Shown piece after piece: positions 1-59,484 of a DNA stretch of 59,484 nt. The stretch is from Methylococcaceae bacterium. Lineage in GTDB: Bacteria; Patescibacteriota; Microgenomatia; UBA1400; PJMF01. The stretch is taken from positions 1-59,484 of the forward strand of contig JBILVZ010000004.1 of assembly GCA_044370175.1 (NCBI GenBank). The letters run 5' to 3'. The notes below the pieces were generated by a model. The model made no database searches and was not told the DNA's origin. It was given only the letters and a program-made list of their open reading frames with translations. The first letter of the stretch is position 1; each line of letters begins with the position of its first letter. Both the position numbers and the translations under genes were made by a program.

Positions 1-9
1 CAGACGCTT

Positions 10-1086
10 GTGCCTTCTCAAGTTGCTATTCTCTCTAAACCTGCAGACATCCAGTATTTTTCAGGTTTTCAGACACTGGTGCCACAAGAGCGTGAGGCGT
101 TTTTGGCGCTAACTGTCCAAGATGCAACACTCTTTCATGCTTCTTTTTCACCAGTGACCCACTGGGACTGCCTGCAGTATCAGGCCACAACCTCGATAGC
201 AGCGATCTTGGAAAAAATAGTGGCATGGAAAGACTTGGAGCGCTTACAGCCTGATGCTGCTACAGGAAGAATCAATCTACTGCTCGACTACACAAGCCTC
301 TTTGTGTCTGAGTTTACCGCTTTTAAGCAAAAGCCTGAGCTCCTCTGTAACCCTCTTAATTTGGAGAAAATTTGGAACTTGCGAATGATTAAAGATGCGA
401 CCGAGCAGGAAGCGCTTAAGCAGGCAGCCCTCCTCTCTACCCAAACGCTTGCCCACATATGGCCGCTCCTGCAGCCAGGCAAGACTGAACAGGAATTGGC
501 TTGGGAAATTGAAAAATTCATCAAACAAACGGGTGGTGAACTGGCCTTTCCTACCATCGTGGCGTTTGGGGCACATGCTGCCCTGCCCCACCACCAGCCA
601 ACAGGTGAACAACTTGCGAGCGAAAGTGTTGTACTTCTCGATTTTGGCGCAAAAGTAGCTGGCTACTGTTCTGACATGACCAGAACTATCTGGGTAGGCA
701 AACAACCGTCTCCCATATTTTGTAGTGTTGAGCAAGCTGTCAAAACTGCCTACAGCGCTGGATTGGCAGTCTGTGAGGAGTTTGCAAGTAGTTGCACCCC
801 TGAGTTTCAGCAAGGTACTGCTACACCGCTGCGTGCTGTAGATATTGCCGCTCGTAGTTCACTAGAAAAGGCAGGCTATGGCAAGCAGTTTATTCACACC
901 ACCGGGCACGGGCTGGGATTAGAAATTCACGAACAGCCATCCATTTACAAAACAACACCCAGACTCATGCAACTAGGTATGGCCTTCACGATTGAACCTG
1001 GGGTCTACTTGCCTGGCCAGTTTGGCTACCGCTACGAAAACACAATCTTGCTGCTACAAGAAAAAGTGGTAGAGTTAACGCGGTAG
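10..1086 (+). CDS. Xaa-Pro aminopeptidase (peptidase M24B)
   Basis: Metal-site motifs DFGA..GYCSDMTRT, HTTGHGLGLEIHEQP, FTIEPGVY, RYENT; creatinase-like N-terminus; GTG start near window edge. Confidence 0.92.
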   Translation: MPSQVAILSKPADIQYFSGFQTLVPQEREAFLALTVQDATLFHASFSPVTHWDCLQYQATTSIAAILEKIVAWKDLERLQPDAATGRINLLLDYTSLFVSEFTAFKQKPELLCNPLNLEKIWNLRMIKDATEQEALKQAALLSTQTLAHIWPLLQPGKTEQELAWEIEKFIKQTGGELAFPTIVAFGAHAALPHHQPTGEQLASESVVLLDFGAKVAGYCSDMTRTIWVGKQPSPIFCSVEQAVKTAYSAGLAVCEEFASSCTPEFQQGTATPLRAVDIAARSSLEKAGYGKQFIHTTGHGLGLEIHEQPSIYKTTPRLMQLGMAFTIEPGVYLPGQFGYRYENTILLLQEKVVELTR

Positions 1087-1111
1087 TACTTGACTGCTTG
1101 CCCTCAAAATA

Positions 1112-2068
1112 ATGCTGACAAAAATAGACACTGATCGTATACATATTCCTCCTGATGCACATGGGCGCAGTCGAAATGGATGTAATTTTAGAGAAGATTC
1201 CTTTGAGTTTCCCCCGTATTTGGCTGATTCAGAGCGAATTAAAGCAATACTTTCATTCGTAACCAATAAATATCTCTACTACTTGCTCTGGGCACCTCCA
1301 GAATGCAAAGACGGTATTATGCATAAATGCCTTCATACCAATGATGTCGTAAAAGCTATGGTTCGGATTCACGAAGATCAGCCTGGCTACACCTTAGAAG
1401 ATGCTATCTGTATTGCCCTCTCGCATGATGTGTTTCGGCCTATCCAAGGTGCGACACACAATAAATTTTCAGATCGCAAAACCCAGATTGAACACGGAGA
1501 TGAAGGTGCAGAACTGGTACGGCGCACCTTTCCCTCTGAGACACTGCTCTACCAAGCCGTTAAAGATCATAATAAATTGACGCCACAGTTCACCGGGCCT
1601 TGGATTGATGAAATCCGAGATGCTGATAGATTTGCAATTTACACGCGTATTTTTGATCGCATTGGTGCTGACTCATATGACGAAGGTGAAGGAGATGGCA
1701 TCAGTCCTCAGGCACTTGAAGCATTTTGTAGTGGCAAGTTGGTTGATCGAGCATACGTACACACAAAAGCTGATAATTGGCTCTGCTCATTGGGCTGGAT
1801 TTGGGACCTCAAGATGCAAAAAGCACGTATTAGCATAGCTGAGGAAGGATTCCCCGAGCGGATTGTGCTGTATATGATTGCCAACTTTGGCCTACAACCT
1901 TTAGAAGCTGTTGCACTGACAGATAGTGTGACGAATTGGTACAAAGCACACAACTTGGATACTATCGTGGGACTACCTGAGTTTATCTCAATACCAGCCA
2001 ATACTATACCGCCAGCCAAGCGGTCGCCACTTTTTACTCAGAGCACCAGCGCGCCCAGATCCCAGTAG
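1112..2068 (+). CDS. HD-domain phosphohydrolase family protein
   Basis: Motif series HT..V, LSHDV, EHGDEGA, DHNK, IRDADR; 3' end overlaps the convergent gene by 35 nt. Confidence 0.75.
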   Translation: MLTKIDTDRIHIPPDAHGRSRNGCNFREDSFEFPPYLADSERIKAILSFVTNKYLYYLLWAPPECKDGIMHKCLHTNDVVKAMVRIHEDQPGYTLEDAICIALSHDVFRPIQGATHNKFSDRKTQIEHGDEGAELVRRTFPSETLLYQAVKDHNKLTPQFTGPWIDEIRDADRFAIYTRIFDRIGADSYDEGEGDGISPQALEAFCSGKLVDRAYVHTKADNWLCSLGWIWDLKMQKARISIAEEGFPERIVLYMIANFGLQPLEAVALTDSVTNWYKAHNLDTIVGLPEFISIPANTIPPAKRSPLFTQSTSAPRSQ

Positions 2069-2999
2069 ACAGTAGCCTGGAGTTGCTCTTTGCCTTGGTA
2101 GTATCTGATGTTTCTTGAGGAACTGCTTCTCGAGCCTCCTCTAGTGCCAACTCTCCCACACGCACTTCCCCACCACGCTGCCCCAGCATCTCTGTCAATA
2201 AGTTACCAAGTGTCACTGCAGAGGTACTGACTGCATAGGCATTGATCAGGATAAATAACGGCTTATCGGTGAGAATTTGACTACACATTTCCAGCAAAAT
2301 TGGTAGAGATTTTTTAAAGTCCCATTTTTCGCCGTTTGGGCCATGTCCGTAGACTGGTGGATCCATTATTATGCCATCGTACTTTGTACCTCGACGCACT
2401 TCTCGCTCCACAAACTTGACAACATCTTCCAATATCCACCTGATCGAACGCTCATCAAGCCCCGAAGCAAGCTGATTTTTTTTTGCCCAGCCAATCGACG
2501 CTCTTGAAGCATCAACGTGTGTCACCTTTGCCCCAGCTTTGGCCGCCACAATACTGGCTCCCCCAGTGTATGCAAAAAGATTGAGCACGTTTGGCCGCCA
2601 CTCATCGGTAGTCACCGCAGCAGCACCTTCTTGTGCTAGCTGCACACGCTTCACTATAAGCTCCCTAAACCACGCCCAGTGCGCACTCTGCTCAGAAAAA
2701 ATCCCGGTGTGTTTAAAAGGAGAAAGACGCGCCATAAACGTCAAATCCTGCCAGTGCACTGGCCATTCATCTGGCATTTTGGTAAACGTCTGCCAAGCAC
2801 CCTTGTCTTCATAGGTTCGCTCAAACACTGCTTGGGCAGTACGCCAAACACTGTGTGGCAACGACTTTGACCACAAAATTTGTGGATCTGGTCGCGCAAT
2901 GACAAACTCACCAAACTGCTCCAAGCGTTCACCATCACCACTATCAAGGAGCTGGTAATCACTCCACCCATCGGGGGTAATAATTGAAATGGTATGCAT
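2034..2999 (-). CDS. Class I SAM-dependent methyltransferase (RlmI/RlmK-like)
   Basis: YQLLDSGDGERLEQFG, FKHTGIFSEQ, VLNLFAYTGG (SAM motif), MDPP. Confidence 0.88.
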   Translation of the reverse strand: MHTISIITPDGWSDYQLLDSGDGERLEQFGEFVIARPDPQILWSKSLPHSVWRTAQAVFERTYEDKGAWQTFTKMPDEWPVHWQDLTFMARLSPFKHTGIFSEQSAHWAWFRELIVKRVQLAQEGAAAVTTDEWRPNVLNLFAYTGGASIVAAKAGAKVTHVDASRASIGWAKKNQLASGLDERSIRWILEDVVKFVEREVRRGTKYDGIIMDPPVYGHGPNGEKWDFKKSLPILLEMCSQILTDKPLFILINAYAVSTSAVTLGNLLTEMLGQRGGEVRVGELALEEAREAVPQETSDTTKAKSNSRLLSTGIWARWCSE

Positions 3000-3005
3000 A
3001 CTGTA

Positions 3006-3314
3006 TTATGGCGTATTTTTCTGTAGTTTACTTGTGTTATTTTTCTCTGCTGCCTTCTCCACAGAATATTGTATTGCTGCCCATGTCAATATCTGCTGAC
3101 TCCGCTCATTTGAGTAAGTGTTGTGTGAAAAGAGCTCGAGATATATATTTATCCAGAACCGCAAACTTCTCTGAAAGCTTTTGTTTTCTGGATACTGCTG
3201 TACCGCCCACCTATCTAGTTCCATCTGAGCGGCAACAAATCGCAGCGCGAGCTGGAACTCATTTTCACCAAGTTGTATAGTTGGTTCGTGCCCAACTGCT
3301 TCAGTTTTAAACAT
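3006..3314 (-). CDS. Hypothetical protein
   Basis: 102-aa ORF starting 15 nt after the tRNA 3' end, GAGGG upstream; no recognised motif. Confidence 0.5.
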   Translation of the reverse strand: MFKTEAVGHEPTIQLGENEFQLALRFVAAQMELDRWAVQQYPENKSFQRSLRFWINIYLELFSHNTYSNERSQQILTWAAIQYSVEKAAEKNNTSKLQKNTP

Positions 3315-3329
3315 ATGGTTCCCTCATTG

Positions 3330-3402
3330 TGGACCTGATCGGACTCGAACCGACCACCTCTGCAATGCGAATGCAGCGCTCTACCAGATGAGCTACAGGC
3401 CC
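3330..3402 (-). tRNA. tRNA-Ala, anticodon CGC, CCA not encoded
   Basis: GGGCCTG/CAGGTCC acceptor stem with G3:U70, TAGCTCA..TGGTAGAGC D-arm, CTGCA-TTCGCAT-TGCAG anticodon arm, GGTTCGAGTCC T-arm. Confidence 0.96.
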
Positions 3403-3445
3403 AAAAAGCACTACAGCTACACAGTATTGTACTACGTAGGTAGTT

Positions 3446-3823
3446 TTATTTTTTACTTCCAACTGCTCTATCTAGCACAAACCCCTTGCCTATTTGTTTG
3501 TTGTGTGTTGCGCTAAGCGGTGGATACTTTGCCTCATTTTTCTTGATTTTTCGCTCAAATGCTTCCGCCAGATCAATCCCCAAATCATTGGCATTCAGCA
3601 GCACCCACCAGAGGACATCCACGAGTTCATCTGCCAGCGCTTCTTTGCGCATCTTGATACGTTTTTTTAGCTCAGCACCGGTAAAATACTGCACCAACTC
3701 CGCAAACTCTGCTGCTTCAATCAACATCCCCAAAGCCATATCTTTAGGCCCATGGTACCGTTTCCACCCACGAGCTGCGCGAAACTCGACAATGCGTTTG
3801 GTAAGGTGCTGAAACTGTGTCAT
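3446..3823 (-). CDS. MazG-like nucleotide pyrophosphohydrolase (dCTP pyrophosphatase type)
   Basis: FRAARGW..YHGPKDMA..EAAEFAE..DELVDV..KIKKNEAKYP. Confidence 0.88.
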   Translation of the reverse strand: MTQFQHLTKRIVEFRAARGWKRYHGPKDMALGMLIEAAEFAELVQYFTGAELKKRIKMRKEALADELVDVLWWVLLNANDLGIDLAEAFERKIKKNEAKYPPLSATHNKQIGKGFVLDRAVGSKK

Positions 3824-3830
3824 AGGTACG

Positions 3831-4034
3831 TTACTTACTAATCATTTGACCATCAGCACCAAAGACTTCAATAGTATGGCCACTAACAATCAGCCTAGTA
3901 CCAGAAGGAATAGCTGTCAATTGTAAAATAACTGACATTTGTGATCCACCACTAAACTCTAGTTCGAGTGGAAGCGAGTATACTGCCCCCGGCAATACTT
4001 CGCCTTCAGCAATCTGATACTCTACTAATGTCAC
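3831..4034 (-). CDS. Short hypothetical protein or remnant
   Basis: 67-aa GTG-start ORF ending 7 nt before the MazG start; no motif. Confidence 0.3.
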   Translation of the reverse strand: MTLVEYQIAEGEVLPGAVYSLPLELEFSGGSQMSVILQLTAIPSGTRLIVSGHTIEVFGADGQMISK

Positions 4035-4142
4035 TAGTTGTCTGTTTACATTTAGGGTAATACTCTGATCTTTGAAGTTTGTTTCGATATAACTGGCTAG
4101 CGTCCCACATTCGCAGTTGTAATGGTAGAATCATCTGTGAGT

Positions 4143-5141
4143 ATGCATATCACCACACATCTGACAGCCCAAGATTCGATTCGACCACTCACTCCACATG
4201 AACAGCGAGTTACGGAGCGAATCTTTGAGCAGAACGTACACTTCACTCCTCGCGATACCGTTGTCATTGTTACAGATCCTACGATGCACGAGAAAGAAGC
4301 TGCGCTGTGGTTTGAAACGGCAAAAACACTTGGACTACCTGTTGAGCTCTATGTTTTGGCAGGAATGACGCACTCAGGTGAGGAACCACCACAAACTATA
4401 GTTGATTTGGCAGATACAAATTCAATCGTCATTTTCCAAACTGTATATTCACTTACGCACACCAAGGCAGGCAAAAAAGCTATTAGCAACGGTGGGCGCG
4501 GCATTAGCTTGCCTGGTGCTGAGTATGAACTGTTGCTGAGGACGCTGGATATTGATTACGCGCCAGTCCGAGAACTGGGTGAAAAACTCAAAGAAGAACT
4601 TGCAGCCGCACCAAAACTCACCATCACGGCTCAAAATGGAACTCATCTGACCACCCAGATTCGTACAACAGGCATCATCAATGATTCTGGCTTTTTTAAA
4701 CCTGGCGAACTCGGCAACTTACCTGCAGGGGAAGTTTTTTTTGCTCCCCTCCTCGGGACAACCAATGGAACTGTTGTGATTGATGGCTCGATCGCCGACG
4801 ATGTTTTAGATGCCCCAATTACGGTTACGATACAGAACGGTACAGCGGTCGCAATGACAGGTGGTGCTGCAGCCCAAAAACTTTGGGAGAAACTCAACGC
4901 TTATGGCCCAGCTGGCCGCACTGTTGCAGAAGTGGGAATTGGCACCAATCCTGCTGCAAAAATTACTGAAAACTTACTAGAAGCAGAAAAGGCCTATGGC
5001 ACAGTTCATATTGCGTTTGGCAACTCCAGCGCAATTGGTGGTGAAAATGAGGTACCCATTCACATTGATGGACTGATCGCACAACCAAAGGTGAAAACAC
5101 CAACAGATCTGCTCTTGGAGAATCACCTATTCAATCTCTAA
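4143..5141 (+). CDS. Aminopeptidase (peptidase M29 / thermophilic metalloprotease family)
   Basis: GNLPAGEVFFAP, VAEVGIGTNP, EAEKAYGTVHIAFGNS, HIDG. Confidence 0.88.
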   Translation: MHITTHLTAQDSIRPLTPHEQRVTERIFEQNVHFTPRDTVVIVTDPTMHEKEAALWFETAKTLGLPVELYVLAGMTHSGEEPPQTIVDLADTNSIVIFQTVYSLTHTKAGKKAISNGGRGISLPGAEYELLLRTLDIDYAPVRELGEKLKEELAAAPKLTITAQNGTHLTTQIRTTGIINDSGFFKPGELGNLPAGEVFFAPLLGTTNGTVVIDGSIADDVLDAPITVTIQNGTAVAMTGGAAAQKLWEKLNAYGPAGRTVAEVGIGTNPAAKITENLLEAEKAYGTVHIAFGNSSAIGGENEVPIHIDGLIAQPKVKTPTDLLLENHLFNL

Positions 5142-5160
5142 TGTAGCGTGTACTACTCCA

Positions 5161-5169
5161 TGCTATACT
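5161..5169 (+). promoter_or_regulatory. Extended -10 promoter (TGcTATACT) for the his leader/hisS transcript
   Basis: TGnTATACT ends 6 nt before the leader ATG at 5176. Confidence 0.65.
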
Positions 5170-5175
5170 ACAGCT

Positions 5176-5226
5176 ATGACACAACCATTTGTCATCACTA
5201 CGCATCATCACCATACGCTCGCTTGA
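5176..5226 (+). CDS. Histidine leader peptide MTQPFVITTHHHHTLA
   Basis: 16-codon ORF with four consecutive His codons (5203-5214) directly upstream of hisS and an attenuator; below the ORF-track size cutoff. Confidence 0.85.
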   Translation: MTQPFVITTHHHHTLA

Positions 5227-5260
5227 GGGGTGATCTGTAGTGCCTAAACCGTAATTACAC

Positions 5261-5284
5261 TCCCCGCCTCAAGCGGGATTTTTT
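5261..5284 (+). terminator. Attenuator terminator upstream of hisS
   Basis: CCCGC-ctcaa-GCGGG hairpin followed by ATTTTTT; overlaps CCTCAAGCG (5267-5275), which is complementary to CGCTTGAGG (5220-5228). Confidence 0.8.
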
Positions 5285-5320
5285 GTAGTAAATTAAGTTA
5301 CAAATATGAAAGAAAACTAT

Positions 5321-6568
5321 ATGCAAAACACACCAGTACAAACACTCAAAGGTTTTAGAGATTTTTTGCCAGAAGAAAAGCGTAAACGTGACTACGTCAT
5401 CGCCAAGATGAAAGCGGTCTATGAGCGGTTTGGATTTGAGCCCATCGAAACACCAACCCTCGAATACGCAGATCTCCTCCTTGGTAAATATGGCGACGAA
5501 GCAGACAAACTCGTCTACAACTTCAAAGATCGTGGTGATCGCGCTATCGCCTTGCGCTATGACCAGACTGTGCCCACCGCACGTATTCTCTATCAATACC
5601 AAAGTGAGCTTCCCCGCTACTTCCGCCGCTATCAAATTCAAAACGTTTTTCGCGCCGACAAGCCACAAAAGGGTCGCTATCGTGAGTTTACGCAAAGTGA
5701 CTGTGACATTTTTGCCAGCACCGACCCACTCGCCGATGCAGAAATTTTGGCTGTTTTTTATACCGTTTATTTTGAATTAGGGCTGAAAAACATCACTATT
5801 GAGATCAATGATCGTGAGACACTGCTATCCTTCCTTTCGCCATTTGCCACAACCGAAACTTCAGTACTATCCCTGACACAAAGTGTCGATAAACTGGACA
5901 AGCAAACACCAGCAGAAGTCGCAGCCGAACTAGTCACAAAAGGTCTGACTAGAGAAGCAGCAGAAAGACTTTTAAGCGAACTGCAAAAAGTCCAACCATC
6001 AGCGCAATTACAAAAAATTGTAGACAAAGCAAAACTCCTCGGTGTACCAGCGACAGCACTCAAATTTAACCCAAACCTAGCTCGAGGCCTGGATTACTAT
6101 ACTGGCCTAATTTTTGAAAGCCGCCTACCCGAATACCCAACAGGCTCCTTAGGTGGTGGTGGTCGCTACGACAACCTCATCAATCAACTTTCTGGCTACC
6201 AAATGCCAGCCGTCGGCTTTGCCGTTGGTTTTGATCGCACCGTCGAAGTGGCTGATGCACTCGGGCTGCTCCCTGCAGAAAGTCTCGGTTCACAAGTGCT
6301 CGTGACTATTTTTGACGAGCAGTTTGCGCCACAGTCACTCGCCCTTGCTACAGAGCTGCGGGCTGCAGGCATTAAAACCGAGGTCTACCCTGCCCTCGAC
6401 AAACTGGGCAAACAGTTCAAACTGGCTGACCAAAAAAAGATTCCCTATGTTGCGATTGTGGGTGAAGATGAAGTAGCTAAAAATGTGGTTTTACTCAAAA
6501 ATATGCAAACGGGCGAACAGACAGCTGTGGCAGTAGACAAGGTTCTAGCGTTTTTTAAGCAAAGCTAG
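5321..6568 (+). CDS. hisS: Histidine--tRNA ligase
   Basis: KGFRDFLP, LRYDQTVPTAR, RADKPQKGRYREFTQ, LARGLDYYTG, GGGRYD; alternative start 5306. Confidence 0.97.
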   Translation: MQNTPVQTLKGFRDFLPEEKRKRDYVIAKMKAVYERFGFEPIETPTLEYADLLLGKYGDEADKLVYNFKDRGDRAIALRYDQTVPTARILYQYQSELPRYFRRYQIQNVFRADKPQKGRYREFTQSDCDIFASTDPLADAEILAVFYTVYFELGLKNITIEINDRETLLSFLSPFATTETSVLSLTQSVDKLDKQTPAEVAAELVTKGLTREAAERLLSELQKVQPSAQLQKIVDKAKLLGVPATALKFNPNLARGLDYYTGLIFESRLPEYPTGSLGGGGRYDNLINQLSGYQMPAVGFAVGFDRTVEVADALGLLPAESLGSQVLVTIFDEQFAPQSLALATELRAAGIKTEVYPALDKLGKQFKLADQKKIPYVAIVGEDEVAKNVVLLKNMQTGEQTAVAVDKVLAFFKQS

Positions 6569-7658
6569 CAAGCTGCAGTTGCGGTGCCTGTATACCCAAC
6601 TTTTCTGCCTGCTGATAGACAGTAATGCGGTGTAGTGGGGTTAAAACAATTTCTGCAACATCTTGTGCTTCTTGTAGCAAAGCAGTTTGCCGCTCTCGCT
6701 CTCGGTCGTCAAAATACTGTGTAATCATCTGGAGGAGCACTACACCTTGTTCTGGCGCAACATGTGCAAATAGGTGTGCTAAAAATAGAACCTGCATCTC
6801 GTGAATGTTCAAAAATGTTGTATCAAGAAATACGTCGTATAACCTACTATTCCTTGCCTCTTCAGGAGGCATTAGATTCCCTCTCCGCCTGTACATATCA
6901 TTCATGTCTCGTGCTGCTACACTCGGCCTCACTTCTGCAAGTTCAGCTGCTAAAGCAACCTCAGACAAAGTTCTGTCCGCTGCTTGCAACTGAGCAATCC
7001 TGCGTTGCACCGCACGTTCCTGTCGAGTTACTAGATCTGCATACACGTACACATACAAATCATGAATTGTAGTATTGGGGAGCTCTTTTTGTTGATACGC
7101 CAACTCTACTTGGGTCAGCAGCTTTCTTTTCACATTATCTCTGCCATCCACAGCAACATGTTGAAATTGTGTGGCTATTTCAATTAATGTTCTATCCAAC
7201 ATATCGCAGACAAAATCAAGACCCGCAATAAAAGAAACATGTTGCCTAATGCTTGGGGCACCCAGATCAGAAACCACGTCGTATTCTAGTTTTAAAGCAG
7301 CAAGATCAGCTTGTAAGCCAGTTATCTTCTCCTTTTTTTCCTCCTCAGAACTCCAGGCAGTATAACCGTTTTCAATGGCATACTTGGTGATTGCTCGAGC
7401 AATGGTACCCGTTGAAGTTACTTCAAAGCCACACTTTTCCAAAAGCTCAAGTAGTGTCCCCTTGCCTGCTGCTGCCACGCCATCCATAAAAACTTTGACT
7501 GCGACCTGACGGTTCTGTAAAAATGGAATAACAAACTGAGACCAAAGTTCATCTTTAAACTGTGCTACTGTTTCTTGGCCATTAGGGTCCAAAACGGTAT
7601 ATGCTGCCTCAGGAATGGCAAAAACTGATGTATAGTTAAGCGTTTCACTCTGTTTCAT
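6555..7658 (-). CDS. cmk: Divergent (d)CMP kinase with N- and C-terminal extensions
   Basis: DGVAAAGKGT P-loop, STGTIARA, DGRD, RDMNDMYR, LDTT collinear with Cmk; start could be 7697. Confidence 0.7.
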   Translation of the reverse strand: MKQSETLNYTSVFAIPEAAYTVLDPNGQETVAQFKDELWSQFVIPFLQNRQVAVKVFMDGVAAAGKGTLLELLEKCGFEVTSTGTIARAITKYAIENGYTAWSSEEEKKEKITGLQADLAALKLEYDVVSDLGAPSIRQHVSFIAGLDFVCDMLDRTLIEIATQFQHVAVDGRDNVKRKLLTQVELAYQQKELPNTTIHDLYVYVYADLVTRQERAVQRRIAQLQAADRTLSEVALAAELAEVRPSVAARDMNDMYRRRGNLMPPEEARNSRLYDVFLDTTFLNIHEMQVLFLAHLFAHVAPEQGVVLLQMITQYFDDRERERQTALLQEAQDVAEIVLTPLHRITVYQQAEKLGIQAPQLQLASFA

Positions 7659-7807
7659 TATTTCGATATGCCTGCCCACGGCAGGTATTTCCTCCAATAG
7701 AAAAAGGTTAGTATAACAGAAAAGCGTAAAAATAAGTAATAGATTGATGAGTGAATATATTAATCACTATGTTATGAATTGCTAGAATACTGTTTACTAC
7801 AAAAAAT

Positions 7808-8101
7808 ATGGCTTTACAACCTGAATCTAGACCTGAGACAAAGCAAACTCCACACCCTACACAGGAAGGGAGCATAGAACTAACCATACTAACTGTTCTT
7901 GCCACCACCCCTGCCCGTGAGAGTGATCCCGCAGGTAATCCAGAAATGCAATAAGTGTAGGTGAAAGAAGAACTACAAAGACAACAAAACATTCCACTCC
8001 CGGTAGAAGATCTGGCAAACAAGTATTTTAAACTCTCTTTTGAGATAGTATTTTGCAGCTGTTCAAGTAATTGCAGATTCCAGTTTTCTCTGGTAAAATA
8101 A
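7808..8101 (+). pseudogene. Probable interrupted orphan ORF
   Basis: 48-codon ORF from ATG 7808 reads CAA-TAA-GTG-TAG-GTG and stays open in the same frame for about 46 more codons. Confidence 0.3.
8071..8099 (+). promoter_or_regulatory. Sigma70-type promoter of rpmE
   Basis: TTGCAG-17 nt-TAAAAT with TG extension. Confidence 0.65.
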
Positions 8102-8104
8102 GCA

Positions 8105-8145
8105 CCTTAGGCAATCTGAATACCGCTTCAGCAAACTTTGCAAGG
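8105..8145 (+). promoter_or_regulatory. Structured rpmE 5' leader (candidate L31 autoregulatory leader)
   Basis: Nested pairings CCTT/AAGG, GCAA/TTGC, CTGAA/TTCAG; outer helix covers the AAGG SD. Confidence 0.45.
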
Positions 8146-8150
8146 AACTT

Positions 8151-8537
8151 ATGAAAAAAAATATCCATCCAACTATGCGCCCTACCGTCTTTATTGACGT
8201 ATCTACCAACGACAAGATTATCACCTCTTCAGCACTTATGGTACAAGAAAGTATGGAGATTGATGGTGTGACGTATCAAGTAGTTCGCACTGATATCACC
8301 TCGTACTCTCACCCCTTCTTCACTGGCGAAGTTCGCTTTGTTGACGAACGTGGCACTGTAGAGCGCTTTAAAGAAAAGATTAAAAAAGCTCAAGCATCAC
8401 AAGCACAAGCTGCTGCTAAGGCTGCTAAAAACCAGAAACAAGTCAAGCCAGCTGGCGATCCAAAATCATATCGTGATGTCTTGCGTGAACAGCAAGATAC
8501 CATCCGCACTAGTGCAAAAACCACTGAACAAGCCTAG
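8151..8537 (+). CDS. rpmE: 50S ribosomal protein L31, type B (no Zn cysteines), long C-terminal tail
   Basis: MKKNIHP..DITSYSHPFFTGEVRFVDERGTVERF. Confidence 0.93.
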   Translation: MKKNIHPTMRPTVFIDVSTNDKIITSSALMVQESMEIDGVTYQVVRTDITSYSHPFFTGEVRFVDERGTVERFKEKIKKAQASQAQAAAKAAKNQKQVKPAGDPKSYRDVLREQQDTIRTSAKTTEQA

Positions 8538-8600
8538 TTCTTCAGTAGTCTAGAAGTATCAGGACTACCACTCATATGGTATCCGCGCTACGATAGCAGT

Positions 8601-9557
8601 ATGTCCAACCCGTACCAGTCACTCATTGATCAATTGACCATTAAGATTCAGGAAACTGAAGTTTTGGCAAATGATCCTGAGATGGCAAGTCTCGTCCAAG
8701 AGGAACTGCTACAACTCCAAGAACAAAAAGCACAACTTGAGGCTGCAGCTGCACAGATGACGGCACATGCAGAAGTGAGTGATACCGAAACTGGCAAAAA
8801 AGGCAACTGTATCGTCGAAATTCGTGGTGGTGCTGGAGGTGATGAAGCCAAGATCTGGGCGCATGATTTATTGCGCATGTATATTCGCTTTGCAGAAAAT
8901 AACAAATTAAAGATGGAAACTATTGATGACACCATCATTAAGTTTTTTGGGAAAGTTGAGTTTGCAGGTGAAGTTTTGACTGCCTATGAGCTGCTGCAGT
9001 TTGAATCGGGAGTCCACCGAGTACAACGAGTCCCTGCCACCGAGGCACAAGGTAGAATTCATACCTCCACTGCTAGTGTAGCAGTTTTGCCTGAAGTTCC
9101 TCCTGCAGCAATCAGTATTCGTGAAGAAGATCTTGAATGGGCGTTTATGCGTGCTGGTGGTGCTGGTGGGCAAAACGTCAATAAAGTTAACTCAGCGGTT
9201 CGCCTCACCCATCTTCCCTCTGGGATTGTTGTCAACGCCCGCCAGGAAAAAAAACAAGATCAGAATCGAAAAATTGCGCTTGAATTGCTGCGCGCACAAC
9301 TCTGGGAGATAGAAGAAGAAAAAAAGGCAAAAGCTGAAGGTGAAGCTCGCAGTATGATCGGTCGTGCACAGCGTGCAGAGAAGATCCGCACCTACAACTA
9401 CCCTCAGAATCGAGTTACAGATCACCGCACTAAACAATCCTGGTTTAGTTTAGAAACAATCATGGAAGGCAGTATTGCCGACATGGTGTTGGAGTTGCGC
9501 GCTGCACTCACCAACCCTGACTATGTCCCTGGGCAATCAGACGATGAGGTCGAATAA
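8601..9557 (+). CDS. prfA: Peptide chain release factor 1 (short N-terminus)
   Basis: [14 protein letters not shown] (PAT specificity motif), [22 protein letters not shown]. Confidence 0.96.
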
Positions 9558-9565
9558 AGTACCAG

Positions 9566-10768
9566 CTACTGCTGGGCAGCCCGGAGTGTGACTGACTTTT
9601 CAAGACTTTCACCATCTCTCCAGTAGGTAATAGTGATTGTTTCACCCACCTTTTTCTTGTTTATAATTTCAGCCAAGTTTAGTGTTTCAGTGAGTTGCTG
9701 ACCATCTATCTTAGTTAAGATATCACCTTCTTGAATGCCCGCATTTTCAGCTGATGAACCAGCGATTACTTCTTGAATATACGCACCTTGTGGTACTTCA
9801 TTGGCCAGTGCTGCTTCACGACTGATCAGGCGATAGCGCACCCCAAAGAATGGACGATCAAACTGTCCTGTTTCATTAAAGTTACGAACTGACTCTTTAA
9901 TAACATTGATCGGCAAGGCAAAACCAACATTTTGTGCATTTGCAGATACCGCAACATTCACCCCGATCACCTCACCATTTGCATTGAGGAGCGGTCCGCC
10001 AGAGTTGCCAGGATTGATGGCTGCATCGGTCTGAATGACGTTTTCCAGCTCTTCGGTACCAGCTCGCCCCCCAAAGGCAGTGATTCCTCGCCCCAAACCT
10101 GAGATCACCCCAGTCGTCACTGTGTGGCGAAACTCCCCGAGCGCTGTCCCAATCGCAATTACGCCCTCGCCCACTCTAATTTTGTCGGAATCGCCCAACT
10201 GGAGTGCAGAAAGACTCGATCCATCAATCTTGAGGATCGCCATGTCCGTGCTTGGATCACGATAGATATTTTTGACTTCATACTCTTTGTTTTCTTTATC
10301 AATGATTTTGTACTGTGCTGTTGGGTCACTCACCACATGTTTATTGGTCACAATTAAGCCACTGCCATCCACCACAAAGCCAGTGCCTATATCTTGTTGG
10401 ATTTCTTTTATTTCTGGAGCTTGCTGATTGAAGTTAAAACCAAAAAAGCCTTGGAATGGATCCTGGATAACTTGTTGGCGTGTTTTTATGGCTACCGTCA
10501 CTACCGACTCAGAAGCCACTTCTGCTACATCAGCAACCGAGATATTCCCCCCAGCTTGCAGCAGGCTACCCAGTTTAGAGCTAGGATTACTGATAGAATT
10601 GGTAGCGGCAGCACCTGAGCTTCTGGCTGCAAAGTAATCAATGGGCTTGACGACAAAAACTCGATCTGCCCAAGCGCCAGCAAAGAAGGAAAGTAATACA
10701 ACTGCAGAGATACTTGCCCCGATTACAAAGCCTCTGCGTGTATTTTGAGAAGTAGTTTCGTCTTTCAT
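9566..10768 (-). CDS. htrA: HtrA/DegP-like trypsin serine protease with one PDZ domain
   Basis: N-terminal TM helix, TNKHVV, IQTDAAINPGNSGGPL, C-terminal PDZ. Confidence 0.94.
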   Translation of the reverse strand: MKDETTSQNTRRGFVIGASISAVVLLSFFAGAWADRVFVVKPIDYFAARSSGAAATNSISNPSSKLGSLLQAGGNISVADVAEVASESVVTVAIKTRQQVIQDPFQGFFGFNFNQQAPEIKEIQQDIGTGFVVDGSGLIVTNKHVVSDPTAQYKIIDKENKEYEVKNIYRDPSTDMAILKIDGSSLSALQLGDSDKIRVGEGVIAIGTALGEFRHTVTTGVISGLGRGITAFGGRAGTEELENVIQTDAAINPGNSGGPLLNANGEVIGVNVAVSANAQNVGFALPINVIKESVRNFNETGQFDRPFFGVRYRLISREAALANEVPQGAYIQEVIAGSSAENAGIQEGDILTKIDGQQLTETLNLAEIINKKKVGETITITYWRDGESLEKSVTLRAAQQ

Positions 10769-10864
10769 AGCACTATTTTTAGCAGAAAACTCGCTCTTCT
10801 GCAAGAAAAAATATATAGAATTAAACTTAAAAATCGCTTAAAGATACACGCTCAAGAGATAGGA

Positions 10865-12145
10865 CTAAAGTACCTCAATCGCCTTGAGCAGCTGTTCATC
10901 TTCTGTTGTGTCGCGATTATCTTCCACTTCGATATCTACTGGAATACCATGCTCATGAATCCACTCACCACCAGGCAACATCCAGCGAGCAATAGTCACA
11001 TGAATACCACCACCATTTTTTAATTCACGACGGTCTTGCACAGTACCTTTGCCAAAAGTTTTTTGCCCAACTAAGCGTGCTTGTAAGCGGTCACGCAAGG
11101 CACCTGCCACAATTTCTGAGGCAGATGCACTGCCTCCATTTACTACTACTATGATTGGGATGCCACTCAAACGACCTGAACCATTAGAGGTATAGTCTTG
11201 ATTGGCAAAACGCCCATGTTGACTGACTACTACTCCACTTTTGATAAAATCGGAAGAAACTTTAATTGCTTCATCAAAGAAGCCTCCAGGATTATTGCGC
11301 ATATCAAGTACAATTCCCGCAATAGAATCACGATCTTTTTGAATGGCAGTTACTGCTTCTCGCCACTCAGAATCGGTTCGCTCACCAAATCGTGAGAGTT
11401 TAATGTGAGCAACACGTTTGCCTGCATGTTCTGTAAAGGCAAGTTCAACTGATTTGACAATGATTTCTTGGCGTTGCAAGGTCACCTCAAAAGGTTTAAC
11501 TTCTGCAGTTTGATCTTTACCCCGGCGCAGTAACGTCAACGTCACAGGACTATTTTTAGGACCACGAATGACATCAACCGCCTTGTTGAGCGACCAATTA
11601 CTACTGTCTTCATCAAGATTTTTGGCGGGATCTTTGACACGCAAAATCAGATCTCCTGCTTGGACATCTGCTTGAGAAGCTGGAGAGCCCGTTAGAGGGG
11701 CCATGACAGCCAGAATACCATCAACATATCCTAATTCAATGCCAACGCCATAAAATGAGCCTGCTAAGTCTTGACCACTCCTGATTTTATCTTCAGGTGG
11801 TAAGTACATGGTGTAGGCATCTCCCAAAGAGGCTACCATACCGCCAATCGCGCCATCCACCATCTTTTCAGTTGTTAATTTTTCAGGTTCGTTGTATTCT
11901 GCCTCGAGCACATCCCAAGCCTGCCAGAACGCACTAAAATCTACTTCACTACGATCACTGGGCTGACTGGTATTAAGAAGTTTAACGAGTGTAGAGCTTT
12001 TGGTATCATGAGAAACAGGACTCGTGCCTGTCAAATTGAACGGTAGTGCCTGTACCATATCGTAGCGATACTGGATAATTGCACCGAGCACAAAAATCAA
12101 CACCGAGACAACGAAAGTTCTTATTATTTCTAAAGAAAGTTTCAT
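10865..12145 (-). CDS. ctpA: Carboxy-terminal processing protease (S41 family)
   Basis: LDMRNNPGG, SASASEIVAGAL, TFGKGTVQ, PDZ, N-terminal TM. Confidence 0.93.
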   Translation of the reverse strand: MKLSLEIIRTFVVSVLIFVLGAIIQYRYDMVQALPFNLTGTSPVSHDTKSSTLVKLLNTSQPSDRSEVDFSAFWQAWDVLEAEYNEPEKLTTEKMVDGAIGGMVASLGDAYTMYLPPEDKIRSGQDLAGSFYGVGIELGYVDGILAVMAPLTGSPASQADVQAGDLILRVKDPAKNLDEDSSNWSLNKAVDVIRGPKNSPVTLTLLRRGKDQTAEVKPFEVTLQRQEIIVKSVELAFTEHAGKRVAHIKLSRFGERTDSEWREAVTAIQKDRDSIAGIVLDMRNNPGGFFDEAIKVSSDFIKSGVVVSQHGRFANQDYTSNGSGRLSGIPIIVVVNGGSASASEIVAGALRDRLQARLVGQKTFGKGTVQDRRELKNGGGIHVTIARWMLPGGEWIHEHGIPVDIEVEDNRDTTEDEQLLKAIEVL

Positions 12146-12281
12146 AAGTCTTTAGTCTACTACGAAACTAGTCATTTAAACAGTTGTTTAATTTTTTTGA
12201 GCTAGTGTTTTGTTGAGATCTTTGCAAAAAAAGTAGGATTGTTCTCCCACTCGCTGTACCTCAGTTTTACTTACACAGCAA

Positions 12282-12506
12282 CTACAGTGTTTGAGTAAAT
12301 GGCACGAGTGCTAGATGACGAGCTCGTTTCACTTCAACTGAAAGTTTGCGCTGCTGTTTTTGGGAAAGTCCAGTCTCATAGCGAGTCAGAATCATTCCTT
12401 GTTCAGTCATAAAGCGACCCAAAGTGTTTGGATCTTTGTAGGTGAAGATAACAGTAATTTTCTTTAATGGTCGTCTTGCTTTACGTTTAATTTGTTTCAT
12501 TGGCAT
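12282..12506 (-). CDS. rpsR: 30S ribosomal protein S18 (no Zn cysteines)
   Basis: YKDPNTLGRF..GMILTRYETG..QQRKL..VKRARHLALVPF; rpsF-ssb-rpsR order. Confidence 0.95.
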   Translation of the reverse strand: MPMKQIKRKARRPLKKITVIFTYKDPNTLGRFMTEQGMILTRYETGLSQKQQRKLSVEVKRARHLALVPFTQTL

Positions 12507-12531
12507 ATTGTTTTATCCTTTATTTTGTATA

Positions 12532-13047
12532 CTAAAATGGCACGTCATCGGCCACATCTTCGGCAGATTGAGCATCTTCTGACATGGTATCAGCAGTACT
12601 CTTCTTTGGTTTTCGAGAGTTGGCAGCTGGAGCGGCAGTTGTTTCTTCAGGGCCACCCGCGTCATCACCATAGGAATCATTGGAGTAACTACCCCCTGCA
12701 CCACCTTGTGAGGAGCGAAGGAGAATCATGTTATCAATGACAACTTCAGTAATACGGCGATCTTGCCCATCATCACCTTTCCAGTCACGACTTTGTAGCC
12801 TGCCTTCCACATAGACTTTATCGCCTTTATGGAGGAGTTGGCCACAGATATCAGCTAGTTTTGACCAAGCCACAACATTGTGGTACTCAACTTTTTCTTG
12901 TTTTTCACCACCTTCTGATGGTGTCCAGGTACGGTTGGTCGCCAAGCCAAATGAACAAACTGCTGTTCCACCTGGGGTGTAGCGCAAGTTTGGGTCACGG
13001 GTTAAGTTACCAATTAACATTACTTTATTGAGAGATCGTGCTGACAT
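12532..13047 (-). CDS. ssb: Single-stranded DNA-binding protein
   Basis: LNKVMLIGNLTRDP, VYVEGRLQSR, C-terminal DDVPF. Confidence 0.97.
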   Translation of the reverse strand: MSARSLNKVMLIGNLTRDPNLRYTPGGTAVCSFGLATNRTWTPSEGGEKQEKVEYHNVVAWSKLADICGQLLHKGDKVYVEGRLQSRDWKGDDGQDRRITEVVIDNMILLRSSQGGAGGSYSNDSYGDDAGGPEETTAAPAANSRKPKKSTADTMSEDAQSAEDVADDVPF

Positions 13048-13128
13048 CGTATCCTTTCGTGCTAGTCCTGTTTCTCTTACTCACTAGTATATCTGCCATT
13101 ATTACATAAACTGTAGGAAACTACAGAG

Positions 13129-13485
13129 TTACTTGGCAGCTTTCTCGTCCTGTTTACTACTAGCTTCATCTGCCACAACGAATAAGTGACGAATGATAGA
13201 TTGGTTGAGGTAGAGATCTTTTTCAAACGCAAACGCTGCTGCAGTTTCAAACTCCACCACGATGTGTTTGTAGGCAGCTTCTGTGTGTCTTTTACCGCCA
13301 TGTTTGATGGTGTAAGCCATTGGCTTTCTACCCCATTCTTCGCGATTTTTGACAACACCCTTGTGCTTGGTGAGTAGTTTCTCAACAGCTGTGTCAATCT
13401 GTTTGACTTCATCTGTGGTAAGTTGTGCTGAGACGAGGTACGTAAGCTCGTACAGCTTGGTCCGCTTGTCTGACGGAATATGCAT
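13129..13485 (-). CDS. rpsF: 30S ribosomal protein S6
   Basis: YELTYLV, EWGRKPMAYTIK, IIRHL; AGGAG SD before ATG 13485. Confidence 0.93.
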   Translation of the reverse strand: MHIPSDKRTKLYELTYLVSAQLTTDEVKQIDTAVEKLLTKHKGVVKNREEWGRKPMAYTIKHGGKRHTEAAYKHIVVEFETAAAFAFEKDLYLNQSIIRHLFVVADEASSKQDEKAAK

Positions 13486-13565
13486 AGACTCCTTCTGCTG
13501 TGATCGAAGAGTAATTGGTTTCACAGACACGCGCCTGTGAACGATCAAGCCTGGTTATTATACCA
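13486..13565 (-). promoter_or_regulatory. rpsF promoter (TGgTATAAT) and structured 5' leader
   Basis: TATAAT at 13557-13562; helices TGATCG/CGATCA and TTCACAG/CTGTGAA; ACTCTTC can alternatively pair with GAAGGAGT (SD). Confidence 0.55.
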
Positions 13566-13601
13566 CACTCAGATCGAGCCCCAGCGCTCAAGCGGCTCGT
13601 T

Positions 13602-14189
13602 CTACTGCTGCGATTTAATGGCGATATAGACACTGGCATGTTGCAAGCTATGGATGAACTCATCCATGGTGACGCCTTGATTACTTTCATATCGTTGTGT
13701 ACTTGAGGTGTTCAAAGAGCCATTGGCAGTTCCAAAACCGATCATTGGGATTGGACTAAAGAGAGTCCCCCGCAGCTGGAGTCGCCCAGAGTTCTGTGAA
13801 GATGCCCCTTGAGCAGTTTGAGTAATACGGAGCAATTTCTCTACTCTTTCTTCAGTTTGGGTGACTATAACCAGCTCAAGCACTTGGCCAGGTTGCAGCT
13901 GTTGCTGATAAGTATCAATAGCAGCGGTCAAAACCCTGTTCAATTCTGCTCTGGCCACCATTGCATCTGCCCCAAGAGGGATGGAATATGAACACAACTC
14001 CGTGCCTGCACCATACGTAATATGCTTATTCAGCTTCTCAAGAATTTCAGTATCAGTTGCAACGGGCACAACGCTCGTTTCTACCCTACGTGGTCCACCC
14101 TGTAAGAGGGCGGTAAATGCATCCGTATCCCCTACGCGATAGATACTCCGAACGCTTGTCTCAGGTTGTGCAATGGCAAGATAGACCAC
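13602..14189 (-). CDS. Hypothetical protein
   Basis: 195-aa ORF with GGAG upstream; no motif. Confidence 0.55.
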   Translation of the reverse strand: MVYLAIAQPETSVRSIYRVGDTDAFTALLQGGPRRVETSVVPVATDTEILEKLNKHITYGAGTELCSYSIPLGADAMVARAELNRVLTAAIDTYQQQLQPGQVLELVIVTQTEERVEKLLRITQTAQGASSQNSGRLQLRGTLFSPIPMIGFGTANGSLNTSSTQRYESNQGVTMDEFIHSLQHASVYIAIKSQQ

Positions 14190-14313
14190 TCCATGTACAA
14201 AACTCAGTCAACAGCATGCCATCTATGGCACCGTGTCTGTGCTGCCAGCTGGGAAGTGGCACACCGAGTTGTAGATCAATCTGTTTTTCTTGCTGTGGCA
14301 TATGGGACTCGTA

Positions 14314-15192
14314 TTATACGCCAACCACTGCATCAAACTGGGCACTGGGCACAAACATAGGATTCAGCCAAAACTGCGCACTGTCCTTTTGGCCTGGTTG
14401 CCAGTCGGTGAGCACCATCCGTCGAGTCAAAACGTCTGCTCCAATCAAGTTTCTGTACGCCGTGATAACGGTCTGCTGGGTGCGTTCTTGATTGCCACTT
14501 CTGCGAGGCAGACTTGCGAGCATTTGCTCAAGTAGTTCATCGGTAGTACGCACGCCCTTGCCGGCTAGATCATCTTGGCTGGCCTGGTGGAGTGCACTGA
14601 CTAGTGCCACGACATCTCCTCCGACAGTCTTTGCCGCCCTGCGTCCCCCCACTCCAAGGCTATAGTAGCTTTGATTGTAGTCAGTGCGCGCTTCTTGTTC
14701 TAGGTGAAATGCATAGGGCAGATAAAAGGGTAGCTCAGTGTGCACTCTGGCTTCTAAAAGACTTTTTTTGCCACGCTGCCCTTCTGCAATAACGACATCG
14801 AGCCGTAGACGACCTGCTAGTGGCTCTGCCAGGGAACTGGCTGCTAAAAAACCCTGCATGTCTTGCAGCAATGCTGCTGCATTGCGTGGGAAGGCGTGGT
14901 TTTGCAATCTTGTAGCTACAACGGGCAGTTTTGTGATCTCGCTGTATATTTGAGCAAGATCATTTTGTGAATGGCGAGTAGCTGTCAAGAGATAACGCAA
15001 AAGATGGCAGTAGTAGCTGGTACTTTCGCTGAATGCTATCAATTCTTGGCATTGGCCGTTTTGCTGTAAAAAAAGCTTCAGGTTGGGGATATCAAAGATC
15101 AAGGTATCGCCACTAAAGGGAGGCGCGAGCTTTTCTTGAGCTGCTTGTGTAGTGCTGTACTCGACTGGCCGGACTCCTTTTTCGTGATGCAT
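14314..15192 (-). CDS. Hypothetical protein
   Basis: About 292-aa ORF; start uncertain; no motif. Confidence 0.6.
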   Translation of the reverse strand: MHHEKGVRPVEYSTTQAAQEKLAPPFSGDTLIFDIPNLKLFLQQNGQCQELIAFSESTSYYCHLLRYLLTATRHSQNDLAQIYSEITKLPVVATRLQNHAFPRNAAALLQDMQGFLAASSLAEPLAGRLRLDVVIAEGQRGKKSLLEARVHTELPFYLPYAFHLEQEARTDYNQSYYSLGVGGRRAAKTVGGDVVALVSALHQASQDDLAGKGVRTTDELLEQMLASLPRRSGNQERTQQTVITAYRNLIGADVLTRRMVLTDWQPGQKDSAQFWLNPMFVPSAQFDAVVGV

Positions 15193-15248
15193 AGATTTTT
15201 TTAAGCGCTTACCACATGGTTGCTGCAAGCTACCACAATTACCAGTAG

Positions 15249-16415
15249 CTATTTCCCAATCATAAACTCCACCACATCACCATCTTGCATGACATAGTCT
15301 TTGCTCTCGGTACGGAGCTTGCCGTTTTCTTTGACGCCCTTCCAGCCATTGAACTGGACAAAGTGATCATAGGACGTGACGCGGGCGGAGATAAAGTTTT
15401 TTTCAAAATCTGTGTGGATGACTCCTGCGGCTTGGCGAGCGGTACAGCCTTGTGGGATCGTCCAAGCGCGGACTTCGAGTTCACCAGCGGTCAGGTAACT
15501 TTGCAGGTGCAGGGTGTGATAGGCAGCGGTAATGAGGCGGTCTAGCCCACTCTGCTCTAGTCCTAGTTCTGCGAGGTAGAGGGCGCGGTCTTCGTCGGCC
15601 AAAGATGACAGTTCGCTCTCGATTTTGTTGCACATGACGATGATTTGAGAAGGCTCCAGGTTAAGTTCAGTGGCAAATTTGGTGGTCAGTTTGTCCACGC
15701 CTTCTGACAGTTGCGTCTCACTGACGTTAATGACAAACAGTTCTTTTTTGGACGTCATCAGCGAAAGTTCTTTGCAGACAGCACGGACTTGATCTTGGTG
15801 CATGGTGGAAATTTTGAAGCTGCTGGGGGCAGGTGTGGTGGTGGTGGTGGTGGGTCTGGTCGTGGTGGAGCCTGTAGTATCGAGGATGCTCGTGAGCGTC
15901 AGGCCGGCATCAAGGACTTCTTTGATGGCTTGGATAACTTCCCAGCGTTCTTTGGTGGCTTTGTCTACCGCACCCTTGGGCTGTTGTTGTTTTTCTACTG
16001 TAGCGCTGTCGGCGAGGACGAGCTCAAGGCGGATGATCTCGAGGTCAGACTTGGGATCGGTGGAGCCTTCGCGGATGATGTCAGCGTCTTCAAAAGCACG
16101 GACGACGTGACAGATGGCAGCGGTTTCGCGGATGTTGGCGAGGAATTGGTTACCCAGGCCCTCCCCTTTGCTGGCACCAGCTACCAGGCCAGCGATGTCG
16201 ACGAACTCGACAGTGGCGGGCTTGATGGTGGTGGTGTGGACGATTTCGGCGAGCTTTTCCAGGCGCGCATCTGGCACCGGGACGATGCCGACGTTGGGCT
16301 CGATGGTGGCGAAGGGATAGTTGGCAGCCAAGGCTTGCTGCTCTTTGAGCAATGCGTTGAAGAGTGTAGATTTTCCTACGTTTGGCAGACCGACGATTCC
16401 GATGGAGAGTGACAT
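15249..16415 (-). CDS. ychF: Obg-family ATPase YchF, with a Thr-rich insertion
   Basis: GIVGLPNVGKSTLFNAL, ANYPFATIEPN, DIAGLV, GEGLGNQFL, TGS domain. Confidence 0.97.
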   Translation of the reverse strand: MSLSIGIVGLPNVGKSTLFNALLKEQQALAANYPFATIEPNVGIVPVPDARLEKLAEIVHTTTIKPATVEFVDIAGLVAGASKGEGLGNQFLANIRETAAICHVVRAFEDADIIREGSTDPKSDLEIIRLELVLADSATVEKQQQPKGAVDKATKERWEVIQAIKEVLDAGLTLTSILDTTGSTTTRPTTTTTTPAPSSFKISTMHQDQVRAVCKELSLMTSKKELFVINVSETQLSEGVDKLTTKFATELNLEPSQIIVMCNKIESELSSLADEDRALYLAELGLEQSGLDRLITAAYHTLHLQSYLTAGELEVRAWTIPQGCTARQAAGVIHTDFEKNFISARVTSYDHFVQFNGWKGVKENGKLRTESKDYVMQDGDVVEFMIGK

Positions 16416-16607
16416 ATGGAGGGTATTATACCTGAAGATTGCCATAGGGCACTATGGCGTAGGTTCGGCTCCTAGTTGGGGAGCATTATGATAAGAATTA
16501 AATTTCTCGTAACCTTATCAAATACTATTTAGACAATTTTTCTTCATATAGGTTGTACAAAATATGTTTATATTCCCATTTTAATAGTAATAAATTGCAA
16601 GGCAAAT

Positions 16608-17348
16608 GTGACTAAACAAGAAGTCAGAAAAACAGCAAATTTTGTTTGTAAAAACTGTGGGAGAACCACTGATTGTCAAATTGCCCATATAATCCCAGAC
16701 TCCTGGGGTGGATCTTACAAAGCGGAAAATTTGCTGTTTTTATGCAATCCATGCCATAGAAAGTTTGAAGTAGAACACTTAACTCCTGGCAGTAAGCAGG
16801 CTAAGGCTTTAATTAGGCGGATGAAAGAATTAAATAAAGATGGAACAAAATTTGATTATATAAATGCTTGCTTTGATTTTTATTCCTCTGAAAGAGTATT
16901 TTATCTTGGTAGAGGCTTTAAAATTGTAAATACTCCAATAATTTTTGCTCATAAATTCAAGAGTGGGGAAATATTACCTTTACTTAGTCTTCAGAATATA
17001 AATGAAAGGTTGATACTAAGTGGTATATTCTATGATTGTAACAATAACATATTATTAGAAATTAAAGAGAATAAAATCTTTGCTAGAGGAAGCATGTTTT
17101 GGGATTTCAAGATTGAGCATAACTCAGGAATTTCTTTATTTTCGAATGACAAAAAGGTTTTCTTAACTATTAAGCAAAATGAAGACTCTTCTCTTGAGTT
17201 AAGAGGCAACTTATACTTTTTCGGAAAAAGATACCAATTTGAAGATATACTTATTGATCCAAATCGTAATAGTTTCTCAGGCAATGTAATTTCTAGCTGC
17301 GGTTATGCACTCATAATTGATGAAACAGGTATAGTAAGTATTGGTTAA
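16608..17348 (+). CDS. HNH endonuclease with unknown C-terminal domain
   Basis: CKNCG..AHIIPDSWGG..ENLLFLCNPCH; visibly AT-rich. Confidence 0.82.
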   Translation: MTKQEVRKTANFVCKNCGRTTDCQIAHIIPDSWGGSYKAENLLFLCNPCHRKFEVEHLTPGSKQAKALIRRMKELNKDGTKFDYINACFDFYSSERVFYLGRGFKIVNTPIIFAHKFKSGEILPLLSLQNINERLILSGIFYDCNNNILLEIKENKIFARGSMFWDFKIEHNSGISLFSNDKKVFLTIKQNEDSSLELRGNLYFFGKRYQFEDILIDPNRNSFSGNVISSCGYALIIDETGIVSIG

Positions 17349-17393
17349 TAATTGTTAATTATATTAAATAGTGAAATTCAAAGCTAATTTTCC

Positions 17394-17723
17394 TTACTCC
17401 TCTTTCAGCAATTTCTTAAGCCTGGGTAAATCTTCTTGCACTACCTGCCAAACCAAATCTAGATCCACCTCATCATAATCATGAATCAACACATCTCGCA
17501 TACCTGCCATTTTTCTCCATGGAACTTCAGGAAACATTTGTTTGAATTTTTCTTCAAGCCTTTTTGTGGCCTCACCAATGATTTCTAACCTCCTGACTAT
17601 AGCATCTTGAAGTTGAGTATCGCGTAAAAAATCATCTTTACTTTCTATATCAACTAAATAGGCCTCAATAAGATCAATTGAATTACGGATATCTTCTAGA
17701 TAAGGATTAGGTACTTTGTTCAT
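17394..17723 (-). CDS. HEPN/DUF86 RNase toxin (HepT-like)
   Basis: [29 protein letters not shown] (Rx4HxY); 4-nt overlap with the MNT gene. Confidence 0.92.
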
Positions 17724-18010
17724 ATTCTATAAAAAACACTTTCATCGCTAAGAATATACAATCTCAGTGACGGTTTTATAGCTTTATATTGCACCAAGTC
17801 AACTTTTTTACCTAATGAATCTTCAAGATCCAACTTCAATCCTACAAAATCAAGCAAGCTGAGTTTTTTAGCACCTAGCTCTACAAGAATATCAATATCA
17901 CTATCTGAAGTTTGCTCACTTCTGGCATAAGAACCAAAAAGAGCAGCTTTCTTTACCCCGTAGGAAGCAAGAATATCTTTTGTTTTATCAGCAATATTCT
18001 GTATGTTCAT
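17720..18010 (-). CDS. Minimal nucleotidyltransferase antitoxin (MntA-like)
   Basis: [20 protein letters not shown] (GSx10DxD). Confidence 0.92.
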
Positions 18011-18064
18011 GTTTTAGATTATAGCAAATCGCTGAATTCTAATTCATCATGCAACTTATATTAG

Positions 18065-18340
18065 CTACTGCACAATCCGAACTTGCAATTTTCCTTCTGT
18101 TGCCTTGGCAATTTTTTCCAAAAAATCTATAGAAGGATTTGTGTTCCCTGACTCCAAACGGGCAATAGCGGATTGTTTTGTACCAACTTTTTTAGCTAAA
18201 TCTTCCTGACTCATCTTCTTTTTCATACGAGCACCAATAATCTCAGAAATAATTTTATACCGAGGAGATAAACGCTCATATTCTTTACGAACGTCCTCAT
18301 TTTTTAGTAGTTTTTGCTTAAATTTTTCCCATTTTAACAT
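18065..18340 (-). CDS. XRE-family HTH antitoxin (HigA-like)
   Basis: MSQEDLAKKVGTKQSAIARLESG..NPSI; downstream of a RelE-like gene. Confidence 0.9.
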   Translation of the reverse strand: MLKWEKFKQKLLKNEDVRKEYERLSPRYKIISEIIGARMKKKMSQEDLAKKVGTKQSAIARLESGNTNPSIDFLEKIAKATEGKLQVRIVQ

Positions 18341-18366
18341 AATTTATGTTATAACATATATGTTAT
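18335..18366. promoter_or_regulatory. Tandem palindromic operators at the higA start
   Basis: TAACATAA-t-TTATGTTA (18335-18351) and perfect ATAACATATATGTTAT (18351-18366). Confidence 0.6.
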
Positions 18367-18731
18367 ATTTCTTCAAGACGATTGATGGCCATCTTCAATT
18401 CCTTAGTTGGAATTTTTTGAGTTTTCTTTGTAAATCCATGCAAAATGTAAATCGTCAATTTTCTAATCGTGAAAAACAGCCGCACTTCTTCTCTTCCTCT
18501 TACTCGTAACTCACTAAGTTGAGGTGATATTCTCCTGACATATGGCATTTGAACTGCTGGCCCATATTCTTGTAACAAATCAAAACCTTCAGCTATCCCT
18601 TTCAGCTCCTCATCCTCAGCTTCAAAGTATTGGGTTGCTTCCTCTGCATTCACCCATTTATATTCTGAGTGGTCAGTAGGATCTAGTTGTGGTTCTGGAG
18701 AATCAGGTTTTAGCGTACACAAAAAGATCAC
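18363..18731 (-). CDS. RelE/HigB (Gp49-like) toxin with atypical NUDIX-like N-terminus
   Basis: C-terminal LLQEYG..MPYVR..LSELRVRG..ILHGFTKKTQKIP; N-terminal IFLC..DHSEYKWV. Confidence 0.75.
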   Translation of the reverse strand: MIFLCTLKPDSPEPQLDPTDHSEYKWVNAEEATQYFEAEDEELKGIAEGFDLLQEYGPAVQMPYVRRISPQLSELRVRGREEVRLFFTIRKLTIYILHGFTKKTQKIPTKELKMAINRLEEI

Positions 18732-19555
18732 TTCTGCTGTGGCACATCTGCTTTTGGTCCCATCACCTGAATCTGAGGATTTACTCTAAAAAACGCTCTA
18801 TCCTTACCTTCCACTTTTTCTACTTTTATTTGAATAATCAAGCCATAGTTGATACCCACAGTATCAGCTGTAAGATGACTATAAAATGCATTTCCTACAA
18901 TTCTCAGGCTATTCAATACTCCTCCACCGGCCTGTGCGGTTACTTTTCTACCTACTTTCCGCAAAATCTCTTCAGCAGTCAGCCACGTACCCGCAGCTTC
19001 ACTATAATTAACCAGCAGAGCTTTTACGTACTGTTTTTGTAGTGGGTTGATAGTACCCTCGACTGTATCGATATGAAGCACCGAATCATTTTTGCCCCGC
19101 GGCGAAAAGTATACCCGCACCTGATCTTTATAAGGATTATGTACAGCAATGCCACCACCTCGTATTGACTCAAAACTCAAGCCAGGGATATCTAGTTGCT
19201 GTAATTTTGGCACGAGAACATTTAATATATTTCTGACATTGAAATTAGAACCAAATGCATTCGTAAAGACTTTTGAATACTTAATTGCATAGTCAGCAAA
19301 TACCCAATGACCCCATAAATCAGTGTTTGATATCACGGAGTTATTTGGATACATCAACAATAACATCCGAAGCGCACAAATTTCTGCAGGCTCAAACTCC
19401 GTGATTGTGCGACCATCGATGAGCATTGCAGGACGATCACCTGAAAAATCAAATAGTACGGTATGGGATAGTTGTTCTTCTTGTGCTAGCTGCTGTTTAT
19501 AGGGTTCTTCAGCGTGAAAGTTTGCGTAAGTTTGGATTATTTCTTTTTCTTTCAT
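18728..19555 (-). CDS. Putative tandem winged-helix (OmpR/PhoB C-terminal-like) protein
   Basis: EICALRMLL..PNNSVISNTDLW..FESIRGGGI resembles trans_reg_C; weaker second copy; no receiver domain. Confidence 0.5.
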   Translation of the reverse strand: MKEKEIIQTYANFHAEEPYKQQLAQEEQLSHTVLFDFSGDRPAMLIDGRTITEFEPAEICALRMLLLMYPNNSVISNTDLWGHWVFADYAIKYSKVFTNAFGSNFNVRNILNVLVPKLQQLDIPGLSFESIRGGGIAVHNPYKDQVRVYFSPRGKNDSVLHIDTVEGTINPLQKQYVKALLVNYSEAAGTWLTAEEILRKVGRKVTAQAGGGVLNSLRIVGNAFYSHLTADTVGINYGLIIQIKVEKVEGKDRAFFRVNPQIQVMGPKADVPQQK

Positions 19556-19705
19556 ATGAAAGTAATTCTACACCCTCAGATGCTCTCCACTCACTTGCCC
19601 TGTATACCAAATCACCTATACACTACCAGCACCCATAAGCGGCTACTAGTAATAGATAACATCTTAATTTGAAAAACCTACCGCTTGAGATAGAATATAC
19701 ACAAT

Positions 19706-20569
19706 ATGGCAACAGAAAATTCTAGAAACTTCTTGGGGAGATTATTTGGGAATCGAACTTCTGCACCACCTGAAGCTGCCCCACCACCTCCTGTTGATGA
19801 ACGGACACAGTATCTCACTGAAGCCATAACACTTCGTGATGCTTTAAAAGTGCATATTATTGATATGAATGCAGGTTGGACAAAAATAATTGATATGAGA
19901 TCTCCGACTCCAATAGAGATGACCGCGCGACATTTCTATTTTATTCAAAATGCTGATGGCAGGTATACCCCCACAGACGACCAACAGCTTGATCAACTCC
20001 GCCTGACTACTACTGTTACTATCTTCTCTGAAAGCTCTGCTCCCAATAATCAACTGTTTGGACTTAGCCGTACGCATACGCTTCGTCAAGATGACCCGCT
20101 GCAGTTAACATCAATGCGCACGGACAAGCCCAGCCCACAAGCTCTAAAGGATGCAAAGACGCACACTAATTTAAGACTGGCAGATCGGCATCAAGTAGAG
20201 TTTGACCAAGGAGTTCAGCACCAACGAATTGATATTCTAGCTAGAGCCACTGCTCAAGGAAATTTTATCTTGGAAATCACACTTGCTGATACTACTTCGC
20301 AAGTCGTTTTTCTACTGGGCAATACTACTGCAACTCTAAAATCAGCTGCTACTTTTGCAGATTTGAGTGATTATTATGTTCGAGGCACTGAAGGACAAAA
20401 GACAACAACAGACGAAGTCGAAATAGCAGAGTTATTAAAAGCGCACTGGGGCATACATTTAGACCAGTTACGGAAACTTGATGCTCGCCTCGTCCTTAAT
20501 CGAATGCTGGCAGCTGATCCGCAGAATCCCAACGTCACTGCAAAAGAGATCCTAAGTACAGGTGCGTAG
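19706..20569 (+). CDS. Hypothetical protein
   Basis: 287-aa ORF, TAGAAT 9 nt upstream, Pro-rich N-terminus. Confidence 0.65.
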   Translation: MATENSRNFLGRLFGNRTSAPPEAAPPPPVDERTQYLTEAITLRDALKVHIIDMNAGWTKIIDMRSPTPIEMTARHFYFIQNADGRYTPTDDQQLDQLRLTTTVTIFSESSAPNNQLFGLSRTHTLRQDDPLQLTSMRTDKPSPQALKDAKTHTNLRLADRHQVEFDQGVQHQRIDILARATAQGNFILEITLADTTSQVVFLLGNTTATLKSAATFADLSDYYVRGTEGQKTTTDEVEIAELLKAHWGIHLDQLRKLDARLVLNRMLAADPQNPNVTAKEILSTGA

Positions 20570-20592
20570 CTTTCATACAAGCAGTCCTATTC

Positions 20593-21174
20593 TTACTTCT
20601 TCGCCATCTCACCTTCAACGATATGAGCAGCAGGAGCTGGATCTCCGTCATCTGGTTCAATCGTTAAGACATACTGTGTGTAACTAGTAAAATCTTGAGC
20701 AGCAGTATACCGATTGGTGTACACCCCATTCACTCGCTCAAGTTTGCCAGTACTTATAAACTTGAAGGGCCGCTTCTGAACAACCCAACCTTCGTAAAAG
20801 TCACCATTGAGCGGTTCTGGCAGGTTCTCGACTGTAGCAAGCAGCTGGTAGGTACCCTCTCTGAAATCTGCCATAGCAGAGCCCTGAGCCGTACCATTAG
20901 TTGTTATGCCACGCACCACACCTCTGGTGACATCTTTGAGTGACCCTTGATAGGTATAGGTCAGCTGATTGGTTTCAGGTTGCGCAGTACCGATAGCACC
21001 ATCTTGTTGCAGATCGGTAGTGCTTGGAATGGCTGTAGCAATTGGATTTGCCACAGCTGCTAGTGGTGTCGGAGCCACAACCATTGGGGCATTAGAAGGC
21101 AAAAACTGTAGATACCAGAATCCCACACCCGCCAGCAGCAAAAATGCTACAGTCATCGTTATTTTCATGTTCAT
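20593..21174 (-). CDS. Membrane-anchored protein with RskA-like C-terminal domain
   Basis: N-terminal hydrophobic helix; YEGWVV..FISTG..VLTIEPDDGDPAP. Confidence 0.6.
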   Translation of the reverse strand: MNMKITMTVAFLLLAGVGFWYLQFLPSNAPMVVAPTPLAAVANPIATAIPSTTDLQQDGAIGTAQPETNQLTYTYQGSLKDVTRGVVRGITTNGTAQGSAMADFREGTYQLLATVENLPEPLNGDFYEGWVVQKRPFKFISTGKLERVNGVYTNRYTAAQDFTSYTQYVLTIEPDDGDPAPAAHIVEGEMAKK

Positions 21175-21452
21175 ACTGCACTTCCTTCAGAGTTTTTCTT
21201 TTTCCACCGTGGCGCAAAGCCAGCCATAAAAGCGAATGCCCATGCTTTTATCCTACTCTCCCCGCGCGCCACAATAGCATCAATCATCGCTGCACGAAAA
21301 CCAGCTAAGTCATCACCAGGATAACAAAGTTTGCCATCAGCAAAGCAATACGAACAATACTTTTCACTCTCGCGTGCTGCTCCTTTGGGATCTTTGGCAA
21401 ATGGCATGAGGCAACTTTCACAGTTGCCAGAAAGTGTGTGTTGTTTAGACAC
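21171..21452 (-). CDS. Zinc-ribbon domain protein
   Basis: CESCLMP..ESEKYCSYCFADG. Confidence 0.75.
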   Translation of the reverse strand: MSKQHTLSGNCESCLMPFAKDPKGAARESEKYCSYCFADGKLCYPGDDLAGFRAAMIDAIVARGESRIKAWAFAFMAGFAPRWKKKNSEGSAV

Positions 21453-22318
21453 TAGGTTCCTTTCTCCACGTACTTCTTAAAGTTTTCAAGGATTGCCTGC
21501 CAGCCAGTTTGCTGCAACTCGCGTGAGTTCTCTGATTCAGCTTGAAAAGCTACGGCGACCTGCACGTGAGGACCAGCTGGAGAAAACGAGACTATCACTT
21601 TACGGCCATCATCAAGAGTGTATTTTAGGAGCTCATGCGGCTTTACAGCAGTGTAGCTACCCGTGAAATCAAACTGTGCACTCTTATCTTTGGCGGCCAT
21701 CACCGTCTTAAACCGTCCGCCAACGCGCAAATCATTTTCTGCTGCAGGTGCTTCCCAGTTGTCACTGGCAAACGCCCAGTTGGTGATATGTTCTGGCTTG
21801 GTGTAGTACTCCCAGACTTTTTCGAGCGGGGCTGTGATGAGCGTTGATGTATCAATCCATGAACTCTTCCCTGTCTCGACTACTTCTTTGAGACGCTCCA
21901 GCGCTCTGGGCCACATGTCCATAAACATGTCATAAAATGCGTCTGGTGCGTCCATGTCGAGAATGAACTCTGTGCCTGTAGGCGTTGCTTTGAAAGTATA
22001 GTTCTCAAATGATGGTGTCCACTCTTTGACTGCTGGACTGGTAGTATCTACCACACCATTGGTGATCATCCCCAAATGCTTGATGGAAATAAACCCGTGT
22101 TTACGCACCTCAGCAATCATGCTAAACATTCCATCCCTGGCTTCAGTGTTACTGGGACCCAAAAACCGCATCTCCGCTCCCTGCTCCCACTTGCCTTCGA
22201 AGGTAGAGCCCGGCATAAAGGCAGCCGTCCACTGTTCATAGAGTTCTTTGGTAACTACCGCGTTCCAGACCTTTTGGACTGGTGCGTTGATACTAGTGGA
22301 AAGGTGCAGTTTCTTCAT
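21452..22318 (-). CDS. Tandem SRPBCC/AHSA1-like domain protein
   Basis: Two repeats beginning INAPVQKVW and ITAPLEKVW; C-terminal GWQAILENFKKYVE. Confidence 0.85.
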   Translation of the reverse strand: MKKLHLSTSINAPVQKVWNAVVTKELYEQWTAAFMPGSTFEGKWEQGAEMRFLGPSNTEARDGMFSMIAEVRKHGFISIKHLGMITNGVVDTTSPAVKEWTPSFENYTFKATPTGTEFILDMDAPDAFYDMFMDMWPRALERLKEVVETGKSSWIDTSTLITAPLEKVWEYYTKPEHITNWAFASDNWEAPAAENDLRVGGRFKTVMAAKDKSAQFDFTGSYTAVKPHELLKYTLDDGRKVIVSFSPAGPHVQVAVAFQAESENSRELQQTGWQAILENFKKYVEKGT

Positions 22319-22340
22319 AGGTCTGATTGTAGCAGAAAGC

Positions 22341-23723
22341 TCAAGTTTTTTTGCCTTGCACTCTCCGCTGACGTGATGCGTTGCGCGCAGTACGTATAGC
22401 TGCATCAAGAGGTTTTTGGTGCTTTTCTAAGAGCTGATCAACTAACGGTCTCCCATCAACATATTTCTTTTTAGATCGAGTGGTTTCAGGAGGGCCAAGC
22501 GGTTTGCCAGCATTTCGACTTCTTCTCTCACGGGTTGCAGCACGAGCTTTTTCTAAGGCCGCTTGCAAACCACTGTCTGGAGTTATTACTTCAGGTGCCG
22601 TTTCTTGAGAGGCTACTTCACCAGCTATTTTTGTAACTGCCAAAACTGCTGGATGCAGACCTTTCAGGTTACGCGGCACGTTCTGTGTTTGAGTAGATTC
22701 CTCTTCTACAGTGTTTACTTGTCGCGTAGCTTTTAAAGCGCCGATTGCTCGCTCGATACTTTGTTCACCAGTGTGGGCAAACTCTAAGTAGGTTCTCAAT
22801 AAAATCTCGTTGTTTTCAATAACGGTGGTTGCTCGGTGTGCAATTAGTTTGAGGCCACCCACGTTACCAGCATATGAAATAACTACGTTACTTTCCTTGA
22901 GAAGCTTGAAGTACTGTCGCAAAATATTAAGTGGTTGCTGCATCCCCACCAAACTAGGTTCTAGGGTATTTGGAGCCTGACCATCTTCGGTATCTAGCTC
23001 AGTTGCAGTCACTGTTTTACTTGGATTATAGGGAACATACAAAATCTGTAGCGCCTCACTCTCTAAGGCTGACTGATCTTGCAACCAAGTTTCTAACAGT
23101 GTCTGCAAGGTATTGGTAATTTTTTGATGATAACTGGGAAAGTCAGCGGACTGGTTGAGCATAAGTAGGGTAACAGCCAGTTGCAGCGAATATGTTTCAC
23201 ACCTTGATTTGATGGTACTGGCCACTATCTCTGGGGAGTATGATATGTTCGCTTGTGTGTCCAGTGCTGCATCTTGGCTCACTCCCTCAAGATCATAAAA
23301 ATCAACACTATTTTGTGCTAGACCACGGTGCAGCAGTTTACTTCGTTTATCTAAAATTAAATTTTTAACTGCAACAGAAAAGAGCGCAAAGAGGTTTACT
23401 GTAAGAGGTTTTCCGAACTGTATACATTTACTTATTGCTTCTAAGAGCAAGGCATCAGGATCAATGGTAATACCATCTTCATCGGTGTCGCCATTTTGTT
23501 TTAAGAGCTGTACAGTGATGGCCAACAACTTACTTTGAAAAACTCTATTCAGATTTTCAAAAGTGGCGGTGTCTAGTTTGTTGACTCTCTGATCAGTAAA
23601 TAAAGCATAGGCATCGGTAAAAACAAGCCCTTGAGTCTGAAGCGTAAATTCCTGAAAAAGGCGCATGGCCTGTTCTTCATTTTCTCGAAGAAAATTTGTA
23701 TTTTGTGCGTTTTCGTACACCAT
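22341..23723 (-). CDS. Hypothetical protein with basic C-terminal tail
   Basis: 460-aa ORF; no motif. Confidence 0.65.
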   Translation of the reverse strand: MVYENAQNTNFLRENEEQAMRLFQEFTLQTQGLVFTDAYALFTDQRVNKLDTATFENLNRVFQSKLLAITVQLLKQNGDTDEDGITIDPDALLLEAISKCIQFGKPLTVNLFALFSVAVKNLILDKRSKLLHRGLAQNSVDFYDLEGVSQDAALDTQANISYSPEIVASTIKSRCETYSLQLAVTLLMLNQSADFPSYHQKITNTLQTLLETWLQDQSALESEALQILYVPYNPSKTVTATELDTEDGQAPNTLEPSLVGMQQPLNILRQYFKLLKESNVVISYAGNVGGLKLIAHRATTVIENNEILLRTYLEFAHTGEQSIERAIGALKATRQVNTVEEESTQTQNVPRNLKGLHPAVLAVTKIAGEVASQETAPEVITPDSGLQAALEKARAATRERRSRNAGKPLGPPETTRSKKKYVDGRPLVDQLLEKHQKPLDAAIRTARNASRQRRVQGKKT

Positions 23724-23753
23724 AACCGTGTTTATTTACCACACCCGATACTA

Positions 23754-24878
23754 TTATTTTTCTCGCTCTACAACCAGTTTAAGTACAGCCAACAGCAGCC
23801 CCTCTGCACTTTCATGGAGCGAGCTTTTTGCAAGCATACGTTCAACTTTCTCTACACGCTGCTGCATTTTTTCTGTAAGTTCACGAGTACAGGCGGAGTC
23901 TCTCAGCTGCTCTACCACTTCCTGTACTTCTGAAAGTGTCGCGTGAGGATTAGCAAAAACTCGCTCCACCAACTGTTTATCTTGACCAGCCAACGTATGC
24001 CAGGCATACCAATACCATAACGTTTTTTTACCCTCACGGACATCACTCACTATATTTTTTCCCGTTTTTTCTGGATGGCCAAAGAGTCCCAAATAATCAT
24101 CTCTCCACTGATACAGCAAGCCAATCTCATCACCAATTTTCAACAACTGTGCTTGTTCCTCACTGCTTCGCTCTGCCAGCGCTGCTGCCAAAAGCAGCGG
24201 CCAACGGCCAGTATAGCGGCCAGTCTTGCCATACTGCATTTCGATAATTTCTTCTTGGGTAACCGCTGCAATTGGGAGACTTGCCTGGCGCATATCTTCC
24301 GTCTGAGCCAATCCCAAACAGGCTAACTCATGTGAAGAAATCTGCATAATCCGTCGCGCCACTGCGTCTGAAACAGAAGCAGTGTTTAGACACTGCATCC
24401 CCAAGAAAAAAAGCACGTCTCCAAAACAAATTGCAACACTCTCTCCAAAATGAGTAGCATTAGGAAGCTCAGCTTCTGTCGCCCAGTCTGTCACTGCGGT
24501 GTGTGTCGTCAGTAAACCGCGGCGACGGACATCCTGATCCATAATATCATCGTGCACGAGCAACCCTGAACAAATTAATTCCAACCCTGCTGCCACTTGG
24601 ACAGCGGCACTGTACTGTGTTTGCGTGAGCTCTCGACCAGTCAAGGCCTGCTGCATCTCCACAAGCAGACAGCCACGAAACAACTTGCCACTTGTTGCGT
24701 ATTCTTTCATCTGCCAATAAAACTCTCGAGCTAGCGGAAAGTGACCATCAGTAACATAGAATGTTTCCAGTACACGCTCTATCTCGGCTGCAATAGCTGT
24801 TCTTGAACGAAACAACTGTGTTTTTACAAGTGCAGGATCAGCCATCTGGTGGATTTGTGTATGTTGTGTATCTGTCAT
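23754..24878 (-). CDS. crtE: Polyprenyl (GGPP) synthase
   Basis: GKLFRG, LVHDDIMDQDVRRRG (first Asp-rich motif), KTGRYT, QWRDDYLG..GK..SDVREGK; next to crtB. Confidence 0.85.
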   Translation of the reverse strand: MTDTQHTQIHQMADPALVKTQLFRSRTAIAAEIERVLETFYVTDGHFPLAREFYWQMKEYATSGKLFRGCLLVEMQQALTGRELTQTQYSAAVQVAAGLELICSGLLVHDDIMDQDVRRRGLLTTHTAVTDWATEAELPNATHFGESVAICFGDVLFFLGMQCLNTASVSDAVARRIMQISSHELACLGLAQTEDMRQASLPIAAVTQEEIIEMQYGKTGRYTGRWPLLLAAALAERSSEEQAQLLKIGDEIGLLYQWRDDYLGLFGHPEKTGKNIVSDVREGKKTLWYWYAWHTLAGQDKQLVERVFANPHATLSEVQEVVEQLRDSACTRELTEKMQQRVEKVERMLAKSSLHESAEGLLLAVLKLVVEREK

Positions 24879-24897
24879 TTGTCTTTCTCACTCCATT

Positions 24898-25758
24898 CTA
24901 CTCCACAATTGCAATGAACCAGTTTTCAAGTATAGACAGTAAAACTCGTGCCTTACTGGGTTTAACTTTTTTGGTATATACACTATATGGATTTTTTGCA
25001 ATTGTTTGGATCGTCCACTCATACATTTTGGTAGCTGTCGCCACTGGGATGCGGATTGGCACTTTCAAAAAAGCAAAACCCACCATGGCGCTAGCATTCC
25101 AACTTCTATACCGTCTTTCCTCGGCTGCATATAAATGCCTAAACCCCACCCCATCACGCTCTGTACTCGCTTCAGAAAGATCTGACAAACCATGCTGTTC
25201 TACAATTTCTTGTGGGATGTACTGTCTACCAAGTGTTAGATCCTCTGCAATGTCACGCAAAAAATTGGCATACTGCATTGCTCTACCAAGCATTCGGGCA
25301 GTAGGATACGCACGACTATCCAAGCCAACACAAGCACAGATCATCAGTCCCACTACTTCTGCTGAACCATACATGTAGCTCTGCAGCTCTTGCATTGTGT
25401 AATACGTAGTTTTATACAGATCCAACTCCATTGCCAAGAAAAACGCATCTACCCAAACTTGTTTAATTCCAACTGTCTGCTGTAGTAGTACAAAATTGGA
25501 AATGATTATCTGTGTTTGAACAGGGAGTAAAGCCTCCGTTGTACTATTGCCGCTCTTTACACAGTGGTAGTATGCATCGCGAAACGCATAGAACCCTGTA
25601 CTATCTTGAGGCATACGATCTATATAGTCATCAGCTGTACGAACAAACGCATACAATGTAAAGATTTTTTCTTTGATTGGGGTTGGAAAAAACAAACTAC
25701 TCGTAAAGTAGGTTGTGCTGGCTGATTTAAAAATATTGGTTGTCTCTGCTGAAGGCAT
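24898..25758 (-). CDS. crtB: Phytoene synthase
   Basis: LYAFVRTADDYID, YMYGSAEVVGLM, NFLRDIAED. Confidence 0.92.
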   Translation of the reverse strand: MPSAETTNIFKSASTTYFTSSLFFPTPIKEKIFTLYAFVRTADDYIDRMPQDSTGFYAFRDAYYHCVKSGNSTTEALLPVQTQIIISNFVLLQQTVGIKQVWVDAFFLAMELDLYKTTYYTMQELQSYMYGSAEVVGLMICACVGLDSRAYPTARMLGRAMQYANFLRDIAEDLTLGRQYIPQEIVEQHGLSDLSEASTERDGVGFRHLYAAEERRYRSWNASAMVGFAFLKVPIRIPVATATKMYEWTIQTIAKNPYSVYTKKVKPSKARVLLSILENWFIAIVE

Positions 25759-25837
25759 ACCGATCGTTAGTATACAAGAGAGAACATCTCTTTGCTTCCA
25801 TGAAAAATCTATTTGTACCTTACAATAAACTGTAGCT

Positions 25838-26695
25838 ATGTCGGTATTTAAAATTTCTCGACCACGGTTTTATAGTTATTTGTTTGGTCCATTTTTGATT
25901 GGCGGTGCTGCTGCTTTTGCGTATCCACTCGAAATTACTAGCCTAAATTTTTTACTCTTTTTATTATATTTTACAATTCCTGCCAATATATTTTTGTATG
26001 GAGTGAATGACATCTTTGACACCGAAACAGACGCCAATAACCCAAAAAAACATTCTCACGAACATTTACTGCAGCTGCGCGAACGAAAGCCGTTAGTCCT
26101 AACAGTAACGAGCATAGCAATCTTGAGTCTTGTGGCTTTGCTATTTGTCAACACGATTGCTGCTGCCATGCTGAGTATCTTTTTATTTTTATCCTTCAGC
26201 TACAGTGCCCCACCGTTGCGGTTTAAAGCTCGGCCATTTCTAGATGCCTACTCCAACGTTTTATATGCCTTTCCAGGATTTTTTGCCTATGCACTCTTGG
26301 GTGGTCAGCTACCCACACTACCAGTTATTTTGATGGGGCTTACTTGGAGCGCGGGTATGCATGCTTTTTCAGCAATACCAGACATGACTGTAGACAAAAA
26401 AGCAGGGATCGCTACCACTGCTGTATTTTTAGGTAAACAAAAAACCTTGCTCTTTATCCTTGCCAACTGGTTGGTGTTTTCACTGCTGTGTTTGTATTAC
26501 TTTGGCGTCCTGGGCAGCTTAGGGTGGATTCCCTTTGGCATTGCCTTGTACATTTTACTTGCCCACAAAAAAACTGAAGACTTTTACTGGTACTTTCCCT
26601 ACAGTATCCCTGCTTTAGGATTCTTAGCATTTTGGTACATCTTACTTTCGCGATTTGGTTGGACACAACTATGGCAAAGCAGCGGCCTTTTGTAA
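25838..26695 (+). CDS. UbiA-family prenyltransferase, lycopene elongase (LyeJ/CrtEb-like)
   Basis: SRPRF..PANIFLYGVNDIFD..D..NPKK, YSAPPLRFK.RPFLD..SN, MHAFSAIPD..DKKAGIATTA; multi-TM; crt context. Confidence 0.82.
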   Translation: MSVFKISRPRFYSYLFGPFLIGGAAAFAYPLEITSLNFLLFLLYFTIPANIFLYGVNDIFDTETDANNPKKHSHEHLLQLRERKPLVLTVTSIAILSLVALLFVNTIAAAMLSIFLFLSFSYSAPPLRFKARPFLDAYSNVLYAFPGFFAYALLGGQLPTLPVILMGLTWSAGMHAFSAIPDMTVDKKAGIATTAVFLGKQKTLLFILANWLVFSLLCLYYFGVLGSLGWIPFGIALYILLAHKKTEDFYWYFPYSIPALGFLAFWYILLSRFGWTQLWQSSGLL

Positions 26696-27477
26696 ACAAT
26701 ACTGCCATCTGCGTGATTATTCCCACCCTCAATGAAGAGCGGTTCATTGGAAAGCTGCTCGCAGATGTATATACCCAAACAAGACGACCTGATCAAGTTT
26801 TAATTGTCGATGGACACTCTACAGACAAAACTAAAGCTGTTGTCGAAATTTGGGCAAAACAGTGGAGTGCGGTTCAGTTCCTCAAGTGCCCCACTCGCGG
26901 TGTGGGTGCACAGCGTGATTTTGGCGGCACGTATATGTGTGACCGTGCGAGGAAACAAAAATCTGATCCTCGCGAAGCTACCTTGCTCTATTTTTTTGAT
27001 GCAGATGTCCGACTCCCCCGATATTTTTTGAAAAAATCGAGTGAGATACTACATAGAGAGGCGTTTGATGCTGCCTGTCCACAGTATGTGCCAAGTACCA
27101 ACTCACTCACGCTCCTACAAGCAGCCCCAGTCAAGGTACTGTTTGCCTTTCTCAACTTTTTGTTTTGGTTTGGACAAAAATACTTTCCAGCTGGAGCGGG
27201 GCCGTGCATAATTGTCACTGCGCAACATTTTAAGAAACTGGGTGGCTTCACTACTTCACTTTTGGTCGATGATCTGGACTTTGTACACCGTGCAGGAAGT
27301 ACTGGGAGGTTTACCCTGTTGGATCTCCCCGTTTTTGTCTCCACTCGGCGCTTTGCACAGTATGGCGTCTGGCAAACATTCTGGCAGTACGTACAAATCA
27401 GCTGGTACTTTGTGCGTAAAAATACACATAGCACCAACAAACTAAAATATGAGTTTGGCAACTTCAAAAGAGTCTAA
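26671..27477 (+). CDS. GT2 glycosyltransferase (candidate carotenoid glycosyltransferase)
   Basis: VIIPTLNEE, IVDGHSTDKT, FFDAD, STRRF; overlaps the elongase stop. Confidence 0.85.
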   Translation: MAKQRPFVNNTAICVIIPTLNEERFIGKLLADVYTQTRRPDQVLIVDGHSTDKTKAVVEIWAKQWSAVQFLKCPTRGVGAQRDFGGTYMCDRARKQKSDPREATLLYFFDADVRLPRYFLKKSSEILHREAFDAACPQYVPSTNSLTLLQAAPVKVLFAFLNFLFWFGQKYFPAGAGPCIIVTAQHFKKLGGFTTSLLVDDLDFVHRAGSTGRFTLLDLPVFVSTRRFAQYGVWQTFWQYVQISWYFVRKNTHSTNKLKYEFGNFKRV

Positions 27478-27502
27478 GTAAAGTACTTGCAACAATTTAA
27501 AA

Positions 27503-29023
27503 CTAGCTTTTCATTGTCTGCACCCGATCACGCACCAAGTGTCCTGATATCACCGCTGAAGGCACGCCAATGCCAGGTACTGTGCCTGCGCCACTGAAGA
27601 ATAGATTACTGATTTTTTTGTGTTTGTTGGGTGGGCGGAATGGCCCCGTTTGCATCAGTGTATGTGCCACACCACCCAGCGCATTACCTGCATAACTGTT
27701 GTACGTACTCTCAAAGTCTGTAACAGAAAATATTGATTTATAGACAATTTTTTCTTTTAGCTTAATCCCTGCCTTTTTTTCTAAGTACTGCAAAATATAC
27801 TCGCCATATTTTTCTTTAGACGCTGCATCTTCAGCCAATCCACAGGCCACCGGCACCAGAATCATCACCGCGTGATGCCCTTTTGGCGCAACTGCAGGAT
27901 CGGTCATCGATGGTACATTCAGGTATATTGATGGCTCTTTTGGCCAACTTGGCTGCTCAAAGATTTCTGTAAAATGCTCAATCCAGTTTTTGCCAAAGAA
28001 GATGTTGTGATGCTGTAGCGCTCTCACATCTCCTTTTACGCCCAAGTACATCAGAAATGCTGAGGGAGCAAAGGTACGTTTTTGCCAATATTTTTCTGAG
28101 TACATTTTTAAATGAGCGTCATCAAGGAGGCTCTCAATATGCGCCATATCAGCATTGGCCACTACTGCTTTCGTCTTGATTATTCCGTCTTTTGTCCGCA
28201 CGCCAGTCACCTTGCCGTCACGCGTTTTAATTTCTAAAACTGGTGTTTCTAGACGGTACTCCGCTCCGTTCTCTCTCCCAACCTGCTCAAATGCCTTAAC
28301 CACCTGCGACATGCCGCCCATCGGATAAAAGGTATGCATCGTAAAATCAACATGCGAAATCAAACTATAGAGCGCTGGCATATTGTGTGGAGCGCCACCT
28401 AAAAATACCAACGTAAACTGAATAATTTGCTGCAATTTTTCGCTCTTAAAAAACTCTGCTACATACTTTTGCATGGAGTCAAATGGACGCAGCATCCGCC
28501 CATTTTTTAACAGATCCCAGCTAAAAAAATCAAAAATTGAGTCCACGTTTTTATAGAGAACTGTCCGCACCGACAACTCATATTTAGCCCGTGCTTCATC
28601 CAAATAATCTTGTAGCCGCTTGCCAGCACCTTTCTCTATTTTTTCAAAAAGCGCCTTGTTGTGCTCCAAGTTTGGCTTCATATCCACATGGGTCTTGTCG
28701 GGGAAAATGATGCGGTACTGTGGATCCAACTTCACCAGCTGCAAATAATCAGCAGGTTTTTTACCAAACTCAGCAAAAAACTTTTCAAAAACATCAGGCA
28801 TCATGTACCATGACGGGCCCATATCAAACTGAAAACCTTGTGCTTTTAAAACATTAGCTCGACCACCGAGTAGTTTATTTTTCTCAAGCACCACTACTTT
28901 TTTACCATCTTTTGCCAATAAAGCCGCCGCAGCCAATCCACCAAAACCACCACCGATTACCACAACGTCATAGGCCATTGTCTTTTTTTTCTGAGTTTTC
29001 GTTTTTTGCTGTATTCTTGGCAT
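27503..29023 (-). CDS. crtI: Phytoene desaturase family (CrtI/CrtD)
   Basis: VVIGGGFGGL, FDMGPSWYMMP, YPMGGM, HTLMQTGPFRP, PGIGVP; alternative start 28978. Confidence 0.9.
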   Translation of the reverse strand: MPRIQQKTKTQKKKTMAYDVVVIGGGFGGLAAAALLAKDGKKVVVLEKNKLLGGRANVLKAQGFQFDMGPSWYMMPDVFEKFFAEFGKKPADYLQLVKLDPQYRIIFPDKTHVDMKPNLEHNKALFEKIEKGAGKRLQDYLDEARAKYELSVRTVLYKNVDSIFDFFSWDLLKNGRMLRPFDSMQKYVAEFFKSEKLQQIIQFTLVFLGGAPHNMPALYSLISHVDFTMHTFYPMGGMSQVVKAFEQVGRENGAEYRLETPVLEIKTRDGKVTGVRTKDGIIKTKAVVANADMAHIESLLDDAHLKMYSEKYWQKRTFAPSAFLMYLGVKGDVRALQHHNIFFGKNWIEHFTEIFEQPSWPKEPSIYLNVPSMTDPAVAPKGHHAVMILVPVACGLAEDAASKEKYGEYILQYLEKKAGIKLKEKIVYKSIFSVTDFESTYNSYAGNALGGVAHTLMQTGPFRPPNKHKKISNLFFSGAGTVPGIGVPSAVISGHLVRDRVQTMKS

Positions 29024-29079
29024 ATAGTTTTTCCGCTTGGTGCACCGCTACTCTAGCATTCATCGCATAAAAAAACAAT

Positions 29080-30597
29080 TTACAGAGTAGGATATGAGAT
29101 TTCGTTTTGATGTTTCCCAATATCAATCGGATACTCGCCAGTAAAAGCAGAAGTCATCAAACTTTCTTTTGGCACGCCAATTGCCCTGACCATCCCCTCG
29201 ACACTGAGATAGTACACCCCATCGGCACCAATATGCGCTGCAATTTCTGCTGGAGATTTGTGCGCAGCTATCAAGTCTTTTTGTTGTGGTGTAGCAATGC
29301 CATAAAAATCAGGAAACTTCACGGGCGGTGAAGCAACTAAAACAGATACTTTGCGCGCCCCTGCTTCTTTTAGCTTTTTAATGAGTGGGATGAGTGTTGT
29401 GCCACGAACAATTGAATCATCAATCAATACTATATCTTTGCCTGCCAACTGGTCTTCTACCGGATTTAACTTGAATGTCTGAGCCAACTCACGCAGCTCC
29501 TGTGATGGCTGAATAAAGGTACGATGCACATACCGACTTTTTACGAGTCCAGCGCAGTATGGCACACCACTAGCTTGCGCATACTGTTCAGCTGCTTGAT
29601 TAGCGCTGTCAGGGACTGGGACAACAATATCGGCTCTGATCTGATGTTCATTCCAGAGCTCTTGACCAAAGTTCCTTCTAATTTGATAGATACTCCGTTT
29701 TACTTCGCTTCCGTCTGGCAAAGTAGCGGTAAACATACTGTCAGGGCGTCCAAAGTATACTAGTTCAAAAGCATCCAACTGTTCAGGAGTGACAGCAACC
29801 TGGTGTGACTGTATACCAGCTCCATCAATAACCATTACCTCCCCCGGTCTGATAGATCGCAGTAATCTACCCTTTGAGTTCCAGGCACAACTCTCAGAAG
29901 CTAGTGCGAACCCACCTTCTGTCATTTCTCCGAGCACAAGAGGTCGGATGCCATGGGGGCCACGCACTCCAATCAATTGATCTTTCCAGACAATCACCAG
30001 TGAAAATGCCCCAATCCAAAAGGGCCAGCATAGCTTGATGGCTGCCACGATATCTTGTGTTTCTTGCAAGAAGTACCACAACAGTGCAGACATCAACATG
30101 GTGTCGTTTTTACCACATATATCCACATTCTTTTCAAGCAAAAAGCGCACCATTGGCTCGGGATTAGAAATATTGCCGTTTAAAGCAACTGCTAGCTCAT
30201 TTTTGGTTGTTTTACCAAGCCTATTTCTTCTTCCCTCAGAAGTTGGCTGTGCAAACGCCTGGGTATTGACCTTTGACGTGGTATAGCGATTATGGCCTAT
30301 CCCAAAGTGACCGCGTAATCGAGCGAGTTTTTGGGGAGTATAGACCTGTGAAACAAGCCCGAGATCTTTAGTGACTCGTACTGCATGTTTACCATCAGAT
30401 GTGGCAATGCCAGAGGCGTCTTGCCCCCGGTGCTGTAGATTAAATAGTGCAAAATAAATTAGGAACGCGGCCTGCTGTTCTGGTGGTAGGTAAAGGCCAA
30501 AAACCGCACATTCTTCTTGCGGTTTATCTTTACCCTCAAGATCATCACGCTTATATGCTACAGGTACTGTAGCGGCAATACGCTTTTCAAGAAGCAT
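29080..30597 (-). CDS. purF: Amidophosphoribosyltransferase
   Basis: EECAVFG (N-terminal Cys after propeptide), LQHRGQD, HNRYTT, LIDDSIVRGTT. Confidence 0.94.
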   Translation of the reverse strand: MLLEKRIAATVPVAYKRDDLEGKDKPQEECAVFGLYLPPEQQAAFLIYFALFNLQHRGQDASGIATSDGKHAVRVTKDLGLVSQVYTPQKLARLRGHFGIGHNRYTTSKVNTQAFAQPTSEGRRNRLGKTTKNELAVALNGNISNPEPMVRFLLEKNVDICGKNDTMLMSALLWYFLQETQDIVAAIKLCWPFWIGAFSLVIVWKDQLIGVRGPHGIRPLVLGEMTEGGFALASESCAWNSKGRLLRSIRPGEVMVIDGAGIQSHQVAVTPEQLDAFELVYFGRPDSMFTATLPDGSEVKRSIYQIRRNFGQELWNEHQIRADIVVPVPDSANQAAEQYAQASGVPYCAGLVKSRYVHRTFIQPSQELRELAQTFKLNPVEDQLAGKDIVLIDDSIVRGTTLIPLIKKLKEAGARKVSVLVASPPVKFPDFYGIATPQQKDLIAAHKSPAEIAAHIGADGVYYLSVEGMVRAIGVPKESLMTSAFTGEYPIDIGKHQNEISYPTL

Positions 30598-30601
30598 AGG
30601 A

Positions 30602-30724
30602 TTACTTTGATGATTTAGAGTTTCTATCTCTCTGTATGAGTAATACTACAATACCTAATACCAGCAGCAGTAAGACACTGCCAAAGTAAAAAACGCTATT
30701 GGCAAGAGCAATTGTTTCATTCAT
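30602..30724 (-). CDS. 40-aa single-pass membrane peptide
   Basis: MNETIALANSVFYFGSVLLLLVLGIVVLLIQRDRNSKSSK; AAGGAG SD 7 nt upstream; stops 4 nt before the purF ATG. Confidence 0.6.
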   Translation of the reverse strand: MNETIALANSVFYFGSVLLLLVLGIVVLLIQRDRNSKSSK

Positions 30725-30789
30725 GAAAGAGCTCCTTGGACTTGAATTGTATGAAAAAGTAAAGACAAATACAAGTTGAGATTAGAAGC

Positions 30790-31002
30790 CTACTTCTCTT
30801 CTGGGATCAGCACCCAACAAATGAGGTATGGAATAAGACCAGGTAATCCGCCGGGGATTAAGAGTAACACCCAGACGATTCTCACAAAGGTAACATCAAT
30901 TCCCAAAAAATTTGCCCAAGCTGCACAGACACCTGCCAGCTTTCTACCCTCTTTTGGAATGACTAATTTTCTTGTGGTTTGGTGTTTTGTTTTTTCTGGC
31001 AT
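30790..31002 (-). CDS. PspC domain protein
   Basis: RKLAGVCAAWANFLGIDVTFVRI..YLICWVLIPEE. Confidence 0.9.
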   Translation of the reverse strand: MPEKTKHQTTRKLVIPKEGRKLAGVCAAWANFLGIDVTFVRIVWVLLLIPGGLPGLIPYLICWVLIPEEK

Positions 31003-31072
31003 AGCAATATTTTACACTATCGACATATATATGTTATTCTCAGATATATATTTTTTGCTGAAAGGATAATTT

Positions 31073-31405
31073 ATGGCATATAAATTTACTGATCCAGTAG
31101 CAAATGCTAGCACTATCGGATTTTTACTAATGCTCATAGGGCTAATGAGGCTACTTGATGGAAATTTTAGCCCTCTTCCCCTCCTCATCATGATACTGTA
31201 TTTTGGTGCAGGTTTTGGACTTTGGAAAAAGAAACTCTGGGGTCTCTACTTGTTTGGTGGATTAGCTGCCTTGTCCGTAATTCTTTTTCTGTACAACTTG
31301 AGCTTAGGCGTTCCGCTTCTGATTTTTGATCTACTCCTTGGTCCAGTTATAAATATTGCATTATTCGTCTGGTTCTGGAATGCACGAGCAAGATTCTCGA
31401 AATAA
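31073..31405 (+). CDS. Small multi-pass membrane protein
   Basis: 110 aa, about four hydrophobic segments, AAAGGA SD. Confidence 0.7.
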   Translation: MAYKFTDPVANASTIGFLLMLIGLMRLLDGNFSPLPLLIMILYFGAGFGLWKKKLWGLYLFGGLAALSVILFLYNLSLGVPLLIFDLLLGPVINIALFVWFWNARARFSK

Positions 31406-31418
31406 GTAGTACTTACAG

Positions 31419-32924
31419 CTATTTTATTTTTTGAACTGTTTGCTCTCCTGATTTTGCATCCTCAACACTGAAGCCAAGTTCTGCAATTTTCTGCCGCAGT
31501 TCATCAGACTTTGCAAAATCTTTGTTGGTACGTGCTGTTGCGCGCTCTGCTACAAGTTGACGAACTTCTGCTGGCAGTCGTTCATCAGTTTCTGAAAAAA
31601 TATTTTCAGCCTGTGTTGCTTTCAAATCAGCAAGCTGCTTCTCAGCTGTTTTGAGACCCAAGCCCAGCACTTCATCAAATTCTATGAGCAAATCATATTT
31701 GTCTGGTCCAGGAATATTTGACTTCGCTACTTCCCACATGAGTGCAACACCTTCAGCAGTATTGAGATCGTTTTCTACCGCTGCAAAAAACCTTTTGCGG
31801 TACTCATCAATTTTAGCCAACTTTTCTTCACTCAAAACTGTTCTGTCGTCTTCTTTTCTAAATTGGACGACCATTTCAAGTAAGCGTTGGTATGTTTTTT
31901 CCATACCTTCTAGTGTATCCCACAAGAAGTTCATCTCGCTACGGTAGTGAGTCGTCAAAAATAACAAGCGCAGTGCTTTTGGACTGATACCTCGATTCAA
32001 AATATCATCAATAGTGTAGTAATTACCCAGCGATTTACTCATCTTTTCACCATCCACGCGCAGGAAATTATGATGTACCCAGTACTGCACAAATGGCTGC
32101 TTGCCTGTGGCTGCTTCGGCTTGTGCAATTTCATTGGTGTGATGGACGGGAATGTGATCAATTCCCCCAGTGTGGATTGTGATTGACTCAGCTTTTTCCC
32201 ACTTATAACTACCATCAGCTTGCCGTACGTCTGTGAGGTGCTGGAGCGCCATTGCACTGCACTCAATGTGCCAGCCAGGGAAACTGCGCTCCGCCCAAGG
32301 ACTCGGCCAAACCATTGCTCGGTTTTCACCAGGCCGCTCAAACTTCCATAAGGCAAAATCAGTTTTATTGCGCTTGCCCACTACCATTTCTACACGAGCA
32401 CCTTCTTGCAGACTTTCTGGGTCAAAGCCCGCCAGCTTGCCATAGTCAGAAATTTTTGAGGTATCAAAGTACACGCCATCATCCTCGATTACATATGCAA
32501 AACCTTTTTTCTCGAGTGTTTTGACCATCTCTAGCTGCGCTTCGATATGCTCAGTGGCTCGGCAACTGACATCTGGTCGGACATTGCCCATCAGATCCAT
32601 ACTGCGCCAAAAATAGTCTTCAAACTCATGCGCAATATCCCACACACTTTTGTTGTATTTCTTAGCGCCTTTTTCGAGCTTGTCTTCTCCAGTATCAGCA
32701 TCTGAAGCCAGATGCCCAACATCAGTGATGTTCTGGACAAACTTGACTGTAAAACCTGCATGGCGCAGTGTTCTAATCAGAACATCGTCCATCGTGTATT
32801 TTCGCAAATGCCCGAGGTGCGTATAGTCATACACCGTCAGTCCACAAGCATACAAACCAATTGAGCCGGAATGGAGAGGCTCAACAGTTTCTAGGTGTCG
32901 AGTGAGGGTGTTGTATAATCGCAT
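31419..32924 (-). CDS. cysS: Cysteine--tRNA ligase
   Basis: YACGLTVYDYTHLGH, PGWHIECSAM, KMSKSLGN. Confidence 0.97.
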   Translation of the reverse strand: MRLYNTLTRHLETVEPLHSGSIGLYACGLTVYDYTHLGHLRKYTMDDVLIRTLRHAGFTVKFVQNITDVGHLASDADTGEDKLEKGAKKYNKSVWDIAHEFEDYFWRSMDLMGNVRPDVSCRATEHIEAQLEMVKTLEKKGFAYVIEDDGVYFDTSKISDYGKLAGFDPESLQEGARVEMVVGKRNKTDFALWKFERPGENRAMVWPSPWAERSFPGWHIECSAMALQHLTDVRQADGSYKWEKAESITIHTGGIDHIPVHHTNEIAQAEAATGKQPFVQYWVHHNFLRVDGEKMSKSLGNYYTIDDILNRGISPKALRLLFLTTHYRSEMNFLWDTLEGMEKTYQRLLEMVVQFRKEDDRTVLSEEKLAKIDEYRKRFFAAVENDLNTAEGVALMWEVAKSNIPGPDKYDLLIEFDEVLGLGLKTAEKQLADLKATQAENIFSETDERLPAEVRQLVAERATARTNKDFAKSDELRQKIAELGFSVEDAKSGEQTVQKIK

Positions 32925-32966
32925 GCAAGTATTGTAGCAAAGATCTTGCAGATTACCGTACAAACT

Positions 32967-33509
32967 ATGCCGATAAGAATCGAAACTGCTACCCGACCCG
33001 TGCCAAGTACAACCAGATTGGAGGTATCACCTGACACCTCCAAACGCACAGTTGGTACTGACTTACCTATTTTTGCCACACTATACCTACAGTTAGGTAC
33101 TATAGTTGCGACCGAACCAGATGATCAGTATGTTGTGGGAAGGAAAGATGAAAATAGTCGGTGGCCAATTCTTGCAAGGTATAGCACTACTTCATTTCAT
33201 GAAACACAGCTCCTACTCAACCAGGCTGATCGCACCATTACGGTCACCTACACCGACCCTGCTAACCCCACACTCGTAAAAGAGAAACTTTTTTTGTATG
33301 AAGATGCGAGTGCATTTAGTGTAGTGGCAAATGCACTTGCTCAGGGCAGAAAATTCAATGATGCCTCAGTGAGAATGCCGACAACTATCGAACTCCCTCA
33401 AGCAGATGTGCTGCCCGACAGATTATTCACTACCGTTGCAGAACTACTGCAGATTCTTAAAATGAATAGTATACTTGCTGAACCGGAAGATTTAGTTTGT
33501 AACATATAG
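32967..33509 (+). CDS. Hypothetical protein
   Basis: About 180-aa ORF; no motif. Confidence 0.55.
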   Translation: MPIRIETATRPVPSTTRLEVSPDTSKRTVGTDLPIFATLYLQLGTIVATEPDDQYVVGRKDENSRWPILARYSTTSFHETQLLLNQADRTITVTYTDPANPTLVKEKLFLYEDASAFSVVANALAQGRKFNDASVRMPTTIELPQADVLPDRLFTTVAELLQILKMNSILAEPEDLVCNI

Positions 33510-33536
33510 AAAGTATATATACAAATAAAGGAAGCT

Positions 33537-34010
33537 ATGATGAATCGAGAGCAAATTGTTTTTGCCCCAGCAAATGAACGCACCCAAGGGCAGCAACCCA
33601 CACCAGAGCTACGTCAACGACTTGAGTTTCCACAACCAATAACTACACTTCACGAAGTAGAGCTCAAGATGGGTTTTAACACCTATCATGCCGCAACCAT
33701 TGATTGTGGATCTGTAGTGCCAGGAACATGGAACCTCATTTCAGCGGCAGCTCCTACAGAAACCCTGAGTCTGGGATCTAATGACGCTCCCCCACCAATC
33801 GACAGAAATATACTTAGAAATAATTCCTCTCTTGAAAAGCAGCAGCACACGATTGCACATGCCAGAGCGCTTGCAGAATCACAAATTAGAATGCAGTTTG
33901 AGCAGCGCCGTTGTAAAGAAATACTCGTTCAATTCTATAGAACCGATTTTGTAAACGCTGACGGTCAAGCTCGCACGGGTTTTTATGTATTTGTAAGTGC
34001 CACGTTATAA
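33537..34010 (+). CDS. Hypothetical protein
   Basis: 157-aa ORF with AAGGA SD. Confidence 0.6.
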   Translation: MMNREQIVFAPANERTQGQQPTPELRQRLEFPQPITTLHEVELKMGFNTYHAATIDCGSVVPGTWNLISAAAPTETLSLGSNDAPPPIDRNILRNNSSLEKQQHTIAHARALAESQIRMQFEQRRCKEILVQFYRTDFVNADGQARTGFYVFVSATL

Positions 34011-34013
34011 AAG

Positions 34014-34775
34014 CTAGCGCACTTCAAACGTCACACTGACTGTTGAAAATACTGTAGAGGTACCTGGTTCAACTGGACTTCCTCCACCACTACTTGCCCG
34101 TGCACTGTCGAACATTGGATAGACACCACCCACACTCCCGCCTTCAGAAATACTGATGACGCGACGTACTTTCATGCCATTAGCAGCAGCTACTTGTTCA
34201 GCCTTTACCCGAGCCTTTTCGACTGCTTCCTGCAGTAAGTCTGAGGTATCACCAGTTGCATCTGGATCTGCCATAAAGTTTGGTCCTGAGATGTCAGTTA
34301 GGCCGCTAGAACTCAGCAGACCAACGAGCTCAGAAGCTCGATCTCCAGCACGCAACTTTATCTGGATAGAGTTATTGGCTCTCCAGGAACCTGGTTCAAA
34401 GCGTTGTCTGCCATCGATCGTCACCTGCTCTTGATCTTGATACACACTAACACTCTGAGTTTTGATGTCTTTTGCCTCAATGCCAAAATTCTTAACGTTA
34501 GCGATTACTTCTTCCATCTTGGAATTTACCTCAGCTACAGCTTTTTCTTTATCGCTGCCAACTGCAGTAACACCACCGTAAAACTGGGCAATCTCATTGT
34601 CCTGCTCGCGCTGCGCGCTCGCAGTCACCGTGATCGTCTGCGGAGTTCGCAACGTCAATAATCCCCAGTCTGCGTGAGGGAACACAACAAGCGTAAAAAC
34701 TGCAGCAACAACACTCCACAAGATCCATGGTTTCATATCTGCTCCTTGGGTTTTGAAATAATTTAGTGGTGTCAT
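34014..34775 (-). CDS. SIMPL (DUF541) domain protein
   Basis: TITVTA..GIEAKDIKTQ..ISGPNF..AVEKARVKAE..VEPGTS..VSVTFE. Confidence 0.88.
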   Translation of the reverse strand: MTPLNYFKTQGADMKPWILWSVVAAVFTLVVFPHADWGLLTLRTPQTITVTASAQREQDNEIAQFYGGVTAVGSDKEKAVAEVNSKMEEVIANVKNFGIEAKDIKTQSVSVYQDQEQVTIDGRQRFEPGSWRANNSIQIKLRAGDRASELVGLLSSSGLTDISGPNFMADPDATGDTSDLLQEAVEKARVKAEQVAAANGMKVRRVISISEGGSVGGVYPMFDSARASSGGGSPVEPGTSTVFSTVSVTFEVR

Positions 34776-34829
34776 AGCATGACTACTATAGCACTTTTTT
34801 ATGTAAATTGCACAAATAACAGAACGCCA

Positions 34830-35555
34830 CTATCCAGCACTCTGAGGACCACCCAAGGTTTTGCGATCTTGCTGCAGTTTTTGAATAGCATTACTCTTTT
34901 TTGATTTGCCAGAGGATGGTCCCACAGGGCCTTTTTGTGGTGAGCTAGGCATAGCTACAGACTGTGATTTGAGTCGCTCTTCTTGTTGCTGGCGCTGTTC
35001 AGCTTCTTGTTTTCGCACCTTTTCTTCTTGTAGTCTACGCTGATAGATCTGCTGAGCAACTGATTGCTGTTCTTGTGTGAGCTGCTCATACCGCTTATGC
35101 ATGGCATTTTTCTGAGCCTTTTCTTCAGGAGTATCATGGTCAGAAGCAAGCCCAAGCAGTTTATCTAAGTGCAGTGCTCCCAAAAAGGTCTTTGCCATGT
35201 CCATGATGGGCTGCGAGATCACTGCTTGAAAAACATCAGGGCTTGCACCCGCTTGGCCATCAGGATGCATTCCAGCTTGATCTGCTCCTGGCACACTGCT
35301 GGGAAAGTTGCCTGGTAAACCACCGGGGAAGCCAGCCCCAGGGGGCAAACCACTCCCACCACTACTGCCTGGTACAGCAAATGGATGTACAGCACCACCA
35401 GCAGGACTGGGGCCAGTCTGAGCTCCAGCCATCTGAGAGAGCGCTTTCTGCTTCATCGCCTGTTGCATGGCTTGCTCATCGAGGTGATCAGTAAAGTGAC
35501 CAATGCCAGGATTAAAACCGCCACCAGGGCGAGGGCGCATTGCAGGTGATTTCAT
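34830..35555 (-). CDS. Low-complexity Gly/Pro/Gln-rich protein with coiled coil
   Basis: 241 aa; ATGA overlap with the upstream ORF. Confidence 0.65.
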   Translation of the reverse strand: MKSPAMRPRPGGGFNPGIGHFTDHLDEQAMQQAMKQKALSQMAGAQTGPSPAGGAVHPFAVPGSSGGSGLPPGAGFPGGLPGNFPSSVPGADQAGMHPDGQAGASPDVFQAVISQPIMDMAKTFLGALHLDKLLGLASDHDTPEEKAQKNAMHKRYEQLTQEQQSVAQQIYQRRLQEEKVRKQEAEQRQQQEERLKSQSVAMPSSPQKGPVGPSSGKSKKSNAIQKLQQDRKTLGGPQSAG

Positions 35556-35980
35556 AGTTTTTTGGTAGTGATCTGCAAGATTTGATGACCATCATGGGCA
35601 GCTTGCTCTTCTTGCTTCTGCTCCTGTTCATGCATTGTTTGCTCGACACGCGCTATGTACTGTGGTGTTTTTGCCAGCTCCTGCATCTTTTGTTGTTGCG
35701 CTGCAAGTGCTTCTTGGCGTTCTAGCTCAGAGCGCGCCTGTTGTGCTGCAAAGAGTGCTTCTTTTTCAGCTTCTGCCCGAGCCACTGCTTCTGCTTGTGC
35801 CTGCATTTCTTCGAGCGAAGGCTGCCCTTGCCCACCACTTGGCATACCAGCTGCACCACCGCCCGCACCTTTATTGGCGCGAGTTTTCTGCAAAAGTGCC
35901 TCTAGTTGTGCTAAAGCATCACCTTGCCCTGCGCCTGGCTGCTGGGTTGTATCGTCTTGAGTGTTCGGGGTATTGGTCAT
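35552..35980 (-). CDS. Gln/Ala-rich coiled-coil protein
   Basis: 142 aa; coupled to the downstream ORF. Confidence 0.65.
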   Translation of the reverse strand: MTNTPNTQDDTTQQPGAGQGDALAQLEALLQKTRANKGAGGGAAGMPSGGQGQPSLEEMQAQAEAVARAEAEKEALFAAQQARSELERQEALAAQQQKMQELAKTPQYIARVEQTMHEQEQKQEEQAAHDGHQILQITTKKL

Positions 35981-36064
35981 GAGCTTAAGACTACTGGGAA
36001 AGTACCTAAAAAATCAAGTGCCAGCAGCCAGGCGCCCAAAACCTACTAAAAAAACACTGACAGA

Positions 36065-36412
36065 TTACTCAACCAGCACGGATACTGCTGCCAACTCTGT
36101 ACCACGCTCTTTGGTGATACGCTTTTCCGCTTCTTTGCGAATATGTCGGACTGCTCCCTCAGCTGCCTGGACAATCGCTTCATACATGTCTACAGCAGTT
36201 TTGTGGATGGTCACATCCTTGCCAGACATCTCAATATGAAACGTCACTCCATTGGCTTTAGGATCATTGGTCTTTTTCTTGATATTTTCCAGATACACAC
36301 GCACAGCAGTGATGGGTTTTTTAAGTCGCTCGATCTTCTTGGTTTGGCGCAAGATATGGAGGCGCAGCGCTTCCGTGACAGTCAAGTTTTTGGATTCGAC
36401 GATTACCTGCAT
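36065..36412 (-). CDS. hpf: Ribosome hibernation factor (short HPF/RaiA)
   Basis: MQVIVESKNLTVTEALR..DMYEAI..IRKEAEK. Confidence 0.88.
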   Translation of the reverse strand: MQVIVESKNLTVTEALRLHILRQTKKIERLKKPITAVRVYLENIKKKTNDPKANGVTFHIEMSGKDVTIHKTAVDMYEAIVQAAEGAVRHIRKEAEKRITKERGTELAAVSVLVE

Positions 36413-36549
36413 GAGGTACTCCTCTCTTCTACTTTATACGTTGACCTCTGGCAGCTGGACAACCAGCCACACAGATCTGATATAGCATGATATAATTAAC
36501 ACCTTATTTTTTTACTATACGAAGTAAAACTACCAACTGATGTAGCAAC

Positions 36550-36587
36550 AAAAAAACCCCACACTTTTTCTTGAAAAGATGCTGGGG
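36550..36587 (-). terminator. Intrinsic terminator on the minus strand
   Basis: CCCCAGCATCTTTTC-AA-GAAAAAGTGTGGGG followed by T7. Confidence 0.55.
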
Positions 36588-37488
36588 CTATATACGCAAA
36601 CATTACCTGCATACTACCTCACAGACAAAAAAATTTCAAGAAAGAATCCATACCACATTTCTCTGAAACCCGTAAAAATCAGCTAGCATCTGAGCCAGAA
36701 ACTCAGGAGTTTGCACTTCTAGACTACTTTTCTTCCACCGGAATCCACTATCAAAAAGCGTACTTATTTGTGCTGAAAAGAATTAATGGCGCAGACTGTA
36801 GTCAGGAAATAGCCGAGGAGATCTTACAAGAAACGTACATCAACCTCATGCGCACAGTCAGAAGAGGAGCTGAAACCCCCATTGAGGATCTAGAAAAGTT
36901 CATTTTCACCCCACTCTACAATGCTTGTGTTAATTTTTACAAAAAAAGAATCGGTTGATTACTCAATCTATAGATGACTATGTAGAATTGGAATCTGGGT
37001 ATGGAGTACCTGAGCAGCTGTATATGGAGCAGCTTAAAAGTGCACTAATTGCTGCAGCAATTGATAAACACGTAAATCAATATGAGCAGCTTGCAGTGAG
37101 ACTGCGGCTCTATGAAGGTTATACCCAGGAACAAACAGCCACGATCTTTAACGCTATGTACCCAGAGCGGATTTTCACTGTTGAGCTAATAAAAAGTTAT
37201 ATATATAGTGCCAAACAAAAACTTAAAAAAATCCTTCCTACTGTTCTTGCAGATTGGTACCCAAACGTGGATGCTAGAGATGCGCAAATCACTGAAGATG
37301 AAAAAGAGCTCATTGAGGAAACTCTTGAAGTTGCGCCACTTTGGCAACGTGTTGTCCACACCGATCCTATGGAAGATCCTATCTATGCACTCACGTGGGC
37401 TCAAGTCCAAGAAGAACCAATTTCTGATGCTTTTTATGATGCATTAGGAAAAAGAATCAAAGCATTTTTCGAAGGTTCTCAGAAGTAA
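36579..37488 (+). pseudogene. ECF-like sigma factor split by frameshifts at A7 runs
   Basis: Region-2-like AEEILQETYINL..FIF..YNACVNFYKK (36770-36958) and region-4-like LRLYEGYTQEQTA..IKSYIYSAKQKLKK (36955-37488) lie in different frames. Confidence 0.65.
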
Positions 37489-37515
37489 CGCCTAACACAG
37501 GTGGACGTAACCAAC

Positions 37516-38124
37516 CTATACCCTTCTGCGTCCCTCTAGCGCGCGCCGAAGCGTCACGCCATCGGCGTACTCAATGTCAGCACCAATCGGTAATCCATGT
37601 CCAATCCGTGTAATTTGCAGTTCTGGCAGAGCTTTGCCACTTTGAGTTAAATACTCACCAATGTACAGTGCAGTTGCCTCACCTTCCATAGTGGGGTTGG
37701 TGGCTAGTATGAGCTCCTCTACACCAGCCAACCGCTTGGTAATATCATGCAAAAACAGCTGCTCAGGGCCAATGTTATTGAGTGGTGCAATCGACCCGTG
37801 CAAGACGTGATAGAGCCCTTTATATGACCCAGAGCGCTCTAATGCAAGCACGTCAAGTGGCTGTTCAACAACACACAGTTGTGATTGATCACGACTGGTA
37901 TCAGAACAGACTTCGCAGGGATCTTGTTCGCTAACGTTGTGGCAGATGTTGCAGAGCACCGTACCCCTTTTTAGAGCCACCAATCGATCTGCAAACTCTT
38001 GCAGGCGATGTTCTGGATAGTGTAGTAAATTGAACACAAGTCGTTGTGCTGATTTTGGACCAATGCCTGGAAGTTTCTCAAATGTTTCTGTCAGTTCCCT
38101 GATCGCGCGGGGTAGTTTAAGCAT
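37516..38124 (-). CDS. recR: Recombination mediator RecR
   Basis: LPGIGPKSAQRL, C4 zinc finger, YHVLHG, ATNPTMEGEATA. Confidence 0.97.
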   Translation of the reverse strand: MLKLPRAIRELTETFEKLPGIGPKSAQRLVFNLLHYPEHRLQEFADRLVALKRGTVLCNICHNVSEQDPCEVCSDTSRDQSQLCVVEQPLDVLALERSGSYKGLYHVLHGSIAPLNNIGPEQLFLHDITKRLAGVEELILATNPTMEGEATALYIGEYLTQSGKALPELQITRIGHGLPIGADIEYADGVTLRRALEGRRRV

Positions 38125-38133
38125 TCCCCTACA

Positions 38134-39681
38134 TTATCGGAAAGTTTGCAGCATGACAAGGTGTGCATAGAGTTGTTGGGCGTATAGCGCAGGATCCTCA
38201 CTCAGCTCTGTTTCAACCTGTACTTGAGCCTTAGCAGCAGCACGTTCTGAGTAAACGACTTCTTTAATATCAGGGAAACAGATAGCAAGGAAGTTATCAT
38301 CTTCTGCATTGAGGTTCTGCCATCTTTCCATCACCTTTAGGCGTATCAGTGCTGGTGCAATACCCAGTTGCCGCAAGAAGATTCGGCTTGTTTCAAGCAT
38401 TTGAGCTTCTTTGACGTAATAAGCTAGCTTTTCTTGATTGCCACCCAATCGGTTATATAAATATTCATACCAGTTTTTCATTTCACTAATAGCAATATCT
38501 TTGTAGCCGCCACCAGAGTGCATCATATAAAAATGACCTAATTCTGTGTAACGCAACTCACTTTGACGATCGTGTTCTAATTGAGCCGTAACCGTCAGTA
38601 AGTATTCCAGCTCCTTCTCTTCTCCTTTACTTACTGGCAGTATTTCTCCCGTAAAATCAGTACCTGTAAGCGCTTGTATTCTCGAGAACATTGCCACTAC
38701 ATAGTCTTCAACTTTGTCCTTGTGAGGCTTAGAGAATACGTCTGCATTAAATTCCACTGCCTTAATTATTTTTTTTAGTGTCATTAATCCATCACCTAAG
38801 TTAAATGCACGAGGATGCGTGGAAGGATCCCCATCATCCAGTGTTAAAAGTGTACGGAGTAAGCCAGTCTCTATTACATTTCCCTGTTCATCAATTTTTT
38901 CTGCAAATGCAGCAGGAATCTCCTCATGAGCACGGGTATCCTGAGTAAACCAGCGGCCCAAGTCATGCAGAAGTGCACGAGCCATCATAAAATATACATC
39001 CACCTGTAATTTCGTCTGATCCTGGTCAGGACGTGCATACTTCTCTATCTGAGCATTCCAAGCTGTAAAGTATTCATAGGTGTATAGCAAGACACAGTCG
39101 ATGTGCTGCATCGTACGCTGTCTAAAGTTCATCACTTGCTGTTCTTTGGAGTACTGAGTAATAGGGTTACAGTCCCAAATCGGGAACCACTCTGGGATCC
39201 ACTGAATTAAAAAATCACGCAAATCAAACACTAGTCCAGGGGTGAGCTCTCGGCCACGAGTATACAGCGCTGTTTCTCCAAACTGATTTCTAAAGGCATG
39301 TTCAAAACTTTTAACACGCTCCACCAACTTTTCTGCATCAGCACGATACTGCTCAATGGCAGCTTCCTTTTCGGCACGCGCTGGGTCATTATCTCTAATT
39401 TTATATTTGTTATTTCGTTCAATTTGCTCCAAAAAAAATTCAGGGGCAAGTGTGTGTATGTTTGGAGCTTGGGTATAAATTGGATTATCTATACCATTAA
39501 TTTCGCTGGGATTAGCAAGTATTTCATCAAGTAAACCTTGAAACTCATATGCAAAAAACTCTGGGCGAGTATCAAGAAATCTAAATAATTCACGAGGAAT
39601 TAGAGGATGATATAGGTGAGAATTAGAATCAACTGAAGGTTTAGTTTCTATTACTTGACGTGTAAGTGGTTCTCTTTGCAT
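38134..39681 (-). CDS. Large HD-like domain protein
   Basis: QHI..ALLHDLGR..AHEE..NADVFSK. Confidence 0.55.
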   Translation of the reverse strand: MQREPLTRQVIETKPSVDSNSHLYHPLIPRELFRFLDTRPEFFAYEFQGLLDEILANPSEINGIDNPIYTQAPNIHTLAPEFFLEQIERNNKYKIRDNDPARAEKEAAIEQYRADAEKLVERVKSFEHAFRNQFGETALYTRGRELTPGLVFDLRDFLIQWIPEWFPIWDCNPITQYSKEQQVMNFRQRTMQHIDCVLLYTYEYFTAWNAQIEKYARPDQDQTKLQVDVYFMMARALLHDLGRWFTQDTRAHEEIPAAFAEKIDEQGNVIETGLLRTLLTLDDGDPSTHPRAFNLGDGLMTLKKIIKAVEFNADVFSKPHKDKVEDYVVAMFSRIQALTGTDFTGEILPVSKGEEKELEYLLTVTAQLEHDRQSELRYTELGHFYMMHSGGGYKDIAISEMKNWYEYLYNRLGGNQEKLAYYVKEAQMLETSRIFLRQLGIAPALIRLKVMERWQNLNAEDDNFLAICFPDIKEVVYSERAAAKAQVQVETELSEDPALYAQQLYAHLVMLQTFR

Positions 39682-39720
39682 TTTTTAATGCGTTTATACA
39701 TATTTTTTACGCATTAAAAA
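39682..39720. repeat. 12-bp inverted repeat
   Basis: TTTTTAATGCGT-15 nt-ACGCATTAAAAA abutting the start codon at 39681. Confidence 0.7.
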
Positions 39721-39770
39721 GGTATCATAGCACGTATGACATATAAAGTCAAACTGTTATAGGATGTCCC

Positions 39771-40406
39771 TTATTGCTGTAGCTTTTTTTTCACCTTCTC
39801 CCAGACCATCTCCGTTACTTTTTCCAGAGTTTGTGCAGCATCAATCACCTGCCAACGGCCCGTGGTATCTTCTTTTGCCAGATCTAAATATGCTTGGCGG
39901 ACTTTTTCATGAAAGTTGAGCCCTTCCATCTCAAAACGATTGTTGCCACCTGCTTCATCCTGACGGCGCAGTCCAATTTTGTGATCAACATCGAGTAAGA
40001 TGGTCAAATCTGGATAGGTGTCTTTGGTAGAGATGTTGTTGAGTTGATCAATTAATTCCTTACCAAACCCTCGAACAATGCCTTGATAGACGACACTACT
40101 GTCTCGAGAACGATCCATCACCACTACTTTACCTGCATCAAGTGAAGGCAAGACGATTTCGCGGTAAATCTGCGCCCGCGCAGCCTGGAATAACAGTACT
40201 TCCGTGGTATAGGAGATACCAGCATTTTTAGCTGAAAGCACAACTTTGCGAATCTGCTCACTGATTACTGTACCACCTGGTTCGCGCAACAACACCACAT
40301 CGCGGCCAGCAGCAATGAGCTTGTCACGCAACCGAACGACTTGCGTAGTTTTTCCCCCACCTTCGCCACCTTCAAACGTGATTAAAAAACCTTGTTTTGT
40401 GCTCAT
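39771..40406 (-). CDS. tmk: Thymidylate kinase
   Basis: ITFEGGEGGGKTTQ, REPGGT, MDRS..YQG; GGAGG SD. Confidence 0.96.
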   Translation of the reverse strand: MSTKQGFLITFEGGEGGGKTTQVVRLRDKLIAAGRDVVLLREPGGTVISEQIRKVVLSAKNAGISYTTEVLLFQAARAQIYREIVLPSLDAGKVVVMDRSRDSSVVYQGIVRGFGKELIDQLNNISTKDTYPDLTILLDVDHKIGLRRQDEAGGNNRFEMEGLNFHEKVRQAYLDLAKEDTTGRWQVIDAAQTLEKVTEMVWEKVKKKLQQ

Positions 40407-40466
40407 ACACCTCCATAATACTTGCTGATACCTACATACTGCGCTCGTATGGGATTGCAGTCGCTA

Positions 40467-41246
40467 TTATTTTCTAGTTGCCATCAGTATACCAGAGGGA
40501 AGCACTACAGGACTAAACCAGAGATCCTCCTCAAGCATAAAGTCACCTGATTTTGGTTGCAATTCTAAACGAAGTTTCAGCTTGGCTTGGGCGGTAGCTG
40601 AGTTGCGCCAATCTTTTAAAAGATCCCTATGCTGTTGCCAATCACTCGGATTGAGAGTTCTCATGACATGTTTTCTGATTAGTCGTAGCATCACTTCAAG
40701 ATGTCGATATAACGCCATACTATCCCCCTCATCTGTCAGTTCTCTGCCAGATTGCGGATCAATTGGTTGGAATAATTCTGGAGGACGGTTGGAGGTTACT
40801 TTTGTAATAGTTTGTTCCATGAGCTGGAATAACTGCTGTGGTGAGATATGTGTATGATGTGCAAAGGAATGTAATAACCGAAAAGCCTCCACAAACGCAA
40901 TCGGATTATCTTGACCATCAAGAATGGCTACAGTCAATTGCTCATAAAAGTTAGAGTCGTTGACTTCACCGTTTGAGGAATATAACCGCTGCTTACCTAA
41001 AACCTGTTCAAGTACTCCTAAAGAAGTTACCAATGATACCAAAAAAACGATGATATCATGGTATTCCATCCCCCACTCCTGTATATTTTCTGGACTTTCG
41101 CCAAATGCTTCACGTAGCTCGTCTACTTCACCAATTGCCAATTGAAACAAACCGTACAATTGAATCAAATCTATGTGTGACAACAATGGGAGTTGTTGAC
41201 GCATCTCTACCACTTGTATTGAAAGCTGTTCAAAAAATTTAGGCAC
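40467..41246 (-). CDS. Hypothetical protein with MazG-like all-alpha NTP-pyrophosphatase pattern
   Basis: GEVDELREA..EWGMEYHDIIVF; start uncertain (GTG 41246 chosen to avoid overlap with dut). Confidence 0.5.
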   Translation of the reverse strand: MPKFFEQLSIQVVEMRQQLPLLSHIDLIQLYGLFQLAIGEVDELREAFGESPENIQEWGMEYHDIIVFLVSLVTSLGVLEQVLGKQRLYSSNGEVNDSNFYEQLTVAILDGQDNPIAFVEAFRLLHSFAHHTHISPQQLFQLMEQTITKVTSNRPPELFQPIDPQSGRELTDEGDSMALYRHLEVMLRLIRKHVMRTLNPSDWQQHRDLLKDWRNSATAQAKLKLRLELQPKSGDFMLEEDLWFSPVVLPSGILMATRK

Positions 41247-41320
41247 GTTTTTTATCCAACCACAATATGTAGTGGTTGTGCAAGTATTGAAAATACTAAA
41301 TTTTGTGAAAATGCTGTTGC

Positions 41321-41752
41321 TTAGGTTGTACCGGTGCTGCCAAAACCACCACGGTCTACAGTAATAAATTTTTCTTGTTCTTGCCAAATAATCTTCTGTC
41401 GTGCAAGCACGATCACTTGTACAATCCGCTCACCACGTTCCACCACTACATCCTTGTCTGCGAAGTTATAGAGTGCCGCTTTGTATTCATCGCCATCACC
41501 GCGGTAATCATAGTCCCCAATCCCAATACCGTTGGCCATCAGCAAACCTTTTTTATGCAAACTACTGCGAGGGGACATCAATACAAAGTGGTCTTGAGGA
41601 ATTTGGAGCGCAATATTGAGCGGTACGTACCCTACGCCTCGAGCTGGAATAGTAGTGGCTACTCGAGCATACAAATCAAGTGCTGCTGCACCTGAGGTTT
41701 TGTACTCAGGCAGTGGCAAAGTGGTATCAAAACGTTTGATTTGTATAATCAT
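41321..41752 (-). CDS. dut: Trimeric dUTPase
   Basis: GAAALDL, PRSS, GIGDYDYRG, RGGFGSTG. Confidence 0.95.
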   Translation of the reverse strand: MIIQIKRFDTTLPLPEYKTSGAAALDLYARVATTIPARGVGYVPLNIALQIPQDHFVLMSPRSSLHKKGLLMANGIGIGDYDYRGDGDEYKAALYNFADKDVVVERGERIVQVIVLARQKIIWQEQEKFITVDRGGFGSTGTT

Positions 41753-41767
41753 GAAGATTTTAGCTAC

Positions 41768-42316
41768 CTACTTTTCTACCGTATATTCTAACAAAATTGT
41801 TTGTTCTGATAGTTTTTGTAGTGATCCCAAAGTTAATTTATTTTGGAGCGTGCCAGAAAAAAGTTTGATTCCCTCACCAAATACCACGGGCTCTATGGTC
41901 AGATACACGGTATTGATCAGACCTGCCTGCATAAACTGAGTGTAGACACTCGAACCACCACACACCGCCACCTCAGTGATCTTTTTGGTTGTGCCATCAG
42001 CATCCATCAAGGCTGTAGTTTCCAGTTGAGACAGTAGTTCCGCAGGAGCCAACGAGGTGTACTCTACTTGGGAATCCGGAATTTCTGAGAATTTTTCTGG
42101 TTTTGATTGTGAAGACAGCACATAGATTTTTCTGCCTGGCAAAGCTCGGCCAATCGTCTCAAACGTCGTCCTGCCCACCACCATCACACCAGCCTCTTTT
42201 GTCCGATCTCTAAAGAATTTTTTATCTTCAGCACTCGTCCATTCTGTGGAGGCCTGGTGCTCTCCTCGGTCAATGAATCCATCTGCTGAAACCGCTGCGA
42301 TCAGGAATACGTGCAT
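41768..42316 (-). CDS. folA: Dihydrofolate reductase
   Basis: IAAVSADGFI, DKKFFR..VGRTTFETIGRALPGR, CGGSSVY. Confidence 0.88.
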   Translation of the reverse strand: MHVFLIAAVSADGFIDRGEHQASTEWTSAEDKKFFRDRTKEAGVMVVGRTTFETIGRALPGRKIYVLSSQSKPEKFSEIPDSQVEYTSLAPAELLSQLETTALMDADGTTKKITEVAVCGGSSVYTQFMQAGLINTVYLTIEPVVFGEGIKLFSGTLQNKLTLGSLQKLSEQTILLEYTVEK

Positions 42317-42338
42317 ATATCTTTCTTAAGATGCTATT

Positions 42339-42623
42339 CTAGCGTCCGAACTTGAAGATATCAAACTCTTCTTGTGATTGTTTTTGTATGTCTTGCAGAG
42401 TTTGTGAGGTTGTCTGGAGTGACTCCATAATTGGTTGCAAAATTGGCCAGACTTGACTCATAAAGAGATTGACAACTATCAAGAGAAAAATCGCCTGCAA
42501 AACTATTCCCCCCAGAGCCCTCCCTGCTCCCGCAATCAAGTTGCGCCAGAAAACTTCCCACTTGGAGACATCATAGATTGTTTTTGTTGCCGTGATTTCA
42601 TCTGGATCTGGAAGTAGTGTCAT
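42339..42623 (-). CDS. Small membrane protein (DUF5665-like)
   Basis: FWRNLIAGAGRALG followed by a TM helix. Confidence 0.55.
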   Translation of the reverse strand: MTLLPDPDEITATKTIYDVSKWEVFWRNLIAGAGRALGGIVLQAIFLLIVVNLFMSQVWPILQPIMESLQTTSQTLQDIQKQSQEEFDIFKFGR

Positions 42624-42655
42624 AGGCTCAGTATACCAGATATTTTTTATGTATT

Positions 42656-43783
42656 TCAGTTCTTCAAAGGACGGACGTCTTGGGGGAACGTTGAAAAGTC
42701 TAAGGTGTCAGCCTTTGTCTGAATATTTGTTTCCTGTTGTCGCATCCAAGACAAAAAACTCTCACTGCGTGCACGCGCCACATTGGCCTCAACAATATTT
42801 CGAGTATCTTCAGCAAAATTATAATAAAACCACTTAAAAACCTTTGCAAAACTCTCTGGCTGCAGCGGATGTGTAGCAAAGTCCAAGCTAAAATGTGCCA
42901 ACTTTCCCATACCCTTACTGTCCAGCACTTCATTGACCATCGCCATCATCCATGAATTATTTACCCCATCAAAAAAGTGATAGCGGACATTCCAATAAGC
43001 CTTGGCTACGTGATCTAAAACTTCTTCAGGATCTTTTGCTTGCAGTGCCAGTTTATACTCTTGACGCATGTTTTCTATGGCAGGTTTAATATGCTCAGCC
43101 CACGGGTAGTGAAATGAGCCAAATAACATAAATCCATCGGTACCTCGATCGGGTTGTACACCATGAGCGCCGTATTTGTATGATTTTGTACTGGATCCGT
43201 TTAAAAAATATGGATCATTCGTTTGCTCTGCGAGATAATCAACAAACGTAATTCCTCCCAAGTTCTGCTCAGAGAAAAAATTATTTTCTTCACGATATTT
43301 GCCAGGTAGTATCTTTCCCTTCATATCCGCAGAAACACCTTGGTATTGATCAGGAGTATTTTGATCGGCAAGCACGGTTCCTGTCAGGATCACTCTATGA
43401 ATTGAGGGAATAAACTGCGAGTACCAACTTTCAGGGTCATCTACATACCGCCTCAGATGGTAGCCGATATAGTTTTCTGCTTTTCTATAATTTTCTCGAT
43501 ATGTATCGTTTGCAATAACTTCGTGCAGAGGATCTCGACCCATATCTGCCCAACCTCTAGAGCCAGCCGATTCTTCTAGTAGCCGAGTTCTTACTTTAGG
43601 CAACCCTGCGGGTTGCGGTTCTCTCCAAAATACTCGTCGTGCACGTTGCAGTAGAGAGTGCTGTGCAGGAAACTGCATACTCTCTTTTTTAGTGCCCCAC
43701 CATTCTTTCAGTTGCTTGCCAAAATCTGGTTTGTCCTCCTGCTCAATCAATTGGTAATGATCCATGGTTACTTCTGCAGGCAT
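42656..43783 (-). CDS. Fido/Fic-like protein with non-canonical motif
   Basis: IHRVIL..PGKYR..RYHFFDGVNNSWMMAMVN; start set by TGgTATAGT 6 nt upstream. Confidence 0.55.
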   Translation of the reverse strand: MPAEVTMDHYQLIEQEDKPDFGKQLKEWWGTKKESMQFPAQHSLLQRARRVFWREPQPAGLPKVRTRLLEESAGSRGWADMGRDPLHEVIANDTYRENYRKAENYIGYHLRRYVDDPESWYSQFIPSIHRVILTGTVLADQNTPDQYQGVSADMKGKILPGKYREENNFFSEQNLGGITFVDYLAEQTNDPYFLNGSSTKSYKYGAHGVQPDRGTDGFMLFGSFHYPWAEHIKPAIENMRQEYKLALQAKDPEEVLDHVAKAYWNVRYHFFDGVNNSWMMAMVNEVLDSKGMGKLAHFSLDFATHPLQPESFAKVFKWFYYNFAEDTRNIVEANVARARSESFLSWMRQQETNIQTKADTLDFSTFPQDVRPLKN

Positions 43784-43895
43784 AGGTTTACTATACCATG
43801 GAGCATACAGGCAACAATATAGTTTCAGCTTGAAAATATGTTTTGTCTGCGCTACAACTATCGCATGCGAGAAACGACACGGAAAAAATAACCTC

Positions 43896-44447
43896 ATGCC
43901 AAACTCCAGAATCATCTCTAGTTACGCTGAGCTTCCAGCGCTCGTAAAAAAATACCGTGCTGCTGGCAAAAAAATCATCCTCACCCAAGGCACTTTTGAT
44001 CTGATTCACATTGGACATGCGCGCTACTTGGCTGAGGCTAAATTACATGGCGATGTTTTATTTGTCGGGGTGGATAGTGATGAAAAGGTGCGCAGGCGCA
44101 AAGGCCCCGATCGACCGGTTGTGCCAGAACAAGAACGCTGTGAGATGCTCACCTATTTGCAGTCTGTGGATCATGTTGTTTTAAAACCAGATCTGCCAGA
44201 AAAATGGAAGCTGATGAAGATTATTGCGCCTGATGTTTTAATAGCTACACGAGAAACCTACAGTGCTGCCCAAATTACAGAACTAGAAAAACTGTGTGGC
44301 AAGGTGGTGGTACTAGAGCCGATGGCTACTACTTCCACCAGTGCCAAGATCCGCCGCGTTCAAATTGGTGCAGCCAAGGAAATGAGCAAAACCCTCTCAA
44401 CTCGCTTGATAAAAGCCATCGAAGACGCACTTACAGAGTTGAAATAG
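43896..44447 (+). CDS. Cytidylyl/adenylyltransferase (TagD/RfaE-like)
   Basis: GTFDLIHIGHARYL, GVDSDE..KGPDRP, STSAKI. Confidence 0.9.
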   Translation: MPNSRIISSYAELPALVKKYRAAGKKIILTQGTFDLIHIGHARYLAEAKLHGDVLFVGVDSDEKVRRRKGPDRPVVPEQERCEMLTYLQSVDHVVLKPDLPEKWKLMKIIAPDVLIATRETYSAAQITELEKLCGKVVVLEPMATTSTSAKIRRVQIGAAKEMSKTLSTRLIKAIEDALTELK

Positions 44448-44477
44448 GCTGTACCGCCAAAGCACACTGTACTCAAA

Positions 44478-45284
44478 CTACTCTTCTAAAACAGCTTGTC
44501 TAAAAACTTCTAAGACTGCCATCAGAAAAGTTGGTGATGGATGAGTGACAGCAATATCTGCTTCCAGGTGCCCTTGGAAACCAAGGTAAAATTTCTTTTT
44601 TGGATGAACGAGTACTTCGACAACTCCGCTCGGAGAAGTCCCAACAACGTGCAGGTCTCGCAAAGTTGCTGAATCAACTGCTTGATGATGCATTGATCTA
44701 ATAGGAATATTGACTGGTCTATCATTGGTAAATGCTTCAGGCCGATAGTGTGCCATAATTTCTTCAACGAGTGGATTTCCTCGCTCAAAAATCACCTGAT
44801 GGACTGCTTCAGGCTGGTAGAGGTCTGCATACACGCCGCCCACTTTCCCGTGCGTTTCCTGTGGTAAAACATCAGGCAAATGCTGTAGTAATGCAGCTCC
44901 GTCAGCTACAGCGAGCAGCTGCATTCCTCTGCAAAACGCCAGAACCGGTATGTTGCGCTCAAGAGCCACTGAGAGCAACACATATAACTCTAGGTAGTCA
45001 CGTTGGTGATCTGGTGTATCAGTGGTGGGATGGGCTCTTTGCCCATACAGTTCAGGATTAATATCTGTGCCACCTGGAATGATGATGCCTGCTGCAAACT
45101 TGAGATAGTGTTGGAGGAGTGCATCAGACATCCCTCCATGCACAATCATATACGGCAGCCCTATCCGATTGAGACACTCTAAAACTGTGTTGCGTACACC
45201 AAGTACACCAGCTTTTTCAGGGGTTTGTGTAGAAACCAAGACAAACTTCCCACGAGTTTCTGTTTGCATAGACCGTTGCTCCAT
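44478..45284 (-). CDS. Class I glutamine amidotransferase (peptidase C26, PuuD-like)
   Basis: PGGTDINPELYG, RDYLE, AFCRGMQ, SMHHQAV, QGHLE. Confidence 0.85.
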   Translation of the reverse strand: MEQRSMQTETRGKFVLVSTQTPEKAGVLGVRNTVLECLNRIGLPYMIVHGGMSDALLQHYLKFAAGIIIPGGTDINPELYGQRAHPTTDTPDHQRDYLELYVLLSVALERNIPVLAFCRGMQLLAVADGAALLQHLPDVLPQETHGKVGGVYADLYQPEAVHQVIFERGNPLVEEIMAHYRPEAFTNDRPVNIPIRSMHHQAVDSATLRDLHVVGTSPSGVVEVLVHPKKKFYLGFQGHLEADIAVTHPSPTFLMAVLEVFRQAVLEE

Positions 45285-45325
45285 TTCACAAAAAAGACCA
45301 GTATGGTATGGTATAGTTTACACCT

Positions 45326-46231
45326 ATGACTGTACTTCTTGCTTACATTCCGGTTATTCATGCAGGGTATCTTCAGCTTTTTAGTGAGTATTTTACAAAA
45401 CAAGCAGCTACAGACCATACACAAAAAGTCCTCTATCTTATCCCACCCGCACTTGCACAAGAATTTGGGCCCTCCCATAAAGATATCCACGGACTTCCCG
45501 TTCAGGTAATCAAAAAATGTATTGAGACTTTAGGACTTTTTGACCAAGTGGAAGTTCTAAATCCAAAAATTATCGCTTCGCTTGCTACTACTGAGACAAG
45601 TCTACACATTCCCGATGAAGTAATTACTCGACAGCTTGTTACAAAATATTTATTCAACTGCACAGTCACTACGAGTAGTATTTTCCTGCGCTGGGATAGC
45701 GAAAATGCCACTAAAACTTTTGAGCCACAAGCTGTCAAACTACCCGCTGAGGAGCTGGCAGCACTTCGCACAGACATACCTGAACAGCTCATGCGTGTGG
45801 CACAAAATGAGGGCGCTCGATCTTCTGATTGGTGGCGACAAGTGGGAGCTGTGGCAGTGCGCAAGGCAGCAGACGGGAGTACCTCAATTATTGCGCAAGC
45901 CTACAATACGCACCTCCCCTCAGAGCAGCAACCATACGTGGAGGGAGATGGGCGAGCACAGTTTCATAAAGGTGTAGAAATGGACAAAACAACTGCTATT
46001 CATGCCGAGGCAAAATTAATTGCCGAAGCAGCAAAAGCAGGAGTTTCACTTGCAGATGCCGATTTATATGTGACAGACTTCCCCTGCCCCACCTGTGCTA
46101 AATTGATAGCCACGGCTGGTTTCAAGCGCATCTTCTATGAAAAAGGCTATGCAGTTTTTGATGGCGAGCGTGTCTTACAAACAGCAGGGGTGGAAATAAT
46201 TGCTGTGAAAGATAGTACGCTGCTCAAGTGA
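45326..46231 (+). CDS. dCMP deaminase family protein with N-terminal nucleotidyltransferase-like domain
   Basis: HAEAKL..FPCPTCAKLI zinc motif; N-terminal AYIPVIHAGY. Confidence 0.85.
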   Translation: MTVLLAYIPVIHAGYLQLFSEYFTKQAATDHTQKVLYLIPPALAQEFGPSHKDIHGLPVQVIKKCIETLGLFDQVEVLNPKIIASLATTETSLHIPDEVITRQLVTKYLFNCTVTTSSIFLRWDSENATKTFEPQAVKLPAEELAALRTDIPEQLMRVAQNEGARSSDWWRQVGAVAVRKAADGSTSIIAQAYNTHLPSEQQPYVEGDGRAQFHKGVEMDKTTAIHAEAKLIAEAAKAGVSLADADLYVTDFPCPTCAKLIATAGFKRIFYEKGYAVFDGERVLQTAGVEIIAVKDSTLLK

Positions 46232-47573
46232 GTTGAAGATTAACTAGCTGTCGGAGGGTACTTTCGAACTGCTGTTTTCGCTCTGCCAGATCTGTATATT
46301 CTCTACCCACTTCAATATACCGTCGTATGGTGGGATCAATAGCACTATCGAAAAAAGAAACACCATGGAAATCTGTCAGAGTCACCTGGATTTTGCGTGA
46401 CCCAGTTTCCCAAACAACTTCTGCACTTCTAAAAGTACCAGCCAAGTCACGTTTTACAGTACATCTAAAAGTACCCTGCGCAGTTTTGCTTTGCCATTCT
46501 GAAATTACTCTATCTAGGTACCTTCTCTTGACCATGTTATTGGCTGGTAACCGCTCAGTCCAAAGCAAAAATATATCAATTTTATCTTTCATCCAGGCGG
46601 CTTCCTGTACTAAGTGGTTTCTCCCCACTTCAGTACGGTGAAATCTACTTACAAATGCAGGCCTCACAGCATTATAGTTCTCTAAATGTAACATGGCGTG
46701 TGATGCATCATAGGTCGAGCCATTTGCATCTATTGCTTGTACCCAACTCTTTCTCTGACCAGCAGCATAAAAACCACACTTAGCTAGTTTAATATCTAAA
46801 ATTCTGCCAATAAAGTTTGCCATTCTTTCTGAAAAACCAATTTCACTTGCAAGTTGTAGAGCAGCTGCTGAGCCATGTTCTTGTGCATCATTAGAAAATG
46901 AAAAGCTACTGCCATTTGTACTGCTTTGGCGATGAGTTCTGCTAAAAATTCTTAAATAGTACGTCCAAATATGTCCTGCTTCGTGTAATATAGCCCTCAC
47001 TTGATCAACCTGATGTACTTCTCCTAGAGTAAGGCCTTCGCCCGCAGAAAAGGAATACAAATTCTTTAAACTCAATTCTTTTTCATCTGCTGGAGTAGTT
47101 GGATTTCTAAAAATGAGGCGAAAATCAATTGGAATGTGTTGTGCTGCTCCTTGATATATCGGTAGCAGTGATTGCAGTGAGACTGCGGTACCAGTGCTAT
47201 TGTTGATGAGATAAATATCTTCAGCCTCATACGCAACTTGTTGCTTGAGTGCGTCTGGCTCTAGAAGCACTTTCATGGAAAATTCATGTGTACCATTCCA
47301 GCCTGATACGTCCAGGCACCACAATGTATTTTCTGGATGTCTAAGTACCTTTACTTCTGGACGTTTCTGCAGTTGCTCTAAAAAATAGTGAGCTCGTGTT
47401 GTACTACCATTAAAAATGGTGTTTATAATTTCAGTTTGTGAACACTCCACCCAACCTTGTTGTAGAGCTTCAGGCGTAATAAGTTTCGGAACAATATCTC
47501 TAAATGAAGCAGTATTTAATTTTTCTTTGACTTCATAACCTGTTGGAATCGGTACTGTATCGAGACTTATCAT
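46224..47573 (-). CDS. Hypothetical protein with HExxH zinc-metallopeptidase motif
   Basis: AILHEAGH with downstream SERMAN. Confidence 0.55.
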   Translation of the reverse strand: MISLDTVPIPTGYEVKEKLNTASFRDIVPKLITPEALQQGWVECSQTEIINTIFNGSTTRAHYFLEQLQKRPEVKVLRHPENTLWCLDVSGWNGTHEFSMKVLLEPDALKQQVAYEAEDIYLINNSTGTAVSLQSLLPIYQGAAQHIPIDFRLIFRNPTTPADEKELSLKNLYSFSAGEGLTLGEVHQVDQVRAILHEAGHIWTYYLRIFSRTHRQSSTNGSSFSFSNDAQEHGSAAALQLASEIGFSERMANFIGRILDIKLAKCGFYAAGQRKSWVQAIDANGSTYDASHAMLHLENYNAVRPAFVSRFHRTEVGRNHLVQEAAWMKDKIDIFLLWTERLPANNMVKRRYLDRVISEWQSKTAQGTFRCTVKRDLAGTFRSAEVVWETGSRKIQVTLTDFHGVSFFDSAIDPTIRRYIEVGREYTDLAERKQQFESTLRQLVNLQLT

Positions 47574-47671
47574 TACCTTCTATAGTAACAAACTATGCTA
47601 GTAGTTTCTGATGCAGTTATTCACTCTGACTATCAGTTTGCTTTTCAACTTGAGGGGAACTGGCCATAATA

Positions 47672-48121
47672 TCATCGCTTCTTGCCTATCTTTATCCGTA
47701 CCGGCTCATACCCTTCAGCTTCAATATCTGGTACCAGAAACTGGGCATGGAGATGCGCCACCGTACCAGCAGAATAATCGGTGTCCCCAAAGCGCATAGC
47801 TAGACCACCACCGGGCACTTGGTACGCTGCCTCGGCCCACTGTGCCAGCTCAATCAGTTCTTTACCCGCTGCAGGATCCATTTCTTGCAACGTGGTGATG
47901 TGATTTTTATGAATAAACAGGAGATGTAGTTTGGTAAATGTGTACGGCCACTGATTTGTGGTCACGAGCCAGAACTTGCCCTCTTTCAAGATAGGTTGCG
48001 TATGGTATTTGGCTAAATTTTCACTACAAAATGGGCAGTGATCTGCATCGATGATTTCTTGCATGACCTGACGCTGTTCGTCCACTCGAGCATTATCAAG
48101 ATCAACATGCTGGTTTTTCAT
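47672..48121 (-). CDS. HIT-superfamily protein, HxHxQ type
   Basis: CPFC, NQWPY, GTVAHLHAQ. Confidence 0.85.
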   Translation of the reverse strand: MKNQHVDLDNARVDEQRQVMQEIIDADHCPFCSENLAKYHTQPILKEGKFWLVTTNQWPYTFTKLHLLFIHKNHITTLQEMDPAAGKELIELAQWAEAAYQVPGGGLAMRFGDTDYSAGTVAHLHAQFLVPDIEAEGYEPVRIKIGKKR

Positions 48122-48135
48122 AGCCTCTGTACCCT

Positions 48136-49047
48136 TTAAATTGCCACCGGTATTTGTTTGATGCCAGGATGTGGGTTGTAGTCAGATAGTTCAAAATCTG
48201 TATGACGGAATGCAAATAAATCGGTGTTGTCAGTGTTGAGCTGCATGGTTGGAAAAGCTAGTGGCTCACGCGCCAGCATCGTCTCCACAGCCGGCACTTG
48301 ATCGACATAAATGTGAGCATCAGAGATCGTATGGATGTACTCGTATGCTTCCAGTCCTGTGGCCTGAGCAATCATCATTAAAAGTGCGGCATACTGCACC
48401 ATATTAGCAGGTACACCCACCGGCACATCACCAGAGCGTTGCATCATGTGCAGTGTCAATTTATTCTCAATCACCCGCAGGTGAATCCAGCCGTGACATG
48501 GACAGACCACCACTTTTTGCGTGCGGCCTTCTACGCGCGCTGTGTACTGTGGAATCCAAGGTGAGATGAAGTGTGTACGTAGTTGTGGTTCTTGCAAAAT
48601 CTGCTGAACTATCGTAGCAAATTGATTAAAGCTTTCCCCTTCGCTAGTTGGAAAATCATGGAAGGCTGCTCCATACGAACCTGGTCCGAGATCTCCCGTT
48701 TCGAGCCCACGTTTTTTGCACTTTGCTTCTGTGCCCCAAGGCTCCCACCAGTGACAGCCAAACTCAGCAAGTTGGTCAAGTGTGCGCGCTCCATTGATGA
48801 ATCCGATAATTTCTGCAATGGCTTGTCGCCAAATAGTGACCGGCAGCCTGTCATTTTCTTTGGGTGCTAAGTTGCGCTCAGTAAGCAGTGGAAAACCATT
48901 GGCCATCTTGAAGTGCATCGAGCCTGGTGCCATGTAGGTAAGTGCATCAACACCTTGCTGGGATGGCACACGCACACCTTCATTTAAAATTTTCCTCAAG
49001 ATGTCTCGATACTGTGTGTCTGGAGTACGCTGGTCGTATGGTTTCAT
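48136..49047 (-). CDS. thyA: Thymidylate synthase (divergent)
   Basis: NGFPLLTER, DLGPGSYG, CPCH, QRSGDVPVGVPAN, DAHIY. Confidence 0.92.
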   Translation of the reverse strand: MKPYDQRTPDTQYRDILRKILNEGVRVPSQQGVDALTYMAPGSMHFKMANGFPLLTERNLAPKENDRLPVTIWRQAIAEIIGFINGARTLDQLAEFGCHWWEPWGTEAKCKKRGLETGDLGPGSYGAAFHDFPTSEGESFNQFATIVQQILQEPQLRTHFISPWIPQYTARVEGRTQKVVVCPCHGWIHLRVIENKLTLHMMQRSGDVPVGVPANMVQYAALLMMIAQATGLEAYEYIHTISDAHIYVDQVPAVETMLAREPLAFPTMQLNTDNTDLFAFRHTDFELSDYNPHPGIKQIPVAI

Positions 49048-49083
49048 GTCCCAAGTTATAGCAAGCTGCTGCCTGAAAATCAA

Positions 49084-49386
49084 TTATGTATCTCTACTCA
49101 AATGCTCAAGGACAGGTATCCCTATGGATTTTGAACTCAAGAAAAATATGGCCAGTACAGCTATCGCAGTAGTATCCCAACCAGCCGATTCTGCTCGCTG
49201 TATTGTTTGACAAAATAGCACCCAAGATAGTGTATCCACACTGATTCGGATTGCCATATCTTGATTGGTGAGTTGCGTGGGGCGAAATAGTCCAATAGTG
49301 GCTGGGAGCACTACAACACGAACAAAAAATTCTGCTGCTTTGGATGCATAGATAAACGATTTTTCTAGTCGTTCATGCTGATTCAT
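49084..49386 (-). CDS. Small membrane protein
   Basis: 100 aa with hydrophobic segments; TACAAT upstream. Confidence 0.5.
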   Translation of the reverse strand: MNQHERLEKSFIYASKAAEFFVRVVVLPATIGLFRPTQLTNQDMAIRISVDTLSWVLFCQTIQRAESAGWDTTAIAVLAIFFLSSKSIGIPVLEHLSRDT

Positions 49387-49524
49387 CGTATGTAGCTATT
49401 GTAAAGCATTTGAACGCCTAATCCAGCGATATTGAGAGTTAGAAGTTTGACCTTTTAGCCTGGTAAACTTGATTTGTATGAAAAAGTATGATAAATTAAG
49501 CTCCTAGTTGAGAAAGGAGACGCT

Positions 49525-49746
49525 ATGTCTACTTATCAAGAAAATTTATATCTTAGCGTGCATACTGAAGTGAATGCTTGGCACAGAAGGCACATACAGG
49601 AAATGCATGCAGCTGCACCTGTGTTACCAATCGCATTTATTCATGGACAAGCATTAGAAGCTGCTGAAAAAGAAGGCTTACTTGCTGAAAGTATCGGCTC
49701 ATGCGTTAATCACACACCTGAGCCAGGACAAATCGATAGTATTTAA
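49525..49746 (+). CDS. Small hypothetical protein
   Basis: 73 aa; strong AAAGGAG SD. Confidence 0.55.
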   Translation: MSTYQENLYLSVHTEVNAWHRRHIQEMHAAAPVLPIAFIHGQALEAAEKEGLLAESIGSCVNHTPEPGQIDSI

Positions 49747-49759
49747 TTACAAAAAATAA

Positions 49760-50650
49760 TTAATACGTTTCAGTGGTATATGGAACTTCATGCTTGAACT
49801 GCTGTGACTGGACACGCTTGAGCACTGCTGTAATGGTATCTCGAGATACTTCTGGCAGTTGTTGCGCAATGGCAGTGGTGACTGCTGCGAGTCGACTACC
49901 TTCAATTAGTTGGAGGTATAACAAGCCACTCTGCTTTTCAATCAATTGTTCAAAAACTTGGTCGGCTACTTCGTAGGAAAAGCCCAGTTCGTTTTCATCT
50001 GTCTGATCTTCCCATAGGCCTGCAGATGGAGATTTTTCTAGAAAAACTGCGGGTAACTCCAGATACATTGCCAACTCGCGGACGTGTGATTTATACAATC
50101 CTTGGATGGGCTCCATATCACTTGCTTCATCCCCAAACCGAGTGAAGTAACCCAGGTATTTTTCTGACTTATTTTCAGTACCACAGACAAGGGCGTCGAG
50201 CTTTTTTGCCGCGTCATATACCACGATCATCCGTGCACGGGCCATGATGTTTCCCAGACGGTACGCACTCATCTCCTCGCCTTCTTTGCTTTTCGCGGCG
50301 GCGAGTTTTTTGTCAGCAGCTTGAGTTACTTCAAGCGTATTTTGCACTGCTGTCAGCACACCATCCACAATTGGCTTTATGTTGCTGATCTGGATATTTT
50401 TTTTGGGCAGCTTATTCCACGCCACAATTGTCTGAGCATCTTGCATCTCTTGATCACCATAGGGCAGAAGCAGGGCGTGCACACGCTCTCGCCCAAGCGC
50501 TTGTACAAGCAAACTGAGAGATACGGCAGAATCAATACCGCCAGAAACTGCGATTATTCCATTCTTTTTATCATGTTGTTGATAGGTTTTTTTCAAGAAA
50601 TTCACTATATTTCTACGTACTTGCTCATACTTTGCAGTTTGATTTGACAT
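49760..50650 (-). CDS. nadE: NH3-dependent NAD+ synthetase
   Basis: AVSGGIDSAV, GNIMARARM, GTENKSE..GYFTRFGD, PSAGLWEDQTDE. Confidence 0.95.
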   Translation of the reverse strand: MSNQTAKYEQVRRNIVNFLKKTYQQHDKKNGIIAVSGGIDSAVSLSLLVQALGRERVHALLLPYGDQEMQDAQTIVAWNKLPKKNIQISNIKPIVDGVLTAVQNTLEVTQAADKKLAAAKSKEGEEMSAYRLGNIMARARMIVVYDAAKKLDALVCGTENKSEKYLGYFTRFGDEASDMEPIQGLYKSHVRELAMYLELPAVFLEKSPSAGLWEDQTDENELGFSYEVADQVFEQLIEKQSGLLYLQLIEGSRLAAVTTAIAQQLPEVSRDTITAVLKRVQSQQFKHEVPYTTETY

Positions 50651-50684
50651 AGGTACTTTCACAGCTTGAAGCTATACGTCACTT

Positions 50685-51245
50685 CTAGGGTAGATATAAT
50701 CGCTGCTTTGCAATATACGCAGCTATACTTGGTTTGACAAGATTGGCAAGAGACTCCCCTGCGCGCGCACTCGTGCGAACTTGGGTAGATGAAATGGCAA
50801 TTGGAGAAACACCAGCGATACCTTCCATATTTGGGTAGAGTGGTACAAGTGGAAAATCAGCTCGCGGATAGACAAAAAAATGAAACTGCCTAAGCATCTG
50901 TTGATACTGCTGCCAGCGGTGAAACTGAGCCAAGTTATCCGAACCAATCACAAAAGAAAACTCATGATCAGGATACTTTTTTGACAAAGCCTGCAGTGTT
51001 TCATAGGTGATACTCATGCCCCGCTGTTCAACCTCATACAGCTCAATTCGCTGCTGCTCTTCCAAGATACACTCCAGCATTGCTACGCGCTGAGTCGCTG
51101 GGGAGCACTTCTTTTCAAACGCATGTTCCCCAACGGGCAAAAACCAGACTTCGTCTGCCTTTTTTTGTGTGAGCAGCGTACGCGCAATCAAAGAGTGACC
51201 AAGGTGTGGTGGATCAAATGTTCCCCCAAAAAGTGTAATATGCAT
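50685..51245 (-). CDS. nadD: Nicotinate-nucleotide adenylyltransferase
   Basis: FGGTFDPPHLGH, IGSDNL..W, ISSTQVR. Confidence 0.94.
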   Translation of the reverse strand: MHITLFGGTFDPPHLGHSLIARTLLTQKKADEVWFLPVGEHAFEKKCSPATQRVAMLECILEEQQRIELYEVEQRGMSITYETLQALSKKYPDHEFSFVIGSDNLAQFHRWQQYQQMLRQFHFFVYPRADFPLVPLYPNMEGIAGVSPIAISSTQVRTSARAGESLANLVKPSIAAYIAKQRLYLP

Positions 51246-51306
51246 CAGTAAGTCAGGATAGTGTATCCTAGTCTACTGGAAACTGCTAGCGACATGTGGC
51301 GGCTCG

Positions 51307-51738
51307 TTAATTCTTTCTTTTTTCCTGGTTTTGCAGCTCCGCCAATCGGTCTGCTGACCGAGCAAAGGGAACTGAAGTAGCGATTGCTGCGATGATTGCC
51401 CCTGCTAAATAACTGAGGGATTCTAGCGGAAATTCTTTTGCCGTTGCGACATCTTTCACTCCCACAGCAATAGCAACAGCAAGTGCTAGGGTAACTGAGA
51501 CATTACGCGCATGCTCAAACCGCATGTGTGCAAGCAGATATTCATCAGTCAACAACAGCGAAGGCACCCGGTACTGCACTTTCGGACTTTCACGCAGCAG
51601 ATGTGCTGGGACAGTTCGACCTCTCTTTTGTAGGTATTGTGCGAACCGCAAACGAGATGATTCAGCCCTGCACCACCACCGGTGGTACGTATCTTGTTCG
51701 CTCGTGAGCGGAGGCCGCTGTTCGTATAGTTGTATCAT
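51307..51738 (-). CDS. Hypothetical membrane protein (two TM helices)
   Basis: Two hydrophobic helices near the C-terminus. Confidence 0.55.
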   Translation of the reverse strand: MIQLYEQRPPLTSEQDTYHRWWCRAESSRLRFAQYLQKRGRTVPAHLLRESPKVQYRVPSLLLTDEYLLAHMRFEHARNVSVTLALAVAIAVGVKDVATAKEFPLESLSYLAGAIIAAIATSVPFARSADRLAELQNQEKRKN

Positions 51739-51835
51739 TGCTTTTTCTGTGCGCTAAAAGATCACAATTATACACCATCAAATGAGTGTTTTACCTGCTG
51801 TAGCTTTATTTTTTATGAAATGAGCTTTGACGTAC

Positions 51836-54115
51836 TTACGTTTTACTCTTGGCCGTCCTGGATTTTCTGGGTTTTGCTGCTCCAGTGGCTTTTGTACTTT
51901 TACTTTTGCTGGCTTTGGCTGTTGCTCGTTTTACTTTGCTTGGATTTTTGCCTGCTTTCGCAAACTTTTCTTTTTCTGCATCCATCACTTGTTTGCGCTT
52001 TTCTGCCTTTGCTTTTCTGATTTCTTGCTGGGCAGCCCACTCGGCTGGGGTGACTCGCATCCCTGGCTCTGGCTTCTTCCAACTAGCCCAGTTGCACTCA
52101 GGATACCGCGCACAGCCAAAAAACTCTTTACCCCAACGGGATTTGCGCGCAATCACATCACCCTGTTGGCAAAGCGGACACAACACCCCCTCCACTTTAT
52201 CCACAATATTTTCTGTGAAGTCACATTCGGGAAAACGGCTACAACTCTTGAACTTACCAAACTTACCGCTGCGAATCACAATTTCTCCACCAGCATCTGC
52301 TACATCGCCACATTTTGGACACTTGAGCCCAGTTTTTTCCACCGGCACTTGGACGCGTTGTGCGTCGGTAGCTTCTTCCACCTTTTTATGGAATGGCTTG
52401 TAAAACTCACTGACCACCTTCACCCAATCCTTTTCACCTCTTGAGATACGGTCGAGGTCTTCTTCCATCTCTGCAGTAAATTGATACTCCATAAAAACTG
52501 AAAAATGAGCCATCAAAAAGTCACTGACCGTCATGCCCACTGGGGTAGCCACAAAGCGTTTGGCATCGCGCATCACGTAGCCACGATCTTCAATCACCGA
52601 GATGATACTGGCGTAGGTACTCGGGCGCCCAATCCCTTGTTGCTCGAGTGCTTTGACCAGTGATGCATCGTTGTAGCGAGGTGGTGGCTGGGTAAATTTT
52701 TGAGCGGCATTGTGTTGCCCATAAAAAACTTGTTGTTTTTCCTCAACACTGGGCAGAATTACATCCGAGCGATCGGGGAAAAGTCGCATCCACCCATCAA
52801 ACTTAAGTACAGAGCCAGTGACGCGTAGTGCAGCGTGTTTGCCTGCCAGCTGTTTTGCTGTCTCAGATGTGGCAGTACTTGCGAAGTTGGCAGCTACCAC
52901 AATCGTCGTTTGATCATAGACAGCTGACGGCAGTTGGCTGGCTAAAAACCTGCGCCAGATGAGGTCATACAACTTGGCATGCCGCTCAGATAGCTTGCCG
53001 CCCATTGCTTCTATCTTGTCGGCAGTCACGTAAACATCTGTCACACGAATTGCTTCGTGAGCTTCTTGGGCATTTTTTGATTTGTTGGCAAAAACGCGTG
53101 CTTGAGCTGGTACATATTGAGAGCCAAACTGTTTTTCAATGTAACTGCGCGCCATGCCAATTGCTTGTGTCGAAAGGTTGACCGCATCGGTACGGTGGTA
53201 AGTAATCAATCCTTCCTCGTAGAGATCTTGTGCCAAGCGCATTGATTGTTTACTGCTCATCCCCAGGCGATTGGCTGCAGCTTGTTGGAGAGTGGATGTC
53301 GTAAAAGGAGGCAAACTACTGCGAGAGCGTTCTTTGCGCTCCACGGCTTGTATTTGATAATCTGCATACGGTAAATTTTCAATAACTGGATTGACGTCAT
53401 CTTTGTTTTTGGGATCATAGGCTTTGCCATTGACTTCAAAAACGCGCGCTACAAAGACGTTGTCGGGCAGGTTCTCCAAAACCTTACCGTCCACAAACGC
53501 TTCGACACTACCTGTAGCAGAAAGTTTGAATGCGACATCTACTTCCCAGTATTCTTCTGGATTAAAGGCTTCGATCTCGCGCTCACGCTCCACAATCATC
53601 CGGAGTGCTACAGACTGGACGCGGCCAGCCGAGAGCCCTCGTTTTACTTTGCGCCACAACACAGGCGAAACCTCATACCCCACCAGGCGGTCTACCACCC
53701 GGCGTGCTTGCTGTGCATTGACTAGATCCATCTTCAACTCAGTTGGGTGATCGATAGCGTGTTGGACTGCTTGCTTGGTAATCTCATGAAAAGTGGCACG
53801 TTTAAACTTATCTTTCTGAATATCTTTTAAAACATGGGTCAAATGCCAGGCGATTGCTTCTCCTTCGCGGTCAGGGTCGGTAGCTAGATAGACAATTTCT
53901 GCACCTGCGGCTTGTTTTTTGAGTATCGAGATAACTTTTTTCTTGTCGTCACTGACTTCATACTTTGGAGCAAAGTTCTTGTCAATTTCCACACCCATTT
54001 CTTTGCGTGGCAAATCACGAATGTGCCCCACCGAGGCCTCTACAACATAGTCATCGCCGAGGTATCCGCGCAGTTTTCGGGCTTTTGTTGGTGATTCGAC
54101 AATAACTAGATTCAT
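51836..54115 (-). CDS. topA: DNA topoisomerase I
   Basis: LVIVESPTK, ATDPDREGE, SAGRVQS, ITYHRTD, two zinc ribbons, Lys-rich tail. Confidence 0.98.
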   Translation of the reverse strand: MNLVIVESPTKARKLRGYLGDDYVVEASVGHIRDLPRKEMGVEIDKNFAPKYEVSDDKKKVISILKKQAAGAEIVYLATDPDREGEAIAWHLTHVLKDIQKDKFKRATFHEITKQAVQHAIDHPTELKMDLVNAQQARRVVDRLVGYEVSPVLWRKVKRGLSAGRVQSVALRMIVEREREIEAFNPEEYWEVDVAFKLSATGSVEAFVDGKVLENLPDNVFVARVFEVNGKAYDPKNKDDVNPVIENLPYADYQIQAVERKERSRSSLPPFTTSTLQQAAANRLGMSSKQSMRLAQDLYEEGLITYHRTDAVNLSTQAIGMARSYIEKQFGSQYVPAQARVFANKSKNAQEAHEAIRVTDVYVTADKIEAMGGKLSERHAKLYDLIWRRFLASQLPSAVYDQTTIVVAANFASTATSETAKQLAGKHAALRVTGSVLKFDGWMRLFPDRSDVILPSVEEKQQVFYGQHNAAQKFTQPPPRYNDASLVKALEQQGIGRPSTYASIISVIEDRGYVMRDAKRFVATPVGMTVSDFLMAHFSVFMEYQFTAEMEEDLDRISRGEKDWVKVVSEFYKPFHKKVEEATDAQRVQVPVEKTGLKCPKCGDVADAGGEIVIRSGKFGKFKSCSRFPECDFTENIVDKVEGVLCPLCQQGDVIARKSRWGKEFFGCARYPECNWASWKKPEPGMRVTPAEWAAQQEIRKAKAEKRKQVMDAEKEKFAKAGKNPSKVKRATAKASKSKSTKATGAAKPRKSRTAKSKT

Positions 54116-54189
54116 GGAAGTAGACTATATCCTAGGTGGGGTTTTTTGGCAAATAGAGTATTTTAGCATCTATGGTACTCTTAAAGAGT

Positions 54190-55542
54190 ATGTCAAAAGA
54201 ACAGCTGCAATCTAGATCTCGCAGACATTTTTTGAAAATACTTGGCTTGGGTGGCATTCTCACTGGTACCAGCGTAGCTGAGCATGCCCTACTCCCTCAT
54301 AATGCAAAAAATAGGTTGCTGAGGCTCTATCAAGTTGCTGAAAAGCTATCTAGTCAATTGTTCAGTACCAATGAACAGCTTTTTACAAATCTTCAAGAAA
54401 AGCGTGAGTTGTATGCAACCTATCAACAGCTTATGGATATACCGCAAGCAACCTGGCTGGAAGGAAAGGTTGCTGAGGGACTGGAAAAAGCAAGCGTCTA
54501 TTACTTTGAACAGCCATTAGCTGTAGTACTACCTCAGTGCTTAGAGTTGATGCAAGTAGTACAAGTTGATCCTCGATTTGCATTGCCCGTCATGGCACAT
54601 TGGGGGGACTATAAGATCGCTTCACCTCGTAAAGTGATCCAAGAAGATGTTGTAGCAGCTACGCAAAGTGCTGCCTATGCTGCAACCGAAACGATAGAAC
54701 GTACAGGAGTACCTCTGAGAGATTTTATAGCAAGAAGGCTGCGTAGTATGGTGAAAGTCGTCTTGGCAGGACATGGTGACGCTGACTTCCTCGTACAGAA
54801 AGCCACCATTTCCACCAGAACTGTAGGTTTTTATGATAAAGAAAGTATTCTCTATGCTCAGGCAGCACAAGACTTGGTTTCTGCAAAAATTATAGAACCG
54901 CAAACTTTAGACATGATTACGTGGTCAGGTTTTTTTCAACAAGCACAAGAACTGCTTGCAGCGCAACTTGCTATGTATGCTGAACGAGTCACAACCAACC
55001 AACCAAACGGTACAGCACATCAACATTTTGCTACACTTTCAAGACAGATCGAGTATCAAATGACTAAAGATAAAAAAAATGTGCAACTGGGTTTGGCAAC
55101 AACACTTGTAATTATCAAACAGGGTGAACTTGTCATAAAAGAATTACTGCAAGAAAAGGTAGATTTTACCGACCTCACGGACGGACAGTACTTGCTGGTA
55201 GTCTTTTTATCGCTCAATGGAGCAGATTATATTTTTGGCGCAAAGACTAGATACAATGATCCCAAGCAACAATTTATCAACCTTCCCTACACGCTCACCT
55301 ATGATCCAATGATTGATGTACGTCTTGATATTCCCGAAGCATATGCCGATGTCGAACGAGCACTGACTACGCTAGGCTACAACTGGAAGACCATTACTGT
55401 TGATCAAGTTATTGAAGTTTTAGAACTAGTGCGTTCTGGCAAACATCCTAATCTAAGTCCCCACAAATTTAGATTCTTCTATCCATATATTGATATGATT
55501 AAGCAACTTGCAACGAAAAAATATGTTTTTACTCAAAAGTAA
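54190..55542 (+). CDS. Hypothetical protein with twin-arginine-like signal
   Basis: SRRHFLKILGLGGIL; alternative start 54172. Confidence 0.65.
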   Translation: MSKEQLQSRSRRHFLKILGLGGILTGTSVAEHALLPHNAKNRLLRLYQVAEKLSSQLFSTNEQLFTNLQEKRELYATYQQLMDIPQATWLEGKVAEGLEKASVYYFEQPLAVVLPQCLELMQVVQVDPRFALPVMAHWGDYKIASPRKVIQEDVVAATQSAAYAATETIERTGVPLRDFIARRLRSMVKVVLAGHGDADFLVQKATISTRTVGFYDKESILYAQAAQDLVSAKIIEPQTLDMITWSGFFQQAQELLAAQLAMYAERVTTNQPNGTAHQHFATLSRQIEYQMTKDKKNVQLGLATTLVIIKQGELVIKELLQEKVDFTDLTDGQYLLVVFLSLNGADYIFGAKTRYNDPKQQFINLPYTLTYDPMIDVRLDIPEAYADVERALTTLGYNWKTITVDQVIEVLELVRSGKHPNLSPHKFRFFYPYIDMIKQLATKKYVFTQK

Positions 55543-55551
55543 TAGAACTTA

Positions 55552-56514
55552 TCAAGAGATATCAACACTTGATGCAGTTACTTCTTCTCCCGAGTCTATC
55601 AGCGTCGCCCCTTGGTTAATTAACGCTTTCACTCCCCGGCTGTAGGGGCTAAAGATCGAGCCAGGCACCGCATAGACTGACCGCCCAAAGTCTGCAGCAT
55701 ATCCAGCGGTAATGTGTGTCCCACTTTTCTCTGCTGCTTCAGTCACGACAACTGCTTTGCTCATCCCAGCCACTATGGCGTTGCGCGCAGGAAAGTTGCC
55801 TTTGGTGGGTGCTACATCTGGCGCAAACGGCGTAATAAACGTCATCCCTCGCTCTAAAAACTCAAGAAAGGTGCTGGTATAGCTCTTGGGATACACGTAG
55901 GTAAACCCATACCCCAGCACCCCGATTGTTTGCCCCTCCCAGTCAAGCGCACTACGATGTGCACAAATATCAACCCCATACATAAACCCTGAAACAATCT
56001 GTGCACCATTCAGCACCAGCTCACTCGTAATTTTTTCTGTTACTCGCTTCCCATACTCTGTCATGTGCCGTGTCCCAACAACCGCCACCGGTGGTCCGGT
56101 ATTCCAATCCATACTGCTTCCCTTGGCAAATAAAATGAGTGGTGGATTTTCAATTTCTCGCAAGAGTGGTGGATATTCAGATTCATCAAAATGCACCACC
56201 CGAATCTGGTGCCTTTGGAGCCAATCTGAATACTCATCAATAGTTTGTTCTTTTTTGCGTCTTTCAATTGTTGCAATCTGTATATCTGATATACCCCATT
56301 TCCTCCACCAAGAGCTGCCCAGTACCCAAAACTGCTTCCATGTTTCTTCGGGTGTGGTTTGTCGTGAGCTTGAGAGGTTGCTGGTAGCTGGGAGTAGTGC
56401 TGATTGAGATACTGAGGCTGCCCTGAGTGCAGCCTGTATCTTCCAAAGCGTTTGCTGCCCGATCCCTGCCACACTACTTAAAAATGCTAGTGATTTGCTT
56501 TCTTCCATACTCAT
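55552..56514 (-). CDS. dprA: DNA-processing protein DprA
   Basis: YPPLLREI..PP, AVVGTR, VSGFMYGVD..AH, FPARNAIVAG, EAAEKSG. Confidence 0.95.
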   Translation of the reverse strand: MSMEESKSLAFLSSVAGIGQQTLWKIQAALRAASVSQSALLPATSNLSSSRQTTPEETWKQFWVLGSSWWRKWGISDIQIATIERRKKEQTIDEYSDWLQRHQIRVVHFDESEYPPLLREIENPPLILFAKGSSMDWNTGPPVAVVGTRHMTEYGKRVTEKITSELVLNGAQIVSGFMYGVDICAHRSALDWEGQTIGVLGYGFTYVYPKSYTSTFLEFLERGMTFITPFAPDVAPTKGNFPARNAIVAGMSKAVVVTEAAEKSGTHITAGYAADFGRSVYAVPGSIFSPYSRGVKALINQGATLIDSGEEVTASSVDIS

Positions 56515-56566
56515 GCGGTAAGATTACAGCAGTATCCTTACAAGAAGTGTAGGAAAAGGAGAATAT

Positions 56567-56773
56567 ATGAATGAAACATCACCAATTGACCCAGGAGATG
56601 AGGCAGTAAAAAAAATCTTTGATGAGAAACTCCCTTCCCCCACTGAGCGTTCCCTTGCTACACCTCCTATTCCTGCAGCTGCAGCGCAACGCATCCTAGA
56701 TAAAATCTTGCCAGAGGTCGAAAAAAATCTACCAGCAACACCTGCAGATACAGGAACTGCCAGCTCTACATAA
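56567..56773 (+). CDS. Small Pro-rich hypothetical protein
   Basis: 68 aa; AAAGGAG SD. Confidence 0.55.
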   Translation: MNETSPIDPGDEAVKKIFDEKLPSPTERSLATPPIPAAAAQRILDKILPEVEKNLPATPADTGTASST

Positions 56774-56782
56774 AAGGAACGT

Positions 56783-57037
56783 ATGATTGAACAACAACCA
56801 ACTGAACCCGCAAAAAAATTTGCATTTACTAAAGAAGATTTAGCACAATTGCCACAAGAGAAACTCAGGGAACTTGGAAAAGTGGTGACAACAGATGAAA
56901 GTCTACGGCAGGCAATTGCTGAGGAACTAAGAACACGAAATCCTAATCCTACATTACCAGAGGAAGCAGTAACACAACTGAAATTTGATGTTGGAAATAT
57001 GGTTAGAAAATTCTTACCTAAAAAGGATGGAGCGTAA
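56783..57037 (+). CDS. Small hypothetical protein
   Basis: 84 aa; AAAGGA SD; tightly spaced with its neighbours. Confidence 0.55.
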   Translation: MIEQQPTEPAKKFAFTKEDLAQLPQEKLRELGKVVTTDESLRQAIAEELRTRNPNPTLPEEAVTQLKFDVGNMVRKFLPKKDGA

Positions 57038-57046
57038 AGATACTCA

Positions 57047-58378
57047 ATGAAATCTATCTTTTCCTTTCTCCTCCTCCACTACTTCCGCCTGCTGGCTAAG
57101 GTGCAGCTGTGGAAGATCAAACCACGCGTTATTGGCATCACTGGCAGTGCAGGCAAAAGTAGCACCATGGAAGCAGTGGCGGCAGTTTTGCAGGAAAAAT
57201 ACACCCTTAAAGTGGGTCGTAAAGCCAACTCAGAGTCTGGCATTCCGCTCAACATCTTGGGTCTAACTCCGCATACTTTTTCTCTACTCGACTGGTTGGG
57301 GCTCGCGCTGCTCGCCCCCCTCAAACTCCTCACCAACTGGGAAAAATATGACCTCTACATTGTCGAGATGGGCATTGATAGTCCCCATCCGCCCAAAAAC
57401 ATGGGCTACTTACTGACGGTGCTGCAACCAGAAATTGGCATCTTTACCAGTGTCGATGCAGTTCATTCCGAGACGTTTGACCCACTCATCCCACCAGAAA
57501 CCGAAGACCGGCGTGCAGCACTGGTAGAACTCATTGCTGCAGAAAAAGGCAGACTCACTCGCACACTGCCCAAAGATGGTCTAGCGGTACTCAATGCTGA
57601 CAAGCGAGTGCTGCTTGAAAATGCAGTCCCCACCAGCGCCAAGATCATGACGTTTGGCGAAAGCACCGTTGCTGATATCCAGATTGCCTCAGTCAACTGG
57701 GCTACTGATGGCACACGGATCGTCTACAAAACAACTGATGAGAAAGTCACCCTACACTTTGCAGACCACCTGCTCCCCCCACACTTTGCACACACATTTG
57801 GAGCAGCACTCTGTGTGGCCCAACATTTGGGTATCTCACCATACAAAGCAGGCAAGTTACTTGAAAAAAACTTCAAAATGCCACCTGGCCGCGCCACACT
57901 GATTCCAGCGCTCAATGGAGCAACAATTTTAGATAGTTCCTACAACGCCTCTGCCCAACCAATGCTTGATTTTCTTGACCTACTCTCCCAGCTACCTGCC
58001 AAGCGCAAACTTGCACTTTTGGGTGATATGCGCGAGCTTGGTTCTGTAGCCGAAGAGGATCATGTCCGGGTAGCAAAAAAGGTAGCCAAAGTGGTGGATA
58101 GTGTCGTGCTTGTCGGGCCATTGATGAAAGAATATGCCCTACCTGTCCTGCAAGCTGCCAAGGTCCACACCCAGTGGTTTCCCAGTGCTGCTCAAGCTGC
58201 ACTCTACCTACATAATCAGCTTCAAAAGGATGATATCTTGCTCGTTAAAGGTTCTCAAAATACGCTCCTACTTGAAATTGCTATTGAACAACTGATGGCT
58301 CATCCTGAAACTGCCGACAAACTCCTCTGCAGGCGAGGCAAATATTGGGATGGTGAACGGGAAAAATTATTGAGTTAA
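57047..58378 (+). CDS. murF: UDP-MurNAc-tripeptide--D-Ala-D-Ala ligase
   Basis: IGITGSAGKSST, VEMG, LDSSYNAS, LGDMRELG, LVKGSQ. Confidence 0.9.
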   Translation: MKSIFSFLLLHYFRLLAKVQLWKIKPRVIGITGSAGKSSTMEAVAAVLQEKYTLKVGRKANSESGIPLNILGLTPHTFSLLDWLGLALLAPLKLLTNWEKYDLYIVEMGIDSPHPPKNMGYLLTVLQPEIGIFTSVDAVHSETFDPLIPPETEDRRAALVELIAAEKGRLTRTLPKDGLAVLNADKRVLLENAVPTSAKIMTFGESTVADIQIASVNWATDGTRIVYKTTDEKVTLHFADHLLPPHFAHTFGAALCVAQHLGISPYKAGKLLEKNFKMPPGRATLIPALNGATILDSSYNASAQPMLDFLDLLSQLPAKRKLALLGDMRELGSVAEEDHVRVAKKVAKVVDSVVLVGPLMKEYALPVLQAAKVHTQWFPSAAQAALYLHNQLQKDDILLVKGSQNTLLLEIAIEQLMAHPETADKLLCRRGKYWDGEREKLLS

Positions 58379-58387
58379 ATCTTTTTC

Positions 58388-58435
58388 AATGAAGCAATTT
58401 GCTTCATTTACACATTTTATACACATAAGCATAAT
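58388..58435 (+). promoter_or_regulatory. Sigma70 promoter with adjoining palindrome
   Basis: TTTACA (58407-58412)-17 nt-CATAAT (58430-58435); AATGAAGCAA-t-TTGCTTCATT (58388-58408). Confidence 0.6.
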
Positions 58436-58448
58436 CTCACCCTATGTT

Positions 58449-58670
58449 TTGAGTAGTATTTTTTGCCGCTGCATCAATACGATGCTGGGCACTCACTGAG
58501 TGCTGGACGGAAGATACACTCAAGTTCTTTAACAACTTACTACTAGATTTAAACTACCGCCAAAACAAGGGTGGAATTTTCGAGATACATGGCATGTATT
58601 GGGTTTGACGACTTACAGTGTCTTGAGTATTCCACCCTTGTTTAACCATTTCTCATGGTGGAGCGGTTTT
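58449..58670 (+). ncRNA. Structured leader RNA of unknown family
   Basis: Two multi-helix domains separated by GTTCTTTAACAA; includes a perfect 15-bp helix 58563-58577/58629-58643. Confidence 0.55.
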
Positions 58671-58762
58671 CGTTTGCGTGGAGTTTTTTGTTCATCGTTT
58701 CTGTTGTGTTCAGGTGTTTTGACGAGTTTTCAATAGTTTCGAGTTTTTCAGGAGGTTCTCGT

Positions 58763-59484
58763 ATGATGTACCACAAGTGGTACCGACAAGTCGCGGTCTT
58801 TCTCCTGGCAGTAGGCTTTCTGAGCCTGCTGCCTATCTTCCTGCCTCTCAGTGTTGCTGAGGCGGAAGATACTTATGTGAGCAACACCAGTAGCGTTCTG
58901 CCTGGCAAAATTGAGCTTGTTACCAAAGGTGCCGATGGTCAGGCCGTGTATGCTGACCATTCTTTTCCAAGCATGGCTGAGGATGGCAGTTTGGTTTTTG
59001 TTTCGGACGCAACCAATTTGGTTGCACCACCAACTGCCAAGGGTGAGCATCGGTTCTATTTCTATGACAACGCCACAAAGACAATTTCCGTTTTGCCTTC
59101 GTTTGGGACGAATGCTGCTTTCCCTGCGAGCATCACGGCAGATAAGGCGTGGATTTTGCTCCATGCCTATCTCTACAATACGAGCACTGGTGAGTTTACC
59201 ACTGTGGCAAAAGCTGACGGTACTTCACTTGCTGCAGCAGCCGCAGAAGTAACTGGGGATGGCAGTGTCGTGGCAATCACGACACTGAAAAAACTGGTGC
59301 CAGAAGATACCAATACCAAATATGATTTGTACCTCTGGCATCGAGCCAAAAAAGAGGTGCAGTTCATCCCCACAACAAGTAGTGTCAATGGCATTGAGCG
59401 CGATTTTGCGCTGTCGGATGATGGGCAATTTGTTGCGTACGTTGTCCGAGGTTCAAGCTCTCCTGCCTGCGGAAGCCGGGCAGA
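58763..59484 (+). CDS. Secreted TolB/PD40-like beta-propeller protein (runs off window end)
   Basis: AGGAGG SD; signal peptide MMYHKWYRQVAVFLLAVGFLSLLPIFLPLSVAEA; repeats FVSDATNLV, LVPEDTNTKYDLYLW, LSDDGQFVAY; absent from the ORF track because no stop is in the window. Confidence 0.8.
   Translation, partial: MMYHKWYRQVAVFLLAVGFLSLLPIFLPLSVAEAEDTYVSNTSSVLPGKIELVTKGADGQAVYADHSFPSMAEDGSLVFVSDATNLVAPPTAKGEHRFYFYDNATKTISVLPSFGTNAAFPASITADKAWILLHAYLYNTSTGEFTTVAKADGTSLAAAAAEVTGDGSVVAITTLKKLVPEDTNTKYDLYLWHRAKKEVQFIPTTSSVNGIERDFALSDDGQFVAYVVRGSSSPACGSRA

Follow-up and report, generated by a model that had tools for sequence, protein, structure and literature searches.

We found that the gap upstream of hisS in the window (the whole stretch of DNA analysed, 59,484 nucleotides) carries an element that is very probably, at a rough probability of 0.85, a four-region ribosome-mediated transcription attenuator tuning hisS to the supply of charged tRNA-His. 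A short ORF with four His codons precedes hisS, a predicted intrinsic terminator (5263-5284) lies between this ORF and the gene, and an antiterminator helix (5227-5241 with 5254-5265) would capture the terminator's 5' arm. Given the position of the stop codon, a ribosome that has reached it would mask the antiterminator strand; this geometry is found in 42 of 53 related loci, and masked-ribosome folding, a crude method, is consistent with it. We infer the histidine response, the direction of regulation, the transcription start and the ribosome footprints; most likely, to judge from the DNA, the cell makes more synthetase when charged tRNA-His runs low. Ribosome-mediated attenuation of hisS at His codons had been proposed in an earlier note on this DNA, and the proposal is supported by the conservation of the element and by the covariation of both its terminator and its antiterminator.

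The hisS leader and its predicted leaderless start

The gene behind the leader is a true hisS, present in a single copy in the genome: it scored 395.6 bits with the NCBIfam model TIGR00442 (cut-off 286.75), and the hisZ models stayed below their own cut-offs. Its start is most likely the ATG at 5321 rather than the in-frame ATG at 5306, because the alignments of relatives begin there, which leaves 36 nt between the U-tract of the leader terminator and the hisS start codon. The leader occupies the 179-nt gap between hisS and the gene of an M29-family peptidase upstream. The positions of all features are collected in Table 1.

The earlier note had described an extended -10 box followed after 6 nt by an ORF with four His codons, and all of these elements lie where it had placed them. 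The ORF, MTQPFVITTHHHHTLA, has its four consecutive His codons at 5203-5214, and its ATG (5176) follows the end of the -10 box by 6 nt. With so short a distance, the leader mRNA is predicted to be leaderless or nearly so, the transcription start being placed from the position of the box. Among 53 related leaders, 49 have a TAnnnT box 6-10 nt 5' of the leader ATG, compared with 95 of 867 other ATG triplets (11%), and 19 of these 49 boxes carry the TG extension. Motifs resembling a Shine-Dalgarno (SD) sequence precede 6 of 49 leader ATGs as against 30 of 51 hisS ATGs at the same loci. The claim that the leader is itself leaderless is thus well matched by the relatives.

The first 20 bases of the leader mRNA (5176-5195) could fold back into a small hairpin (AUGACA with UGUCAU) that takes in the start codon and might influence leaderless initiation. 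Two relatives (L002 and L004) are able to fold the same start-codon hairpin.

Table 1. Features of the hisS leader, its neighbours and related elements. Positions without a prefix are those of the window; C and L prefixes denote contigs of the window's genome and separately extracted loci.
Feature	Position	Strand	Description and basis
Upstream gene, M29-family peptidase	4122-5141	+	Pfam Peptidase_M29; outside the element
Extended -10 promoter box	5161-5169	+	TGcTATACT (TGnTATACT); sequence
Leader ORF	5176-5226	+	16 codons plus stop TGA 5224-5226; sequence
Region 1	5196-5215	+	Thr-Thr-His4 codons; predicted to pair with 5224-5242 if no ribosome is present; fold of 5176-5253
Leader-end segment	5218-5228	+	last codons and stop; predicted to pair with 5267-5277 (terminator loop and 3' arm); -16.4 kcal/mol, z -5.3
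Region 2	5227-5242	+	G-run 1 nt past the leader stop; complementary to the His codons and to region 3
Region 3	5254-5267	+	predicted to pair with region 2 (antiterminator) or region 4 (terminator 5' arm 5263-5267)
Intrinsic terminator (predicted)	5263-5284	+	5-bp GC stem, 5-nt loop, A, U6; sequence, fold -9.2 kcal/mol
hisS, histidine--tRNA ligase	5321-6568	+	Pfam tRNA-synt_His 5.6e-42, HGTP_anticodon; NCBIfam TIGR00442
Candidate leuS leader	C26, upstream of L212:1-2448	-	14-codon leaderless ORF, four Leu in a row, 76 nt before leuS
Candidate trpS leader	C17, upstream of L211:1-1080	-	16-codon leaderless ORF with Trp-Trp, about 80 nt before trpS
Repeat of about 87 nt, window's genome (G000)	C48:15072-15155, 14842-14928; C42:10200-10286, 9125-9212; C29:10946-11037		
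Repeat of about 87 nt, relatives	L002:1351-1436; L003:2796-2881 (-); L004:2755-2842 (-)		

Alternative folds of the window's leader

The GC hairpin with a U-tract that the earlier note had pointed out is present as the sole terminator-like site of the intergenic region; its stem pairs CCCGC (5263-5267) with GCGGG (5273-5277) and is followed by an A and six T in the DNA (5279-5284). The leader stretch as a whole folds better than 200 of 200 shuffled versions (z -3.2). Folding of the alternative structures gave -9.2 kcal/mol for the terminator, -10.4 kcal/mol for the antiterminator formed by regions 2 and 3 (fold of 5227-5267) and -30.0 kcal/mol for a long hairpin. The antiterminator pairs 5227-5241 with 5254-5265 and uses C5262-C5265. 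In the window its duplex is unremarkable against shuffles (-11.8 kcal/mol, z -1.3), and the duplex of regions 1 and 2 reaches -16.2 kcal/mol (z -3.0).

Folded as naked RNA, the window's leader has two nearly equal structures, the long hairpin (-30.0 kcal/mol) and the combination of the 1:2 helix with the short terminator (-28.5 kcal/mol). The long hairpin joins 5218-5243 to 5254-5277, stacking a helix of 5218-5228 with 5267-5277 on the 2:3 helix. In both naked folds, G5273-G5277 is part of a stem that ends one base short of the U-tract.

The leader recurs upstream of hisS in relatives

We read the DNA upstream of 130 hisS copies; 121 of these belong to the window's family and the remaining 9 to other families within its order. 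Stretches of at least 250 nt were available for 125 of them (116 from the family, 9 from the others), with one genome flagged as unpublished left out. A stretch was counted as positive if it held a short ORF with at least two adjacent His codons that ended 15-110 nt before a terminator-like hairpin. Such a hairpin was present in 64 of the 125 stretches, and 53 of the 125 were positive, 52 of them among the 116 family stretches and 1 among the 9 from elsewhere in the order. The reverse complement of these stretches, used as a control, had 26 terminator-like sites, none of them preceded by a His-His ORF. His was also by far the commonest doublet in ORFs of this kind (53 loci), followed by Leu (24 loci). 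The His run is therefore conserved in relatives, and the comparison of the 53 positives among 125 stretches with 0 of 26 on the reverse complement excludes, at the level of sequence comparison, a chance origin of the leader.

Mapped by hand, the positives are spread over 17 genera of the family, with one other family represented as well. In an even sample of the other families of the phylum, the element was found at none of 28 hisS loci. A covariance model (R2) built from six copies of the genus recovered the leaders and added one locus with three spaced His codons (L135); it gave no full-length match in 19 leader-less stretches offered alongside. Judging from its absence from more than half of the family's hisS genes, the element is dispensable. 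The run comprises two His codons at 16 loci, three at 29 and four at 8, and in the 53 leaders it typically stands three codons ahead of the stop. Outside the run and the next two or three codons the leader peptide is poorly conserved, and the U-tract is nearly invariant among the related leaders.

One locus of a leader-bearing genus (L189, genome G079) has a -10 box that almost directly abuts the terminator and lacks the His ORF. It is an apparent deletion variant, in which constitutive termination would be expected unless something else intervenes.

The upstream neighbour of the leader varies. At four loci (L006, L015, L021 and L023) the leader sits behind a tRNA gene instead of the peptidase gene, and at two others (L007 and L014) the peptidase gene abuts hisS and there is no leader. 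For both reasons the element, as read from gene order, belongs to hisS and not to the neighbour gene. The same observations bear on an interpretation by coincidence, according to which the hairpin is the terminator of the peptidase gene, hisS has a promoter of its own and the His ORF arose by chance. The hairpin does lie 122 nt past the peptidase stop codon, and no two-hexamer promoter turned up there in a simple scan; against this, the His ORF, the -10 box and the terminator accompany hisS behind upstream genes of different kinds, no positive came from the reverse-complement control, the antiterminator covaries (see below), and the stretch between U-tract and hisS measures only about 36 nt and holds no -10-like box of comparable quality. 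We regard this coincidence as extremely improbable.

Terminator and antiterminator covary

The structure work used the 53 loci chosen by the rule of a His-His ORF plus terminator. Compared side by side, the leaders show four regions: the His codons and their neighbours (1), a G-rich stretch directly after the stop that is complementary to His codons (GUGAUG-like) and to region 3 (2), the C-rich 5' arm of the terminator plus the bases ahead of it (3), and the 3' arm, which the U-tract follows (4). Because two of the alignments, A6 and A7, had each been fitted to the very helix scored in them, and because their sequences are kin, the following shuffle figures are upper bounds of support: in A6 (59 matches) the terminator helix was paired in 93% of cases compared with 69.5% in shuffles, with compensatory changes at 7 of 7 pairs and a covariation score of 0.445 against 0.136 (none of 500 shuffles as high, slid controls 0.04-0.10); in A7 (38 matches) the antiterminator helix of regions 2 and 3 was paired in 83.3% compared with 62.9%, with compensatory changes at 8 of 8 pairs and a score of 0.501 against 0.197 (none of 500 shuffles as high, slid controls 0.06-0.20). 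An independent, anchor-based count of the 2:3 helix gave 81% pairing as against 64% when the partners were dealt among loci, a level reached in 0 of 1000 trials, and comprised 39 distinct sequence combinations among the 53 loci. Both helices upstream of hisS, the terminator and the antiterminator, thus covary.

At single loci, the 2:3 duplex was matched by at most 5 of 200 shuffles in 31 of the 53 cases, and the 1:2 duplex in 11 of 53, which is moderate support for the latter. The geometry is shared too: in 42 of 53 loci, the pairing of region 2 starts 1-8 nt away from where the stop codon begins, and in 37 of 53 the 2:3 helix extends to the end of the terminator 5' arm. Swapping whole partner segments across loci discriminated weakly (-13.7 kcal/mol with a locus's own partner and -11.4 kcal/mol with a foreign one), since G-runs and C-runs are common to all loci.

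Some analyses were not informative for reasons of alignment. The register of two MAFFT alignments (A2 and A4) was too poor for counting structures column by column; on A4, RNAalifold returned no structure and a pair-frequency search gave only G:T artefacts, and we discarded both outcomes. Counting the 2:3 helix on the terminator-fitted A6 failed through one-base register shifts, so the model was refitted to the 2:3 helix.

A second helix between the leader end and the terminator

The earlier note had built its switch on another helix. It described two mutually exclusive folds in which stalling at the His codons would free 5220-5228 to pair with 5267-5275 and thereby block the terminator. The complementarity itself stands: CGCTTGAGG (5220-5228) is the exact reverse complement of CCTCAAGCG (5267-5275), the helix grows to 11 pairs with C5218 and U5219, none of 200 shuffles was as good as its -16.4 kcal/mol, and it excludes the short hairpin. 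Moreover, the nearest relative (L002) keeps a weaker version in which, by eye, both sides have changed, and L006 also has one (-15.4 kcal/mol).

The part of the claim that did not hold is the conserved role as antiterminator. Across relatives, on an alignment that was not fitted to this helix, pairing was 52.8% in the real and 52.8% in the shuffled sequences, with a covariation score of 0.114 against 0.111, and the helix was strong against shuffles in only 5 of 53 loci. It reaches the terminator loop in the window, L002 and L006, and could be confined to part of the genus. The end of the leader and the 3' arm are bound to show some complementarity, because regions 1 and 3 both complement region 2. 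The geometry points the same way: the helix keeps the 3' arm paired up to G5277, one base before the U-tract, and together with the 2:3 helix has the shape of a long terminator. Since it ends flush with the U-tract, the helix of 5218-5228 with 5267-5277 probably acts, in the folding model, as a form of the terminator and not as an antiterminator; this reading follows the accepted geometry of intrinsic terminators. Nor would a His stall be expected to free 5220-5228, as a ribosome of the usual footprint would, when positioned at the third or fourth His codon, extend over about 5218-5227. That 5220-5228 serves as the antiterminator strand is in our view unlikely, and we prefer the covarying helix of regions 2 and 3 in this role.

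A model of hisS attenuation

In the model with the 2:3 antiterminator, transcription would begin at or next to the leader ATG (5176), and ribosomes would load on the leaderless 5' end. With plentiful His-tRNA, the ribosome would reach the stop codon (5224-5226) and cover the G-run of region 2 (5227-5242); with region 2 covered, 5263-5267 would pair with 5273-5277 and RNA polymerase would terminate at the U-tract (5279-5284). With scarce His-tRNA, the ribosome would stall at 5203-5214, covering region 1 and the last leader codons and leaving region 2 free. Region 2 would then pair with 5254-5265 and occupy three of the five bases of the terminator 5' arm, and with the terminator disabled hisS would be transcribed. 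If no ribosome translates the leader, the 1:2 helix plus short terminator would compete with the long hairpin (5218-5243 with 5254-5277), and both ribosome-free folds should terminate, each having a stem flush with the U-tract.

We sampled structures while holding unpaired the bases that a ribosome would mask, from -15 to +12 around the A-site codon. Across the 53 loci, the median pairing of the terminator 3' arm was 0.67 for naked RNA, 0.30 with the ribosome at the first His codon, 0.59 at the last His codon and 0.66 at the stop. For the window's own leader, the probability that the final four 3'-arm bases are paired was 0.90 in naked RNA, 0.93 with a stall at the first His codon, 0.29 at the fourth and 0.98 at the stop. 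The 3' arm of the window is thus predicted to be released only with stalls at later His codons, and many relatives show the reverse, with release at the first His codon and not at the last. As it rests on equilibrium folding with an assumed footprint, the masked sampling supports a switch only in outline.

The element might also act mainly in some other way, as a small RNA or peptide with its own function or through control of hisS translation. A terminated leader RNA would be about 109 nt long, and attenuator RNAs and leader peptides of rhizobial trpL with functions in trans have been described; yet the peptide is poorly conserved beyond the His run and the two or three codons that follow, the start region of hisS takes part in no conserved helix that we saw, and the U-tract is nearly invariant. 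We consider such a different main action very unlikely and retain transcription attenuation as our reading.

Probable histidine auxotrophy and candidate leaders of other synthetase genes

The earlier note had supposed a likely His auxotroph, and the genome agrees: families of hisD, hisA/F and hisG gave 0 matches in the assembly, which is 99% complete, and each of them was found in 14 of 14 control genomes. Histidine auxotrophy is therefore likely as judged from gene content, and with hisD, hisA/F and hisG not found, hisS would be a natural target for histidine sensing. Among the matches listed, 20 sequencing runs contain DNA of the window, all of them DNA from lake or freshwater metagenomes; none was an RNA run.

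We scanned the whole 1.22-Mb assembly for a -10 box, an ATG, a short ORF and a terminator before a long ORF. The scan returned 12 candidates, three of which have runs of cognate codons, those of hisS, leuS and trpS. The leuS leader has a G-run after its stop, a terminator made of a C-run and a G-run, and a U-tract; the trpS leader has a possible antiterminator, a CCCGC/GCGGG terminator and U7. All three leaders share the same build, with a G-run past the stop and a C-run/G-run terminator. Pfam and NCBIfam models identified both genes (944 bits with leuS_bact of NCBIfam, 276 bits with NCBIfam trpS). Candidates before a SpoIID-like gene, a prepilin peptidase gene, alaS and two unnamed ORFs were set aside as they lack a cognate codon run, and a His-rich short ORF on contig C12 was dropped, lying inside a 3867-codon frame on the other strand.

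Upstream of thrS by about 210 nt (C42 about 10000-10125, L219:100-225) we saw six consecutive Thr codons, an antiterminator-like G-run and a terminator. This frame offers no ATG, GTG or TTG from the preceding stop up to the Thr run, and a CTG stands 8 nt after a TGTATAAT box; the Thr run may belong to a leader that either starts unusually or has decayed. The other synthetase genes checked in the same genome showed no such leader, and in a scan of Rfam no family explained the leaders of leuS, trpS, ileS or thrS.

A structured repeat of about 87 nt was seen in the window's genome and in relatives. Its parts are a stem interrupted by tandem G-A mismatches, a variable hairpin and another hairpin of GGCAG/CUGCC; among five copies, covariation was seen at 3 of 11 predicted pairs, and the repeat has no Rfam match. 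Four genomes of the genus hold 5, 7, 9 and 11 copies, often as divergent pairs and intergenic, and the repeat occurs almost nowhere else among 61 genomes searched. In three relatives a copy is inserted between the His terminator and hisS. We rejected the stretch as a synthetase-linked RNA motif, this being a multi-copy interspersed repeat that looks like a small (MITE- or REP-like) element.

A wider proposal can be made only tentatively, and we think it possible rather than probable: in the window's genus the extra helix would add a second tier to the switch, and leaderless attenuators of the His, Leu, Trp and perhaps Thr synthetase genes would together form the main starvation sensor. If the second tier exists, only stalls at later His codons would lead to read-through, and an untranslated or early-stalled leader would still terminate. 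If the sensor exists, it would replace T-boxes and the control of biosynthetic operons in auxotrophic, reduced genomes.

Relation to known attenuators

To our knowledge, Patescibacteria (CPR) have tiny genomes with few recognised regulators and no amino-acid synthesis, and little has been described of their nutrient sensing. A covarying His attenuator with Leu and Trp counterparts suggests that tRNA charging is monitored and synthetase supply adjusted by a device that needs no protein. The element of about 110 nt is testable in vitro without growing the uncultured organism, and its more than 50 natural variants offer material for studying the coupling of leaderless translation to transcription. 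The literature within our reach, with most subscription journals outside the search, yielded no description of a hisS leader attenuator in Patescibacteria.

A scan of positions 4900-5600 against Rfam gave no match to His_leader (RF00514), even at E values up to 10, and no T-box match; Trp_leader alone matched, at 16.7 bits compared with a gathering score of 41. Seven related loci likewise had no T-box match at the gathering score, and no Rfam family explained the related loci. By its sequence the hisS leader is an analogue of RF00514 and not a member.

Leader-peptide attenuation is textbook knowledge from trpL and hisL. Like hisL of E. coli and Salmonella, the window's leader combines a short ORF with a His run and alternative terminator and antiterminator folds, and charged tRNA-His would be sensed through the position of the ribosome. 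In hisL the consecutive His codons number seven, a ribosome-binding site is present, and the genes controlled are those of histidine biosynthesis, whereas the window's leader precedes a synthetase gene in a genome that seems to lack such genes. A leader-peptide attenuator on a synthetase gene is known from pheM-pheST of E. coli, in which, as proposed here, the gene is attenuated via codons of the cognate amino acid; pheM-pheST differs in amino acid and lineage, and the pheM leader has a normal ribosome-binding site. The T-box of hisS in Firmicutes acts on the same gene, responds to uncharged versus charged tRNA-His and works on a terminator and antiterminator; in contrast to the window's leader, it binds the tRNA directly and needs no translation.

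Two further systems come close in single respects. In bacilli, a computational study predicts a His leader peptide before the hisS paralogue hisS* and before hisZ (Naville and Gautheret 2010, PMC2965389). These leaders share with ours a short ORF of His codons, an attenuator in front of a gene of the hisS family and their status as computational predictions, a likeness judged from the description given there; they differ in that their targets are the paralogue and hisZ, the main hisS of bacilli carrying a T-box, while the target here is the single true hisS (PMC2965389). In mycobacteria, leaderless short ORFs encoding polycysteine are described as cysteine-responsive attenuators (bioRxiv 10.1101/834739). 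They resemble the hisS leader in placing the sensing ORF at the 5' end of the mRNA with no ribosome-binding site, and differ in responding to cysteine, in having operonic targets that are not synthetases, and in belonging to Actinobacteria (10.1101/834739). The principle of the hisS leader is a known one; what makes it of interest is the lineage, together with the set of synthetase leaders to which it belongs.

What the first reader, a model, noticed from the sequence alone, without database searches (positions are those of the whole stretch)
23754..29023. Carotenoid cluster predicting a glycosylated acyclic C50 carotenoid in a probable CPR bacterium
Seen: five adjacent genes - GGPP synthase, crtB, a UbiA prenyltransferase with LyeJ/CrtEb motifs, an overlapping GT2 and crtI - with divergent transcription between crtB and the elongase. 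No cyclase, CruF or second desaturase is in the window. Established: LyeJ (haloarchaea) and CrtEb (Actinobacteria) add C5 units to lycopene to give hydroxylated C45/C50 carotenoids; CPR generally lack fatty-acid synthesis; some Microgenomates encode a mevalonate pathway. Inference: the product is an acyclic C50 diol, probably glycosylated. A diglycoside would be a membrane-spanning bola-amphiphile and possibly one of few lipids this cell makes itself.
Basis: partly seen in the sequence, partly recalled or inferred. Interest (0 to 1): 0.82.

Follow-up and report, generated by a model that had tools for sequence, protein, structure and literature searches.

The report
C50 carotenoid cluster with its own glycosyltransferase
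A tiny-genome lake bacterium of the Patescibacteria carries an intact five-gene set for a long (C50) bacterioruberin-type pigment in which the usual last enzyme is replaced by a sugar-adding enzyme, although the cell has no known pathway for making the five-carbon building blocks.

Summary
Five intact, adjacent genes lie at 23754-29023: a polyprenyl diphosphate synthase and CrtB on the minus strand, then a UbiA and an overlapping GT2 on the plus strand across a 79-bp divergent spacer, then a convergent CrtI.

The UbiA is LyeJ-type, not CrtEb-type or quinone-type. The single desaturase matches the haloarchaeal bifunctional CrtI/CrtD model. The 99%-complete, 1.22-Mb genome is Patescibacteria and shows no CruF, cyclase or second desaturase.

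The GT2 belongs to a distinct clade found only next to LyeJ-type genes. Among 85 loci with enough flanking sequence, the slot beside LyeJ holds this GT2 in 12, CruF in 47, and both in none.

The most likely product is bisanhydrobacterioruberin (an acyclic C50 diol), glycosylated on its C-1 hydroxyls. This is inferred, not shown.

Two qualifications apply. First, lyeJ/crtD/cruF genes in Patescibacteria are already published (2023). Second, the genome lacks the mevalonate and MEP pathways and fatty-acid synthesis, but has an IDI / isopentenyl-phosphate kinase / UppS operon, so the pigment would be built from salvaged C5 units.

Verdict: a new variant of a known kind, of moderate interest.

The parts
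23754..24878 (-). Short-chain trans-polyprenyl diphosphate synthase (candidate FPP/GGPP synthase). It is the only one in the genome.
   Evidence: Pfam PF00348, 150.3 bits. No NCBIfam equivalog is over its cut-off; the best are NF041169 at 156 bits and GGPP_syn at 101 bits. It is the only PF00348 match in G000. Chain length was not determined.
24898..25758 (-). Phytoene synthase CrtB (SQS_PSY family), assigned by context.
   Evidence: PF00494, 164.8 bits. No NCBIfam CrtB, HpnD or HpnC model is over its cut-off. Homologues lie beside LyeJ-type genes in 70 of 85 loci.
25759..25837 (.). 79-bp divergent intergenic spacer between crtB and the elongase gene.
   Evidence: The promoter-consensus scan of 23500-29300 was not above chance: 9 sites found against 10.1 +/- 3.2 expected. 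No promoter is claimed.
25838..26695 (+). LyeJ-type lycopene elongase/1,2-hydratase (UbiA superfamily).
   Evidence: NF009516 268.2 bits (cut-off 205). Haloarcula and Halopiger orthologues score 413-448 bits on the same model, while cyclase-linked CPR UbiAs score best on NF009608. Both Asp-rich motifs are invariant: N57-D58-x2-D61-x3-D65 and D182-x3-D186. In the trees it lies inside the LyeJ-like family and outside the CrtEb-like clade.
26671..27477 (+). GT2 glycosyltransferase of a LyeJ-linked clade; candidate C50-carotenoid glycosyltransferase. An alternative TTG start lies at 26632.
   Evidence: PF00535, 57 bits. The DXD motif (D110-A-D112), D201 and the S224-x-R226-R227-F228 motif are invariant in 13 clade members. 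The AF2 model has pLDDT 89.8 and a GT-A fold. Clade support is 100/99 against 21 other Patescibacterial GT2s. The gene overlaps the end of the UbiA gene by 25 nt.
27503..29023 (-). Phytoene desaturase of the bifunctional CrtI/CrtD (3,4-desaturase) type.
   Evidence: NF058655 'CrtID' 648.9 bits (cut-off 640) and TIGR02734 480.6 bits. LyeJ-linked desaturases elsewhere score 593-762 on NF058655; CrtEb-linked ones score 514-562, below the cut-off. It is the only CrtI-family gene in the genome.

Best explanation
This is a working operon pair for a bacterioruberin-type C50 carotenoid that ends in a glycoside instead of bacterioruberin. The proposed route has five steps.

1. The genome's only trans-prenyl synthase makes GGPP. 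It probably also makes the FPP that UppS needs.
2. CrtB joins two GGPP to give phytoene.
3. The single CrtI/CrtD-type desaturase makes lycopene.
4. The LyeJ-type UbiA enzyme adds a C5 unit from DMAPP at C-2 and water at C-1, at each end. The same desaturase introduces the 3,4 double bonds. The product is bisanhydrobacterioruberin, an acyclic C50 diol with tertiary C-1/C-1' hydroxyls.
5. There is no CruF, so the pathway does not go on to bacterioruberin. Instead the translationally coupled GT2 transfers a sugar from an NDP-sugar to those hydroxyls, giving mono- or diglycosides with polar ends that can span the membrane.

The C5 units are not made de novo. They are probably salvaged as isopentenyl phosphate or IPP through the IPK-IDI operon on contig C27.

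Shown: gene content, family membership, intact motifs, synteny, and the failure to find CruF, a cyclase, MVA, MEP or FAS. Inferred: every chemical step, the acceptor of the GT2, the sugar, and the membrane role.
For: - LyeJ-type assignment: NF009516 268 bits over the cut-off of 205; the rival models NF009608 (112) and NF010119 (146) are under theirs.
- Desaturase: just over the cut-off of the CrtI/CrtD equivalog. That model separates LyeJ-linked from CrtEb-linked desaturases. The dual activity was shown genetically in Haloarcula japonica (PMC11946383, abstract read).
- The genome holds one CrtI-family gene and no CruF.
- GT2 ranking: the four best matches to the GT2 in 401 Patescibacteria genomes are exactly the four that sit beside a LyeJ-type gene.
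- GT2 tree: the 7 crt-linked GT2s form one clade, 100/99, apart from 21 others.
- Own order: 7 of 13 fetched LyeJ loci have the GT2 right after UbiA and 4 have CruF there. One (G557) has the window's exact divergent layout with CruF in the GT2's place.
- Overall: of 85 loci with at least 1.5 kb on both sides, GT2 12, CruF 47, both 0, neither 26.
- Whole-genome CruF check of 5 other GT2-type genomes: not found in 4.
- Armatimonadota loci read UbiA-GT2-NUDIX(IDI-like), and a GT2-NUDIX fusion protein exists.
- The cluster is kept in 5 of 6 genomes of the genus.
- Five sugar nucleotidyltransferase genes could supply donors.
- ESM Atlas lead only: the nearest clusters carry the automatic name 'diaponeurosporenoate glycosyltransferase'.
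Against: - No product, transcript or enzyme activity was seen. No RNA run was available.
- The desaturase clears its cut-off by only 9 bits.
- CrtB and the prenyl synthase pass no NCBIfam equivalog cut-off and are assigned by context.
- The GT2 fold match is generic GT-A and says nothing about the acceptor. It does not match the CruG model (29.8 bits against 600).
- Related GT2s at 33-37% identity occur in Patescibacteria with no crt genes nearby.
- One GT2-type genome (G315) also has CruF on another contig.
- The GT2/CruF exclusivity cannot be shown with phylogenetic independence: only 2 independent pairs on supported branches, sign test p = 1.
- 26 of 85 loci have neither gene next to LyeJ.
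- No MVA or MEP marker is present, so precursor supply rests on an untested salvage idea. Of the 14 LyeJ-carrying Patescibacteria in the phylum sample, only this genome has IPK.
Confidence: 0.55

Rival explanations
1. The cluster makes the unglycosylated C50 diol (or C45 mono-elongated forms). The GT2 serves another isoprenoid-linked acceptor, such as a polyprenyl-phosphate sugar carrier or an envelope glycan, and merely shares the operon.
For: Close GT2 relatives (79-117 blastp bits) sit in non-carotenoid contexts in 20 fetched Patescibacterial loci. The best NCBIfam hit is a non-carotenoid family, TIGR04283, at 93.6 bits and under its cut-off. Structure matches are to generic polysaccharide and teichoic-acid GT2s. 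26 of 85 LyeJ loci have neither the GT2 nor CruF beside them.
Against: The crt-linked GT2s are a separate, strongly supported clade. All 14 located members of it abut a LyeJ-type gene, across two phyla. The start codon overlaps the UbiA stop region. This GT2 and CruF never share a locus.
Confidence: 0.2
2. The pathway stops at, or mostly gives, less desaturated or singly elongated products (dihydro-bisanhydrobacterioruberin or C45 compounds), because the single desaturase lacks 3,4-desaturase activity.
For: The CrtID model is passed by only 9 bits (648.9 against 640). Bifunctionality has been shown only for the two Haloarcula enzymes (PMC11946383, abstract read).
Against: On the CrtID model the window's enzyme scores 168 bits above its score on the general crtI model. 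This is like other LyeJ-linked desaturases and unlike CrtEb-linked ones. Nearly all LyeJ loci carry just this one desaturase type next door.
Confidence: 0.15
3. The cluster is a recently transferred, silent or decaying passenger, because the cell cannot make IPP/DMAPP.
For: No HMGR, GHMP kinase, IspG or IspH was found. Patescibacterial LyeJ sequences are polyphyletic, with at least 4 forced changes. The gene is patchy: 14 of 401 genomes in the phylum sample and 15 of 286 in the order.
Against: All five ORFs are intact and their catalytic motifs are kept. The cluster is conserved in 5 of 6 genomes of the genus at 38-79% protein identity, which means long retention under selection. GC content matches the surroundings. 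UppS, IDI and IPK are present, so the cell does use C5 diphosphates.
Confidence: 0.05
4. The UbiA enzyme is not a lycopene elongase. It prenylates a quinone, a chlorophyll-like compound or another acceptor.
For: No biochemical data exist for any bacterial member outside Actinobacteria. The nearest solved structure is a generic UbiA prenyltransferase (4tq3, E = 6e-9).
Against: Scores to every quinone, tocopherol and chlorophyll prenyltransferase model are at most 42 bits, against 268 for the LyeJ model. The gene is flanked by crtB and crtI here and in most relatives.
Confidence: 0.03

Closest known systems
Haloarchaeal bacterioruberin pathway: CrtD(C0507)-LyeJ-CruF of Haloarcula japonica / Halobacterium salinarum
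   Same: The elongase is LyeJ-type (same NCBIfam equivalog). The adjacent desaturase is of the bifunctional CrtI/CrtD type. The UbiA is 40% and the CrtI 45% identical to those of Haloarcula loci. The C50 backbone is acyclic.
   Different: No CruF was found in the genome, so the tetra-ol bacterioruberin is not expected. A GT2 occupies the position after lyeJ. The host is a bacterium of 1.2 Mb with no MVA pathway, whereas haloarchaea make IPP by MVA.
lyeJ/crtD/cruF genes reported in Lake Baikal Patescibacteria (PMC9948471, 2023)
   Same: The phylum, the lake habitat and the LyeJ-type C50 pathway are the same, and the LyeJ trees are polyphyletic in both. Some Patescibacteria in my sample also carry CruF next to LyeJ (L042, L044, L057, L081, L125, L130).
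   Different: In the passages I read, that paper describes the CruF (bacterioruberin) form, with the genes often unlinked, and does not mention a glycosyltransferase (0 occurrences of 'glycosyl'). Its supplementary figure S6 could not be seen. Here the genes form one tight cluster, with a GT2 and without CruF.
Actinobacterial C50 clusters: crtE-crtB-crtI-crtYe/Yf-crtEb plus crtX (Corynebacterium glutamicum, Micrococcus, Dietzia)
   Same: The logic is C40 to C50 elongation by a UbiA enzyme followed by glycosylation (PMC5401885 and PMC6669644, passages read).
   Different: That elongase is CrtEb-type, which the window's enzyme does not match (112 bits against a cut-off of 217). Those products are cyclised by CrtYe/Yf, which were not found here. 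The crtX sequence was not on hand for comparison. No member of the window's GT2 clade was found at E <= 1e-30 in 401 sampled Actinomycetes genomes, though only 7 candidates per genome were scored.
Bacterioruberin mono- and diglycosides of Arthrobacter agilis
   Same: They are glycosylated acyclic C50 carotenoids and give a product-level precedent. Cold adaptation and membrane roles have been proposed for them (PMC10991996, passages read).
   Different: Those are glycosides of the tetra-ol bacterioruberin in an organism with CruF. The responsible gene is not identified in the passages I read. Here the predicted aglycone is the diol.
GT2-family carotenoid glycosyltransferases CruC, CruG and CrtQ (functions recalled, not from a call)
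   Same: They share the GT2 family and GT-A fold. CruC is recalled to glycosylate a tertiary C-1' hydroxyl of an acyclic end group, which is the chemistry needed here. The nearest ESM Atlas clusters are auto-named after CrtQ (lead only).
   Different: There is no family-level match: CruG model 29.8 bits against 600, and no CrtQ or CruC model appeared at E <= 0.01. The window's protein is a short, soluble-type GT2 of about 240-270 aa in a clade of its own.

Membership tests
LyeJ lycopene elongase/hydratase (NCBIfam NF009516 / PRK12875) | Whole-protein score over the curated cut-off of the equivalog model, and higher than on sister models. | tested here: met
   268.2 bits against a cut-off of 205. 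NF010119 gives 146.1 (cut-off 248) and NF009608 gives 111.7 (cut-off 217). Named Haloarcula and Halopiger orthologues score 413-448 bits on the same model.
LyeJ lycopene elongase/hydratase (NCBIfam NF009516 / PRK12875) | The two Asp-rich motifs of the UbiA superfamily are intact. | tested here: met
   N57, D58, D61, D65 and D182, D186 are invariant in a 48-sequence alignment that includes the window's protein.
LyeJ lycopene elongase/hydratase (NCBIfam NF009516 / PRK12875) | Genomic linkage to a CrtI/CrtD desaturase and to phytoene synthase. | tested here: met
   Both are adjacent in the window. CrtI lies beside the LyeJ-type gene in 79 of 85 loci and CrtB in 70 of 85.
LyeJ lycopene elongase/hydratase (NCBIfam NF009516 / PRK12875) | Catalyses C5 addition at C-2 plus hydration at C-1 of lycopene. 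| not testable with these tools
   Needs heterologous expression and LC-MS.
Complete bacterioruberin pathway (LyeJ + CrtD + CruF) | Presence of the C50 carotenoid 2'',3''-hydratase CruF (PF04240). | tested here: not met
   No PF04240 match in the 99%-complete genome, while the control rang in Deinococcus, Haloferax and Methanosarcina. No tblastn match with 6 CruF queries.
CrtEb-type C50 pathway (NF009608 / PRK13105 with CrtYe/Yf cyclase) | Elongase over the NF009608 cut-off and adjacent small cyclase subunits. | tested here: not met
   111.7 bits against 217. No match to CrtYe/Yf-like subunits in the genome. Other Patescibacteria do have this type, at 273-380 bits and with PF18916 neighbours.
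Bifunctional phytoene desaturase/3,4-desaturase CrtID (NF058655) | Score over the curated cut-off. | tested here: met
   648.9 bits against 640, a narrow margin. LyeJ-linked homologues score 593-762; CrtEb-linked ones score 514-562.
Bifunctional phytoene desaturase/3,4-desaturase CrtID (NF058655) | Both activities reside in one enzyme. | not testable with these tools
   It is the only CrtI-family gene in the genome, so it must at least desaturate phytoene. The 3,4-desaturation is inferred from orthology.
GT2 glycosyltransferases (PF00535, GT-A fold, inverting) | Pfam match, DXD motif and GT-A fold. | tested here: met
   57 bits against a cut-off of 23.3. D110-A-D112 is invariant. The AF2 model has pLDDT 89.8, and the best PDB matches are GT2 enzymes at E about 1e-12 and TM about 0.58.
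Known carotenoid glycosyltransferases (CruG, CruC, CrtQ; actinobacterial CrtX) | Family-level sequence match. | tested here: not met
   CruG model NF045692 gives 29.8 bits against 600, and no other carotenoid GT model appeared at E <= 0.01. CrtX could not be compared because no sequence was on hand. No clade member was found in 401 sampled Actinomycetes genomes (weak test).
Patescibacteria / CPR | Small genome, phylum placement, and reduced lipid and isoprenoid metabolism. | tested here: met
   The genome is 1.22 Mb and 99% complete. The 400 'same phylum' genomes are 0.6-2.1 Mb. Three of their contigs equal in length records titled Saccharibacteria, Patescibacteria group or 'bacterium'. The nearest named CysS relatives are Candidatus Pacebacteria and Patescibacteria group, both at 70%. 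No FabF/B, HMGR, GHMP kinase, IspG or IspH was found.

The most novel reading that the evidence does not exclude
The LyeJ-linked GT2 clade is the so far unidentified glycosyltransferase for acyclic C50 carotenoids. It acts on the tertiary C-1/C-1' hydroxyls of bisanhydrobacterioruberin as an evolutionary alternative to CruF hydration. In this fatty-acid-synthesis-free, MVA/MEP-free cell, the resulting bolaform diglycoside would be a self-assembled, membrane-spanning structural lipid built from C5 phosphates salvaged from a host or the water through an IDI-IPK route.
Probability: 0.3. Interest if true: 0.75.

Novelty: new variant of a known kind. Interest (0 to 1): 0.55.

Why it matters
- It names a concrete candidate gene, easy to test, for glycosylating acyclic C50 carotenoids. 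In the passages I read, the gene for bacterioruberin glycosides in Arthrobacter was not identified (PMC10991996).
- It points to two alternative ways of making the ends of the same C50 rod polar: CruF hydration or GT2 glycosylation. These are spread patchily across Patescibacteria, Armatimonadota and others.
- It sharpens a CPR puzzle. This cell has no fatty-acid, mevalonate or MEP pathway, yet it keeps a five-gene pigment pathway plus IDI, IPK and UppS. That implies import or salvage of C5 units and makes the question 'what do CPR membranes contain?' approachable by lipidomics for one defined compound class.

The core finding, a C50 carotenoid cluster in a CPR genome, is not new in itself.

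Tried and rejected
- Rhodopsin: no PF01036 match in G000, and none over the cut-off in 14 LyeJ-carrying genomes. The control rang in no genome, so this shows nothing. Heliorhodopsin was not searched.
- Promoter and terminator scan of the cluster: not above shuffles.
- Metagenome scans for close relatives: the first found none, the second found 2 distant loci.
- RNA evidence: no RNA holder was listed among 20 runs; all were DNA runs labelled lake water or freshwater.
- Link to actinobacterial CrtX: 0 of 401 sampled Actinomycetes genomes had a clade member at E <= 1e-30, but only 7 candidates per genome were scored and there was no positive control. The Friedmanniella genome had only N-terminal GT2 hits.
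- Plasmid collection search with the GT2: 3 weak hits with no carotenoid context.
- PDB sequence searches: only remote hits.
- Flanking genes as cluster members, rejected: the 460-aa ORF at 22341-23723 has no Pfam hit and no homologue in 13 relatives' loci. The SRPBCC and Zn-ribbon genes lie 5.4 kb from the cluster in G562.
- The C23 ORF with a weak Lycopene_cycl hit is a DAO-family oxidoreductase.
- My first CruF tally wrongly scored Armatimonadota loci as CruF-positive, because one query was a CruF-NUDIX fusion. This was corrected.
- Phylogenetically independent test of GT2/CruF exclusivity: too few pairs.
- IPK does not track the carotenoid cluster. It is over the cut-off in 23 of 401 genomes, but among the 14 LyeJ carriers only G000 has it.
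- The statement in PMC10991996 that GT-2 enzymes 'unique to C50 carotenoids' glycosylate bacterioruberin could not be traced. In the cited paper, 'GT2', 'GT-2' and 'bacterioruberin' occur 0 times.

Full report
**1. What is in the sequence**

Five uninterrupted ORFs fill 23754-29023:
- A polyprenyl diphosphate synthase, 23754-24878(-).
- An SQS_PSY-family synthase, CrtB, 24898-25758(-).
- A UbiA-family prenyltransferase, 25838-26695(+).
- A GT2 glycosyltransferase, ATG at 26671 (or TTG at 26632) to 27477(+).
- A CrtI-family desaturase, 27503-29023(-).

Pfam supports each assignment. crtB and the UbiA gene diverge across 79 bp. The GT2 start lies 25 nt inside the end of the UbiA gene. GC content is the same as in the flanks. 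A consensus promoter and terminator scan was not above chance.

**2. The organism**

The window is contig C34 of a 1,224,482-bp assembly in 54 contigs, 99% complete with 0.18% contamination.
- The 400 'same phylum' genomes drawn by the tool are 0.6-2.1 Mb.
- Three of their contigs have the same lengths as records titled 'Candidatus Saccharibacteria', 'Patescibacteria group bacterium' and 'bacterium'.
- The nearest named relatives of the window's CysS are a Candidatus Pacebacteria MAG and a 'Patescibacteria group bacterium', both at 70% identity. One hit is labelled Vitreimonas, probably a binning error.
- NCBI files the Pacebacteria entry under phylum Minisyncoccota, which I recall to be the formal name for the CPR/Patescibacteria.
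- The cluster DNA is held by 20 DNA runs from 18 studies labelled lake water or freshwater. Five of these may be the source sample.

The CPR assignment stands.

**3. The elongase**

On NCBIfam the UbiA protein scores 268.2 bits on NF009516 (cut-off 205). It scores 146.1 on NF010119 (cut-off 248), 111.7 on NF009608 (cut-off 217), and at most 41.9 on every quinone, tocopherol or chlorophyll prenyltransferase model.

I calibrated the models. The genes next to the desaturase in Haloarcula amylolytica and Halopiger score 413-448 bits on NF009516. Patescibacterial UbiA genes that sit beside two roughly 100-aa lycopene-cyclase-domain ORFs score 273-380 bits on NF009608. NF009516 is therefore the LyeJ type and NF009608 the CrtEb type, and the window's enzyme is LyeJ-type.

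Further support:
- Both Asp-rich motifs are invariant.
- JGI's automatic name for two homologues at 43-45% identity is 'lycopene elongase/hydratase (dihydrobisanhydrobacterioruberin-forming)'.
- In trees (quick method, weak backbone) the window's protein lies inside the LyeJ-like family. It groups with its genus, then with a Chloroflexota sequence and near Thermoproteota and the haloarchaeal clade. It lies outside the long-branch CrtEb-like clade.
- Patescibacterial sequences are polyphyletic, with at least 4 changes forced by supported branches.

**4. The desaturase**

It scores 648.9 bits on NF058655, 'bifunctional phytoene desaturase/3,4-desaturase' (cut-off 640), and 480.6 on the general crtI model. 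The model discriminates. LyeJ-linked desaturases score 740-762 in haloarchaea and 593-738 elsewhere. Desaturases of CrtEb/cyclase clusters score 514-562, no better than on the general model.

The dual activity was shown by knock-out and complementation in Haloarcula japonica (PMC11946383, abstract and introduction read). G000 has only this one CrtI-family gene. The weak second hit is a DAO-family oxidoreductase.

**5. What is missing**

- CruF: no PF04240 match, with working controls, and no tblastn match.
- Cyclase: no CrtYe/Yf-type subunit. I did not run a PF05834 search.
- Rhodopsin: not found, but that search had no positive control.

**6. The GT2**

It has a GT-A fold (AF2 pLDDT 89.8). 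The best PDB matches are WrtF, PcManGT, TarS and SpsA, at TM about 0.58, which is generic. Conserved features in 13 clade members are IPTLNE, DGxSxD, the DXD motif, an xDD base region and VSxRRF. It passes no NCBIfam cut-off. The best is TIGR04283 at 93.6 bits against 182, and CruG gives 29.8 against 600.

Its context is the informative part:
- In 401 Patescibacteria genomes, the four best matches (104-131 bits) are exactly the four that abut a LyeJ-type gene. The next matches (94 bits and lower) lie in genomes without one.
- In a careful tree, the 7 crt-linked GT2s (window, 4 Patescibacteria, 2 Armatimonadota) form one clade with 100/99 support, apart from 21 other Patescibacterial GT2s.
- In the window's order, LyeJ is over the cut-off in 15 of 286 genomes. 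This count includes G000 and one genome, G544, that the tool flags as unpublished. I did not fetch G544, but the tallies include it.
- In the genus, 5 of 6 genomes have LyeJ.
- Of the 13 loci I fetched, 7 have the GT2 directly after UbiA, 4 have CruF there, and 2 are uninformative or have neither. The 7 include all 4 of the same genus, with the window's layout; in one of these the contig ends before crtI.
- G557 has the window's divergent layout with CruF in the GT2's place.
- Of the 13 closest UbiA homologues in the protein database, 9 have a GT2-clade protein whose longest contig has the same length. This is a proxy for the same contig, not proof.

Pooling all LyeJ-type loci with at least 1.5 kb on each side gives n = 85. 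Before counting I dropped 3 duplicates, the 6 cyclase-linked loci, L051, and 20 loci with short flanks. The result is GT2 12, CruF 47, both 0, neither 26.

Caveats:
- Related genomes are not independent, and a paired test on the tree had too few pairs.
- G315 has CruF on another contig. CruF was not found in 4 of 5 other GT2-type genomes.
- The ESM Atlas's nearest clusters are auto-named 'diaponeurosporenoate glycosyltransferase'. This is a lead I could not test.

**7. Precursors**

G000 has none of the following, and all controls rang:
- HMG-CoA reductase.
- Any GHMP kinase.
- IspG.
- IspH.
- Ketoacyl synthase.

The cluster's prenyl synthase is the only one in the genome, so it probably also primes UppS.

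Contig C27 carries a minus-strand run of four genes:
- IDI: NF002995 128.6 bits (cut-off 127).
- A NUDIX-like ORF.
- Isopentenyl phosphate kinase: NF040647 164.7 bits (cut-off 120).
- UppS.

This suggests salvage of C5 phosphates.

Among the 14 LyeJ-carrying Patescibacteria of the phylum sample:
- IspH: 0 of 14.
- HMGR: 2 of 14.
- IDI-2: 0 of 14 over the cut-off.
- IPK: only G000.

Precursor supply is therefore unexplained in most of them. Published surveys agree that most freshwater CPR classes encode only C10-C20 isoprenoid steps and no fatty-acid synthesis (PMC9166423, passages read). Five sugar nucleotidyltransferases could supply donors for the GT2.

**8. Explanation**

The most likely route is: GGPP, then phytoene, then lycopene, then LyeJ elongation and hydration at both ends with 3,4-desaturation, giving bisanhydrobacterioruberin (the C50 diol), and finally glycosylation of the C-1 hydroxyls by the GT2. 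CruF-type loci would take the same intermediate to bacterioruberin instead.

Photoprotection or membrane stiffening in a lit, cold lake is plausible. Photolyase genes adjoin the cluster in four relatives, and a photolyase homologue exists in G000. This function is not tested.

**9. Literature**

Already in print (passages read unless stated otherwise):
- lyeJ/crtD/cruF in Patescibacteria (PMC9948471).
- The same pathway in Hikarchaeia (PMC13753752).
- Bacterioruberin glycosides in Arthrobacter (PMC10991996).
- crtX in actinobacterial C50 clusters (PMC5401885, PMC6669644).
- PMC3598387 (2012) states that the decaprenoxanthin glucosylation genes were then unknown.

I found no paper that links a GT2 gene to lyeJ or that names the glycosyltransferase for acyclic C50 carotenoids. 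The searches were made, and the library is limited to open-access papers and bioRxiv.

**10. Verdict**

This is a new variant (GT2 in place of CruF) of a known kind of cluster, in a phylum where the kind is already reported. The genome also poses a precursor-supply puzzle.

Noticed in passing
L156 (G000 contig C27) 5141-7789, minus strand: An operon-like run of four genes: IDI type 1 (7208-7789), a NUDIX-like ORF (6673-7206), isopentenyl phosphate kinase (5860-6663) and UppS (5141-5833). The genome has no mevalonate or MEP pathway markers, so this is a candidate C5-phosphate salvage route. IPK is over its cut-off in 23 of 401 Patescibacteria, mostly in the window's class.
   Followed up: partly
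L045-L050 (G364, G131, G263, G218, G383, G357): A second kind of C50 cluster occurs in other Patescibacteria. It has a CrtEb-type UbiA (273-380 bits on NF009608 for the two scanned) flanked by two ORFs of about 95-105 aa, one of which hits Lycopene_cyc PF18916, plus CrtI, CrtB and GGPPS. It looks like the actinobacterial type that makes cyclic C50 carotenoids.
   Followed up: partly
L038 (G090) 8727-10442: A single 571-aa open frame joins CrtB and the LyeJ-type UbiA. It may be a natural phytoene synthase-elongase fusion or a missed stop or frameshift.
   Followed up: no
L059:1650-2960; L079:6077-6589; L082:8473-9003; protein P0173: IDI-like NUDIX domains keep joining these clusters. Acidobacteria have a CruF-NUDIX fusion, Armatimonadota have the order UbiA-GT2-NUDIX, and a 422-aa GT2-NUDIX fusion protein is in the database.
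   Followed up: partly
L034:8206-9543 and homologues in L036, L058, L132; G000 contig C32:9642-10955: A DNA photolyase gene sits beside the carotenoid cluster in four relatives. The window's own genome has a homologue at 53% identity on another contig. This fits a light-exposed life.
   Followed up: partly
window 20593-22408: Downstream of the prenyl synthase, on the same strand, lie three genes: a tandem SRPBCC/AHSA1 lipid-binding-fold protein (21452-22408), a Zn-ribbon protein (21171-21452) and a protein with an RskA_C anti-sigma-like domain (20593-21174). In G562 the first two lie 5.4 kb from the cluster, so the linkage is loose.
   Followed up: partly
window 22341-23723: A 460-aa ORF lies directly after the prenyl synthase gene. 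It has no Pfam match and no homologue in 13 relatives' loci.
   Followed up: no
window 16000-20000: A low-GC stretch (0.38-0.39 against about 0.45) holds an HNH endonuclease gene (16608-17348) and ORFs without Pfam hits. It may be mobile DNA.
   Followed up: no
L040 (G355) 9-4457: A LyeJ-type gene is flanked by two CrtI-family paralogues (35-36% identical to the window's), and no CrtB was seen on the 14-kb contig.
   Followed up: no
L156 2635-5088: Two adjacent ORFs of about 380-430 aa have C-terminal T4SS_pilin domains, next to a SpoIID-domain protein.
   Followed up: no
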